From positions 510,001 through 542,000 of the forward strand of contig CP072208.2 of NCBI GenBank assembly GCA_015257795.3: 32,000 nucleotides of DNA, given 5' to 3'. Position 1 is the stretch's first letter, and every line of letters starts with the position of its first letter. The notes under the pieces were generated by a model. It had not been told where the DNA came from, did not search any database, and worked only from the letters and a program-made list of their open reading frames with translations. Source of the DNA: Candidatus Nanogingivalaceae bacterium (lineage in GTDB: Bacteria; Patescibacteriota; Saccharimonadia; Saccharimonadales; Saccharimonadaceae). This document shows, piece by piece, positions 1-32,000 of this stretch. The position numbers and the translations under genes are program-made.

Positions 1-290
1 ACTGGTCGTAGTGAATATTTTCTAGACCCATTAGGCAGATGTTCAAGCTCATCCAAATCTGAAATTCCTTCAACCGCTTTTGGTCTACCCATGTGCGAAA
101 TAATAATAATTTTTCGAACGCCTCGCTCAATAAGGTTTTTAAGTGTTGGCAAGCTTGATTTAATTCTAAAATCATTCAAAATATTCGCCTCACCATTTTC
201 AGAATATTCAATTGGGACATTATAGTCTGTGCGAACTAGGACAACCTTTCCACGCACATCAATATCATTAATAGTTTTTTTGTTAAACAT
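1..290 (-). CDS. pgk: phosphoglycerate kinase, N-terminal part (rest of the gene lies beyond the window start)
   Basis: Reverse translation from ATG (290-288) reads MFNKKTINDIDVRGKVVLVRTDYNVPI...RKIIIISHMGRPK, the canonical PGK N-terminal motif. AAGGAAA SD lies just upstream. Absent from the ORF track because it is truncated. Confidence 0.85.
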   Translation of the reverse strand, partial: MFNKKTINDIDVRGKVVLVRTDYNVPIEYSENGEANILNDFRIKSSLPTLKNLIERGVRKIIIISHMGRPKAVEGISDLDELEHLPNGSRKYSLRP

Positions 291-324
291 ATGTTTCCTT
301 TTTTATTTTGCAAATTTTAATTTA

Positions 325-353
325 ATTTTATCACGTTTAAGTTTAAAATTCAA
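325..353 (-). promoter_or_regulatory. sigma70-type promoter for pgk (TTGAAT-17-TGaTAAAAT)
   Basis: Reverse complement reads TTGAAT, 17-nt spacer, extended -10 TGATAAAAT, about 30 nt upstream of the pgk ATG. Confidence 0.6.
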
Positions 354-380
354 TATTTTAATGTTTTTTTGAAAAAAGTA

Positions 381-409
381 TTGACATTTTGTTTTTAATA
401 TGTTATTAT
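381..409 (+). promoter_or_regulatory. consensus promoter TTGACA-17-TGtTATTAT with no annotated gene downstream
   Basis: TTGACA at 381-386, 17-nt spacer, TGT + TATTAT at 401-409. Confidence 0.65.
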
Positions 410-415
410 ATGAAC

Positions 416-600
416 ATAATCATCCAAAAATAAAAATATAAAAACAAAAAATGATTATAGAAAGGAAATATTTTGTTTAAAGTTATTCGAGTTAATCAAT
501 CTGAAGACGCTTACTCAGTAAACGTACGAACAAGTCGCGAAAAATAGTTAAGGCTTTCGAAAAACAAAAAATCGCCCTCCTATCATTGGGGCGATTTTTA
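416..600 (+). other. orphan short transcription unit (about 180 nt): candidate sRNA and/or 24-codon sORF at 473-547
   Basis: Bounded by the promoter at 381-409 and the hairpin terminator at 571-599. Contains an 8-bp inverted repeat (ATAATCAT 417-424 / ATGATTAT 451-458). A GAAAGGAAA SD lies 7 nt before TTG (473), which opens (M)FKVIRVNQSEDAYSVNVRTSREK, stop TAG at 545-547. Confidence 0.4.
562..600. terminator. bidirectional rho-independent terminator (typA and the orphan unit)
   Basis: Stem ATCGCCC (571-577) / GGGCGAT (589-595), with an A-run on the left and a T-run on the right. Confidence 0.75.
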
Positions 601-626
601 AATGTTTTTATTAAATTGTCAAGTCT

Positions 627-2453
627 TTACTTTACAGCTTTTGCCATGCGCTTACGCTCAATCGAATCTAGATATCGTTTTCGAAGTCGCAAATTCTGTG
701 GTGTAACTTCAAGCAATTCATCGTCTTCAATAAAATCAATACATTGCTCAAGGCTTAAATTAGTATACGGAGTTAATTGAACCGCGCCATCAGAAGATTT
801 TGAACGCATGTTTGTAAGATGTTTTTCTTTCACGACATTAATTTCAAGGTCTTCTTGGCGGTTATTTAACCCCACGATCATTCCGGCATAAACTTCAGTT
901 CCTGGTCCAATAAACAATTCTCCACGGCTTTCCGCACTTTGTAGTGCGTATGGCGTTGAAGTTCCTTTTTCGAAAGCAATCAAAACTCCATTTCGGCTAG
1001 AAGGGATTTTTGCTCCCATTTCTTGATAACCATGAGGTAAGCTATTCATAATAATAGTACCTTTTGTTGCGGTCAACATTAAGTTTCGAAGCCCAATCAT
1101 GGCTCGAGTAGTGATAATATACGTTAACCGCGTTGCGCCTGTTGGCAAACTCTCTTGAGAACGCATTTCTGCTCGGCGAGTTCCCATTTCTTGACTTACT
1201 GCGCCCACAAATTCTGGCGCAACTTCAATGATCAATTCTTCAACCGGCTCTTTTTCAACACCATCTTCCTGAATTGTCACCACTTGTGGACGACCAACTT
1301 CGAACTCAAATCCTTCACGCCGTAGAGTTTCAATTAAAACTGAAAGGTGTAGCTCACCGCGACCGGAAACAATAAAACCAATTCCATCTTCTTTAACTTG
1401 AAGTGAAACATTTGTTTCAAGTTCTTTCTTTAGCCTATCACCAATCTGGCGAGAAGTTGTAAATTCACCTTCACGACCCTTCATTGGGCTTGTATTTGGT
1501 CCAAGATACATCGAAAGTGTTGGTTTTTCAACCTCAATTGTTGGTAGGGCTTCAGGGTTATTCACATCGGCTAGAGTTTCACCAATTTCAGCTTCACTAA
1601 TACCCGTAATCGCAACAATATCGCCTGCAAAAGCCTCTGTAATTTCTTCACGATGAAGCCCTCGATACGCAAAAAGCTTATCGATTTTTGACTTTTTAAC
1701 AGTTCCATCACGCTTAATTAGAGCAATTTGTTCTCCAGCTTTAACTTTTCCGCGAGAAATTCGCCCAATAGCATATTTGCCCAAAAAGCTATCGTATGTT
1801 AAAGAAGTTATAAGTAATTGAAAATCACCGTCAACATCAACTTTTGGCGCCGGAATTTCATTAATAATTGCTTCGAAAATAGGTTCAAAATTTGCTTCAG
1901 CTTCTGGATTTTCTGGAACCTCAGGCCAAGCTTTACCATCACGCCCAATCGCATAATAAGTTGGGTAAAGAAGTTGATCGTCGTTCGTTGCTAGCTCTAA
2001 GAATAGATCTGATACCTCATCATTAACTTCGGCAATTCGACGCGCAGGTTTATCAATTTTATTTACAACTACAATAGGTTTTAAACCAAGCTCAAGAGCT
2101 TTCGAAAGCACAAATTTCGTTTGAGGCATTGGTCCTTCTTGAGCATCCACAACCAAGATAACACCGTCAGCCATATTTAGTGTGCGTTCAACCTCGCCAG
2201 AAAAATCTGCGTGTCCTGGTGTATCGATAATATTAATTTTATAATCCCCATAATAAATTGAGGTTTGTTTTGCGGTAATAGTAATTCCGCGTTCCGACTC
2301 CTGATCACCAGAATCCATTAGGAGTGTTTGGCTCATTTCAGCCTGATTTTCACGGAATGTATTGCTTTGCTTTAAAAGTCCATCCACTAAAGTGGTCTTT
2401 CCGTGGTCAACGTGGGCAATAATTGCCACATTTCGAATATTTTCTGATTTCAT
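627..2453 (-). CDS. typA: translational GTPase TypA/BipA
   Basis: 608 aa. N-terminus [17 protein letters not shown] (G1), DTPGHADF (G3), NKIDK (G4), full-length EF-G-like architecture. GAAGGGA SD upstream. Confidence 0.95.
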
Positions 2454-2482
2454 GTTTTCCCTTCAATTCTTAAATTCACCTT

Positions 2483-2511
2483 ATTTTAACATAATTAAAC
2501 TATTTTTTCAA
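2483..2511 (-). promoter_or_regulatory. typA promoter (TTGAAA-17-TGtTAAAAT)
   Basis: Read on the reverse strand; about 29-nt leader containing the SD. Confidence 0.6.
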
Positions 2512-2790
2512 TTTTCACCACATGAACTTTCCATATTAGTTTATAAAGTGGTTCCCTTTTTAAAAAATCCATTTTAATGCTGGCTTCTAACTATTTTTAG
2601 CTTATTTTTTGGGTTACGATCATAAATCAAAAAAATCTCTAAATTCACAATATGTTAAAATCTTAAAGCATTCCTCTGAGTCTTCTGACGTAATTTTAAT
2701 AATAATATCGGTAAACTTTTTGACTATATATATTTATCTAAATATTTTTTATCGCACATTACTTATTTTTAAAAAAATAAAAAAAAGTTG

Positions 2791-2819
2791 TTGACTTTAA
2801 ATAAATTGTCTGCTAAAAT
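2791..2819 (+). promoter_or_regulatory. tRNA-Val promoter (TTGACT-17-TGcTAAAAT)
   Basis: The -10 ends 11 nt before the mature tRNA 5' end. Confidence 0.7.
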
Positions 2820-2830
2820 AGTAATTGTTC

Positions 2831-2907
2831 GGGTGATTAGCTCAGTTGGCTAGAGCATCTCGTTTACACCGAGAGGGTCTGGGGTTCGAGTCCCTAATCA
2901 CCCACCA
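2831..2907 (+). tRNA. tRNA-Val (anticodon TAC), CCA encoded
   Basis: Manual cloverleaf: acceptor GGGTGAT/ATCACCC, anticodon stem TCTCG/CGAGA, loop TTTACAC, T-loop TTCGAGT, discriminator A, then CCA. Confidence 0.9.
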
Positions 2908-2923
2908 ATTGAAATTATATCGA

Positions 2924-2948
2924 AAAGCTTCAATTCTGGAGCTTTTTT
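2924..2948 (+). terminator. rho-independent terminator after tRNA-Val
   Basis: Hairpin AAAGCTTC / GGAGCTTT followed by a T-run. Confidence 0.6.
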
Positions 2949-2972
2949 CTTTTGTTTCGAAAATGCTAAATA

Positions 2973-3001
2973 TTGACTTTTAACGCTTTTTATGTTATTA
3001 T
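2973..3001 (+). promoter_or_regulatory. promoter TTGACT-17-TGtTATTAT for the 3056 gene
   Basis: Consensus elements with exact 17-nt spacing. Confidence 0.7.
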
Positions 3002-3055
3002 ATAAGCATTCTAGTACCTTTACTGGAAAATTTTTATAGAAAGTGAGGGGTTGAT

Positions 3056-3544
3056 ATGATTAACCTCTTGATGCATGCGCTAATCTTTTGCATGCAGTTA
3101 TTAAATGTTGTTACTTTGGGTGTAGTGGATAACTTAGCAGTTGTCTATGGAGCACTCGTTCTCGCGACGCTCTATGTATTAGTTAAGCTAGATAAGCATT
3201 TTCCAATTTGCTTATTATGGCAAGAAGCTGGGCTATTTACTAAATCTCTAATCTTTGTAGGCTTAGTTCTAAATGCCCTTCCTACACCACTTTATTGGCT
3301 TGTTGGGATTTTTCTGATCATGTTGGCATTCTTTATTACGCCTACCAAAAAGAATGTGAAAGAAGCCAAGAAGCCTTCGCTGTTTTCGAAACTTAAAGGT
3401 GTTGTTTTCGAACACTATAACGAGAGTAACATAAAAAATAAGGCCACAAAAGTGACGGAAGCGTTTTCGAAGAAGGCAAAAAAACCTTCAAGCCCAAAAA
3501 AAGAAGAGGGCAAAAAAGAGTTTAAAAACCTCCCTCCTATTTAA
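3056..3544 (+). CDS. hypothetical polytopic membrane protein with Lys-rich C-terminal tail
   Basis: 162 aa, about 4 hydrophobic helices, then a KK-rich hydrophilic tail. GAGGGG SD 5 nt before the ATG. Has its own promoter and terminator. Confidence 0.7.
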   Translation: MINLLMHALIFCMQLLNVVTLGVVDNLAVVYGALVLATLYVLVKLDKHFPICLLWQEAGLFTKSLIFVGLVLNALPTPLYWLVGIFLIMLAFFITPTKKNVKEAKKPSLFSKLKGVVFEHYNESNIKNKATKVTEAFSKKAKKPSSPKKEEGKKEFKNLPPI

Positions 3545-3557
3545 AATTTTCCTTTTC

Positions 3558-3582
3558 TACCCCATTTTTTGGGGTATTTTTT
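3558..3582 (+). terminator. rho-independent terminator
   Basis: TACCCC / GGGGTA stem with 7-nt loop, then TTTTTT. Confidence 0.75.
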
Positions 3583-3633
3583 ATTTGTAAAAAACAAACC
3601 GCTTGCGCTTATTGCTTTTATATTATATAGGTA

Positions 3634-3662
3634 TTGACTTTTTATTGCCTTTGTGCTATAAT
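3634..3662 (+). promoter_or_regulatory. promoter TTGACT-17-TGcTATAAT for the 3811 gene
   Basis: Consensus elements. Gives a leader of about 140 nt that contains the 26-bp palindrome. Confidence 0.7.
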
Positions 3663-3756
3663 TCTAGCAGTTGACATATCATAATCACTACGATTTGTCA
3701 ATGAAGCTTAACAAGAATTGGGTTATTATGAGGTATTAATCGTGCCTCAATAGTCA

Positions 3757-3782
3757 TTATTTATTTTGGCCAAAATAAATAA
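3757..3782. repeat. perfect 26-bp palindrome TTATTTATTTTGG|CCAAAATAAATAA in the 5' leader
   Basis: Base-by-base check: 13+13 nt are perfectly self-complementary with no loop. Confidence 0.8.
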
Positions 3783-3810
3783 AATCTGTATAGAAAGGAT
3801 GGTGCAAAAA

Positions 3811-5280
3811 ATGATGACTATAACAGAAAAAATTAACAGAATTCTAGAACAACTTGAAGGGCTATGCAAGAGTAGCGAAGAAAAGGTATGGCTAGAAAGA
3901 GTTTGCGAAGAGGCGGCTAAGAAGCCTTCGGACGAAAAAGTGGCGTATCTTGAAGGCCAGCTCCAAGCACTACGTGATATTAAAAACGAAGAGCTTGAAG
4001 AAGAAGCTGAGCCTCAGGAAGAAACTCCTGTTCGCCTTCACACAAACTGGGTGATGGCTGCATTATTAGCTATTTGTGTAGTTGTTGTAATTGCATTTCT
4101 AGTTTTAGGAATGTTCGGCAAACATAAAGCTAACGATGTCAAAGCAGCCGACAGCAAAACGGTCAGCTCTCTGGTTCTTCCAAAAGAAGAATTCCAGGTT
4201 ATTGACTATAAAGTCGACGGCGACACTGTCGTCTATAACAGCGAAATTGCAAATACCCAACAAAAGGTGTTCGCAAACGGTTCAAAAGAGGATTCTCTTT
4301 CAACTAACGCTAATGATGCAGTTAACGAGATGGTTCAGTACATGAGCCACAACGCAACTGCGTTGAAAGAGAAAGCCATGACATTCGGTATTGTTGATAC
4401 CAATACTGATGTCAAGGACTGGCTCGCGAAAGGTAAAGACGGAAATCTTTACTACAACGAAAAAGGAAAAGATGTCTACTATCAGACAAAAGCTTTCCTT
4501 TCCCGGAGTCAAACCTCTTCTAAGAAAATGGAAGAGGGCTCAAATTACTATGCCACTGGAGTTAATAGCAAAGGTGACGTAGTAGTAAGCGAAAACTCAC
4601 AAAACCTCAGCGGACAAGAATACGTCGAAGTTTCAAATCCGAAAGGATCAACTGAGAAGTATTCTTATCGCGTACTTGTTTACTGTGGCAACACAGTAAT
4701 GCAAAGCAATAACATCCCCGGGGTTAAAACGGGTAAAGTAGAGATTCCTACAAAGCCTAATGAACCTGGAAAACCAAGTGAACCAGGCAAACCTGGTAAG
4801 CCAGACAAACCTGGAAAACCAAGTGAACCAGGAAAACCTGGTAAACCAGACAAACCTGGCGAAAGCAAGGTTGAGAAAAAAGACCCTAGTAAAGATCCAG
4901 CCAACCAAGGCAAAGCACCGGTTGGTGGTGGTCAAAACGATGGATCTCAAAATGGAGCAGAAACTTCTCAGGCTAGCTTGCCTGAGCAATACTCTGCTCC
5001 ATCAGCACCAGCGAACTCAAGCTCAGCTGCTCCATCACAAGATGCTCGCACTAGCGAACCATCTCAATGGACTGGAGCTGGAACAATTACGGACTCTAAC
5101 GGCACTACAACAGTAGCCGATAATGGAGCCGTAACAACCCCTGATAATCATCATTACGATGGTTTAGTGGGTCAATCCACTCCTGCAGTTGAAGCAGGAG
5201 CTAACGGGGTCACAACTCCAAGTAGCTCTGCCAACTTCGCAGGCAATGGCTCTATGAGTGAGCCTGCAATCGATGATTGA
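3811..5280 (+). CDS. hypothetical type-II membrane-anchored surface protein with ([15 protein letters not shown]) repeats and an S/T/A/N-rich tail
   Basis: The ORF is open from 3766 (TTG). ATG 3811 is preferred because GGATGGTG lies 6 nt upstream; 3799 is an alternative. Layout: about 90-aa charged helical N-terminus, one TM helix ([23 protein letters not shown]), then an extracytoplasmic domain. Confidence 0.75.
4762..4860 (+). repeat. in-frame 45-bp tandem repeat, about 2.2 copies
   Basis: Copy 1 at 4762-4806 and copy 2 at 4807-4851 differ at 3 positions; a partial third copy follows. Confidence 0.85.
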
Positions 5281-5303
5281 TTTTTTCAATAACGATTAGC
5301 ACA

Positions 5304-5361
5304 TTTTGAAAGTTAAAACTTTCAAATTTCACGCTAGGCGGTTTCCCGCCGCCTGGCTTTT
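5304..5361 (+). terminator. two tandem hairpins ending the 3811-5280 transcript
   Basis: TTTGAAAGTT-AA-AACTTTCAAA, then CTAGGCGG..CCGCCTGG followed by CTTTT. Confidence 0.7.
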
Positions 5362-5432
5362 CATTGATATCTCTTAATAACCCAATTCTGTGTTAGGTTT
5401 TAACAATTCGGCAAGCGAAGAAAAACAAAATA

Positions 5433-5461
5433 TTGACAGACAGAATTATGATATTTATAAT
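5433..5461 (+). promoter_or_regulatory. perfect consensus promoter TTGACA-17-TATAAT
   Basis: TTGACA at 5433-5438, TATAAT at 5456-5461. Confidence 0.8.
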
Positions 5462-5501
5462 TAATAAAATTTCTAATAAAGTGGAGATTAGAAGGGAGAA
5501 A

Positions 5502-7811
5502 ATGAGGGACCAAATGAAAAAACTCATTAATTTTATTAAAAACCATTCTGTAATCTCTGGTTCAATCTTGGCTGCAGTTATTGCTCCGGTTGCCGTTATG
5601 GCCTGGGGTCCAGCTCGACCATCATTTACTATTGAAAAACCAGCAGATTATATTACATTTAACTCAATCACAAATAACCCTGTTATTGGTGGTGACGAAA
5701 AAGACTTCGTTGGAATTCGTGAAGTTGGATCAAATGCTAACTGGACGAATAACATGAAAGTTCAAAACGGCAAAGAATACTATGTTCGAATTTACGTTCA
5801 CAACAACGCAGCTTCGAATCTAAATCTTGTTGCCGAAAACGTAGTTGCGAAACTTAACGTTCCAACAACAACTGCAAAAACCGTAACTGTTCAAGGTCAG
5901 GTTTCAGCTTCAAACGCAAAACCTAACACAGTTTGGGATGAAGCAACTTTTTCAAGTGATAATGACTTCAACTTGGCTTATGTTGCTGGTTCTGCCCTTT
6001 TCGAAAACAACGGAATGGGTACAACTAAACTTCCAGACAGCATCGTAAACAATACGGGTGCAACTCTTGGATACAGCAAACTTGACGGAAAAATTCCTGG
6101 ATGTTTTCAATATGCAGGTTACGTAACCGTTAAAGTTAAAGCTCAAGTTAACCAACCACAAGAGAAAACAGATATCGATCTTGCAAAAACAGTTCGAAAT
6201 AAAACAAATGGCGAAAAAACTTGGACTGAAACTGTAAGTGCTAAAGGTGGCGACACAGTTCAATTCCAAATTCACGCTAAAAACACAGGTTCTGCAGGAA
6301 TTCAGAACTTGGTAATTCGCGATATTCTACCAAAAGGTTTGAATTATGTTGCAGGTACAACAAAACTTTACAACACTTCAAACCCAAATGGCTTGAAAGT
6401 TAGCGATAACATTATTCAAAATTCTGGAATCAATATTGGTACATATCAAGCAAATGGCGACGCTTACGTACGTTTTGACGCAACAGTTGCAGCTGAAAAA
6501 GACTTGCCAGTTTGTGGAGACAACGTTTTGACAAACATCGCACAAGCAAGTGATCAAAAAATAGTTAAAAATGACACTGCTAGTGTACGGATCACTAAAA
6601 AATGTGATACTCCAAAACCTCAAACTCCAGCTTACAAATGTGACGCTTTAAGCTTAAATATTGTTCGAAAAGATGAAAAGCAAATCACTTATTCAGCTGA
6701 TACGAAATATTCAGTAAAAGATACAGAATTTACTGGAACAAAATATGTTGTTAAAAATTCTAAAGGTGAAGTTGTAGCTCAAAAAGTAATCAACAATGGT
6801 ACTAAATTTGAAATTACCGTTCCAAATGATGTAACTGAGAAATATACAATTATCTCAACAACCATGACTAAAAATGGTGAAAACACAAATGCAAATTGTG
6901 AAAAATCTTTTGAAACAAAAGCTCCAACAGTACCACCAACACCAACACCTAACAAACCTGAGTTGGTATGTAAAAACATCACAATCAACCAAATTTCTCG
7001 AACACGATTCGAATTCAATACTTCTTACACTGTAAATCACACAACATTTATCGGTGTTAAATACACCATCAAAGATGAAAGTGGTAAAGTTGTAATCGAA
7101 AAGACTGTAAACAATGGTTCGAAATTAACAGTTGATATCGAAATTGCTGGTAAATTCACAATTTCTTCAACAGTTATTACAAAAGATGGCGAGAATGCAA
7201 ATTCAAACTGTGTAAAAACTTTCGAAGTTAAACGAGATGAAAAACCTTCAATCGTTATTAAGAAAACTGTAAACAATCAAAAATTTGCTAAACTTGAAGC
7301 AAATACTGATTTCAACTATGAAATTACAGTATCAAACAACGGAAATGTTGATTTGAAAGATGTTGTTGTAACTGACCGAGCTCCTGTAAACATTAAATTC
7401 ATTAGCTCAGACAGCGGTAAAATTGAAAACAACATTTTGGTTTCAAAGATTGACTCTTTGAAGATTGGTGAAAGCAAAACTATCGTTATTAAATCTCAAG
7501 CAACTGCAACAGGTATGTCAGCCGTAAACACTGCTTGTGTAGATACTCCAACAATTCCTGGAGACAACGATGGTTGTGATAGCGCTAAAGTGGAAATTCC
7601 AAAGAAACAAACTCCACCAAGCCCAACACCAAACAACCCAACACCAAATGTTCCAACACCAAACAACCCAACACCAAATAATCCAGTACCAAGCGTTCCT
7701 TCAGAATTGCCTGAAACTGGTTCAGACGCCCTATCGGCAGTTCTTGGACTAGGTTCAATGGTAACTGCATTTGGTTACTACTTCGCAAGCCGAAAAGCTG
7801 CAAAATTCTAA
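5502..7811 (+). CDS. LPXTG-anchored cell-surface protein with two DUF11-like repeat domains and two tandem Cys-bracketed modules of about 95 aa
   Basis: ATG 5502 follows AAGGGAG; the 5433 TTG in the ORF track is the -35 box. N-terminal signal/TM segment. C-terminus is a P/T/N-rich stalk, LPETG (7707-7721), a hydrophobic helix and RKAAKF. DUF11-like segments start at DLAKTVRNKT... and IKKTVNNQKF... Confidence 0.9.
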   Translation: MRDQMKKLINFIKNHSVISGSILAAVIAPVAVMAWGPARPSFTIEKPADYITFNSITNNPVIGGDEKDFVGIREVGSNANWTNNMKVQNGKEYYVRIYVHNNAASNLNLVAENVVAKLNVPTTTAKTVTVQGQVSASNAKPNTVWDEATFSSDNDFNLAYVAGSALFENNGMGTTKLPDSIVNNTGATLGYSKLDGKIPGCFQYAGYVTVKVKAQVNQPQEKTDIDLAKTVRNKTNGEKTWTETVSAKGGDTVQFQIHAKNTGSAGIQNLVIRDILPKGLNYVAGTTKLYNTSNPNGLKVSDNIIQNSGINIGTYQANGDAYVRFDATVAAEKDLPVCGDNVLTNIAQASDQKIVKNDTASVRITKKCDTPKPQTPAYKCDALSLNIVRKDEKQITYSADTKYSVKDTEFTGTKYVVKNSKGEVVAQKVINNGTKFEITVPNDVTEKYTIISTTMTKNGENTNANCEKSFETKAPTVPPTPTPNKPELVCKNITINQISRTRFEFNTSYTVNHTTFIGVKYTIKDESGKVVIEKTVNNGSKLTVDIEIAGKFTISSTVITKDGENANSNCVKTFEVKRDEKPSIVIKKTVNNQKFAKLEANTDFNYEITVSNNGNVDLKDVVVTDRAPVNIKFISSDSGKIENNILVSKIDSLKIGESKTIVIKSQATATGMSAVNTACVDTPTIPGDNDGCDSAKVEIPKKQTPPSPTPNNPTPNVPTPNNPTPNNPVPSVPSELPETGSDALSAVLGLGSMVTAFGYYFASRKAAKF

Positions 7812-7853
7812 AGCTGACCGCTTCTCAATGGGGCGATCGAGCTTCAGATAGAA

Positions 7854-7883
7854 AATAGACCTCAATTTCGAGGTCTATTTTTG
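7854..7883. terminator. bidirectional terminator between convergent genes
   Basis: ATAGACCTC / GAGGTCTAT stem with 6-nt loop, flanked by an A-run and a T-run. Confidence 0.8.
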
Positions 7884-7884
7884 T

Positions 7885-8736
7885 TTATAAATCTTGTTGC
7901 CCTTTTTGATTTGCAACTTTTCTTGCTGCAACAATGACATTATCGATCAAAGAAGCAACCGTTAGTGGACCAACTCCACCTTTTATTGGTGTAATAATCA
8001 GATCCTTTCTATTTTTACGAACTTCATCCGAAACATCACCCTTAATCTCTCCATCTTCGCTCGCCGTTCCAGCATCAATAACCACCGCCTTAGATTTTAG
8101 CATTTCTGAAGTAATTAACCCCGGTTTTCCAACCGCTGTAATTACCACATCAAAATCTTTAAGTGTTTTTACCATTTCTTCGCTATTAAATTCATCGAAT
8201 TTCGAAACCATCACTCCAGATTTTTCAAACATTTTCGAAAGTGGCGCTCCTACAAGCCTCCCCTGTCCAACAACGGCAACCTTTTTACCTTCTAATGAAA
8301 TATTATAGCCTGCCAAAAGCCAATTTATTGCTTGCGCTGTAGCTGGAACAAAATCACCACCATTCAAACCATCAACATCTTTTTCTTTCGAAATTTCACT
8401 CAAAATTGCTTCAGTTTCATTTTTCGAAAGTTTCTCGCCACTTTTATTTTCAAGCGGAAGTTGCACGATAATACCGTGAATATTCTCATCAAGATTAGCC
8501 TTTCGAATCTCTTCTTTCATTAACTCAACATCAACTTTTTGTCGCTCAACCTCAACTAAAATATCTTCGCCGTATTTTTCTTTTAGTCGCATATAAGTTT
8601 CAGTTACGGGGCTTTTTGAAGAATAAAAAATCACTAATTTTGGAAAAACTCGCCAGCTTTGTCGCAAGGCTCGCACCTGTTTAGCTTGGCGTTCTTTAAT
8701 AAAATCACGAAGTTCTGCACCATTTAAAAATCTCAT
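7885..8736 (-). CDS. folD: bifunctional methylenetetrahydrofolate dehydrogenase/cyclohydrolase
   Basis: Starts MRFLNGAELRDFIKERQ. NAD(P) motif VVGQGRLVGAPL and C-terminal GGVGPLTVA. The longer ORF to 8772 starts at TTG and would contain its own promoter. Confidence 0.9.
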   Translation of the reverse strand: MRFLNGAELRDFIKERQAKQVRALRQSWRVFPKLVIFYSSKSPVTETYMRLKEKYGEDILVEVERQKVDVELMKEEIRKANLDENIHGIIVQLPLENKSGEKLSKNETEAILSEISKEKDVDGLNGGDFVPATAQAINWLLAGYNISLEGKKVAVVGQGRLVGAPLSKMFEKSGVMVSKFDEFNSEEMVKTLKDFDVVITAVGKPGLITSEMLKSKAVVIDAGTASEDGEIKGDVSDEVRKNRKDLIITPIKGGVGPLTVASLIDNVIVAARKVANQKGQQDL

Positions 8737-8743
8737 AAGCCTT

Positions 8744-8772
8744 ATTATAAGCAAAAATCTTGAAAATTTCAA
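8744..8772 (-). promoter_or_regulatory. folD promoter TTGAAA-17-TATAAT; the -10 ends 7 nt before the ATG
   Basis: Reverse strand: TTGAAA (8772-8767), TATAAT (8749-8744), ATG at 8736. Confidence 0.7.
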
Positions 8773-8788
8773 TTTTTTAATATATAAT
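8760..8788 (+). promoter_or_regulatory. promoter TTGAAA-17-TATAAT for the 8823 gene
   Basis: TTGAAA at 8760-8765, TATAAT at 8783-8788. Its -35 abuts the folD -35. Confidence 0.7.
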
Positions 8789-8822
8789 CATTATAGAAAT
8801 TAATCAAAGAAAGGATTTTTAA

Positions 8823-9380
8823 ATGTATAATTATAATAGCGACTACTCATATGGATATAGAGGCTATAGTCACAGTGCAGAAACTGATGCTATTGCAGGA
8901 ATGTCTATTGCGTTCTTTTTGATTTTTGCGCTAATTGCTGCAGTTATAGGATATGTTATTAGCTCTCTCCTTTACATGCTAATCTTTAAAAAAGCCGGGA
9001 TCGATGCTAAAAAAGCTTGGATTCCTTTCTATAACCGCTGGATATTCTTCGAACTTGGTGGTCAAGAAGGCTGGAAATCTCTTTTGACTTTTATTCCTTA
9101 TGTTGGAATTATAATCTCGGCTATTTTTGCAATTTTGGCAGCTATCGAAATTAGTAAAAAGCTCGACAAATCACCTTACTGGGCTATCCTTTTCGCATTC
9201 GCATCTCCTATCTGGTTCTTGATTCTCGGCCTAGACAGCTCTCGCTGGAATGATGCAGCCGGAAAAGAAAGTCTTGCAAAAGGAACTATTCTTGGCTACA
9301 AAATCGTAGAAGAAGAAAAAACAGAAGGAGTAAAAGAAGAGAAAACTCCTGACACTAAAGAAGAAAAAACAGAAGAATAA
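8823..9380 (+). CDS. small membrane protein, DUF5684-like, with acidic EEK-rich tail
   Basis: 185 aa. The core FKKAG..KAWIPFYN...LGG....L.FIP resembles the DUF5684 family from memory. SD AAAGGA. Confidence 0.6.
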   Translation: MYNYNSDYSYGYRGYSHSAETDAIAGMSIAFFLIFALIAAVIGYVISSLLYMLIFKKAGIDAKKAWIPFYNRWIFFELGGQEGWKSLLTFIPYVGIIISAIFAILAAIEISKKLDKSPYWAILFAFASPIWFLILGLDSSRWNDAAGKESLAKGTILGYKIVEEEKTEGVKEEKTPDTKEEKTEE

Positions 9381-9394
9381 TTCTTTTAAATTCT

Positions 9395-9431
9395 AAAAAC
9401 GACATTCATAACTGAATGCCGTTTTTATTTT
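9395..9431. terminator. bidirectional terminator (8823 gene / murB)
   Basis: AAAACGACATTCA / TGAATGCCGTTTT hairpin with one mismatch, followed by T-runs. Confidence 0.7.
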
Positions 9432-9433
9432 TA

Positions 9434-10480
9434 TTAAATTTCCAGCGGTTCTTGTTCTATTTTTAAGCCAAATTTTTCAAAAACCCTATCTTGAATTAAT
9501 TTTCTTGCCTGCGCTAATTCATCATAGCTTTTAGCTGAAATATTAGTTAGAACTAAAGCACTTCCTGGATGAACTCTCATTCCAAAAAACTCTCTCCCTT
9601 TTAAACCTGACTGTTCAATCAACCAGCCTGTTGGAATTTTATATTCATTACCAACCTTGAAAATAGGGATTCCTGGATATTTTTTTCGAAAATCTTCTGC
9701 GATACTCTCAGTTATTTTAACGTTTTTAAAAAAACTGCCCGCGCTCGGGATTTCTTCTGGATCAGGGAGTTTTCTTGAACGAATTTCCACTACCGCTTCC
9801 ATCACATCCTTAGAAGTTAAATCTTCTTCTTTAATGCCTTTTTTCTTTAGTTCATGTTTTAAGGTCTCATATTTCGGATCCTCTGGCCGACCTTTCGAAA
9901 GTTCAAGATTTATTGAGATCACAAAATATTTATCTTTTTTATCTCTTTTAAAGATACTATCTCTATAAGAAAGTTGACATTCTTCTTTAGATAGAGTTTT
10001 AATCTCTTCCGTCTCGATTTCAAAAACTTCAACGCCTTTTAAAATATCAACAACCTCTTGACCGTAAGCGCCAACATTTTGAATAGGCAATGCACCAACC
10101 GTTCCTGGAATCATTGCCATAGCCTCACAACCACTTAAGTTTTTCGAAACTGCAAATCGCACGAATTCGTCCCAATTAACTCCCGAATTAACCTTAAATT
10201 CGATTTTTTTGTCATCTTCAAAAACTTGCTCAAAACCTAAAATTTCGTTTTTAATTACAATTCCAGGAAAAAACTTGCTTCGAACGATCGTGTTGCTTCC
10301 ACCGCCCAGAATAAAAAATGGAATATTTTCTTTTTTAAAAAAGTGCACCGCCGCAGAAAAATCCTCAACACTTTTCACAACCGTAAAGTATTTTGCTCGA
10401 CCATCAAGTTTCATTGTTGTAAATTTGCCAAAATTAACATCCTGGAAAATCTCTAAGTTTTCGAAAACTATATTTTTCAT
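9434..10480 (-). CDS. murB: UDP-N-acetylenolpyruvoylglucosamine reductase
   Basis: 348 aa. FAD-binding region ILGGGSNTIV and C-terminal SAGSFFKN motif. Confidence 0.9.
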   Translation of the reverse strand: MKNIVFENLEIFQDVNFGKFTTMKLDGRAKYFTVVKSVEDFSAAVHFFKKENIPFFILGGGSNTIVRSKFFPGIVIKNEILGFEQVFEDDKKIEFKVNSGVNWDEFVRFAVSKNLSGCEAMAMIPGTVGALPIQNVGAYGQEVVDILKGVEVFEIETEEIKTLSKEECQLSYRDSIFKRDKKDKYFVISINLELSKGRPEDPKYETLKHELKKKGIKEEDLTSKDVMEAVVEIRSRKLPDPEEIPSAGSFFKNVKITESIAEDFRKKYPGIPIFKVGNEYKIPTGWLIEQSGLKGREFFGMRVHPGSALVLTNISAKSYDELAQARKLIQDRVFEKFGLKIEQEPLEI

Positions 10481-10486
10481 ATTTTC

Positions 10487-10515
10487 ATTATAGCACAGCC
10501 CTTATTTTTGCCAAA
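10487..10515 (-). promoter_or_regulatory. murB promoter TTGGCA-16-TGcTATAAT; the -10 ends 6 nt before the ATG
   Basis: Reverse strand reads ...TTGGCAAAAATAAGGGCTGTGCTATAATGAAAATATG. Confidence 0.7.
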
Positions 10516-10516
10516 A

Positions 10517-10537
10517 TAAAAAACTCGCAAATGCGAG
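10517..10537 (-). terminator. terminator after tRNA-Arg(TCG)
   Basis: CTCGCA / TGCGAG hairpin followed by TTTTTT on the minus strand. Confidence 0.65.
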
Positions 10538-10543
10538 ATAATA

Positions 10544-10620
10544 TGGTACACCCGGCAAGATTCGAACTTGCAACCGCTTGGTTCGAAGCCAAGTACTCTA
10601 TCCAGTTGAGCTACGGGTGC
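10544..10620 (-). tRNA. tRNA-Arg (anticodon TCG), CCA encoded
   Basis: The reverse complement folds as GCACCCG..CTTGG CTTCGAA CCAAG..GCAAG TTCGAAT CTTGC CGGGTGT A CCA. Confidence 0.9.
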
Positions 10621-10630
10621 TTACTGTTAA

Positions 10631-10659
10631 ATTATACCATATTATTTTATTTTTGTGAA
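10631..10659 (-). promoter_or_regulatory. tRNA-Arg(TCG) promoter TTCACA-17-TGgTATAAT
   Basis: Read on the reverse strand; the -10 ends 10 nt before the tRNA 5' end. Confidence 0.6.
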
Positions 10660-10661
10660 GA

Positions 10662-12257
10662 CTATTTTGCAACAAATTTAAAAATTCTATACAACGGCTT
10701 TCCATCTATAGAGTTATTATAAAATTCTTCATTTGAAAGCTTATATTTATCAAAACTTGGAGCAGTATCTTCGTTATTGATATATTTTTCAATTACATAA
10801 AATTCTTTATTTTCTTTCAAAAACGACACATATTTTTCAATCTTAGGTGTAAAGTCCGAACGAATCATATCGCCAGATCCATAAATTGGCGCTTCACCAT
10901 AGAACCAAACTTTACTATCACCAGTCGAATATTGAGCTGCCGAATAATAAAGAAAATCTCCTACAGCTATTGTTGCATATCTATTCTCATTACGAATTTG
11001 TTCTATTCCTTGACGAATTTCTGTTATTTCACCATCATTTTTTGAAACTCCTCGCTGTAAATCAATTTGAAAAACCCCAATACTGTGCGAAATTGCAACC
11101 AGTATCCCCAGCAATAAACTCATAAAGATTTTCTTATTTTTATAATTATAATAGATCGCAACCGCCAAAGCTATCGAAATAAAAATCTCAGCCATCAACA
11201 AATATCTGTCTACAAAAATCGAGCTCAACGGTGGTAAGCTTGCAACGTACAACACTATAACCGGAATAATTGCAATACTCAAAATCAACTGAATATTTTT
11301 TTCGAAAACCTTATTTTTCAATTCCCTTTTTATAGCAAAAAATGCAATAACTATAATCGATACTGCCACAATCGAAAGCCAGCCATTTGTTTTATTCACA
11401 TCCAAGTAGAACAAAAAATTCGAAATCATATTTGGGATTGTTGAAAAATCTATAGCGGGAATCCAAAACTTTTCCTTAACGTAAGCTGTTTGCGCAATAA
11501 AAAATGGAATCCACGGTAGATATAAAATAGCAATGATTAAGTGCATCTTAAACCAGCTTTCACCAAAAAAATCATAAAAAATACTATTTTTCTGGTTCTT
11601 TCTGATTCTCAAGAATTGAAACCAAGTCTTTTTTCGCTCTAACTCTCTACGCCTACAAACCGAAAAACCTCTATAAATCCACAAAGAAACCGGAATAAGC
11701 CCGTAAAGATACTGTGTCCAAATCCCTAAACAAACCGCTAAAACATATATAAAACGCCATCGTTTAATTATTTTCGTATCATTTTTAGCCATCCAACCTT
11801 CGTAAAAAGCTCGTACCGCAACAACACCTAAAAACGTAACCATTGTATACATTCTAGCTTCTTGAGAATAACGAATCAGCATTGGAGAAATCGCCAAAAG
11901 CCCACTCGATATTAATGCTGTTTTCTTGTTAAAAAGTCGTTTAACTAATAAATAAGCCGCCAAAATTGTCAAAACGCCAAAAACTACCGACATACTTCTT
12001 AGGGCCAAATCGCTTTTACCAAAGAATAAACTCCAAATCTTCAAACAAAAATAATATAAAGGAGGATGAACATCAACAGATGTATAATGCCAAATGTCTG
12101 CAAAACTAAACCGAATTATATATGCCGAAAAAGCTTCATCAAACCAAATAGATGCTTTCGAAATCGTAGAAAAAACTATCGCTAAAAAACTAGAGAGAAT
12201 CACAAGCAATACAAAACTAGCACGCCATTTTCTTATTTTCGAAAAAATTTTACTCAT
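10662..12257 (-). CDS. GT-C fold glycosyltransferase, family 39 / ArnT-PMT-like
   Basis: 531 aa with more than 10 TM helices. First-loop FDEA motif (SIWFDEAFSAY) and a soluble C-terminal domain of about 130 aa. Confidence 0.8.
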   Translation of the reverse strand: MSKIFSKIRKWRASFVLLVILSSFLAIVFSTISKASIWFDEAFSAYIIRFSFADIWHYTSVDVHPPLYYFCLKIWSLFFGKSDLALRSMSVVFGVLTILAAYLLVKRLFNKKTALISSGLLAISPMLIRYSQEARMYTMVTFLGVVAVRAFYEGWMAKNDTKIIKRWRFIYVLAVCLGIWTQYLYGLIPVSLWIYRGFSVCRRRELERKKTWFQFLRIRKNQKNSIFYDFFGESWFKMHLIIAILYLPWIPFFIAQTAYVKEKFWIPAIDFSTIPNMISNFLFYLDVNKTNGWLSIVAVSIIVIAFFAIKRELKNKVFEKNIQLILSIAIIPVIVLYVASLPPLSSIFVDRYLLMAEIFISIALAVAIYYNYKNKKIFMSLLLGILVAISHSIGVFQIDLQRGVSKNDGEITEIRQGIEQIRNENRYATIAVGDFLYYSAAQYSTGDSKVWFYGEAPIYGSGDMIRSDFTPKIEKYVSFLKENKEFYVIEKYINNEDTAPSFDKYKLSNEEFYNNSIDGKPLYRIFKFVAK

Positions 12258-12266
12258 ACTACTTAT

Positions 12267-12296
12267 ATTATATCATGGAAAAATTATCGTATTCAA
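12267..12296 (-). promoter_or_regulatory. internal promoter TTGAAT-18-TGaTATAAT for the GT39 gene; the -10 ends 9 nt before the ATG
   Basis: Reverse strand, between the glyA stop (12300) and the GT39 ATG (12257). No SD. Confidence 0.6.
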
Positions 12297-12299
12297 ATT

Positions 12300-13571
12300 T
12301 TATAGATCGCTCGGCAACGGGAAAAGTCTTGCAAAATCAGCAACTTCTTTTTTAACTTTTGCGAGCTCTTTAGGGTTGTCACGATTTTCGATTGCAAATC
12401 TCATCCATTCGGCAATTCGCTCCATTTGTTCCTCTTTCATACCTCGAGAAGTTATTGCTGGAGTTCCTAGGCGGATTCCACTCGGCGTAAACATTGATAA
12501 CTTATCGTTAGGGATCGAATTAGCGTTTAGTGTTAATCCAATCTTATCCATCGCGCGTTCTGCCGCTTTGCCATCAATTCCAAAACTAGAATAAACATCA
12601 ACCAAAATTAAGTGATTCTTTGTCCCACCTGTAACAAGCTTAAATCCTCTTTTCGAAAGCTCTTCCGCTAGTTTTTTAGCATTTTTTACAACCTGATTAG
12701 CATAATTTTTAAATTCTGGTTGAAGAGCCTCATAAAATGAAACCGCTTTCGCTGCAATTGAGTGCATCTGCGGCCCGCCTTGCGTTCCTGGAAAAACACT
12801 TCTATCAATTAAAGTCGGCAGATTCTCAAGAGTTTTTTCTGGTTTTTTGAGCGGATTTCCCACTTTTCCGTTTGAGAGAATCATTCCTCCGCGTGGACCA
12901 CGCAGAGTTTTATGTGTCGTGGTTGTAACTACATTAAATCCATAGTCAAACGGGTTTTCAAGAACGCCGCCCGCAATTAGCCCAGCGATATGCGCCACAT
13001 CAGCCATTAACATTGCACCATATTTTTTACCAATTTTCGAAATTCGAGCATAATCTATTTCGCCAGGATATGCTGAAAATCCTACAAGGATAATTTTAGG
13101 TTTGTATTTTTCGGCCATTTCTTCAATTTGGTTGTAATTTATTTCACCATTTTCATCCAAACCATATCGTATAAAGTTATAGATTTTTCCACTTCTTGTG
13201 ACTGGTGAGCCATGTGTTAAATGACCACCTTGAGCTAAATCCATTCCAAGAACAGTGTCGCCGACCTCCAGCCAAGCATTATAAACTGCTTCATTTGCAT
13301 TTGCTCCACTATGAGGTTGAACATTTGCATGGTCGCATTTAAAAAGCTTTTTAGCACGTTCAATTGCTAAAGATTCAATAATATCTGTATTTTCCTGACC
13401 ACCATAATATCTTCTTCCGGGGTAGCCTTCAGAATATTTATTCGTTAAAACAGACCCGAGAGCTGCTAAAACCTCTCTCGAAACATAATTTTCGCTCGGG
13501 ATTAATTCTAACCCTTCTCGTTGGCGATATTCTTCACTTTCAATTGCGTCAAAAATTTTTTCATCAAACAT
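12300..13571 (-). CDS. glyA: serine hydroxymethyltransferase
   Basis: 423 aa. PLP-lysine motif TTTTHKTLRGPRGG. AAAGGAG SD. Confidence 0.95.
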   Translation of the reverse strand: MFDEKIFDAIESEEYRQREGLELIPSENYVSREVLAALGSVLTNKYSEGYPGRRYYGGQENTDIIESLAIERAKKLFKCDHANVQPHSGANANEAVYNAWLEVGDTVLGMDLAQGGHLTHGSPVTRSGKIYNFIRYGLDENGEINYNQIEEMAEKYKPKIILVGFSAYPGEIDYARISKIGKKYGAMLMADVAHIAGLIAGGVLENPFDYGFNVVTTTTHKTLRGPRGGMILSNGKVGNPLKKPEKTLENLPTLIDRSVFPGTQGGPQMHSIAAKAVSFYEALQPEFKNYANQVVKNAKKLAEELSKRGFKLVTGGTKNHLILVDVYSSFGIDGKAAERAMDKIGLTLNANSIPNDKLSMFTPSGIRLGTPAITSRGMKEEQMERIAEWMRFAIENRDNPKELAKVKKEVADFARLFPLPSDL

Positions 13572-13641
13572 AAAAATCTCCTTTTATTTAAAGCATTCCT
13601 AAATACAAAACCAGTATAAAATATCGCTATATCATTCTCAT

Positions 13642-13670
13642 ATTTTACCACAGTTAATATTTAAATACAA
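13642..13670 (-). promoter_or_regulatory. glyA promoter TTGTAT-17-TGgTAAAAT
   Basis: Reverse strand; leader of about 65-70 nt containing the SD. Confidence 0.6.
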
Positions 13671-13685
13671 AATCTTAAAAAATAC

Positions 13686-13715
13686 TTGCGTTTTTTATAT
13701 CATAAGTAGTATAAT
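13686..13715 (+). promoter_or_regulatory. promoter TTGCGT-18-TATAAT; the -10 ends 6 nt before the ATG at 13722
   Basis: TATAAT at 13710-13715, then TCTATT, then ATG. No SD. Confidence 0.65.
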
Positions 13716-13721
13716 TCTATT

Positions 13722-15251
13722 ATGAATAATGAAAAATCCTACCTAGAAAAAATCGGTCAGTTAATTCAAGAATATCGGCTTCACCAAAATCTAACCCAAG
13801 CTGAATTAGCTGAAAAAATTGGTACATCGCAAAGCGCAATAAATCGCATCGAGAGCGGTAAACAAAATATTACCGTTGAAATGCTTGCACGTATTTCAGA
13901 GGAACTTTCTAGCGAAATTATATCTGTTAATTCCCAGAAAAAAACCAATTTTCGAGTTCATGGTGGCCGTGAGCTTTCTGGAGAAATCGAAGTTAAAACT
14001 TCAAAAAATGCTGCAGTTGGATTACTTTGCGCCTCTCTCCTAAACAAAGGAAAAACCACTCTTCACCATGTTGCAAAAATCGAAGAAGTTAATAGGATCC
14101 TTGAAGTTTTAAATTCGATCGGCGTCAAAACAAAATGGTTAAATGATTCCAATGACCTAGAAATTATACCACCAAATGAATTAAATTTCGAAAATATGAA
14201 TATTGATTCAGCTAAGCGAACTCGCAGTATTTTAATGTTTTTTGGACCACTCCTACATCAATATTCCAACTTTCAAATTCCTTTTTCGGGTGGTTGCAAT
14301 CTCGGAACTAGAACTGTTGAGCCACATCTTGCTGGTCTTAAGCACTTTGGGGCAAATATCGTTGCAGAAACGGATTATTACGATGTCATAAATGAACCCA
14401 AAAAGGTTGAAAAAGCTATTCTTTTGACCGAACGCGGTGATACAACTACCGAAAATATCATTATGGCCGCTGCGCTTTCAGGCCAAAAAATCACTATTCG
14501 CAATGCTAGTCCAAACTATATGGTTCAAGATTTGTGCTTCTTTTTAGAAAAATTAGGTGTTAAAATTGAAGGAATCGGTACTACAACATTAGTAATTCAC
14601 GGGGTAGATAAAATAAACAAAGATGTTGAATATTATGTTAGCGAAGACCCGATTGAATCTATTACATTCGTTGCTGTTGCTCTAGTGACAAATTCAGAAA
14701 TTACTATTAAACGCGCACCTATTGAATTCAACGAACTCGAGCTCGCAACGCTCGAACAAATGGGTGCAAAATTTGAAATTAGCCCCGAATATCTTTCGAG
14801 AAATAAAAAAACTCGCTTAGTTGATATTACCGTTAAAAAATCAAAGCTACACGCCGCAAAAGACAAATTGCATGCACTACCTTTCCCTGGGATAAATATG
14901 GATAATTTACCTTTTCTAGGCCTAATTGCCACAGCCGCAGAAGGTAGAACCTTAGTTCACGACTGGAGCTACGAAAATCGCGCAATTTATTTTACGGAAC
15001 TTTCAAAGTTAAATGCTAGAATTGAGCTCGTTGACCCACACCGTGTTTACATATCCGGTCCGACAAAATGGAAACCAGCTGACATTATCGCTCCAAGTGC
15101 GCTTCGCCCAAGTGTTGTTGTTTTGATTGCAATGCTTGCCGCGCCAGGAATTTCAACTTTGCGCGACGTCTACAATATTAATCGCGGATATGAAGACTTT
15201 GCCGAACGATTAAATTCGCTTGGCGCAAAAATTGAAACTTTATTTTCATAA
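13722..15251 (+). CDS. murA: XRE-family HTH domain fused to UDP-N-acetylglucosamine 1-carboxyvinyltransferase
   Basis: 509 aa. Residues about 10-65 (LTQAELAEKIGTSQSAINRIESGKQNITVEML) form a classic HTH_3 domain. The rest is a full MurA fold including the active-site loop GGCNLGTRTVEPH with Cys retained. Confidence 0.85.
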   Translation: MNNEKSYLEKIGQLIQEYRLHQNLTQAELAEKIGTSQSAINRIESGKQNITVEMLARISEELSSEIISVNSQKKTNFRVHGGRELSGEIEVKTSKNAAVGLLCASLLNKGKTTLHHVAKIEEVNRILEVLNSIGVKTKWLNDSNDLEIIPPNELNFENMNIDSAKRTRSILMFFGPLLHQYSNFQIPFSGGCNLGTRTVEPHLAGLKHFGANIVAETDYYDVINEPKKVEKAILLTERGDTTTENIIMAAALSGQKITIRNASPNYMVQDLCFFLEKLGVKIEGIGTTTLVIHGVDKINKDVEYYVSEDPIESITFVAVALVTNSEITIKRAPIEFNELELATLEQMGAKFEISPEYLSRNKKTRLVDITVKKSKLHAAKDKLHALPFPGINMDNLPFLGLIATAAEGRTLVHDWSYENRAIYFTELSKLNARIELVDPHRVYISGPTKWKPADIIAPSALRPSVVVLIAMLAAPGISTLRDVYNINRGYEDFAERLNSLGAKIETLFS

Positions 15252-15257
15252 TTAAAT

Positions 15258-15281
15258 AACTCCCGACACTGGGAGTTTTTT
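15258..15281. terminator. terminator between convergent murA and the 133-aa gene
   Basis: AACTCCC / GGGAGTT hairpin followed by TTTTTT. Confidence 0.75.
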
Positions 15282-15282
15282 A

Positions 15283-15684
15283 TTAATCTAGAGAACACTT
15301 GTGCTTATTATAATATTCTCTAGCATTTCTACACATACGATTAACAGTCTCAGAGCTATAATTGTTTATATTTTCAAGTATATACTTCATAACTCTCAAA
15401 TTAAATTTAACCACCGAACTTTCACTTAACTCTTCACCATTTAGGATTTCAAAAATTGTCATGATCTCAATCTCCGTATCAATATTCTCCATCTCAGAGC
15501 TTTCTCTAAGTATGTCTTGAGCTGCTAAAATTAACGATGATTCAATAATTGTTAATATTTTAATATATTCTTTCTCTAGACTCTGAAAGCTTACGTGAAA
15601 AGAGAGGAATTCCTGAAAAGTATTAACAAATTTATCATGCATATTCTCAGTTAACCTAATATCTTCAAGGTTCATTTTGGCCAT
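15283..15684 (-). CDS. hypothetical acidic all-helical protein (133 aa)
   Basis: Strong SD AAGGAGGA, own promoter. No TM segment, no recognisable motif. Confidence 0.65.
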   Translation of the reverse strand: MAKMNLEDIRLTENMHDKFVNTFQEFLSFHVSFQSLEKEYIKILTIIESSLILAAQDILRESSEMENIDTEIEIMTIFEILNGEELSESSVVKFNLRVMKYILENINNYSSETVNRMCRNAREYYNKHKCSLD

Positions 15685-15716
15685 TTTTGTTCCTCCTTGG
15701 CAAAAAACTAGTCAAA

Positions 15717-15745
15717 ATTATACCATATTTTATATTTTTAGTCAA
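15717..15745 (-). promoter_or_regulatory. promoter TTGACT-17-TGgTATAAT for the 133-aa gene
   Basis: Read on the reverse strand. Confidence 0.7.
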
Positions 15746-15775
15746 ATAAAAAAGAGCTTTACGCTCAAATTTACT

Positions 15776-15853
15776 TGGGGCGAATGATGGGATTCGAACC
15801 CACGGCCTCCGGTGCCACAAACCAGCGCTCTAACCAACTGAGCTACATCCGCC
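15776..15853 (-). tRNA. tRNA-His (anticodon GTG) with encoded G-1 and CCA
   Basis: Reverse complement: G-1 + GCGGATG..CTGGT TTGTGGC ACCGG..TTCGAAT..CATTCGC C CCA. The G-1:C73 pair is typical of bacterial tRNA-His. Confidence 0.9.
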
Positions 15854-15865
15854 ATAGCTTTAACA

Positions 15866-15894
15866 ATTTTAACACACCCCCAGTTAAAAATCAA
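15866..15894 (-). promoter_or_regulatory. tRNA-His promoter TTGATT-17-TGtTAAAAT
   Basis: Read on the reverse strand, directly after the stop of the 163-aa gene. Confidence 0.6.
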
Positions 15895-15897
15895 GCT

Positions 15898-16389
15898 TTA
15901 AAATTTTGGTTTAATTTCTGGTTGAAAATTTTTTGTAATATTTTGCGTGGATTGTGAGATTCCAGAAGAGCCATAAAAACCAGCCATTCCCGACTGGGAA
16001 ACATTATCGAATCGATTTTCGCTATCCATTCCTTGTGCTTCCATTCTCATTCTAGTTGCTCGGTCGATTTGATCACCGGTAACCGTATTTTTTTGGCGAT
16101 TAGAGTTAAACATATAGTCATTATTTTCTCTTTCAATACGCTTTTGACGAATTTGATCAAGGGCTGTCATTGATGATTCCATTTTAGTTTTTTGCGCCAT
16201 TCTTAGTTGACCTAATTTCGAATCACCATAAGAACGAATTCTTGATTTACGATAATCGACTGCCTGACGCTGACTAAAACTTTGTGTGCTAGCAGCGCCA
16301 AAACGTCTACCAGATTGAGCTTTAGCGTAACCGCTAGAGTGAGCAACTTCTTCCAAGTTAGATTTCACGACATAATCATTCAGTTTCAT
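15898..16389 (-). CDS. hypothetical hydrophilic, basic, Q/S/R-rich protein (163 aa)
   Basis: No TM or signal peptide, low-complexity. Promoter -10 lies 6 nt from the ATG. Confidence 0.6.
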   Translation of the reverse strand: MKLNDYVVKSNLEEVAHSSGYAKAQSGRRFGAASTQSFSQRQAVDYRKSRIRSYGDSKLGQLRMAQKTKMESSMTALDQIRQKRIERENNDYMFNSNRQKNTVTGDQIDRATRMRMEAQGMDSENRFDNVSQSGMAGFYGSSGISQSTQNITKNFQPEIKPKF

Positions 16390-16395
16390 GTTATT

Positions 16396-16424
16396 ATATT
16401 AACATAAACATGTTATTTTTTCAA
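16396..16424 (-). promoter_or_regulatory. promoter TTGAAA-17-TGtTAATAT; the -10 ends 6 nt before the ATG at 16389
   Basis: Read on the reverse strand. No SD. Confidence 0.6.
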
Positions 16425-16431
16425 AAAAGTG

Positions 16432-16460
16432 TTGCTTTTATAGAAAATCTTTGTTATAAT
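16432..16460 (+). promoter_or_regulatory. tRNA-Gly promoter TTGCTT-17-TGtTATAAT
   Basis: The -10 ends 8 nt before the tRNA 5' end. Confidence 0.7.
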
Positions 16461-16468
16461 ATTTTTAT

Positions 16469-16543
16469 GCGGGCGTCGTATAACGGCTAATATACCTGCC
16501 TTCCAAGCAAGTGATGAGAGTTCGATTCTCTCCGCCCGCACCA
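16469..16543 (+). tRNA. tRNA-Gly (anticodon TCC), CCA encoded
   Basis: Acceptor GCGGGCG/CGCCCGC, anticodon loop CTTCCAA, 4-nt variable loop, T-arm GAGAG TTCGATT CTCTC. Confidence 0.9.
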
Positions 16544-16568
16544 TTTGATCTTTTTTGTTTTAGCATAA

Positions 16569-16591
16569 GCCTCCACTATCTGGAGGTTTTT
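16569..16591 (+). terminator. terminator after tRNA-Gly
   Basis: CCTCCA / TGGAGG hairpin followed by TTTTT. Confidence 0.75.
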
Positions 16592-16608
16592 GCTTTAAAA
16601 TAAACATA

Positions 16609-16637
16609 TGGACTTTTTTTAAAAAAATTGATATAAT
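16609..16637 (+). promoter_or_regulatory. promoter (weak -35 TGGACT, extended -10 TGaTATAAT) for tRNA-Arg(TCT) plus the methyltransferase
   Basis: TATAAT at 16632-16637, 12 nt before the tRNA 5' end. Confidence 0.55.
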
Positions 16638-16649
16638 TATTTTAGGTAC

Positions 16650-16726
16650 GCCCCCGTAGCTCAGTGGATTAGAGTAAGAGGTTTCTACCCTCCTGGCCGT
16701 AGGTTCGAGTCCTACCGGGGGTACCA
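16650..16726 (+). tRNA. tRNA-Arg (anticodon TCT), CCA encoded
   Basis: Acceptor GCCCCCG/CGGGGGT, anticodon loop TTTCTAC, T-arm GTAGG TTCGAGT CCTAC. Confidence 0.85.
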
Positions 16727-16733
16727 AGTTTTT

Positions 16734-17252
16734 ATGGAAATTATTTTTTATTTATTACTAACACTTTTCGGCATAATTATCGCCGTTTTTCTTTTGACTG
16801 TTTTATTTGGTGCGCCATATGTCCCAACTCACAAAAAAGAACTTATTAAACTCTTTAAAGCTATCAATCTTTCTGAAAAAGATACATTGGTTGATATTGG
16901 ATCAGGCGATGGTATTGTTTTAAAAATGGCAAGTAGTTTTAATGCTCGCGCAATAGGTTTTGAGATCAACCCATTTCTTGTGCTTTTTTCAAAAGTTAGA
17001 CTTCGAAAATGTAAAAATGTTCAAATTTACCTTAAAAATTTTTGGACGGTTTTTCCTATAGAAAATATTACAGTTTTCTACACCTTTGGTCATCAGGAAA
17101 GAATTCATAAAATGCTCAATTTATCTCAAATTCAAGCTAATGCACAAAAATCGCCTCTTCTTTTTATAAGTTATGGTTTTGAAATTAAAAATTTAAAACC
17201 CTTCAAAATATCTGGAGCTCATTTTGTTTATAAAATAAGTCCTAAAAAATAA
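16734..17252 (+). CDS. membrane-anchored class I SAM-dependent methyltransferase (172 aa)
   Basis: N-terminal TM helix, GAPYVPT, then motif I LVDIGSGDGIV. The ATG lies only 7 nt after the tRNA CCA end, with no SD. Confidence 0.75.
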   Translation: MEIIFYLLLTLFGIIIAVFLLTVLFGAPYVPTHKKELIKLFKAINLSEKDTLVDIGSGDGIVLKMASSFNARAIGFEINPFLVLFSKVRLRKCKNVQIYLKNFWTVFPIENITVFYTFGHQERIHKMLNLSQIQANAQKSPLLFISYGFEIKNLKPFKISGAHFVYKISPKK

Positions 17253-17259
17253 AAAAGAC

Positions 17260-17288
17260 TTTATTTTTAAAAATAAATATGCTATAAT
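17260..17288 (+). promoter_or_regulatory. tRNA-Lys promoter (weak -35, extended -10 TGcTATAAT)
   Basis: TATAAT at 17283-17288, 9 nt before the tRNA. Confidence 0.5.
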
Positions 17289-17297
17289 ACAAGTATT

Positions 17298-17374
17298 GGG
17301 CCAGTAGCTCAGCCGGTTAGAGCACCTGCCTCTTAAGCAGGGTGTCGAGGGTTCGAGCCCCTCCTGGCCCTCCA
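17298..17374 (+). tRNA. tRNA-Lys (anticodon CTT), CCA encoded
   Basis: Acceptor GGGCCAG/CTGGCCC, anticodon stem-loop CCTGC CTCTTAA GCAGG, T-arm GAGGG TTCGAGC CCCTC. Confidence 0.9.
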
Positions 17375-17386
17375 AAAAATGAATTT

Positions 17387-17421
17387 AAAAATCGACGATT
17401 ATATCGCCGATTTTATTTTTT
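17387..17421. terminator. bidirectional terminator (tRNA-Lys / Clp-like gene)
   Basis: AATCGACGAT-TAT-ATCGCCGATT hairpin with one mismatch, followed by T-runs. Confidence 0.7.
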
Positions 17422-17426
17422 ATATT

Positions 17427-19802
17427 TTAACTTTGCTGAACAATATCCGGTGTAATCTCAATGTTTGAACCAGGCTGAGCTTCACCCGAAAGCATTTTTC
17501 GTGCAATTGTGTTCTCCACAACACGCTGAATTACCCTTCTCATTGGTCGAGCTCCCAATTTTGGATCGTAGCCCATCTCCGCAAGCATCAATCGTGCTTC
17601 AGGCGTAACTGAAACTGAAATTTTTTGCCCAGCAAGGGTTTTATTTACTCCTGCAATCATAAGATCAATAATCTGCAATAGATTTTCTTTTGTGAGTGGC
17701 TCGAAAACAACAATCTCATCAAAACGGTTCAGGAATTCAGGCCTAAATTCACGACTAGCTATCAAATCATTTACGATGACTTCTTCGGCGCTCGTAGAAT
17801 CATAACCGCGTGCAATAAGTTCTTGAATCCTTTCTGCTCCAGCGTTAGATGTAGCAATAATAATCGCATCTCTAAACGAGACTTCCCGGTTTTTCTCATC
17901 ACGCAAAATACCTTCATCCAAAACTTGCAAAAGTGCCGTCAACACATTCGGGTGCGCTTTTTCAATTTCGTCTAAAAGCACAACCGAAAAAGGTTTTTTC
18001 ATCATTTGAGCAGTTAGCGAACTCGCATCTCGCGATCCATCCGCAATCAACCGTGAAACATCATCAAGATTCACATATTCATTCAAATCAAGACGAATAA
18101 TATTATCTTCGCCATTAAAATATACTTCAGAAAGCGCTTTCGAAAGCTCAGTTTTTCCAACACCAGTTGGACCAAGGAATAAGAATGTTCCAATTGGTCG
18201 ATTCTGGTTTCGAACTCCGGTTCTTGCTCGACGCAAGGCATTTGCAACTACTGAAACAGCCTTTTCCTGTCCAACCATTCGTGCATGAAGTAGATTTTCT
18301 AGATTCAGAAGAGTTTCCTTTTCTTCATCAACGTTTGCTGTCGAAATTTTAACATTCATAGTTTGCTCAATAGCTTTTTCAACCGAGCTAGCTGTAACAA
18401 TCTTATTCTCAGCAAAACCGGCGGACATTTCCAGTAATCTAACCGCTCGACCTGGCATCTCTAAATCAAAAATATACCTTTGACTTAGTCGATAAGCTTC
18501 TTTAAGTGCTTGAAATTGATATAAAACTCCGTTTTGGTGTTCGAAAAGTAAAAGCTTGTCCTGCATAACCGCCAAAGTTTCATCATAATTGGCCGGATTT
18601 ACTTGTAGCCTATTCATTGCCTGCGCTAAGGCTGGATTTTTAGCTGAAATCTGTAAAAATCTCTGCTCGTCCATAGTTAAAATCATACGTAAAACCCCGC
18701 CTTGAATTATCGGTAGAAGCAAGTTCGAAACATCAACTGAACCAACCCCGTCTTCGAAGAATAATTGTGCATTATCAAGACAAATAATAATATTTTTAGC
18801 AGCATACGCTTCATTCAAAACATAATTTAGTAAATTCTCAATTTCACCGCGCCCAGGAGCCGCAGCAATCAACGAAGATGCATCCAATGAGATAACTTGT
18901 CTAAATTTTAGATTTGAAGGTATTTTTTCATTACCATTAGCGATTTTTGCCGCAAAAGAATTTACAACCGTCGTCTTTCCAACACCATCAACACCAATAA
19001 GAGCAATGTTTTGCTTACCTTGACCGCTAAATTGTTCAATCATCTTCGAAACCAGCTCTTTGTGCTGCTCTAGATTAGAAGACATTAAAATATTATTTGA
19101 TACCTGGTTGGTAATATTTACCCCGAAACGATTCAATGTTGGCGTATATCCGAACGACCAGTCTCTTGCGATTCCACCAGTTTTCATCGGAATCTTAGAT
19201 TTATTAATTAGCGAAAAAATATGGTCATGCCAAAGGACACCCCTCTCAAGATCTTCAAAATCAACATAAAATTGAGCTAAAAGTGTTTCATAATTTGGAA
19301 AATTTCGAACAATAGCTAAAACTAAAACTGACCCTGAAACAGTTTTAGTTTTTAATTTTTGTTGAATTTGAAGCGCAGTTTGAAAAATATTTTCTGGAGA
19401 ATTTTGCGGAATCTGAACTAGACTTTCTATTGTAGTTTTTCCAAGCCCAAACCTAGCCGCAATAAACTTTCCACCAGAACTTTCAAGAACAACTTTAGCA
19501 ATCTGTTCACTTGTTGGGTTTTTTGACAACCTGCCGAGTATATTGCTTGCCATTTGCCCTTCAATAGTGAATTCTGCCGAAGGCGCCAATCTATGCAATT
19601 CACCGTTCCACCAGTTAATCAGTATTGTTACAACCGAAACAATAGCTAAAACTATCCAGCCCAAAGCCGAATCCATAAAAATCAAAGAAAAACCACTTAT
19701 AGCGCCAACAATCTTAAGTAAATTTAAGAGGGGTAAAAACAACCTTAAAATATTCATTAAGCGTGATTTTTTTGCTCGTAAATGGTTATAATTAAAACTC
19801 AT
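17427..19802 (-). CDS. membrane-anchored Clp/Hsp100-family double-AAA+ ATPase (ClpA-like layout, degenerate D1 Walker B)
   Basis: ATG 19802 overlaps the upstream stop as ATGA, with AAGGGG SD. Two N-terminal TM helices and Clp_N-like repeats. D1 has GVDGVGKTT and IICLDNAQ (DE replaced by DN). D2 has GPTGVGKTE, VVLLDEIEKAH, ATSNAG and GARPMRR. Confidence 0.85.
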   Translation of the reverse strand: MSFNYNHLRAKKSRLMNILRLFLPLLNLLKIVGAISGFSLIFMDSALGWIVLAIVSVVTILINWWNGELHRLAPSAEFTIEGQMASNILGRLSKNPTSEQIAKVVLESSGGKFIAARFGLGKTTIESLVQIPQNSPENIFQTALQIQQKLKTKTVSGSVLVLAIVRNFPNYETLLAQFYVDFEDLERGVLWHDHIFSLINKSKIPMKTGGIARDWSFGYTPTLNRFGVNITNQVSNNILMSSNLEQHKELVSKMIEQFSGQGKQNIALIGVDGVGKTTVVNSFAAKIANGNEKIPSNLKFRQVISLDASSLIAAAPGRGEIENLLNYVLNEAYAAKNIIICLDNAQLFFEDGVGSVDVSNLLLPIIQGGVLRMILTMDEQRFLQISAKNPALAQAMNRLQVNPANYDETLAVMQDKLLLFEHQNGVLYQFQALKEAYRLSQRYIFDLEMPGRAVRLLEMSAGFAENKIVTASSVEKAIEQTMNVKISTANVDEEKETLLNLENLLHARMVGQEKAVSVVANALRRARTGVRNQNRPIGTFLFLGPTGVGKTELSKALSEVYFNGEDNIIRLDLNEYVNLDDVSRLIADGSRDASSLTAQMMKKPFSVVLLDEIEKAHPNVLTALLQVLDEGILRDEKNREVSFRDAIIIATSNAGAERIQELIARGYDSTSAEEVIVNDLIASREFRPEFLNRFDEIVVFEPLTKENLLQIIDLMIAGVNKTLAGQKISVSVTPEARLMLAEMGYDPKLGARPMRRVIQRVVENTIARKMLSGEAQPGSNIEITPDIVQQS

Positions 19803-20275
19803 AGCCAACCCCTTTTCTTTGTTTTAGCTGGTTTCACTTCTTTCTTTAAGCTACTATTTTTTTGCCAAGTCATAAAATCATCACGGATTTTTGGGACAAT
19901 TTTTGGTGTCCAGCCTGTTGTAAAAATAACAACAAGAACTAATGGTAAAACCGGTAAAACTAACCATAACAATAATAAAACCAAGCCCCATAAAGCTTTA
20001 AATGCAATAAAAAATACACCAATTATCATCACTATTGTTCTTAAAAAAGCACCAATAAACCGTGAAAAAAGCTTGTCAAAGAATTTTCGAATTCGAACTT
20101 CAAGTGAAACATTCGAAACCGCAATCGCATCAATCTGGCGAAACGGCGAAAACCAAGTTTTTACTAATAATCCAAGAGAAAAAGTATCTATTGACCGCTC
20201 AACTCCATCTAATATTTTTTCTGCACGCCAAGCTAGACCTTTTCCATACCACCAAGTTAAAAAAGACATAAACAT
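19799..20275 (-). CDS. hypothetical polytopic membrane protein (158 aa), first gene of the Clp-like operon
   Basis: ATG 20275 lies 6 nt after a TGtTATAAT -10; the GTG at 20290 in the ORF track lies inside the promoter. Hydrophobic core with a basic C-terminal tail. Confidence 0.7.
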   Translation of the reverse strand: MFMSFLTWWYGKGLAWRAEKILDGVERSIDTFSLGLLVKTWFSPFRQIDAIAVSNVSLEVRIRKFFDKLFSRFIGAFLRTIVMIIGVFFIAFKALWGLVLLLLWLVLPVLPLVLVVIFTTGWTPKIVPKIRDDFMTWQKNSSLKKEVKPAKTKKRGWL

Positions 20276-20281
20276 AATTAA

Positions 20282-20310
20282 ATTATACACTAAAATATTT
20301 TTTTTCGCAA
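20282..20310 (-). promoter_or_regulatory. promoter TTGCGA-17-TGtTATAAT; the -10 ends 6 nt before the ATG at 20275
   Basis: Read on the reverse strand. No SD. Confidence 0.65.
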
Positions 20311-20312
20311 TT

Positions 20313-20340
20313 TTGAAAAATAACTTTTTTATGGTAAAAT
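20313..20340 (+). promoter_or_regulatory. rny promoter TTGAAA-16-TGgTAAAAT
   Basis: Leader of about 55 nt with AAAGGAAAAA SD. Confidence 0.6.
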
Positions 20341-20401
20341 GGGTTTGGGCATAGTAATTGCTTTTTGATTTTTTAAATTAATTTTTGATGAAAGGAAAAA
20401 T

Positions 20402-21907
20402 ATGGATATACTGATAGCTGCGCTTGGCGTTCTGTTTGGCGGTGCTGGAGCTTTTACGTATCAAAAAATTAAATCTGCAAATGCAAAAAATAACTCCGAT
20501 AAAATTATCGCCGAGGCAAGAAAAAAGTCAGCCGAAATCCTAGAAAGAGCTAATGAAAAAGCATTAAGAATTACCGAAAAAGCTAACGAAGATGAATCTG
20601 AACGACGCAAGGAAATTCGAAAAACCGAAAATCGTTTGGCTGAGCGCGAAGAATCACTCGATCGAAAGCTTGATCAGATTGATTCTCGCAATGAAAAGCT
20701 TCGAAATGATGAAATGGAAGTTGAAAAACTTAAAAATGAAGTTAAGGAAATTCGAAAAAAACAGCATGAAAAACTCGAGAAAATTGCTAAACTTTCGAAA
20801 AAAGAAGCTGCCGAGAAAATCCTTAAACTTACCGAAAAAAGCGTAACTCAAGATATGATAAACCTAGTTGCAAAACTTCAAAAAAATGCAACTGAAGATG
20901 CCGAGGAACGCGCTCAAACAATTTTAGTTTCAGCTATGGAAAGAATTTCTAGCGAAGTTACAGCCGAAAGAACCGTCACTGCTCTTAAGCTCCCAGACGA
21001 CGAGATGAAAGGCAGAATTATCGGAAAAGAAGGTCGCAATATTCAAGCCCTTCAGCGCGAAACTGGCGTAGATATCCTCGTTGACGACACTCCTGGAATG
21101 GTTGTTTTATCAAGTTTCGACCCTGTCCGCCGCCAAATTGCTAGACTTGCGCTTGAATTGTTAATGAAAGACGGCCGAATTAACCCTGCACGAATCGAGG
21201 AAGTTGTAGAAAAAGCAGAGCGCGAAATTAATAAAGAAATCAATCGTGCCGGTGAAGATGCTGCACGAGAAGTTGGGCTTTCTGGCTTACCTCGTGAAAT
21301 GTTACGGCTTTTGGGTGAACTAAAATTTCGAACAAGCTATGGCCAAAATGTTCTTAAACATTCAACCGAAATGGCTAATGTTGCTGGACTCATCGCTGAA
21401 GAGATTGGTGCAAATGTAACAATCGCCAAAACTGCCGCACTATTCCACGATATTGGAAAAGCTGTAACTCATAAAATTGAAGGAAAACACGCCCAAATCG
21501 GTGCTGAACTTGCTGAAAAATACGGCATGGATCCACGCGTAGTTAATGCCATAGCTGCGCATCACGAAGATGTTGAAGCTACTACGGTCGAAGCAATTAT
21601 AGTTAAAATAACTGACGCAATGAGTGCTTCTCGACCAGGAACAAGAAATGCTTCTGCTGAAAACTTTGTAGAACGAATGCGCGAACTTGAAAATGTTGCT
21701 ACAAGTTTCAAAGGTATAAACAAAGCTTACGCAATCTCAGCTGGTCGCGAGATTCGAGTAATTGTTTCTCCTGAAGCCGTTGACGATCTTTCAGCAATTA
21801 AAATGGCTCGAGATATTGCCGATAAAATTGAAAGCACAATGCAATATCCTGGCGTAATTAAAGTTAATATTATACGAGAAACTCGAGCAATCGAATACGC
21901 AAAATAA
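20402..21907 (+). CDS. rny: ribonuclease Y
   Basis: 501 aa. N-terminal TM helix, long charged coiled coil, KH domain (GRIIGKEGRNIQ), HD domain (LFHDIGK...AAHHED). Confidence 0.95.
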   Translation: MDILIAALGVLFGGAGAFTYQKIKSANAKNNSDKIIAEARKKSAEILERANEKALRITEKANEDESERRKEIRKTENRLAEREESLDRKLDQIDSRNEKLRNDEMEVEKLKNEVKEIRKKQHEKLEKIAKLSKKEAAEKILKLTEKSVTQDMINLVAKLQKNATEDAEERAQTILVSAMERISSEVTAERTVTALKLPDDEMKGRIIGKEGRNIQALQRETGVDILVDDTPGMVVLSSFDPVRRQIARLALELLMKDGRINPARIEEVVEKAEREINKEINRAGEDAAREVGLSGLPREMLRLLGELKFRTSYGQNVLKHSTEMANVAGLIAEEIGANVTIAKTAALFHDIGKAVTHKIEGKHAQIGAELAEKYGMDPRVVNAIAAHHEDVEATTVEAIIVKITDAMSASRPGTRNASAENFVERMRELENVATSFKGINKAYAISAGREIRVIVSPEAVDDLSAIKMARDIADKIESTMQYPGVIKVNIIRETRAIEYAK

Positions 21908-21918
21908 CTTAAACCAAA

Positions 21919-21946
21919 TAAAATAGCCTTTCGAAAGGCTATTTTA
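21919..21946. terminator. bidirectional terminator (rny / PilX-like operon)
   Basis: Palindrome AATAGCCTTTCGAAAGGCTATT flanked by an A-run and a T-run. Confidence 0.8.
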
Positions 21947-21948
21947 TA

Positions 21949-23178
21949 TTACTGGTTTTTACAGTTAACGTTCGAATTACTCAATCTTGTTACTGAAAAG
22001 TCTTTACAAATAGGTTCTTTTTCGTTTTTAGTTTGCGCTGAGAACAAAGGAACCGGAAAGCTAGTATCGTTAAATCCAATCCTACTCTCCACGCGCCTTA
22101 ACTGTGTGTTAGCACGACCAGTTGAATCAACTTTTGGCTGAACACCAGCAAAATCAACAACATTATCACCATTTAACAATTCAACTTCAAAGTTCGAATC
22201 ATTCATTAAAGGCGTTAGGCGCAAATATAGAACATCACGAGGATCGACACTTCGGCCAATATTTACCGTCGTTTGGCAAGCATATGTATTAGAATTCGCA
22301 TCCATTCTATCCGAACACCTTGTAAAAGTGTAGTCGGTAGTTGCATCTGAAGAAGAGTCATTTCTTCGAACCCTTGGCATATTTGGTGCATCTGGACTTA
22401 ATAAGCTACTACTATTACTGTTTACTGGATAAAAAAGCATTTCACTTGCACCGTTTTTATCATCTGGGTATGGCGTATCCATAATTGAAGACGACCTTTC
22501 AACGCCTGGAATATAACCATAGAATTGAGCTTTCAAAATAGCAGGTCGGTTTTGGTTGCGCCAGTTTCGTGAATCAATCCTTGGGCGTACCGATGGATTA
22601 CTTAATGAGTCTAATGCGATATTATTGCCATTTGTCATATTTTCTCTTGAATGCCATCGAATACGCACACGATTGAATGCTGTAGTACCCCTAAGATTAA
22701 TCACCGAAGGCGAACCGTCATTAGTTCTTCCTAGAAAATCAGCAGTATTCATTCTTAATTTTACACATGTATACGCCTGGTTTAAACTTGCATCGTTACT
22801 TGCTCCACCGGCTCCAGAGGTTGTTTGAATAATTGTTTCACTGTTAGCATTTCCAATTCCTGCTGTAGCTAAAACATAGCAACTATCACTCCGGATTGCA
22901 TCTCTCATAGCATTACAATCATAGTGCCCCCCTTCAAAATCACCTGTTCCAGATGGCCCACAGGCCGATCGGAAGATTCGCAAAAACCTTTTCGCGTCTT
23001 CAACGCCAGCCTGCGCACTATCGTAAGCACTCTGTGAAAGATCCAACTTACTAGCTTGTTCTTGATCTCGAAACATAAGCCTAAGGAAGCTTGCCGACAT
23101 AATCGAAACCAAAACACCAACAACAATAACGATAAATATCGAAACGCCACCTTTTTTAAAATTCTTATTACTCTTCAT
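21949..23178 (-). CDS. PilX/GspK-like pseudopilin-type protein (PilX N-terminal-like helix, no Glu5), 409 aa
   Basis: N-terminus KKGGVSIFIVIVVGVLVSIMSASFLRL...QSAYDSAQAGVEDA resembles the PilX_N family. 8 Cys. C-terminal GRANTQLRRVESRIGF. AAGGAG SD. Confidence 0.65.
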   Translation of the reverse strand: MKSNKNFKKGGVSIFIVIVVGVLVSIMSASFLRLMFRDQEQASKLDLSQSAYDSAQAGVEDAKRFLRIFRSACGPSGTGDFEGGHYDCNAMRDAIRSDSCYVLATAGIGNANSETIIQTTSGAGGASNDASLNQAYTCVKLRMNTADFLGRTNDGSPSVINLRGTTAFNRVRIRWHSRENMTNGNNIALDSLSNPSVRPRIDSRNWRNQNRPAILKAQFYGYIPGVERSSSIMDTPYPDDKNGASEMLFYPVNSNSSSLLSPDAPNMPRVRRNDSSSDATTDYTFTRCSDRMDANSNTYACQTTVNIGRSVDPRDVLYLRLTPLMNDSNFEVELLNGDNVVDFAGVQPKVDSTGRANTQLRRVESRIGFNDTSFPVPLFSAQTKNEKEPICKDFSVTRLSNSNVNCKNQ

Positions 23179-23187
23179 TGTTTCTCC

Positions 23188-25683
23188 TTAATATCGTACC
23201 GGAAGTTCCTTGGTATAAGTTGTTACGATCTTTCCTTGGCCACCAGATTGTGCTTGTCCCCACAAATAAGTATCTGCAGATTGTTTGATAATTTCTGCCG
23301 GCTCCGAAAGAGAACTGGCAGTTTTTCCATCAGAACCATGCGTTCGCCACAATTTGAGCGTATTAGAAAGTGTTCCACCCCGAATCTGCAACTGCTCGTT
23401 ACAATTTCCTGTTGTAACATTTTGTATATTTTGAAGACCATTTACAGCACAAGTGTTGATAGTTCCCTTAGCAATCAACCAAGCATCGATTCTTTTCACA
23501 TTTTGATCAATAGTGATATTTCCATCTGCAATAATTATTATCTGTCTAAAATCACTATCGCTATTTACGGTCCTATCATCATTGGTAATATCACTAATAA
23601 TCCGAAGGTTCTTACCATAAATAACCTTAGTTGTTCTGTCTGCACTAAAACCACCTATTTGCTCTGTATCATCATAAACATTAACTGTCATTTCTGAATT
23701 ATTTGTATTTTGTCGAGGAAATTTAGATGCAATCGAACTAATAACCGAATCAATACTTGGAGCTCCTTGTCCAAAATTACCTATTGAAGTATAGTTTTCA
23801 ATAGCTAATCGACGTGTGCTTTGTGAAGATTCTGTGCGGAAATTTCGAATATTTCCACCTGTTATAGCTTCATACTCAACCCAAGAACCTAATACTCCTT
23901 CTTTTGTTGGAGATAAGCTAGTTCTAATACCTGCGCGAGAAAATACACCATTTCCCCAGAACTGAACTTTTGGCTTTTTTACAACCTTAATACAGATTGG
24001 CGCACTGTGCCTCCACTGATTATTGTTTGCTTCTTGATCAGCCTTACTTTGTGTATCGCTCATCTTATATGGTGAAATTGAAAGCGCCACACAATACCTT
24101 GTTCCAGCTTCAGCTCCTTCTTCAATTTCAGGAATAAAGTCCGCAATTCTTGTATTTCTATCATACGATCTTCCAGAGCTATCTTCTCTAACAACTCTAC
24201 AATTTTCTAACACCTGATAAACTTCTGAGTAGAAATTGTTTGCAGCACAAGTATCACCGTTTTCGTTATCTCGCCTATTATTTACGGTTACGCGACCTTC
24301 CCTGGCAGCAGGAACGCGCCAAGTTGTAATTTTGTATCTTATCGGAGAAGTTCCCGTTCCGTTGTCAGGCACTTCAATTTCTTCACCATTATTTGGATCT
24401 GGTGGAATTCTACCATCGGTTGGCACATCAATATCACCACCCGAACAGTTTTTAATTTTATCTATCTTCACACAAGGAGTAACATCAAAATTATATGGAA
24501 CATATACACAAGCTTCATTTGTTCTTTGATTAAATCTGTTACGGTTGTCTGTACCTCCGGGCTGAGACTCAATACTGTACGCCATACTTGAACAAATAGT
24601 TTTTCCAGCCATTTGTTTGGTAACTTTAAATATTTCACCATTTTCATTTGTACTGTTAACCGTATCTGTTAAAAGACCTTGGTTAATTAAAGTTTTACGA
24701 GATTCATAGCCATATCTTCGCCAAATAAATCCACCATGATTACTAATAGTTGTATCACCACTACCATTATTTCTAAATGTAGTATAAGATCCAAAACCTT
24801 GAACATCAGGCTTGTTGAAATCTTTACCGATTACAGTATGTTTAAACGAAACCCACTGGCCAACTTTTGCAGTTTGTGGATTGTTTCGACCATTGCTTTT
24901 AAATCTTGTATCATCAGATCTAATGCTTTGGCTCGAATTCAATACCGCAGCCTTGGTGCTTGACTCAACATTGAACTTAATTGGTGCGCTAATACGGATG
25001 CTTATATCGCGACTATAGCAGTTTCCAGGATTAGTAATAGGATTATCAACATACTCATACGGGTCTTTATCGGCGGGGTAAGGTGGCACGCGCTCTCCCG
25101 ACTCTGCCTTAGCGCATTGGTGGAGAGAAAATGTAAGAAAATCACCATCTTTAAACTTATTAATAGCTTCTGACTTAACAATTACCGTTATGACGCCAGT
25201 ACGTTTTAATTCCCCTGGTTGAGCACCATAGCTATGGGAAGCTCCTTGCCCAGCCTCGCCTTTTGCTTTGCCAGGAGAAGTGATAAGATATTTAGCATCA
25301 TGACGGCCCGCATTAATCCTAACATTAACTGCAGAGCCTGATTGATATGTATTCTTACAAGGTAAAACAGCAGTGTTTATATAAAAAACCCTCTTATCCT
25401 CACTAAGCTCAAAGTTCTTCTTTTCATAAATGGCGTTAATGTTTTTATCGCCATTTTCATCAGAAGAGATCCAGTTTGCCGTTGCAATATAATTATCACC
25501 ACCATATTTCTCGAAAAATGTCGTGCCTCCACCGTAAAGAACCTCATACATTGTAAATTTTCTACACGCATCTCGCAACTGTCTTTGCACAACTCCAGGT
25601 ACGTCTGCACTTGCGCCTTTAGAAAAAGATATAACGCCAAATAGGGCTAGCGCTATAGCTAAAAAGATTTTTTTACTATCCAT
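23188..25683 (-). CDS. large secreted protein of unknown function (831 aa) with repeated Cys-bracketed modules
   Basis: ATG 25683 is preceded by GAGGA at 8-nt spacing and overlaps the upstream stop by 8 nt. Signal peptide KKIFLAIALALFGVISFSKGASA. 14 Cys by my count. No catalytic motif recognised. Confidence 0.75.
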   Translation of the reverse strand: MDSKKIFLAIALALFGVISFSKGASADVPGVVQRQLRDACRKFTMYEVLYGGGTTFFEKYGGDNYIATANWISSDENGDKNINAIYEKKNFELSEDKRVFYINTAVLPCKNTYQSGSAVNVRINAGRHDAKYLITSPGKAKGEAGQGASHSYGAQPGELKRTGVITVIVKSEAINKFKDGDFLTFSLHQCAKAESGERVPPYPADKDPYEYVDNPITNPGNCYSRDISIRISAPIKFNVESSTKAAVLNSSQSIRSDDTRFKSNGRNNPQTAKVGQWVSFKHTVIGKDFNKPDVQGFGSYTTFRNNGSGDTTISNHGGFIWRRYGYESRKTLINQGLLTDTVNSTNENGEIFKVTKQMAGKTICSSMAYSIESQPGGTDNRNRFNQRTNEACVYVPYNFDVTPCVKIDKIKNCSGGDIDVPTDGRIPPDPNNGEEIEVPDNGTGTSPIRYKITTWRVPAAREGRVTVNNRRDNENGDTCAANNFYSEVYQVLENCRVVREDSSGRSYDRNTRIADFIPEIEEGAEAGTRYCVALSISPYKMSDTQSKADQEANNNQWRHSAPICIKVVKKPKVQFWGNGVFSRAGIRTSLSPTKEGVLGSWVEYEAITGGNIRNFRTESSQSTRRLAIENYTSIGNFGQGAPSIDSVISSIASKFPRQNTNNSEMTVNVYDDTEQIGGFSADRTTKVIYGKNLRIISDITNDDRTVNSDSDFRQIIIIADGNITIDQNVKRIDAWLIAKGTINTCAVNGLQNIQNVTTGNCNEQLQIRGGTLSNTLKLWRTHGSDGKTASSLSEPAEIIKQSADTYLWGQAQSGGQGKIVTTYTKELPVRY

Positions 25684-26107
25684 TAATAGCATCCTCTACG
25701 CTATTAATTTGAACCCCAGAAGGGTCCATTCTATATATATTGCGTATATTTTCAATTTTAAGACTTGGGCTTTGGCCTTTTTCTACCAATTCTTTTAGAG
25801 TTTTATATGTTTCTTCTTGATTTTTTGTACCAATCGAGAACCTTATCGCTACACAGTTAGCATCTTTCTCGTTTCCCGACATTTTTGCAATTTCTTCACC
25901 CAAAGCTTTTGAGTTTTTCTCATATGCATCTTTTGGCCCTTTTATATTGTTGTATTTATCGATAATTTTATCATCACAAACTGTTCCAACAGAGCTCTTT
26001 ACTTTAGTTATATCGTTGTTGTATCTAACAAACTGAAAAATGTTTGCTCCCAAACTTAAAATAGCAATAGTTAAAACTAAGCCAAGCGTTATTTTATGCC
26101 TCTTCAT
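25676..26107 (-). CDS. small N-terminally anchored extracytoplasmic protein (143 aa), first gene of the operon
   Basis: ATG 26107 (MKRHKITLGLVLTIAILSLG...) follows GGAAGGA. 2 Cys. Confidence 0.7.
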   Translation of the reverse strand: MKRHKITLGLVLTIAILSLGANIFQFVRYNNDITKVKSSVGTVCDDKIIDKYNNIKGPKDAYEKNSKALGEEIAKMSGNEKDANCVAIRFSIGTKNQEETYKTLKELVEKGQSPSLKIENIRNIYRMDPSGVQINSVEDAING

Positions 26108-26157
26108 TTTATAATTTCCTTCCACCTTTATAAAAAAATATAGTTTTCCTAAGCCCC

Positions 26158-26186
26158 ATTATAAACAAAAGCGTTATAAAAATCAA
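26158..26186 (-). promoter_or_regulatory. operon promoter TTGATT-17-TATAAT
   Basis: Reverse strand: TTGATT (26186-26181), TATAAT (26163-26158). Confidence 0.7.
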
Positions 26187-26197
26187 GTTTTTATAAC
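26173..26197. promoter_or_regulatory. perfect 10-bp inverted repeat GTTATAAAAA-N5-TTTTTATAAC between the divergent promoters (candidate operator)
   Basis: Left arm 26173-26182, right arm 26188-26197. Overlaps the -35 of the minus-strand promoter. Confidence 0.45.
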
Positions 26198-26214
26198 AAA
26201 ATTACAAAATTAGC

Positions 26215-26243
26215 TTGACATTTTTTATATTTTATGGTATTAT
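26215..26243 (+). promoter_or_regulatory. promoter TTGACA-17-TGgTATTAT for the 26302 gene
   Basis: TTGACA at 26215-26220, TATTAT at 26238-26243. Confidence 0.75.
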
Positions 26244-26301
26244 TTAAGCAGAGTTGATTTTGTACTTTAAAAAACACATTAGATAGATAGGGGTGACAAT
26301 T

Positions 26302-27156
26302 ATGTCTACTAACAATATTAAAAAATTTGCGAAATATGGTCTAGTTTTGGTTGCAGCTATTACAATTGCAACAGCTGCTCAAGCTCAACAAGGTACTATG
26401 CAAAAGGTATATGCTGACGAAACTACTACTCAGTTTACTGCAGATAATTCTCGTATGTTTTATCTGAAATACACCTTATCAGATCAGCCTGAAATAACTT
26501 GGATGCAAGGAGCTGTAGTTGGTCCTAATGGGTATACAGTACAGGCACCTGACGATGTTGATGGGTATCCATACTACACAATAACAGGACCTCAAGGTAA
26601 CCAGTACTCTGTCGGTGATAAAATCACTACGGAAGAACCTGGACTGTTTGGTCACACCAACCCAGAAGATGATGCTTTAAATTATCTTTACTACAAAACA
26701 GATCCTAATGCTTCAACAAGTGAGGCACCTGCGCCAAGTACTTCACCTTCAACAAGTGAGGCAGCAAACAAGGATCATGCAGTAGAAAAACCATCTCAAA
26801 AAGCAGATGATAAAACTACTGCAACTGATAAAGCTAAAAACGCTACCGATAAGAAAACCGATAGCAAAAAAGCTAAAGATCAGGTGAAAACTGAAAAATC
26901 TAAAGGTGCTACTGTAGCAGCTAAAGATGATTCTACAAGCAAAAAAGCTGAAGCGTCTGCTCCAGCAGAACAAGCAAAAGCCGTAAAAGCTAACACTAAC
27001 GCGAATTCGCAAGACAATATTGTTAAAGAAGCTGATGGTACAGTAGATACCGCAGCAGTTCATAATGACAATAATGGTGGAGCAATCCTAACAATGTTAG
27101 GATTAGTTAGTGCAGCTTTTATTGGGCTGTTCAAAAATAAAAAAGAAGAAAAATAA
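26302..27156 (+). CDS. secreted surface protein with K/A/T/D-rich low-complexity region and a C-terminal hydrophobic anchor, no LPXTG
   Basis: ATG 26302 lies 6 nt after AGGGGTG. Signal peptide ...ATAAQAQQ. C-terminus GGAILTMLGLVSAAFIGLFKNKKEEK. Confidence 0.75.
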   Translation: MSTNNIKKFAKYGLVLVAAITIATAAQAQQGTMQKVYADETTTQFTADNSRMFYLKYTLSDQPEITWMQGAVVGPNGYTVQAPDDVDGYPYYTITGPQGNQYSVGDKITTEEPGLFGHTNPEDDALNYLYYKTDPNASTSEAPAPSTSPSTSEAANKDHAVEKPSQKADDKTTATDKAKNATDKKTDSKKAKDQVKTEKSKGATVAAKDDSTSKKAEASAPAEQAKAVKANTNANSQDNIVKEADGTVDTAAVHNDNNGGAILTMLGLVSAAFIGLFKNKKEEK

Positions 27157-27198
27157 TGCTTTTCTTCTTTACGCTAAAATCAACTCTCCTTACCCAAC

Positions 27199-27224
27199 AA
27201 CCCGCTTGAAAAAGCGGGTTTTTT
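27199..27224 (+). terminator. rho-independent terminator
   Basis: AACCCGCTT-GAAA-AAGCGGGTT followed by TTTTTT. Confidence 0.8.
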
Positions 27225-29803
27225 CATAGCTTCAACCAATTTTTTCCTACAGAGACCTCAACTTTTAGTTTAACCGGCAATTCTGGAGCAACATCCTCCA
27301 TCACATTTTTTAGAATTTCAGCAACTTTATCTGCATTCTCTTCTGGCGTTTCTATTAAAATTGAATCATGAATCTGTAAAATTTGTTCACCCAAACCAGT
27401 TTGCGTAATTTTTTCATCAACAACAAGCATTGCCCGCTTCATCAAGTCAGCTTCAGTTCCCTGAATTGGCATATTTTGTGCAGCTCGTTTGGCCATTTCA
27501 CGAATCATGTAATTACTTGAATTTATATCTGGCGTAGGTCGCCTTCGACCAAAGAATGTTTCAACATAGCCTTCATTTTTAGCTTTCTCTAAAGTTTTAT
27601 CCATAAAATCCTGAATCGGCTTATGCGCATTAAAATATTCTTCAATATATTTTTTTGCCTCATAAAAACCAACACCAATTGTACCTGAAAGATTGTGTGC
27701 ACCAACACCATAAAGAACGCTAAAATTAATGATTTTCGCAACACGCCGCTGATCTTTCGAAACATCTTCTATTGGAACGCCAAAAACTTCGCTAGCCGTT
27801 TTTGCGTGAATATCCAAATCTTTTCCAAAAGTTTCAATAAGATTCTTATCTCCCGATAAAACAGCTGCAAGACGCAATTCGAACTGCGAATAATCCGCCG
27901 AAACTAGAAGATTGCCTTCTTTAGCCACAAAACCTTCACGAATCTTTCGACCAAGATCTGATCTGATTGGAATATTTTGTAAATTTGGATTACTTGAAGA
28001 AAGCCGACCTGTTGTTGTAATATCTTGCGCAAAAGTGCTATGAATTCGGTTATTTTTATCAGCAAGTTTTGGTAAAGCGTCGACATAGGTGTTTTTTAAT
28101 TTCGAAAATTCTCTAAAATGCTCAATTTTTTCAATGATCGGGCTAAATTCGCGCAATTTATCTAATTCTTTTTGGCCAGTTGAAAAACCGTTTTTTGATT
28201 TTTTAATACCTTTTGTTGGTAAAGCTAAATCTTCAAACAGAATTTTCGAAAGTTGAAGTGGACTCGCCACATTGAACTCCCTGCCTGCAATTTGAAAAAT
28301 TTCAGATTCTAATTTAGCAATTTCTCCGGCAAAATTTTCACTCATTTTTGCAAAAATATTTGGACAGATTTCAACACCAGCCTGCTCCATCTTGAATAAA
28401 ACTCTACTCATTGGGAAGTCTAATTTTTCAGCAATTTCGCGAATTTTTGGCACTTTTTCAAGCTTTTTTTGCTGTTCTTCAAAAATAATTCGCATCGCCG
28501 AAATTCTATTTTTTGGCTCATCTTCATTTATTTTTTCACCAAAAATACCACTCAAGGTCTTGTCGCGAATTAACGCATTTAGCAAAAACTCCATCTGTTC
28601 AATATCATAAATCTCTTGCCACTCACAAAAATCTATATTATTTTTTGCTAAACCGTGAAAAGTTTCTTTGGCGTTAAAAAATGCTGTCTTCGTATTTTCG
28701 AAAAATTCCTGAAATTTCAAAAAATCTTCAACTTTAAACTGAGAAATGTTCTCAAAATCTGAGGCAAAAATCTGTTTCGAATCCTGGTCAAGATCAAAGA
28801 AAACCATTTTTTGATTCTTTTTAAAGAAAGTTTCAGCTTTAATTTCTGGCAAAAAATCAAGATTTTTTGTTTCACGCTCAGGTTCACTAAAAATATTTAT
28901 CTGATTACTATTTTCAAAATTTACTGAACTTGCCCTCATCTCTTTAGGAATTTTTTTAACTAAAGAGTTAAATTCTAATTTTCGAAGCTCCTTCAATACT
29001 TCTTCATAGTTAAAGTTATGAATATCGGCAGCATCAAAATCAATTTCAACTGGCGCATCCAAAAAAATTTTAGCAATCTCTTTGCTCATAAATGCTGATT
29101 CTTTGCCATCCTCAAGCTTCTTTCGCCAAGATGGTTTAATCTTATCTAAGTTTTCATAAATCCCCTCAAGAGTAAAGAATTCCTGCAAAAGTTGCGTTGC
29201 TGTTTTTGGTCCAATCCCCGGAACACCCGGAATATTATCGCTCGAATCACCCTGAAGCGCCTTTAAATCTAAAAACTGAGATTGTTTTAAGCCGTATTTT
29301 TCCTCAAAATATTCAAGATCAAACTCTTCAATCTCTGAAAAACCTCGCTTCATTGCAAAAACTTTTGTATTTTGATCAATCAACTGCAGCATATCAAGAT
29401 CAGATGTAATCAAATTAGCCTCAACACCAAGTTTATTAGCTTGAAGCGCCAGCGTTCCTAAAATATCATCCGCCTCATAACCATCAGTCTCAAAAAGCGG
29501 CCAACCCAAAGTTTTCAAAAAATCCTTCAAAAGTGGAATTTGCTCATAAAAATCATCTGGCGCCTTTTTACGACCAGCTTTATATTCGGGGTAAATCGCG
29601 CTCCTCTTAGCGGTTGAAGTTCCTTTTTTATCCCAAGCTACCACCACATAATCTGGTTTTAGCTTCCGAATTACCTCAAAGGCCAAACTCGCAAAGCCAA
29701 AAACTCCGCCGGTTGGCGTTCCATCTTCAAGGCTTAAATTTTTCATTGCGTAATAACCCCTATAAAATACGCTTTTTCCATCAATAATCACTAGTTTTTT
29801 CAT
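27224..29803 (-). CDS. polA: DNA polymerase I
   Basis: 859 aa. 5'-nuclease domain, central exonuclease-like region, and polymerase motifs A (LLVSADYSQFELR), B (RRVAKIINFSVLYG) and C (QIHDS). Confidence 0.95.
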   Translation of the reverse strand: MKKLVIIDGKSVFYRGYYAMKNLSLEDGTPTGGVFGFASLAFEVIRKLKPDYVVVAWDKKGTSTAKRSAIYPEYKAGRKKAPDDFYEQIPLLKDFLKTLGWPLFETDGYEADDILGTLALQANKLGVEANLITSDLDMLQLIDQNTKVFAMKRGFSEIEEFDLEYFEEKYGLKQSQFLDLKALQGDSSDNIPGVPGIGPKTATQLLQEFFTLEGIYENLDKIKPSWRKKLEDGKESAFMSKEIAKIFLDAPVEIDFDAADIHNFNYEEVLKELRKLEFNSLVKKIPKEMRASSVNFENSNQINIFSEPERETKNLDFLPEIKAETFFKKNQKMVFFDLDQDSKQIFASDFENISQFKVEDFLKFQEFFENTKTAFFNAKETFHGLAKNNIDFCEWQEIYDIEQMEFLLNALIRDKTLSGIFGEKINEDEPKNRISAMRIIFEEQQKKLEKVPKIREIAEKLDFPMSRVLFKMEQAGVEICPNIFAKMSENFAGEIAKLESEIFQIAGREFNVASPLQLSKILFEDLALPTKGIKKSKNGFSTGQKELDKLREFSPIIEKIEHFREFSKLKNTYVDALPKLADKNNRIHSTFAQDITTTGRLSSSNPNLQNIPIRSDLGRKIREGFVAKEGNLLVSADYSQFELRLAAVLSGDKNLIETFGKDLDIHAKTASEVFGVPIEDVSKDQRRVAKIINFSVLYGVGAHNLSGTIGVGFYEAKKYIEEYFNAHKPIQDFMDKTLEKAKNEGYVETFFGRRRPTPDINSSNYMIREMAKRAAQNMPIQGTEADLMKRAMLVVDEKITQTGLGEQILQIHDSILIETPEENADKVAEILKNVMEDVAPELPVKLKVEVSVGKNWLKL

Positions 29804-29811
29804 TATCTTTA

Positions 29812-29840
29812 ATTATACCACGCTTGAGAATATTTTTCAC
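29812..29840 (-). promoter_or_regulatory. polA promoter GTGAAA-17-TGgTATAAT; the -10 ends 8 nt before the ATG
   Basis: Read on the reverse strand. No SD. Confidence 0.6.
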
Positions 29841-29842
29841 TT

Positions 29843-29871
29843 TTGATAAAGTACTGTTTTTATGCTATTAT
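29843..29871 (+). promoter_or_regulatory. promoter TTGATA-17-TGcTATTAT; the -10 ends 7 nt before the ATG at 29879
   Basis: The TTG taken as the start in the ORF track is the -35 box. Confidence 0.65.
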
Positions 29872-29878
29872 AATAATT

Positions 29879-30538
29879 ATGGTTAAAATCTCAATTGATG
29901 AAACTGGAAATCTCGGTGAAGGCGGTGGTGATTATTTTGTAATTGCTGCCAGTGTCATGAAAACTCCTGAAGCTCAAAAAAAGGCCGCAAGACTAATTCG
30001 AAAAACTCAAAAAAAGCGGTTTGGCGTTTTTCGAAAAGAAATTAAATTTAGCGAAATGAATTTTGAAGAACGAGTTGATATTTTAAATCAAATTGCTTTA
30101 ATCGATAATGTTTATATTTATTACATTGCTATCTATAAACCTAATGCAGCGATTCTACGCAAGCTGCCTCATAATCTAGCCTATAATTACTTTTCTGGAA
30201 TGTTAATTGATCGTATCGTTAGTGATTTCAATGAAGATATCAAGGTCGTATTTGACCAGCGCTCAACTGCTATAAAATCTCAAAATTCACTTCTTGAATA
30301 CATCACTATCCGCGCAGCAACTAACCCAAACTTTAATCGTACAATTTTTGTTACTCAAAAAGATTCGCGTAGTAGTAAACGCCTCCAGTTTGCAGACGTT
30401 ATTGCGGGTGCTATCGGAAGCTTCTATCGACACAGTGGCGACACTTCCCTAATCTCTATTATTGAGCCAAAAATTATAAAATGCCATTGCGAAGAATATC
30501 CTGAAGCCAATTTTATAAACCCCTTTCTCAAAAAATAA
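29879..30538 (+). CDS. DUF3800-like protein (219 aa)
   Basis: Starts MVKISIDETGNLG. C-terminal RLQFADVIAGAI. Both resemble the DUF3800 signature (N-terminal DE[ST]G, C-terminal Q.AD) from memory. Confidence 0.65.
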   Translation: MVKISIDETGNLGEGGGDYFVIAASVMKTPEAQKKAARLIRKTQKKRFGVFRKEIKFSEMNFEERVDILNQIALIDNVYIYYIAIYKPNAAILRKLPHNLAYNYFSGMLIDRIVSDFNEDIKVVFDQRSTAIKSQNSLLEYITIRAATNPNFNRTIFVTQKDSRSSKRLQFADVIAGAIGSFYRHSGDTSLISIIEPKIIKCHCEEYPEANFINPFLKK

Positions 30539-30561
30539 ATAGGGCCTTTAGCCCTATTTTT
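30537..30561. terminator. bidirectional terminator (DUF3800 gene / trxB)
   Basis: AAATAGGGC-CTTTA-GCCCTATTT hairpin. Confidence 0.8.
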
Positions 30562-31507
30562 AATTATTATGGATAAAATTAGCGATGTTTATTGCAGCCT
30601 GAACCCCTGTTGAAGCCGCCACTACAATTTGTTTTTGAGAATTTTCTAAAATATCACCAGATGCATAAACTCGCGGAATATTCGTTTCAAAACTTGAATT
30701 TACAATAATTTCACCCCTATCGTTCGTTTCAACTCCCGATTTTTTAGCAAAATCAGAATTTGGGTTCAAACCGATAAATTCGAAAATTGCCGCCGATTTG
30801 ATATTGAAAGTTTTTTCACCCTCTTCGGTCTTTTGCTGAACTTGTGCACCAATTATTTTTTCACCAAAATCGGTTTTCTCAAATAACAATTCTTTAATCT
30901 CAGTTTTTAAAAACAGATTAATTTTACCTCGTTCAACCGCTTCAAACAGCCTCTTTTGAAGTATCTCTTGTGCTGAAATTTGATTTCGAACTAAAAGATT
31001 CACTTTCGAAAACTTACTCAAGAACAAAGCTTCTGTAATTGCCGAGTTTCCGCCACCAACTGCAATCAAATCTTTTCCTGCGTAAAACGGACCATCGCAG
31101 GTAGCGCAAGTGTGGATTCCGCGCCCAAAAAACTCTTCTTCACGAGGGAGTCCAAGCATTTTATAGGAATTTCCGGTTGCAATTAAAACTGTTTTCGCCT
31201 CTAAAAAACCACCATCAATATTTAATTCTATAAAGTTTCCTTTGTCCGAAAATTCTAAAACTTCACCATAATCAAACTTTGCACCAAATTTTTCGGCCTG
31301 AACTTTCATTTTTTTCGAAAGCTCTAAACCAGAAATACCCTCATCAAAACCAGGATAATTCTCGATTAAATCTGAATTTGTTACGATTCCGCCAAATGCT
31401 GATTTTTCAAAAACTCGAACCTCCAGCCCATCGCGAGCGGCATAAATTGCCGCACTAAGGGCTGATGGACCAGAGCCAATAATTACTAAATCTACCACTC
31501 TATTCAA
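30560..31507 (-). CDS. trxB: thioredoxin-disulfide reductase
   Basis: Motifs IIGSGPSALSAAIYAAR, redox CATCDG and GGGNSA. The start is uncertain: TTG 31507 is chosen here, with GTG 31498 or TTG 31540 as alternatives. No ATG is available. Confidence 0.85.
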   Translation of the reverse strand: MNRVVDLVIIGSGPSALSAAIYAARDGLEVRVFEKSAFGGIVTNSDLIENYPGFDEGISGLELSKKMKVQAEKFGAKFDYGEVLEFSDKGNFIELNIDGGFLEAKTVLIATGNSYKMLGLPREEEFFGRGIHTCATCDGPFYAGKDLIAVGGGNSAITEALFLSKFSKVNLLVRNQISAQEILQKRLFEAVERGKINLFLKTEIKELLFEKTDFGEKIIGAQVQQKTEEGEKTFNIKSAAIFEFIGLNPNSDFAKKSGVETNDRGEIIVNSSFETNIPRVYASGDILENSQKQIVVAASTGVQAAINIANFIHNN

Positions 31508-32000
31508 TACCTTGCAAGTCTGGCTGCGGAACTTCCTCAAAATCCGGAATTAACATCACGATAAATTTCAAAGGTGTATTCGGAGCGATACTCTTTGAAG
31601 AATCTTCACTGTTAGGCGATCCTTGAGCACCATAAGCTTTATCTGCAGGAATTGTTAATTCGCGAACTCCGCCAACTTTCATTCCTTTCAAACCTTCACT
31701 CCAACCTTTAATGACATTCCATTCATTATTATCCTTCTTAAAGACAACTGGGGACTTTAAACTACCATTCGAAAAGCTACTATCGAACACTGTTCCATCA
31801 GGCTTCCAGCCAATATAGTAAGCCTGGAATTTCGTTGTTGAGTCGGTAATTTCTGCACCATCACCTTCTTTTAAATCTACCTTTGAAAGTTCTTTTACAC
31901 TTGCAGCATTAAATGCACTTGGAGTTTTTTCATACTCTTTAAAAGTATCGTAATATTTTGCTGAAAGTTCTTTAGCTTGAGCTTCAACTTTCTTTTGATA
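31500..32000 (-). CDS. FKBP-type peptidyl-prolyl cis-trans isomerase (5' end beyond the window)
   Basis: The frame is open to position 32000. Sequence ...YYIGWKPDGTVFDSS...VIKGWSEGLKGMKVGGVRELTIPADKAYG is a typical FKBP domain. The M at 31790 in the ORF track is an internal GTG. Confidence 0.85.
   Translation of the reverse strand, partial: YQKKVEAQAKELSAKYYDTFKEYEKTPSAFNAASVKELSKVDLKEGDGAEITDSTTKFQAYYIGWKPDGTVFDSSFSNGSLKSPVVFKKDNNEWNVIKGWSEGLKGMKVGGVRELTIPADKAYGAQGSPNSEDSSKSIAPNTPLKFIVMLIPDFEEVPQPDLQGIE

Follow-up and report, generated by a model that had tools for sequence, protein, structure and literature searches.

Does a MurA enzyme that begins with a DNA-binding domain also regulate transcription and, if so, at which promoter? 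The question was raised by a gene in the window, i.e., the whole stretch of 32,000 nucleotides that was analyzed, for which an earlier note had described an XRE-type helix-turn-helix (HTH) domain fused in frame to a complete UDP-GlcNAc enolpyruvyl transferase (MurA). The gene and its parts are located as follows.

13722 to 15251, + strand: coding sequence of the HTH-MurA fusion, 509 aa, stop codon included
13764 to 13907, + strand: XRE/HTH_3 DNA-binding domain, aa 15-62 (Pfam E 4.5e-16), with the recognition helix T35-SQSAINRIE-S45
13908 to 13946, + strand: inter-domain linker, aa 63-75, with AF2 pLDDT <50 at residues 68-72
13947 to 15239, + strand: MurA (UDP-GlcNAc enolpyruvyl transferase) domain, aa 76-506, carrying K95, N96, R168, C192, R197, D394, R462, and R488
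14295 to 14297, + strand: codon of the catalytic-loop Cys192, assigned by alignment (E. coli Cys115)
15258 to 15277, no strand assigned: bidirectional, intrinsic-terminator-like hairpin directly 3' of the fusion stop codon

Positions 13722-15251 (+) form a single unbroken ORF, in which the HTH_3/XRE domain is followed by a flexible linker and the full MurA. As both Pfam domains were found in this one frame, the fusion itself was confirmed. The gene had been taken to start at 13686, which is instead where a weak -35-like hexamer starts; the coding sequence begins at 13722. It is monocistronic, and murB lies 3.2 kb away within the window. The divergent neighbor at 12300-13571 (-) is glyA, identified by Pfam SHMT matches in identical loci, and the back-to-back arrangement reported previously was correct.

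Draft metagenome-assembled genomes can yield fused gene calls, and a frameshift or misassembly might have joined a small XRE gene to murA, a possibility that the earlier note itself had raised. No support for such an artefact was found here. The 509-aa protein recurs unchanged on dozens of independent contigs, and ORFs of 507-513 aa, identical or nearly identical to it, occur in >120 protein clusters and dozens of independent samples. Moreover, the junction sequence itself, SEI[IV]SL...F/LR[VI].GG, is conserved among the fusions, and the architecture is present in the closed genome of a cultivated Saccharibacterium and in RefSeq isolate genomes of Streptomyces, Kitasatospora, and Nonomuraea. 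An artefact was thus refuted by the recurrence of the fusion across independent assemblies and isolates, and its probability is practically nil.

The same recurrence means that the fusion is not unusual, although canonical MurA proteins, as the earlier note pointed out, have no DNA-binding domain. The HTH+MurA architecture was found in at least 596 species-level genomes, including hundreds of Actinomycetota; it corresponds to Streptomyces MurA2, and RefSeq already calls the fusion a 'helix-turn-helix domain-containing protein'. Since the architecture is already in the databases, the surprise is limited. In an NJ tree, the fusion belonged to a clade apart from canonical MurA with 100% bootstrap. 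The clade of Saccharibacteria and Actinomycetota was obtained with 96.5% bootstrap; within it, Actinomycetota were monophyletic, and the monophyly of Saccharibacteria received only 42%.

The HTH assignment in the first ~70 residues was supported by profile searches. HTH_3 (PF01381) matched aa 15-62 with 59.1 bits against a cutoff of 23, and the HTH_19 and HTH_31 profiles were likewise above their cutoffs, while neither HTH_25 nor RodZ_C was matched by Pfam in the fusion and the HTH runs directly into MurA. In the AF2 model, the HTH helices span residues 2-21, 26-33, 37-44, and 52-62, with pLDDT 83-87. By sequence matches to the PDB, the nearest solved HTHs are those of the 434 repressor, C.Esp1396I, SinR, and HipB, which are dimeric operator-binding repressors. 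The recognition helix TSQSA[IV]NRIE.G.QN is near-invariant between Saccharibacteria (35-52% GC) and Actinomycetota (66-75% GC), and it was found in no other protein encoded in the window or in the compared loci L001-L101.

In the case of the MurA part, EPSP_synthase (PF00275) matched aa 80-497 (E 8.7e-48), covering profile positions 2-417 of 417. All of the E. coli MurA residues K22, N23, R91, C115, R120, D305, R371, and R397 are kept in the fusion; K95, N96, R168, D394, R462, and R488 correspond to the substrate-binding or catalytic K22, N23, R91, D305, R371, and R397. The catalytic loop GGC192NLGTR197 corresponds to E. coli C115/R120, both of which are invariant in the clade of Saccharibacteria and Actinomycetota; Cys115 of MurA is the target of fosfomycin. 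The E. coli loop that had been quoted for comparison requires correction, as the real loop is GGCTIGARPVDLH (1UAE) and not GGCAIG.... With these residues kept, C192 included, the earlier description of a complete, apparently active MurA was supported, and the MurA part looks catalytically competent. In the AF2 model (pLDDT 90.3, from an input alignment of 41 sequences), residues 2-62 make up the HTH, residues 63-74 are a floppy linker, and the MurA body occupies residues 75-508 with pLDDT >90 throughout; Foldseek aligned the fold to the MurA structures 1UAE, 1A2N, and 5U4H with TM(target) 0.93-0.96. As the linker was modeled with low confidence, the model shows no allosteric route between active site and HTH. 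Two substitutions suggest that the kinetics or the ligand of the fusion could differ from those of canonical MurA. E. coli D369, kept in all canonical MurA representatives aligned, is replaced by Ser459 in the window and by Pro in most of the clade; V163 is replaced by Asp throughout the clade, where the UDP-GlcNAc site S162/V163/G164 reads G/D/T.

These substitutions bear on whether the fusion might be mainly a transcription factor, its MurA-like domain serving only as a ligand sensor and a separate MurA building the wall. The window protein scored 333.6 bits for the NCBIfam MurA subfamily PRK09369, above the cutoff of 297, and 313.7 for the murA equivalog TIGR01072, below the cutoff of 392.7; together with the replaced D369, the latter score would suit a sensor. 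Such a state does hold in distant fused relatives (33-39% identity), which are without C115, R120, and R91, which leaves their MurA fold no role but that of a sensor or regulatory domain; the fused gene of two such relatives, L081 and L087, is divergent from an unfused murA-murB pair. In the window's clade, however, every tested catalytic or PEP-binding residue except D369 is conserved, and D369P and V163D are shared by unfused members of the same clade, some of them from small genomes (P0123, 641-kb contig). Furthermore, cultivated Southlakia epibionticum has the same fusion, SEML1_0687, in the same tRNA-His/glyA synteny (PMC10633639). In the parts of that source consulted, SEML1_0687 is the sole 'carboxyvinyltransferase' in the gene table and is essential in Tn-seq (PMC10633639). 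This gene table served as a proxy for the MurA count in the window's genome. A sensor-only role of the window protein is consequently considered highly improbable.

The following elements were located around the fusion start.

13686 to 13691, + strand: weak -35-like hexamer TTGCGT, with 3/6 matches to TTGACA, 18 nt upstream of the -10
13697 to 13712, no strand assigned: putative operator O1, ATATCA-TAAG-TAGTAT, a copy of the family palindrome ATMTCA-N4-TGAKAT
13710 to 13715, + strand: -10 hexamer TATAAT, 6 nt before the ATG, with the same geometry in all orthologues
13867 to 13882, no strand assigned: O2-like intragenic site ATATTACCGTTGAAAT, 2 mismatches, codons N49-M54, at the position of the relatives' conserved second operator

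The promoter was recognized by its perfect TATAAT and by conservation; a scan for consensus promoters did not list it because the -35 is too weak. As TATAAT lies 6 nt before the ATG with no Shine-Dalgarno sequence between them, a leaderless mRNA is implied for the fusion gene, and the leaderless start proposed previously was confirmed at this level. O1 takes up the promoter spacer and extends over the initial 3 nt of the -10. Its left half is perfect, its right half has 2 mismatches, located in the conserved TGA, and 14 further contigs from the same species group carry it unchanged.

Among the orthologous loci, ATMTCA-N4-TGAKAT was exact in 57/80. With ≤2 mismatches, the palindrome was found in 79/80 genes of two phyla, ending 9-13 nt before the start codon. 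Exact palindromes numbered 66 in 0.99 Mb, compared with 0.14 expected from shuffles. In the window, 7 operator-like sites with ≤2 mismatches were found against 2.25 expected, and none of the 7 but O1 and O2 has promoter geometry. One operator-like site with ≤2 mismatches is located at window positions 15720-15735. Window murB was considered as an operator target, and its best upstream match has 3 mismatches; no claim is therefore made for murB in this species. In the clade L006-L011, a perfect operator copy lies 9 nt upstream of murB, which is a candidate target there only. Given the two mismatches in O1 and the weak O2, regulation may be attenuated in the species of the window.

A palindrome at this position might be merely a conserved promoter element, such as a symmetrically flanked extended -10 or a binding site for a sigma-associated factor, unrelated to the HTH. 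The right half-site does overlap the -10 in both phyla, as TGATATAAT in one and TGAGAT-TAnnnT in the other, and its TG motif resembles an extended -10 in Saccharibacteria. However, conservation is just as strong in the left half-site, and phyla with different -10 consensus sequences share the dyad symmetry. The neighboring, leaderless-looking promoter of window murB is without the palindrome. Moreover, a second copy is kept within the coding sequence, a place where one would not expect a promoter. This copy, O2, was found at +139..+154 with ≤1 mismatch in 39/59 genes from actinobacteria and 8 from Saccharibacteria. It is completed by a Leu codon, which is CTT in 39/58 genes, whereas CTT accounts for 75/3455 Leu codons of these genes. 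Judged by this codon usage, many lineages preserve O2 within the HTH-coding region through a rare Leu codon. A promoter element unrelated to the HTH is thus very unlikely.

The relatives outside the orthologous group allowed the palindrome to be compared between fused and unfused proteins. Among the five distant fused relatives examined, four have the promoter palindrome, and the contig of the fifth is short. The site is perfect in L086 and, at -12, in L081; it has 2 mismatches at -10 in L087, and in L084 it occurs at the promoters of the gene's own operon. In the four unfused relatives (P0122, P0123, P0127, and P0130), the operator was absent in 4/4, the best match within 250 nt upstream having at least 4 mismatches. 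On the basis of this comparison between loci, the HTH can be linked to the operator. Thus, the earlier proposal that MurA may double as a transcription factor has strong comparative support, from the palindrome on the gene's own -10 in 79/80 orthologues and from its presence in 4/5 distant fused and 0/4 unfused relatives.

The same comparison is relevant to whether the HTH is a protein-protein adaptor of the RodZ type or an unspecific nucleoid tether, with the palindrome being the site of another regulator. In RodZ, an XRE-like HTH works for the cell-wall machinery through MreB and does not bind DNA; the AF2 linker between the domains is flexible, and the unfused relative P0122 adjoins an mreB-like gene. 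Nevertheless, the Pfam matches are to HTH_3, HTH_19, and HTH_31 rather than to the RodZ-type HTH_25, the nearest solved HTHs are operator-binding repressors, and the palindrome tracks the HTH. Tethering of MurA to the nucleoid had been offered previously as the alternative role of the HTH, and an unspecific tether is made less likely by the conserved, sequence-specific site. As for another regulator, neither the window nor L001-L101 encodes a second protein with the same recognition helix, although the palindrome could still be read by an unlinked regulator. Taken together, an adaptor or tether is regarded as unlikely.

Accordingly, the reading preferred here is that the fusion is probably both a MurA enzyme and an autorepressor, i.e., a "trigger enzyme" of the NadR/BirA/PutA type. 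As a conserved palindromic target lies on its own promoter, it probably represses its own gene. The N-terminal XRE HTH most likely binds ATMTCA-N4-TGAKAT as a dimer. As the leaderless promoter has this site between its -35 and its -10, the bound protein would occlude RNA polymerase, resulting in negative autoregulation. The O2 copy ~168 bp downstream, inside the HTH-coding sequence in many relatives, might contribute by looping or as a roadblock, and in some lineages the same site may also control murB or a divergent murA-murB / ddl-mur ligase cluster. The ligand state of MurA may modulate DNA binding; the earlier note had suggested that UDP-GlcNAc or PEP might be sensed. MurA closes on UDP-GlcNAc and is locked by UDP-MurNAc with the PEP-Cys adduct (PDB 3SWD, 3SU9, 8D84), and this closed UDP-MurNAc/PEP-Cys 'dormant' complex is one candidate signal. 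Ligand-modulated binding would provide end-product feedback on cell-wall precursor synthesis. We infer all three steps, namely, binding of the HTH to the site, repression on binding, and ligand modulation of DNA binding. As a counterpoint, the palindrome needs a dimer, whereas MurA is normally monomeric.

A broader proposal, which is possible but held only tentatively, is that the MurA fold is the ligand sensor of an undescribed one-component regulator family for cell-wall precursors, with an ancestral bifunctional form and a derived form that is a sensor-repressor only. The family would span Saccharibacteria, other uncultured low-GC lineages, and Actinomycetota. In the ancestral form, which would include the essential MurA of Saccharibacteria and MurA2 of Streptomyces, the enzyme would report its own occupancy to its promoter, possibly through the UDP-MurNAc/PEP-locked closed state, and two operators ~168 bp apart, one written in HTH codons, would be used. 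In the derived forms, the enzyme would be dead and the sensor-repressor left beside an unfused murA-murB. The clade of Saccharibacteria and Actinomycetota would then record gene transfer between epibionts and actinobacterial hosts.

MurA is the committed, fosfomycin-targeted step of peptidoglycan synthesis, and control of its level is known mainly as proteolysis or protein-protein control in Firmicutes and as inhibition by UDP-MurNAc. If the autorepressor reading is true, a MurA with its own repressor domain and operator would form a direct, self-contained feedback circuit. The circuit would serve a phylum in which hardly any regulators are annotated, acting through the essential MurA of genome-reduced epibionts, and it would also be at work in Streptomyces, whose murA2 is a gene of sporulation and stress. 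Streptomyces and the naturally competent Southlakia would be tractable hosts for tests, and the defined operator could be used for regulon prediction. In addition, the relatives would represent natural stages between an active enzyme and a pseudo-enzyme sensor, and they would offer a candidate gene exchange between Saccharibacteria and actinobacterial hosts. In the literature searched, no description of the operator, the regulatory role, or the pseudo-enzyme relatives was found.

Compared with known systems, the closest is Streptomyces MurA2 (SCO5998 / sven5810 / vnz_28735), an orthologue with 59-60% identity over residues 5-507, HTH included, and with the same O1 and O2 operators and leaderless geometry. 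Streptomyces murA2 is divergent from aconitase, matching the published SCO5998/SCO5999 arrangement, and the published SigB-type SCO5998 promoter is present upstream in one of the loci (L054). According to the portions of the Streptomyces literature consulted, MurA2 is the second of two MurA enzymes and a developmental (BldM-WhiI) and SigB target; in the passages naming murA2/SCO5998, the HTH is not mentioned. This differs from Saccharibacteria, where the fusion appears to be the only, essential MurA. A limited literature search, in which absence is not proof, found no paper describing the MurA2 HTH or operator, and in the parts consulted the only published trace of the HTH in the fusion is an automated Pfam column in the supplement of PMC10633639.

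Canonical MurA (E. coli / E. cloacae; 1UAE, 1NAW, 3SWD) has the same two-domain fold, at TM 0.93-0.96. The fusion is only ~30% identical to it and differs by the HTH and linker, which add 75 residues at the N-terminus, by the changes of D369 to Ser/Pro and of V163 to Asp, and by a score below the TIGR01072 cutoff. An XRE HTH joined to an enzyme-type domain is also found in PRK08154 (HTH_3 + shikimate kinase, 'anaerobic benzoate catabolism transcriptional regulator'), whose NCBIfam match to the fusion was weak and N-terminal (E 6.9e-8); PRK08154 has a different C-terminal fold and no relation to cell-wall synthesis. RodZ likewise carries an XRE-like HTH on a cell-wall-synthesis protein, but its HTH_25 binds MreB rather than DNA and it is membrane anchored, whereas the fusion HTH is accompanied by a conserved palindrome. 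C.Esp1396I (3CLC/4IA8) and 434 repressor/Cro are among the nearest solved HTHs (best chains E 3e-5 to 6e-5). C proteins and 434 repressor/Cro are dimeric XRE folds on short palindromes overlapping their own promoter, and C-protein genes are typically leaderless; unlike the fusion, these proteins stand alone at ~70-80 aa, have no enzyme domain, and use other operator sequences.

Finally, the proposed function finds its models in NadR, the enterobacterial NAD repressor / NMN adenylyltransferase / ribosylnicotinamide kinase, and in BirA, the biotin ligase / repressor. Both are 'trigger enzymes', in which an active pathway enzyme with an N-terminal HTH represses the genes of its own pathway. In the fusion, both domains look intact, and a predicted site lies on its own promoter and, in one clade, on murB. 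The likeness is one of analogy only, namely, an enzyme with an N-terminal HTH whose ligand state is expected to set DNA binding; NadR and BirA have other folds and pathways, the BirA HTH is winged, and ligand control has been demonstrated in them, whereas for the HTH-MurA fusion it is only proposed.

The earlier note, made from the sequence alone, had claimed an in-frame fusion of an XRE-type helix-turn-helix (HTH) domain to MurA, and this fusion is real. One continuous ORF of 509 aa carries an HTH_3 match at aa 15–62 (E 4.5e-16, exceeding the gathering score), as expected for an HTH in the first 70 residues, and an EPSP_synthase match at aa 80–497 (E 8.7e-48) in Pfam. The C-terminal part belongs to MurA subfamily PRK09369 (333.6 bits against a cutoff of 297, NCBIfam); against the stricter TIGR01072 equivalog, the protein scored 313.7, below the cutoff of 392.7. 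The PDB sequence matches over aa 76–507 were all MurA enzymes, none of which carried an HTH. The start had been placed at 13686, but a weak −35-like hexamer begins at that base, and the coding sequence itself opens with the ATG at 13722. A perfect TATAAT was found at 13710–13715, 6 nt 5' of the ATG, and a Shine–Dalgarno sequence was absent; thus, the mRNA is leaderless or nearly so, as had been noted, and glyA is indeed the divergent neighbor. The features around the gene were as follows.

9434–10480 (−): murB, near the fusion gene
13722–15251 (+): fusion gene
15258–15277: hairpin terminator, 3' of the fusion stop codon
15283–15684 (−): unknown ORF, 133 aa, between murA and a tRNA cluster
15898–16389 (−): unknown ORF, 163 aa, between murA and the tRNA cluster

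The folD gene was also nearby. The murB gene, directly preceded by tRNA-Arg, showed leaderless geometry too (TATAAT at 10492–10487, 6 nt, ATG at 10480). A Pfam search of the two unknown ORFs gave no match for either, and the tRNA cluster beyond them comprised His, Gly, Arg, and Lys.

A frameshift or misassembly as the origin of the fusion was ruled out by more than 120 protein clusters (72–100% identity) from many independent samples, all with both domains; the exact window protein was present on contigs up to 692 kb. When each GTDB species was represented by a single genome, at least 596 loci carried the fusion, and the closest match among those listed was 'Candidatus Saccharimonas sp.' (90%), the window being from Saccharibacteria. 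The same fusion was found over residues 5–507 at 59–62% identity in Streptomyces, Kitasatospora, Actinacidiphila, Nostocoides, Dermatophilaceae, Actinopolymorpha, and Pseudonocardiaceae, and Nonomuraea also has it. The architecture is therefore not rare, spanning Saccharibacteria and many Actinomycetota. Databases already contain it (RefSeq uses the names MurA and 'helix-turn-helix domain-containing protein'), and the Streptomyces literature has a name for the gene.

With E. coli MurA numbering verified against 1UAE, K22, N23, R91, C115, R120, D305, R371, and R397 were kept as K95, N96, R168, C192, R197, D394, R462, and R488. In the alignment, D369 was replaced by Ser or Pro and V163 by Asp across the whole clade, unfused members included. 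The AF2 model (pLDDT 90.3) had TM scores of 0.93–0.96 to MurA structures, the best fits being closed, liganded forms. The window protein is assigned to both MurA and the XRE family, although D369 and the equivalog score call for caution. In the cultivated Saccharibacterium Southlakia epibionticum ML1, the orthologue SEML1_0687 (1524 nt; PF00275 at 79–494, PF01381 at 14–65) is flanked by tRNA-His and glyA, like the window gene, is the only gene annotated as carboxyvinyltransferase, and was scored essential in Tn-seq (PMC10633639 supplements); the main text of that paper does not discuss it. Since the catalytic set is kept and the sole annotated MurA of Southlakia is essential, we infer that the fusion is the housekeeping MurA of Saccharibacteria, and presumably of the window's own genome.

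Few parts of the fusion protein were as conserved as the N-terminal 65 residues, and the motif Y-L-x-R/K-I-G-x-L-I as well as the recognition helix TSQSA[IV]NRIE.G.QN were almost invariant in genomes of 35%–73% GC. In the AF2 model, the HTH consisted of four helices (residues 2–62, pLDDT 83–87), the linker at 63–74 was of low confidence (pLDDT <50 at 68–72), and the MurA body was confident, with its sole dip at the catalytic loop. As this low-confidence linker separates the two parts, the HTH is predicted to form a module on a tether, an arrangement known from one-component regulators. Among solved structures, the closest to it in sequence were 434 repressor, the R-M controller protein C.Esp1396I, SinR, and HipB, all of which are dimeric and bind short palindromes, and several of which autoregulate via sites overlapping their own promoters.

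Immediately 5' of the start codon, the same dyad was found in every lineage compared (ATATCA-N4-TGATAT in Saccharibacteria, ATCTCA-N4-TGAGAT in Actinomycetota). This site, O1, matched ATMTCA-N4-TGAKAT exactly in 57 of 80 loci and with at most two mismatches in 79 of 80 genes, ending 9–13 nt before the start codon. Exact sites numbered 66 in 0.99 Mb, compared with 0.14 in composition-preserving shuffles, and nearly all were located at O1 or at an intragenic copy, O2. The right half-site of O1 runs into the −10 element (TGATATAAT in Saccharibacteria; TGAGAT then TAnnnT in Streptomyces), so that a bound protein would block RNA polymerase on the leaderless promoter. The window O1 is ATATCA-TAAG-TAGTAT, a sequence shared without change by 14 further contigs from this species group; because it and the window O2 both have two mismatches, repression in this species may be weak. 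The whole window held 7 sites with at most two mismatches, against 2.25 expected. An operator-like ATACCATATTTTATAT (two mismatches, 15720–15735) lies 35 nt upstream of the ORF at 15283–15684 (−), in a geometry unlike that of O1. Extra copies, ATCTCATATCCGAGAT (L035:5845–5860) and TTATCTCGATGTCGAGATAA (L045), were observed approximately 110 nt upstream of O1 in two Streptomyces loci and could be a third operator or control the divergent gene.

At O2 (+139..+154), the HTH codons for N-I-S-L-E-M spell the same dyad, namely ATATCAGCCTTGAGAT in Saccharibacteria L015–L021 and ACATCAGCCTTGAGAT in most Streptomyces-type genes. The final T of TGAGAT falls in the wobble position of a Leu codon, which was CTT in 39 of 58 actinobacterial genes; CTT accounted for 75 of the 3455 Leu codons in these genes, so this single column holds 39 of all 75. 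As an otherwise scarce codon is concentrated here, the dyad is under selection and not a by-product of the peptide. The O1–O2 spacing of 167–170 bp (approximately 16 helical turns) is compatible with looping, though the coding sequence by itself fixes this distance too. O2 varied by lineage and was absent from L005–L011, L013, and L014. At L017:6134–6149 and L018:6146–6161, the protein has NISLDM in place of NISLEM, and this Glu-to-Asp substitution makes the right half-site a perfect TGATAT; operator fit may have shaped the protein sequence there.

Relatives were surveyed exhaustively among representatives clustered at 50% identity. Fused proteins with confirmed HTH_3 reached down to 33–39% identity (P0131, P0135, P0145, P0156, P0157, P0165, and P0180). 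The contigs of distant fused proteins carried the following sites.

L081: perfect ATATCATATATGATAT, 12 nt 5' of the ATG
L084: 1-mismatch sites before the NUDIX and NTP-transferase genes heading its operon
L085: contig too short to judge the operator
L086: perfect site
L087: symmetric 2-mismatch site at position −10

Upstream of all four close unfused relatives, P0122 (55%), P0123, P0127, and P0130, the best match within 250 nt had at least four mismatches. No other protein with the recognition helix was encoded in the window or in loci L001–L101. These patterns indicate that the operator accompanies the HTH rather than MurA. P0122, the closest unfused relative, adjoins an mreB-like gene (L104:3–248, −).

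The distant fused proteins lacked C115, R120, and R91, and often also R371/R397, in the alignment; on the basis of these losses, transferase activity is excluded for their MurA-like domain, which must be a regulatory or sensor domain. At L081:1624–6082 and L087:1504–6791, the gene for the HTH plus catalytically dead MurA-like protein is transcribed divergently from an unfused murA-murB pair; ddl and/or a Mur ligase gene come after it, and the operator lies within the shared 60–85 nt intergenic region. In L081, Ddl carries a fused Peptidase_C39_2 domain. In Saccharibacteria clade L006–L011 (L006:367–382; also L007, L008, L009, and L011), a perfect ATATCATGAGTGATAT precedes the murB start codon by 9 nt, and murB is likely a regulon member there, not in the window's species, where the murB promoter had no convincing operator (best match, three mismatches). 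By their position, these sites would tie the operator to peptidoglycan-precursor genes.

In a bootstrapped NJ tree of the MurA domain with fused, unfused, pseudo-enzyme, and canonical proteins, the first three grouped together to the exclusion of canonical MurA (100%). Saccharibacteria and Actinomycetota grouped at 96.5%; Actinomycetota were monophyletic in 100% and Saccharibacteria in 42% of replicates. In Streptomyces loci, the divergent neighbor was aconitase, the same pair as SCO5998 (MurA2)/SCO5999 in passages of PMC12161575, and the SigB-type SCO5998 promoter described in a passage of PMC8346170 was found approximately 320 nt upstream in L054; thus, the actinobacterial orthologue is MurA2. 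Passages of the Streptomyces literature describe its gene as a BldM-WhiI and SigB target, and those naming murA2 or SCO5998 (BldM-WhiI, SigB, and SCO5998/SCO5999 literature) do not mention the HTH. Because the two phyla group in the tree, Streptomyces has a second MurA, MurA1 (passages of PMC12161575), and cultivated Saccharibacteria live on Actinobacteria (passages of PMC10633639), gene transfer between epibiont and host lineages, in either direction, is plausible.

Two further elements were observed upstream of murA2. A long, different palindrome, TTGTTCGCATAGTAGTAGAACAA, recurs at approximately 60–100 nt in Streptomyces loci (L041, L043, L048–L050, L052, L053, L066, and L080) and is presumably another regulator's site or an element of the divergent gene. 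A conserved GTCACCCGAAyGGACCCCCC block lies 10–35 nt upstream of O1 (L042, L047, L054, L058, L060–L063, L068, L069, L073, L075, and L078). We take this block to resemble a BldM half-site; it would agree with the BldM-WhiI footprint published for the murA2 promoter and, if so, would put an activator site immediately 5' of the site proposed for autorepression.

The suggestion that MurA doubles as a transcription factor is supported by the conservation of the operator with the HTH (79 of 80 genes; 0 of 4 unfused relatives), while the repression itself is proposed here. Two protomers would bind O1 (and O2) and repress the fusion gene and, in some lineages, murB or neighboring mur genes. More speculatively, the conformation or ligand occupancy of the MurA domain may govern DNA binding. 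UDP-GlcNAc binding closes MurA, and UDP-MurNAc together with the PEP-Cys adduct traps the enzyme (PDB 3SWD, 3SU9, 8D84); such control would amount to end-product feedback. The searched literature held no description of the DNA-binding domain, the operators, the likely autoregulation, or the pseudo-enzyme relatives; these, with the HTH role, are likely new, the architecture and the murA2 gene name being known. The fusion may work like the trigger enzymes NadR and BirA, with an operator logic resembling that of C-proteins and Cro-type repressors.

Follow-up and report, generated by a model that had tools for sequence, protein, structure and literature searches.

Two overlapping genes on the reverse strand of a Candidatus Nanogingivalaceae genome (contig CP072208.2 of assembly GCA_015257795.3) encode a small membrane protein, B, and a larger ATPase, A (Table 1; coordinates are those of the window, the whole 32,000-nucleotide stretch that was analysed). 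Both genes have alternative starts: a TTG two codons upstream of the A ATG would give a protein of 793 residues, and a GTG at 20290 would extend B to 163 residues, although this codon falls inside the -10 region. The initial annotation had the start of A overlapping the stop of the 158-residue gene as ATGA and the pair expressed from one leaderless-type promoter, and both claims are borne out. The ATGA overlap, which would couple translation of the two genes, is found in 29 of 79 orthologous loci, and in the remaining loci the genes are adjacent within a few nucleotides. Promoter-like sites in the region are not more numerous than in shuffled sequence, and the site ahead of B matches at 10 of 12 positions; its -10 stops 6 nt ahead of the B ATG at 20275, and at least 12 divergent Saccharibacteria loci share this geometry, with TAtAAT or TACAAT 6 nt ahead of the ATG. 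The pair may be transcribed as a leaderless bicistronic mRNA.

Table 1. Features of the B-A locus, in order of transcription, with positions in the window
Feature	Coordinates	Strand	Basis
Sigma-70-type promoter, TTGCGA-17 nt-TATAAT	20282..20310	-	10/12 match
Gene B, 158-aa small membrane protein, partner of A	19799..20275	-	ORF
B residues 32-47, signature motif FSLGLLVKTWFSPFRQ	20135..20182	-	Family consensus FSIxLLLKTLFAPWRRD
B residues 72-120, hydrophobic stretch, read as two-TM hairpin	19916..20062	-	Kyte-Doolittle, invariant columns
ATGA overlap of B stop and A start, putative translational coupling	19799..19802	-	Sequence
Gene A, 791 aa from ATG	17427..19802	-	ORF, stop codon included
A residues 8-69, N-terminal TM helical hairpin	19596..19781	-	Kyte-Doolittle, AF2
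A residues 75-205, divergent all-helical N-domain, Clp_N-like fold	19188..19580	-	Foldseek
A residues 209-223, family signature GGIARDWSFGYTPTL, N-domain-D1 linker	19134..19178	-	Column conservation
A residues 236-490, D1 AAA+ module, degenerate ring	18333..19097	-	ClpB/ClpC alignment, family statistics
D1 Walker A GVDGVGKTT, intact	18969..18995	-	Alignment
D1 pore-loop position AAAPGRGEIE (ClpB AGAKYRGEFE), Tyr replaced	18837..18866	-	Alignment
D1 Walker B IIICLDNAQ, catalytic Glu to Asn	18765..18791	-	Aligned to ClpB VILFIDELH
D1 arginine-finger position NPALAQAMNR (ClpB DPALERRFQP), both Arg gone	18609..18638	-	Alignment
A residues 495-785, D2 AAA+ module and C-terminal D2-small	17448..18320	-	Pfam, alignment
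D2 pore loop 1 SRLIADGSRDASSLT, acidic and polar, no GYVG tyrosine	18012..18056	-	Alignment
D2 sensor-1 (TSN)-to-Arg-finger segment, no IG[FL] ClpP-docking loop	17742..17852	-	Segment length, motif scan

The open reading frame and Pfam profile searches uphold the initial identification of A as a two-ring Clp/Hsp100 ATPase. Matches to AAA_2 (8.2e-45), ClpB_D2-small (5e-25) and AAA_lid_9 (5.9e-6) all lie above gathering cut-offs, and the order of a D1 AAA module with AAA_lid_9, an AAA_2-type D2 (residues 535-697) and ClpB_D2-small (703-783) is that of the Clp/Hsp100 class I superfamily. ClpA, ClpC and ClpB, with the same succession of N-domain, D1, D2 and D2-small, were matched by phmmer in the PDB and are the best PDB and NCBIfam matches. 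However, the curated NCBIfam Clp cut-offs are each roughly three times the score of A (ClpB TIGR03346, 442 against 1232; ClpA TIGR02639, 380 against 993), and it scores 298 against 1350 for model PRK11034. ClpV/TssH of type VI secretion was rejected on its score (TIGR03345, 300 against 885) and on the neighbours of gene A, which are RNase Y, tRNAs and housekeeping genes. DolB of the Dodola system was rejected too: its match is limited to the generic D2 region (3.9e-35), gene B has no PADLOC match, and B-A is a conserved core chromosomal module, whereas Dodola pairs DolB with DolA in a defence island.

Protein A differs from the soluble Clp ATPases first in being an integral membrane protein with an obligate small membrane partner. 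Two N-terminal transmembrane helices had been noted, and they appear both as Kyte-Doolittle peaks (residues 15-33 and 40-58) and in the AF2 model (overall pLDDT 90.9) as helices 8-42 and 47-69 at pLDDT >93; nearly all full-length representatives of the family have N-terminal transmembrane segments. Because a basic N-terminus precedes the hairpin, the ATPase body is cytoplasmic. The domain that follows was initially described as Clp_N-like repeats, which stands for the fold but not for the sequence profile. Foldseek with the AF2 model returned, as its top 50, only N-domain-type structures of ClpC, ClpC1, ClpC2, Hsp101 and Hsp104, at weak E-values (5e-3 to 0.35; TM about 0.45-0.5), pointing to an N-domain fold shared with ClpA, ClpC and ClpB, but Pfam Clp_N (PF02861) had no match in A or 31 relatives even at E <= 1 (0/32), and one distant family member, P0200, carries a weak precomputed Clp_N match. 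The linker between N-domain and D1 is the best-conserved section of the N-terminal third of A (43% mean identity). Its nearly invariant columns are G209, G210, R213, D214, W215, G218, P221 and L223, and the family consensus is GG[IL][AG]RDWxxG[YW]TP.

The D1 ring is degenerate. Residue statistics for D1 and D2 were taken over 132 full-length representatives of the family. The D1 Walker A, correctly noted as retained, has its Lys in 105 of these and is maintained throughout the Saccharibacteria clade; the Walker B Glu, correctly noted as replaced by Asn, survives in 24, and the xCLDNAx form is present in about 58 of 69 Saccharibacteria. We also observed losses that the initial annotation had missed. 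The pore-loop Tyr (KYRGE to PGRGE) is found in 0 of 132, with AAPGRGE conserved in Saccharibacteria, and the two arginine fingers (ALERRF to ALAQAM) remain as Arg in 8 and 5. The DE to DN and RR to QA changes rule out a catalytically active D1 of the ClpA/ClpB/ClpC type. On these motifs, D1 probably binds ATP and cannot hydrolyse it, and the conservation of a DN Walker B together with an intact Walker A in Saccharibacteria argues that this state is selected rather than the result of random decay.

Judged by its motifs, D2 is the only catalytically complete ring of A: the Walker A Lys, Walker B Asp and Glu, sensor-1 Asn, Arg finger (FLNRFD) and sensor-2 Arg are each invariant in 132/132. Nearly all the sequence features listed initially hold, but the statement that D2 is otherwise canonical was wrong. 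Its pore loop 1 (RLIAD-GSRDASSLT, where ClpB has RLIGAPPGYVGYEEGGQLT) is 5 residues shorter than its ClpB and ClpC counterparts and has neither the GYVG tyrosine nor any other aromatic. Saccharibacteria keep the pattern RLIADG[AS]x[DN]xxSLTA, loop sequence and length are variable across the wider family, and an aromatic lies within the loop window in 20/138 representatives. The conserved DG[AS]x[DN] may still touch substrate, and non-aromatic pore loops do not strictly exclude translocation.

Two further absences separate A from known Clp machines, as the initial annotation had recognized. The IG[FL] loop that docks ClpA and ClpC on ClpP is missing: the segment between D2 sensor 1 and the Arg finger is 37 aa, as in 110 of 143 representatives, and so close to ClpB (35 aa) rather than to S. 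aureus ClpC (42 aa, with AGF), and a scan of it for [ILVMA]G[FLM] found no such tripeptide in A and any in just 3/143. With no docking-loop tripeptide and scores below the equivalog thresholds, A was rejected as a ClpP-coupled unfoldase of the ClpA/ClpC/ClpE kind. The coiled-coil M-domain of ClpB and ClpC is missing as well, and the D1-D2 linker is short: A aligns with ClpA in one colinear stretch (242-785 with 187-735), whereas the match to ClpB splits into 223-491 and 469-783 and leaves ClpB residues ~420-521 unmatched. Thus A resembles ClpA in its D1-D2 spacing and ClpB in its D2, where the two share about 45-50% identity in the aligned region. A ClpB/Hsp104-type disaggregase was rejected because the M-domain and the D1 KYR and D2 GYVG tyrosines are all absent.

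Gene B had no match in Pfam, NCBIfam or PADLOC. We found 435 homologues of its product; among the 120 listed, all are short standalone proteins and the named ones are CPR "hypothetical proteins". B has a helical domain at its N-terminus and, after it, a single hydrophobic stretch of ~50 residues (AF2 model pLDDT 89.8). In the signature motif of the N-terminal domain, F32, S33, L37, T40 and P44 are invariant or nearly so, and the hydrophobic stretch begins with invariant R72, G75 and R79. AF2 renders the hydrophobic segment within a single continuous helix, 58-120. In the fusion proteins P0170 and P0250, however, nothing else between the B N-domain and the ATPase is hydrophobic. The stretch must therefore span the membrane in an even number of passes, and with the positive-inside rule it is best read as a two-TM hairpin. 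Of the initial description of B as polytopic, the hydrophobic membrane protein stands, now qualified to this one stretch.

The association of B with A is strict. B lies directly upstream of A in 79/79 testable Saccharibacteria genomes and on 4/4 other family contigs. When the B signature motif was used as a probe, it retrieved 340 metagenome loci, and all 64 that could be tested were linked to the ATPase, 19 as N-terminal fusions and 45 as adjacent genes. B is fused to the N-terminus of A in at least 15 of 150 representatives, one Berkelbacteria protein among them. The upstream membrane gene is therefore co-conserved, adjacent or fused, in every testable locus, which strongly supports the proposal that the ATPase acts with a small membrane partner. 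Genes flanking the pair differ between lineages, and the B-A neighbourhoods that were inspected showed no conserved genes for transport.

A is a Clp/Hsp100 paralogue whose family is large, has no annotation of its own and is limited to CPR (Patescibacteria) wherever the source names an organism. Relatives 99% identical to A occur in oral Saccharibacteria (Ca. Nanogingivalaceae), and one family-specific motif alone finds the family in 364 species-level genomes; its members carry generic labels such as "Clp protease ATP-binding subunit" or "AAA family ATPase". We propose a new family of CPR membrane-anchored Hsp100-like proteins, whose defining traits are one or more N-terminal transmembrane segments, the linker motif, a D1 that has degenerated, a D2 that is complete and has a non-aromatic pore loop, and a B partner, upstream or fused; A shows all of them.

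Published transposon sequencing of Southlakia (PMC10633639) marks the ATPase family as core and covers what is, from domain coordinates and gene order, an apparent orthologous B-A pair, SEML1_0700 and SEML1_0701. Both genes were called NE, NE, GD and their reads drop in parallel, so that the pair is non-essential with an equal, mild fitness cost for the two genes (PMC10633639). The mild phenotype shows a function dispensable in co-culture. The pair adjoins murT, and Southlakia separately encodes a canonical ClpC (SEML1_0512, with two Clp_N domains and UVR) and ClpP (SEML1_0493) (PMC10633639); the canonical proteins thus coexist with the apparent A orthologue.

As a membrane-bound AAA+ machine, B-A probably represents a type not described before. 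The reading we favour, to which we give about an even chance, is that B and A form one two-component inner-membrane machine that is independent of ClpP, driven by D2 and remodels its clients without canonical threading. The hairpin of A keeps the ATPase on the cytoplasmic face of the membrane. In the A hexamer, an ATP-bound D1 would serve as a static assembly ring, as do NSF D2 and Pex1/Pex6 D1, leaving D2 as sole motor. The cytosolic helical domain and TM hairpin of B, beside the TM hairpin and N-domain of A, may form a platform for clients or regulators at the membrane, with LFAPWRRD of B and GGIARDW of A as candidate contact sites. The complex would act on membrane or membrane-proximal clients without ClpP or DnaK coupling and add to fitness without being essential. 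Since neither ring has a gripping aromatic, the complex more likely remodels or disassembles its clients in short, non-processive strokes, in the style of Torsin or NSF, than threads whole polypeptides. The initial annotation had already argued against a classical disaggregase or ClpP component, and the missing M-domain and ClpP loop and scores far below the NCBIfam cut-offs agree. Its positive label was "unfoldase or extractase". The partner and the non-classical role survive, but the label implies threading, was drawn assuming a canonical D2, and is not supported as stated.

The closest functional parallels come from other branches of the superfamily. Pex1/Pex6 with Pex15/PEX26, and NSF, likewise combine a non-hydrolysing structural ring with a motor ring, and Pex1/Pex6 works at the membrane through a small membrane-anchored partner, but it is a eukaryotic, soluble ATPase of the classic AAA clade, where A is a membrane-embedded Clp/Hsp100 protein. 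Torsins with LAP1/LULL1 share with A a Clp/Hsp100 D2 kinship, membrane association, a lack of aromatic loops and dependence on a transmembrane partner (PMC5425593). They differ in being single-ring proteins of the ER lumen that take their Arg finger from the cofactor, itself a degenerate AAA+ fold, whereas B is a small helical protein and the D2 of A has its own Arg finger and sensor 2; the two rings and the invariant finger led us to reject A as a Torsin-like AAA+ protein. Msp1/ATAD1, FtsH and Bcs1 also place an AAA+ ring (a hexamer, or a heptamer in Bcs1) at the membrane by an N-terminal anchor, but they are single-ring classic AAA proteins with no Clp_N domain, dead extra ring or B-like partner. 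A TM-anchored AAA+ protein can work without classical threading, as is reported for Bcs1 (PMC10567702).

The strongest alternative, though we think it unlikely, is that A is a canonical extractase or unfoldase that pulls membrane proteins through its axial pore as Msp1 and FtsH do, with B as adaptor. The membrane tether, a substrate-binding domain of Clp_N fold, the fully competent D2 motor and the conservation of the D2 loop within Saccharibacteria are all consistent with this. It has a precedent in Pex1/Pex6, where D1 is dead, D2 is active and a protein anchors the complex to the membrane, and which is nonetheless reported to thread substrate, although its D2 retains aromatic pore loops (PMC5762779). 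A lacks such loops in both rings, and its D2 loop is short in this clade and variable family-wide. The pore-loop aromatic drives threading in Clp/Hsp100, FtsH and Msp1, and known threading motors, including Pex1/Pex6 D2, Msp1 and FtsH, retain it.

Two other readings are distinctly improbable, and about equally so. In one, B-A uses ATP to gate or energise a membrane conduit, previously unrecognised and so far confined to CPR, in which six A and six B hairpins make a ring of about 24 helices beneath an Hsp100-derived hexamer; D2 cycles would open the ring or push folded or non-protein cargo, such as lipid or nucleic acid from the host, across the membrane in the manner of Bcs1 or FtsK. Each protein does contribute one hairpin, some fusions have a ~75-residue hydrophobic block, invariant Arg, Gly and Pro lie in or beside the B TM segment, the axial loops have polar and charged rather than aromatic residues, and the named members all belong to the CPR, a group relying on uptake from host cells. 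However, P0170 and P0250 have a single hairpin per subunit, and neither the mild transposon phenotype nor the lack of conserved transport neighbours fits. If true, the conduit would tie the module to the epibiotic, uptake-dependent CPR lifestyle. In the other, A is a largely non-mechanical scaffold or nucleotide switch that performs little or no work on a substrate and tunes some other process at the membrane, for instance envelope synthesis or division. That both rings have lost their gripping loops suits this role, as does the position beside murT in Southlakia (PMC10633639), and Torsin provides a Clp-related, membrane-associated ATPase with no aromatic loops and very slow turnover (PMC5425593). 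Against it, the gene neighbourhood changes from lineage to lineage, and the 132/132 invariance of six D2 catalytic residues, Arg finger and sensor 2 included, indicates selection for real hydrolysis, unlike in Torsin, which has no Arg finger. That A is simply what the NCBI and JGI Clp names of near-identical proteins and its best database matches say is barely credible, given its curated-model scores, its dead D1, its missing M-domain, ClpP loop and pore tyrosines, and the canonical ClpC that Southlakia encodes besides.

Textbook Clp/Hsp100 motors are soluble and thread their substrates by means of tyrosines. A large, conserved, membrane-embedded Hsp100 family with one dead ring, no pore aromatics and an obligate novel partner would widen the known uses of this scaffold, and B-A would offer a bacterial counterpart to unresolved questions about Torsin and Pex1/Pex6. 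The family is at present hidden in CPR/Patescibacteria under generic Clp and AAA labels, and with Saccharibacteria now genetically tractable, the function of B-A is directly testable.

A, the two-ring Clp/Hsp100-type ATPase of this locus, is membrane-anchored and combines a degenerate first ring (D1) with a catalytically complete second ring (D2). It has no M-domain, ClpP-docking loop or aromatic pore loops, and it is obligately linked to B, the small membrane protein encoded upstream. The residues of A were read from alignments to T. thermophilus ClpB and S. aureus ClpC and from a 153-sequence alignment. In D1, Walker A is intact (GVDGVGKTT) and Walker B is IIICLDNAQ, with Asn at the position of the catalytic Glu, as the initial annotation had read it; the pore loop is PGRGE versus KYRGE in ClpB, and the Arg-finger region is ALAQAM versus ALERRF. 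D2 retains Walker A, Walker B, sensor-1, the Arg finger (FLNRFD) and sensor-2 (GARPMRR). The initial annotation had called D2 otherwise canonical, which is wrong for pore loop 1: RLIAD-GSRDASSLT in A, versus RLIGAPPGYVGYEEGGQLT in ClpB, is shorter by five residues and contains nothing aromatic. Its reports of a missing M-domain and a missing ClpP loop were borne out. ClpB ~420-521 has no counterpart in the alignment, and A is colinear with ClpA along a single stretch; between sensor-1 and the Arg finger, A has 37 aa, close to the 35 of ClpB, versus 42 in S. aureus ClpC, where they include AGF.

These features extend across a family. In 1.84 billion representatives, searched exhaustively with HMMER, there are about 40 full-length clusters with 37-56% identity and over 100 others, with 32-41% identity, that have A's features, and nearly all full-length members carry one to three N-terminal TM segments. 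Over 132 full-length representatives, the D2 Walker A Lys, Walker B Asp, Walker B Glu, sensor-1 Asn, Arg finger and sensor-2 Arg are each kept in 132/132, while D1 keeps its Walker A Lys in 105/132, its Walker B Glu in 24/132, its Arg fingers in 8/132 and 5/132, and its pore-loop Tyr in 0/132. Any aromatic residue at all occurs in the D1 loop window of 21/138 representatives and in the D2 loop window of 20/138, and an [ILVMA]G[FLM] tripeptide occurs in the ClpP-loop region of just 3/143. The degenerate state is itself conserved in the 69 Saccharibacteria sequences of A: Walker A is kept, Walker B is xCLDNAx in about 58, the D1 loop is AAPGRGE and the D2 loop is RLIADG[AS]x[DN]xxSLTA. Because of this conservation, it looks as though D1 has been selected to bind ATP without hydrolysis, and the D2 loop to be polar and acidic, rather than either having drifted. 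Some representatives (P0124, P0183, P0198, P0258 and P0262) have lost the D1 P-loop consensus in the Walker A column (e.g. GDQGIPKAD, GDDQDYKKS, SDSDVEKES), and D1 in their lineages probably has no nucleotide binding left. One DNA pattern specific to the family was enough to find relatives in 364 species-level genomes, the best 80 being essentially all Saccharibacteria; family members named outside this group include Berkelbacteria.

The two N-terminal TM helices proposed for A are seen both in the hydrophobicity profile (segments 15-33 and 40-58) and in an AF2 model of residues 1-234 built using 32 family sequences (pLDDT 90.9), where long helices at 8-42 and 47-69 precede an all-helical domain. 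Both ends of this hairpin would lie in the cytoplasm, given that the N-terminus is basic (RAKKSR) and that the ATPase needs cytosolic ATP. The Clp_N-like repeats described initially stand at the level of fold and not of sequence. Pfam Clp_N matches neither the N-terminal 231 aa of A nor any of 32 family N-termini (A and 31 relatives), for which Pfam returned spurious TM-type matches alone, such as Holin_SPP1 and DUF4131. Despite this, the top 50 Foldseek matches of the N-terminal model in the PDB are all of the Clp/Hsp100 N-domain type (ClpC, ClpC1, ClpC2, Hsp101, Hsp104), at E values of 5e-3 to 0.35 and target TM-scores of roughly 0.45-0.5 for domain-sized entries, so the modelled domain is probably a strongly diverged Clp_N fold. 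The linker between it and D1 carries a nearly invariant family-specific motif, GG[IL][AG]RDWxxG[YW]TPxL.

The link between B and A holds from both sides, in agreement with the initial proposal that the ATPase acts with its small membrane partner. Starting from A, 80 Saccharibacteria loci were compared (the best 80 of the relatives in the 364 genomes): in 79, the gene directly before A, in the same orientation, is a B homologue, and the 80th has no upstream DNA; the ATGA overlap recurs in 29 of the 79. In each of four members from outside Saccharibacteria, a B homologue of 110-131 aa (HMM E 1e-17 to 1e-22) ends 2-10 nt before A. Starting from B, the motif LL[RK]TLF[AYQ]PW yields 340 metagenome loci. 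Among the best 80 of these, B is fused to the ATPase at 19 loci and directly followed by the ATPase gene at 45, and the other 16 end too soon after B to be tested; B without the ATPase was found at none of the 64 testable loci. Fusions recur: at least 15 of 150 A-family representatives begin with a B domain, which takes up residues 1 to ~120; one fusion is from Berkelbacteria, and its locus has no separate B gene. Together, the two-way co-occurrence and the repeated fusions are strong genomic evidence that B and A form a physical and functional complex. On one non-Saccharibacteria contig (L084), a ClpP (CLP_protease) gene at 1-593 shares the strand of the B-A pair (2603-5529) and lies ~2 kb upstream of it, and no gene is called in the gap; this neighbour was not seen at other inspected loci and is probably a coincidence.

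B itself has no match in Pfam, NCBIfam or PADLOC. A profile search gave 435 homologues, of which the best 120 are all standalone proteins of 114-174 aa, and the few of these with names are each a 'hypothetical protein' of Saccharibacteria, Nomurabacteria or the Patescibacteria group. The invariant positions are W8, Y10, S33, T40, P44, S71, R72, G75, R79, G86 and P108, and the signature motif is FSIxLLLKTLFAPW[RK][RK]D. An AF2 model (pLDDT 89.8) has helices at 2-31, 34-40, 43-50, 58-120 and 126-144, and Foldseek searches of the PDB with it gave generic long-helix matches only (best E = 2) and no meaningful neighbour. The N-terminal regions of the fusions take two forms: in P0182, P0174, P0202 and P0210, the first 230 aa include a hydrophobic block of ~75 residues, which fits a B hairpin plus an A hairpin, and P0170 and P0250 have only ~45 hydrophobic residues, a single hairpin, so family members differ in how many TM helices each subunit has. 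The hydrophobic stretch 72-120 of B, one helix in the model, would make an even number of membrane crossings, since in fusions of the P0170/P0250 type nothing else hydrophobic separates the B N-domain from the cytosolic ATPase, and the C-terminal tail is strongly basic.

Features of the B-A locus and its surroundings (window coordinates)
Feature	Position	Strand	Remarks
DUF11-repeat protein	5433-7811	+	792 aa
HTH/enolpyruvyl transferase ORF	13722-15251	+	509 aa; XRE-type HTH_3 (residues 15-62) joined to MurA/EPSP_synthase-family domain (80-497)
tRNA cluster	15776-17374		His, Gly, Arg, Lys; just downstream of A
RrnaAD-like methyltransferase ORF	16734-17252	+	small; N-terminal stretch hydrophobic
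Gene A	17427-19802	-	791 aa counted from ATG
ATGA	19802-19799	-	common to B stop and A start
Gene B	19799-20275	-	158 aa counted from ATG
Promoter	20310-20282	-	TTGCGA-17-TATAAT, 10/12 match
RNase Y	20402-21907		divergent from B-A pair
Large ORF	21949-23178	-	409 aa; no Pfam match
Large ORF	23188-25692	-	834 aa; no Pfam match
DUF3800 protein	29843-30538	+	

The overlap of the two genes is present as first annotated, and so is the leaderless-type promoter. Sigma-70-like sites show no excess in this AT-rich region (8 versus a shuffled expectation of 9.5), so the promoter call draws on conservation across species. At no fewer than 12 divergent loci of Saccharibacteria (window 20276-20310, L022, L024-L026, L028, L030, L035, L042, L044, L050 and L073), a TAtAAT or TACAAT hexamer precedes the B start codon by 6 nt, too close for a Shine-Dalgarno sequence to fit in between, an arrangement that points to a conserved leaderless mRNA for the B-A operon. 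A start at the GTG at 20290, upstream of the B ATG, is unlikely because it sits within the -10 box. AAGGGG lies 6 nt upstream of the A ATG, and A would be translated by coupling to B through the overlap. Housekeeping genes surround the pair (among them SHMT, MurB, PolA, BipA, RNase Y and four tRNA genes). A PADLOC match of A to DolB is no more than similarity in the generic part of D2, at a locus of core housekeeping genes, and a defence system is rejected. The tRNA-Lys gene converges on A, 52 nt past its stop, with no intrinsic terminator predicted between them. Elsewhere in the window, the joining of a regulator and a cell-wall enzyme within one 509-aa protein is unusual, and the adjacent 409-aa and 834-aa ORFs, the former with a pilin-like hydrophobic N-terminal segment in its translation, may encode pilus- or surface-associated epibiont proteins.

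The reading that we favour, with moderate confidence, is a composite one. A would form a hexamer with ATP-bound D1 as a static assembly ring and D2 as the motor, B and the Clp_N-like domain of A would make a membrane-proximal platform for a client or regulator, and the machine would work without ClpP and DnaK. Since neither ring has gripping aromatics and the length and sequence of the D2 loop vary across the family, the machine would be likelier to remodel or disassemble in short strokes, a mode discussed for Torsins (PMC5425593), than to thread processively. The invariant D2 Arg finger suggests that D2, unlike Torsin, is a self-sufficient ATPase. A genuine threading extractase, the role proposed initially, has the complete D2 ring in its favour and the same non-gripping loops against it, and we regard it as unlikely. 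Lower still we place a gate or energiser of a membrane conduit, which would agree with the membrane segments of both proteins, and, at a similarly low level, a mainly regulatory scaffold, which would suit the loss of gripping loops in both rings and sits poorly with a D2 site kept in every representative.

Published data on Southlakia epibionticum bear on function and on identity. The Tn-seq tables of Wang et al. 2023 give SEML1_0700 as an 'AAA family ATPase', flagged as a core family, with AAA_2 at 544-706, ClpB_D2-small at 713-792 and no Clp_N, and SEML1_0701 as a 127-aa hypothetical protein directly upstream and overlapping it (PMC10633639). Architecture and gene order are the same as in the window, and we infer that the two are orthologues of A and B. 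Both are called NE, NE and GD across three passages, and the normalised reads drop for each (SEML1_0700: 4124, 2517, 1638; SEML1_0701: 258, 157, 51) (PMC10633639), which suggests that the genes are dispensable yet costly to lose and share a phenotype class. The genome also encodes a canonical ClpC (SEML1_0512; Clp_N x2, UVR) and ClpP (SEML1_0493) (PMC10633639), so the membrane ATPase is an extra paralogue and not the cell's ClpC. TM7x has been reported to carry 'clpB' and clpP. It is hardly credible that A is an ordinary ClpB or ClpC orthologue, as A widely misses all curated NCBIfam equivalogs (ClpB 442 versus 1232 bits, ClpA 380 versus 993, ClpV 300 versus 885). Pfam matches A to AAA_2 (535-697, 8e-45), ClpB_D2-small (703-783, 5e-25) and AAA_lid_9 (407-496), and generic AAA matches to D1 are weak.

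Homology places A in the Clp/Hsp100 superfamily, but it differs from ClpB in lacking the M-domain and pore tyrosines and from ClpA and ClpC in lacking the ClpP loop and an active D1, and by their defining tests it is neither ClpV nor DolB. Pex1/Pex6-Pex15 and NSF likewise pair a dead ring with an active one for work at membranes; Torsin-LAP1 resembles B-A in being Clp-related, with non-aromatic loops and reliance on a TM partner; and Msp1, FtsH and Bcs1 are AAA+ rings with a TM anchor, but none of these systems has all of A's features together. We found no description of the A family in the literature on Clp/AAA+ proteins of Saccharibacteria and Patescibacteria or on membrane-anchored Hsp100 proteins. 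We regard A as a distinct, unannotated Hsp100-derived membrane machine, so far only from CPR bacteria where the source is named, and B as its novel obligate partner.

Follow-up and report, generated by a model that had tools for sequence, protein, structure and literature searches.

Organization of the locus

The window, that is, the whole 32-kb stretch of DNA analyzed here, contains three tightly packed genes on the minus strand, encoding a small membrane protein (gene 1), a large secreted protein of an undescribed family (gene 2) and an orphan PilX1-like protein (gene 3). Their coordinates and those of their features are provided in Table 1. The lengths of the three products are exactly those of the gene calls deposited for the source, a complete Ca. 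Nanogingivalaceae chromosome (CP076102.2); the ORF list also allows 149 aa for gene 1, if extended from its ATG to a GTG inside the Shine-Dalgarno (SD) sequence, and 834 aa for gene 2 from an upstream ATG. In agreement with a preliminary description of this DNA, genes 1 and 2 overlap by 8 nt (ATGGATAG), genes 2 and 3 are separated by a 9-nt gap (GGAGAAACA), SD-like sites (AGGTGGAAGGA and GAGGA) are present for the downstream genes, and the products contain 2, 14 and 8 Cys, respectively.

Table 1. Features of the three-gene locus (positions in the window).
Feature	Coordinates	Strand	Basis or remark
Sigma-70-like promoter candidate, TTGATT-17-TATAAT	26158..26186	-	10/12 match, consensus scan only
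Gene 1, 143-aa bitopic membrane protein	25676..26107	-	N-terminal TM anchor
Gene 2, 831-aa secreted protein, undescribed family	23188..25683	-	Directly upstream of the orphan PilX1-like gene
Gene 2, predicted signal peptide, residues 1-26, MDSKKIFLAIALALFGVISFSKGASA/DVPG (cut before D)	25606..25683	-	Read from sequence
Gene 2, hypervariable N-terminal region, residues 27-230, beta-sandwich rich	24994..25605	-	Identity and model
Gene 2, conserved Cys-rich C-terminal region, residues about 270-831	23191..24876	-	Ortholog conservation
Gene 2, extreme C-terminal motif TTYTKELPVRY-COOH	23191..23223	-	Kept in every clade
Gene 3, 409-aa orphan (type B) paralog of the Saccharibacterial T4P-operon terminal minor pilin (PilX1 family)	21949..23178	-	
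Gene 3, leader MKSNKNFKKG/GVSIF and N-terminal helix, residues 4-73	22960..23178	-	Model and conservation
Gene 3, globular beta-rich domain, residues 74-409, jelly-roll-like	21952..22959	-	Model
Intrinsic-terminator-like hairpin, 13 bp and T-run	21918..21947	-	Downstream of gene 3

A single promoter had also been proposed to drive the three genes. The candidate site does exist, about 50 nt upstream of gene 1 and in the sole intergenic region upstream of the packed genes; it is a consensus match, and the scan detected 20 sigma-70-like sites across the region when 14.5 ± 3.8 were expected. At the other end, the terminator-like hairpin occupies the convergent gap between gene 3 and rny and closes the operon. 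The window is otherwise of housekeeping content (BipA, FolD, MurB, SHMT, MurA, ClpB/C, RNase Y, PolA, and TrxB) and, as previously noted, encodes neither pilus machinery nor a major pilin or sortase. The divergent gene (26293, formerly placed at 26302), which had been considered as a possible part of the synteny, lies outside the conserved module and was found in the closest relatives only.

Gene 3 and the T4P operon

Gene 3 is a member of an extensive Saccharibacterial family, which comprises 1,915 clusters at 50% identity. At 53 of the 80 loci examined, designated type A, its homolog comes last in the core T4P operon, the order being PilB-PilT-PilC-PilA-PilD-p273-mp204-mp235 and then the gene 3 homolog in all 53 cases; besides PilB-PilT-PilC-PilA-PilD, this operon encodes three Glu5 pilins. 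Type A includes the complete TM7i genome, in which Pfam confirmed T2SSE, T2SSF, N_methyl, and Peptidase_A24. The type A homologs align to gene 3 over their full length with 32-37% identity (E down to 1e-69), and in both types conservation reaches at least 90% at 60 positions, which include the whole N-terminal segment and the 8 Cys. The type B copies are monophyletic, their sister group being the T4P-linked copies of Nanogingivalis-like genomes, and both types coexist in two genomes (L024+L052 and L025+L036). The T4P operon is the ancestral and dominant context of the family and, judging from sequence, the gene 3 of the window is a monophyletic paralog that has departed from it. The label of unknown type given to the module in the preliminary description must consequently be abandoned, since gene 3 and the published PilX1 of Saccharibacteria (PMC11623550) are paralogs. 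In cultivated relatives T4P-1 is essential and has been implicated in host contact, and the G6 Nanogingivalis keeps T4P locus one.

The basic leader, the Gly and the hydrophobic helix without Glu at +5 that had been read in gene 3 hold family-wide. The +5 residue was Phe in 67/67 family sequences, with the pattern G/[GA]VSxF (cut after G); the canonical operon pilins show G/FTxIE (cut after G), with E5 in 41/41, 44/44, and 46/46 sequences. In the predicted structure (pLDDT 86, pTM 0.82) the 70-residue helix, which carries a near-invariant DLSQSAYDSAQAGVEDAKR segment conserved in types A and B, reached pLDDT values of 91-97, and the fold search with the globular domain gave only weak matches to jelly-roll capsid proteins. 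The 8 Cys are conserved in 94-100% of 140 sequences. Gene 3 keeps every hallmark of its family: the leader Gly, the +5 Phe, the 70-residue helix, the jelly-roll-like domain and the 8 Cys. By contrast, the PilX_N family that had been invoked for it did not match the window protein even at E<=10, and matched only 7 of 88 relatives, weakly (best E=0.0055). Pfam N_methyl did not match gene 3 either, and there was no cross-match between gene 3 and the canonical pilin profiles. Since PilX_N is unmatched, the pilin assignment of gene 3 rests on operon context and fold. Gene 3 fails both PilX_N and N_methyl, and PilX1 lacked a PilD signal in the study of Grossman et al. (PMC11623550 / PMC12206443), so that processing and incorporation into the pilus are presumptive even for the operon-linked copy.

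Gene 2 and gene 1

Gene 2 had no match in Pfam, NCBIfam or PDB. It is predicted to carry a Sec signal peptide and no anchor; this stretch is disordered or helical in the AlphaFold model, with pLDDT below 50, and in some orthologs an N-terminal membrane anchor replaces the cleavable signal. The N-terminal region that follows is only 56% identical to that of L001, as against 82-89% for the C-terminal regions, and the flanking RNase Y and PolA are 99 and 97% identical, respectively; in the more distant clades L015-L026 its identity falls to 10-25%. Its model is a moderately confident beta-sandwich, whose fold matches are of the generic Ig/FnIII-like adhesin and stalk kind, and residues 27-230 are a candidate for the receptor-binding end.

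In the C-terminal region, ten Cys (364, 392, 404, 413, 479, 495, 531, 564, 745, and 761) are kept in 9-10 of 10 divergent orthologs. The AlphaFold pLDDT of this half was mostly below 50 and no fold was obtained; we regard it as a candidate docking domain for gene 3. The protein ends in a tail with the consensus T-x-[YS]-[TS]-[KT]-E-L-P-x-R-[YFL], present in all clades, including the Firmicute and distant environmental copies. The three recurring modules formerly described in gene 2 are real as strings, and their Cys are conserved. Their repeat nature was rejected, with pairwise hhalign probabilities of 0.2-1.6% and no repeats found by self-BLAST.

The extracytoplasmic domain of gene 1 is about 110 aa long and contains 2 conserved Cys, in the motifs VG[ST][VI]C and D.NC. 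An alignment of 12 orthologs, Enterococcus included, did not reveal a pilin-type N-terminus, and no Pfam or NCBIfam matches were obtained. Gene 1 is probably an accessory factor.

Conservation and mobility of the module

Gene 2 directly precedes the type B gene 3 in 26/26 gene 3-anchored loci with upstream sequence, and in none of the 53 type A loci; conversely, gene 3 directly follows gene 2 in 58 gene 2-anchored places. The pairing of genes 2 and 3 in relatives is strict in both directions; gene 1 lies upstream of gene 2 in most type B loci and is missing from several type B clades. PilM (E=2.5e-38) is encoded directly downstream of distant homologs of gene 2, each of which is accompanied by a small TM-anchored protein.

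The module moves between chromosomal sites. In Saccharibacteria the type B loci are found beside ribosomal proteins with FtsA/FtsZ, RecA, arginine deiminase, or RNase Y and PolA, and some contigs carry the module twice. It is also present in ICE-like elements of Enterococcus (Enterococcus quebecensis) and Streptococcus; in E. quebecensis it is flanked on one side by an LPXTG/MucBP protein and on the other by MT-A70, a T4SS coupling protein, Replic_Relax and a large serine recombinase.

Proposed role and alternatives

We favor, with a probability of roughly 55%, the reading of the trio as an accessory, exchangeable T4P tip-adhesin cassette, PilX-PilY1-like in its action. The type A context at 53 loci, the strict pairing of genes 2 and 3, the pilM adjacency and the hypervariable N-terminus of gene 2 support the core of the earlier proposal, in which gene 3 would be a Glu5-less tip minor pilin and gene 2 its partner, in a module away from the machinery. 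The type IV pilus served by the cassette (T4P-1) would be encoded elsewhere in the Saccharibacterial genome. Gene 3, a duplicate of the terminal Glu5-less minor pilin of that operon, would use its leader and hydrophobic helix to enter the membrane and, like GspK or PilX, would top a priming complex with the Glu5-bearing T4P-1 minor pilins, thereby reaching the pilus tip. For gene 2, we propose Sec-dependent export. It would be held or chaperoned at the membrane by gene 1, a small membrane-anchored helper, until loading, and its cognate gene 3 would offer the jelly-roll domain as the docking site for its Cys-rich C-terminal half and perhaps also its ELPxR[YFL] tail. Once docked, it would show its hypervariable N-terminal beta-sandwich outward as an adhesin. 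If so, the pilus used by these tiny oral Saccharibacteria to grip their host would bear a swappable adhesive tip.

The portability of a unit without adjacent machinery also fits a surface complex independent of any pilus, in which gene 3 would be a signal-anchored stalk, its long helix spanning the membrane and the wall zone and its jelly-roll head exposed, that holds gene 2 as a fixed adhesin. The missing PilD signal of PilX1 and the lack of cross-matches between gene 3 and canonical pilin profiles point the same way, as do the ICE-like elements of E. quebecensis and Streptococcus, for which a matching T4P is undocumented here, so that the module may work without the Saccharibacterial pilus. 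Nevertheless, conservation of the leader-Gly-hydrophobic segment and of the DLSQSAYDSAQAGVEDAKR helix is as high in type B as in the T4P-operon copies, an observation difficult to reconcile with a simple anchoring role, and the ancestral context of the family and the pilM beside distant gene 2 homologs argue for a link to pili; we consider this complex unlikely. Less probable still is a model in which gene 2 would be a toxin, matrix protein or effector set free in the medium or deposited on the host, with the T4P machinery as a T2SS-like piston and gene 3 as a dedicated tip or loading pseudopilin. Type IVb tip pilins do bind a secreted partner, as in CofB-CofJ and TcpB-TcpF, and the Sec signal peptide without anchor, the strict pairing with a GspK/PilX-like Glu5-less pilin and an invariant terminal peptide that could serve as a recognition tag are all compatible with secretion. 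However, no enzyme or toxin homology was found for gene 2 in Pfam, NCBIfam, PDB sequences or fold searches, its tandem Ig-like, hypervariable N-terminus resembles an adhesin or stalk, and certain orthologs are anchored to the membrane. The T4SS coupling protein, Replic_Relax and serine recombinase near the E. quebecensis module, together with the pilin-like subunits reported in Saccharibacterial T4SS clusters (PMC10633639), raise the idea of a mating adhesin aiding contact of a type IV secretion system with recipient or host cells. We give it very little weight, given that no Saccharibacterial type B locus adjoins T4SS genes, that the parent family is a T4P operon member and that the module may be mere ICE cargo.

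Comparison with known systems

One of the closest known systems is PilX1 of Nanosynbacter lyticus TM7x (T4P-1 locus one; PMC11623550 / PMC12206443), probably of the same family as gene 3 through a link that runs via TM7i and 52 other type A loci. In the five-pilin T4P-1 operon, gene 3 homologs take the last position, that of the largest pilin, and both proteins share a long N-terminal helix, a jelly-roll-like domain, the lack of a canonical PilD/Glu5 signature and capsid-like structural neighbors. They differ in that the gene 3 of the window is a diverged paralog outside any T4P locus, 32-37% identical to the operon copies, and is always coupled to a secreted partner of 820-1140 aa that the operon copy lacks.

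PilX and PilY1 form part of the minor-pilin tip-priming complex of type IVa pili. The same logic is seen in P. aeruginosa (fimU-pilVWXY1Y2E) and M. xanthus, where the neighbor of a Glu5-less minor pilin is a large non-pilin, exported by Sec, whose C-terminal part is conserved and whose N-terminal part is variable and adhesive. The trio, however, matches neither PilX_N nor the PilY1/PilC family by sequence or profile, gives no evidence of a beta-propeller, has the reversed order, with the partner upstream, and is unlinked from other minor pilins. Gene 2 indeed carries no PilY1 motif, as already observed, and its role would be PilY1-like in action. GspK, the tip pseudopilin of type II secretion, also combines a leader Gly with a hydrophobic helix that lacks Glu5; it is likewise the largest subunit, its pilin scaffold bearing an additional inserted domain. 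Gene 3, in contrast, had no match to GspK in Pfam or the PDB fold search, and its extra domain is jelly-roll-like rather than a GspK alpha-domain.

In the type IVb pairs CofB-CofJ and TcpB-TcpF, a minor pilin with a lectin-like beta domain binds the secreted protein via a short terminal peptide, to which the C-terminal tail of gene 2 may be analogous. The trio is not known to be homologous to them, and the binding peptide of CofJ is N-terminal. Finally, the modular minor pilins of Streptococcus sanguinis, PilB with a vWA module and PilC with a lectin module (PMC8179133), are a Gram-positive-type T4P case of adhesive modules grafted onto a pilin, whose counterpart would be the jelly-roll, lectin-like head of gene 3; in our locus, unlike S. 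sanguinis, gene 2, the principal variable candidate for adhesion, is a polypeptide of its own and not a pilin-fused module.

Operon organization and its surroundings

The deposited gene calls, of 143, 831 and 409 aa (CP076102.2, the complete 691,584-bp chromosome of Candidatus Nanogingivalaceae, Saccharibacteria group G6), and the sequence itself both agree with the preliminary description of three tightly packed, co-directional minus-strand genes, in which genes 1 and 2 overlap by 8 nt (ATGGATAG) and genes 2 and 3 are separated by 9 nt (GGAGAAACA), as read from the sequence. The cysteines reported for their products (2, 14 and 8 for genes 1, 2 and 3, respectively) were confirmed by counting. 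The hairpin that closes the operon is single and perfect and sits in a 41-nt convergent gap between the ends of rny (21907) and gene 3 (21949). It could end the transcripts of both genes. The features of the window are listed in the table.

Main features of the window and their positions
Feature	Position	Strand	Description
Promoter-like site of the operon	26186-26158	minus	TTGATT-17-TATAAT, consensus match only
Gene 1	26107-25676	minus	143 aa from ATG behind AGGTGGAAGGA
Gene 2	25683-23188	minus	831 aa
Gene 3	23178-21949	minus	409 aa
Hairpin closing the operon	21947-21918		13 bp + T-run
Divergent promoter-like site	26215-26243		TTGACA-17-TATTAT, TG-extended
Divergent gene	26293-27156	plus	287 aa (296 aa in deposited calls)
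Second envelope protein cluster	3056-7811	plus	unannotated proteins
Fusion gene	13722-15251	plus	509 aa

Type IV pilus (T4P) genes were absent both from the window and from 10 kb of sequence past PolA, the remaining DNA of the window being of housekeeping type, so that the lack of pilus machinery noted earlier holds. The divergent gene codes for a protein with a signal peptide, a long low-complexity stretch rich in Ala, Lys, Ser and Thr, and a hydrophobic C-terminal anchor that precedes a KNKKEEK tail, with no LPXTG. As this gene is confined to the closest relatives, where it shows 56-67% identity, it evolves fast and lies outside the conserved module.

Gene 3 as a member of the PilX1 family

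As a single sequence, gene 3 did not match any family in Pfam or NCBIfam, and its N-terminus alone had no match to PilX_N (PF14341) even at E ≤ 10. PilX_N was the most recurrent Pfam family among 88 diverse relatives, with weak matches in seven of them, all below threshold (best E = 0.0055). The initial assignment of gene 3 to PilX_N is thus not sustained. No match to N_methyl (PF07963) was obtained either, and the family profile retrieved nothing from the PDB sequences. The family is nevertheless extensive, since an exhaustive search yielded 1,915 clusters at 50% identity, of which 333 at E ≤ 1e-30, nearly all of them of 370-420 aa and matching end to end. Homologs were not found in the plasmid collection.

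Genomic context was decisive for the identity of gene 3. Among the GTDB species representatives, at least 522 loci with homologs were confirmed by scanning, the best 80 of which were kept and fell into two types. In type A (L028-L080, 53 loci among these best 80 of at least 522), a PilB-PilT-PilC-PilA-PilD-p273-mp204-mp235 operon ends with the gene 3 homolog, and these operon-terminal genes align with gene 3 over residues about 1-400 at 32-37% identity (E 1e-53 to 1e-69). In the complete TM7i genome, Pfam identified T2SSE twice, T2SSF, Peptidase_A24 and N_methyl on three pilins. PilA and the products of the three pilin genes p273, mp204 and mp235 cross-match each other as pilins, and none of them cross-matches the gene 3 family. 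The operon thus counts five "pilins", the final one being the largest and atypical. PilX1, the terminal minor pilin of T4P locus one (T4P-1) in TM7x, has been described as the largest pilin of its locus, with a beta-jelly-roll domain and no predicted PilD signal (Grossman et al., PMC11623550). Given its terminal position, size and atypical character, the gene 3 homolog of type A can be regarded as the equivalent of this PilX1.

The AlphaFold model of gene 3 (pLDDT 86, pTM 0.82) comprises one helix (residues 4-73) and a beta-rich domain, whose only structural neighbours in PDB and BFVD were weak jelly-roll capsid matches; such weak neighbours have also been published for PilX1. The absence of Glu5, which characterizes tip subunits like GspK and PilX, was already noted for gene 3 and extends to the whole family, in which a conserved Gly preceding the hydrophobic segment is followed by [GA]VSxF, with Phe at +5 in 67 of 67 sequences. 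In the canonical pilins of the operon the Gly is followed by FTxIE, and Glu5 is present in 41/41, 44/44 and 46/46. With its full-length homology and its long helix plus jelly-roll-like domain, gene 3 belongs to the Saccharibacterial PilX1 family, but it is encoded outside T4P locus one.

Type B comprises L001-L027 and the window copy. In a NJ tree it forms a monophyletic group, whose sister is made up of the type A copies from Nanogingivalis-like genomes, the type B gene being a paralog that left the T4P operon. Both types coexist in two genomes, RZZT01 (L024 and L052) and CAYXHY01 (L025 and L036), and G6 Nanogingivalis has been reported to retain T4P locus one. Sixty positions are conserved at ≥90% in both types, among them the Gly of the leader, the helix segment DLSQSAYDSAQAGVEDAKR and each of the 8 Cys.

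Two further traits of type A were recorded. In nearly every case (L028-L080), a convergent gene for a tyrosine recombinase, about 305-330 aa long, comes directly after the gene 3 homolog that ends the T4P-1 operon (e.g., L055:9204-10199 on the minus strand; the TM7i copy matches Phage_integrase, E = 7e-43). In L069 (~8001) and L074, the gene 3 homolog reaches 449-458 aa and the preceding mp235 is absent or reduced to a 76-aa ORF, which may reflect fusion or frameshift between the last two pilin genes.

Gene 2, a strict partner of type B

All 26 type B loci with sequence upstream of gene 3 have gene 2 immediately before it; of the 53 type A loci, none does. A metagenome scan anchored on gene 2 revealed gene 3 as the next gene in 58 places, and the apparent exceptions were frameshifted long-read contigs. 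The product of gene 1, a bitopic membrane protein, carries two conserved Cys, its N-terminus does not resemble that of pilins, and it had no matches in Pfam or NCBIfam. It accompanies many modules but not all, so that of the three-gene synteny expected in relatives only the gene 2-gene 3 pair is strict in type B. The fusion of gene 1 into long gene 2 orthologs (1042-1139 aa) was ruled out, as the similarity is restricted to the TM segment.

Neither gene 2 nor eight orthologs at about 30% identity showed any match in Pfam, NCBIfam or PDB sequences (E ≤ 10 for PDB), in keeping with the earlier remark that no PilY1 motif is recognizable. Gene 2 lies outside all described families. A divergent-profile protein search gave 14 matches, all from one clade, and no homologs were found in the phage collection. 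Kinship to p273, mp204, mp235 or gene 3 was rejected (hhalign probability below 2%).

The conservation of gene 2 is strongly polar, with a variable N-terminus and a conserved C-terminus. Compared with L001, identity is 56% in residues 27-230 while the flanking RNase Y and PolA are 99 and 97% identical, respectively, and it rises to 89% in residues 401-640 and 82% in residues 641-831. In the more distant clades (L015-L026), identity in the N-terminus falls to 10-25% or longer regions take its place, and the C-terminal 450-560 aa are still alignable. Ten Cys of the C-terminal region are kept in 9-10 of 10 divergent orthologs, and the protein always ends in ...T-x-[YS]-[TS]-[KT]-E-L-P-x-R-[YFL]. 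With respect to the three Cys modules previously described, the Cys pairs are indeed conserved but they are not homologous repeats. The structural model was poor (pLDDT 54), with only residues about 30-335 moderately confident and the C-terminal half, which in PilY1/PilC folds as a beta-propeller, mostly below 50. Residues about 30-335 were modelled as tandem beta-sandwiches with generic adhesin or stalk matches (RbmA, CFA/I subunits, Cpe0147, integrin legs), and the fold search returned only Ig/FnIII-like matches, which stem from the N-terminal part.

The most distant gene 2 homologs (L140, L141 and L143; 27-30% identity) have no adjacent gene 3, and in front of each lies a gene for a small TPR protein with a TM anchor; a relationship of gene 1 to these TPR proteins was also rejected (hhalign probability 5%). 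In L141 (3602-12830 of metagenome contig Ga0247804_10000089), two tandem TPR-gene 2-like pairs come immediately before PilM (PF11104, E = 2.5e-38) and a PilN-like gene, which provides an independent tie of the gene 2 family to T4P. In these pairs the TPR proteins have 196-199 aa and the gene 2-like proteins 893 and 922 aa, one of them with DUF11, and no gene 3 homolog was present in the fetched stretch.

Mobility and copies in other genomes

Within Saccharibacteria the module occupies unrelated housekeeping sites: beside RNase Y and PolA in the window, beside a ribosomal-protein/RpoA block and FtsA/FtsZ in N. gingivitcus CMJM, and elsewhere next to RecA or arginine deiminase. In some relatives one contig carries two modules about 15 kb apart (L103 and L130 on ERZ773018.44, L127 and L131 on BNJS01001397.1, L137 and L146 on BNJT01001056.1). 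In the second one, situated upstream of greA, gene 1 is missing and gene 2 is longer (about 1010-1140 aa) and anchored at its N-terminus; the genome of the window has an empty syntenic site (L153).

In addition, type B modules were found on three Firmicute-labelled contigs, from a Streptococcus sp. MAG and S. suis AP_SS21 (L021 and L022) and from Enterococcus quebecensis LMG 26306 (L023). The E. quebecensis module (L023:4565-9167, NZ_MIKB01000002.1, a 107-kb contig) is complete, with genes 1, 2 and 3 of 178, 953 and 402 aa, and its flanks are ICE-like: resolvase, LPXTG/MucBP protein, DUF2806, MT-A70, T4SS coupling protein, Replic_Relax and a large serine recombinase. Given these neighbours and the 75.5% DNA identity of the MT-A70 gene to an E. 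faecalis plasmid, Saccharibacterial contamination was judged unlikely, and the gene content looks like ICE-borne cross-phylum transfer.

Possible function of the module

The best-supported model, to which we assign a probability of about 0.55, is that the three genes form an exchangeable tip cassette for the T4P-1 filament. The PilX1 paralog lacking Glu5 (gene 3) would cap the priming complex, gene 2 would use its conserved C-terminal half or tail to dock there and display the hypervariable N-terminal region for binding, and gene 1 would assist at the membrane. An anchored complex acting independently of pili would suit a portable module that lacks adjacent T4P genes and also sits in ICE-like elements; the PilX1 homology of gene 3 and the pilM-linked relatives of gene 2 point towards the filament, and we consider such a complex unlikely. 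It is less probable still that gene 2 is a T2SS-like secreted substrate with a dedicated tip pilin: its Sec export and the GspK-like absence of Glu5 in gene 3 would fit. An adhesin of T4SS or conjugation is suggested by the coupling protein in E. quebecensis; no T4SS linkage was seen within Saccharibacteria, and this explanation seems very improbable.

In its proposed mode of action the tip cassette is like PilX-PilY1, although gene 3 and gene 2 fall outside PilX_N, N_methyl pilins, GspK and PilY1. Gene 3 matched GspK neither in Pfam nor among the PDB fold matches. Gene 2 shares with PilY1/PilC the traits of a Sec-exported non-pilin that is genetically coupled to a PilX-type minor pilin, variable at the N-terminus and conserved at the C-terminus. 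This likeness is purely functional; the PilY1/PilC C-terminal domain profile had no match in gene 2 or eight divergent orthologs. Sortase-assembled Gram-positive pili differ in that gene 2, which ends in ...KELPVRY without a hydrophobic tail, has no LPXTG-type sorting signal plus TM segment, and the window contains no sortase gene.

To our knowledge, T4P are the only structures shown genetically so far to matter for Saccharibacterial host recognition. In this regard, the gene 2-gene 3 pair is a concrete and testable candidate for host specificity in the recognition and choice of hosts by these ultrasmall epibionts, the G6/Nanogingivalaceae lineage holding an extra, rapidly diversifying PilX1 paralog locked to a secreted protein of 820-1140 aa from a new family with a clear domain logic. 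More tentatively, the pair, with or without gene 1, might be a mobile, self-contained tip-adhesin cassette, in which a PilX1-like capping pilin and its new-family partner could be added to a resident type IV filament to alter adhesion. Such a cassette, present in several copies per genome in oral Saccharibacteria and apparently spread across phyla into conjugative elements of Streptococcus and Enterococcus, would be a portable determinant of host or partner range. It must be noted that PilX1 is already published; in the literature searched we found no description of an orphan paralog that is locked to partners of a new family, occurs in multiple copies, relocates and is carried on Firmicute ICE-like elements.

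Other features of the window

Of the proteins encoded in the second envelope cluster, one of 162 aa is a multi-pass membrane protein, one of 504 aa combines collagen-like repeats (PGKP/PSEPGKP) with a tail rich in Ser, Thr and Ala, and one of 792 aa carries surface-repeat domains of the DUF11/DUF7507 type. The fusion gene has an unusual architecture, in which an N-terminal HTH_3 (XRE-type) DNA-binding domain is joined to a full EPSP_synthase/MurA-type enolpyruvyl transferase domain.
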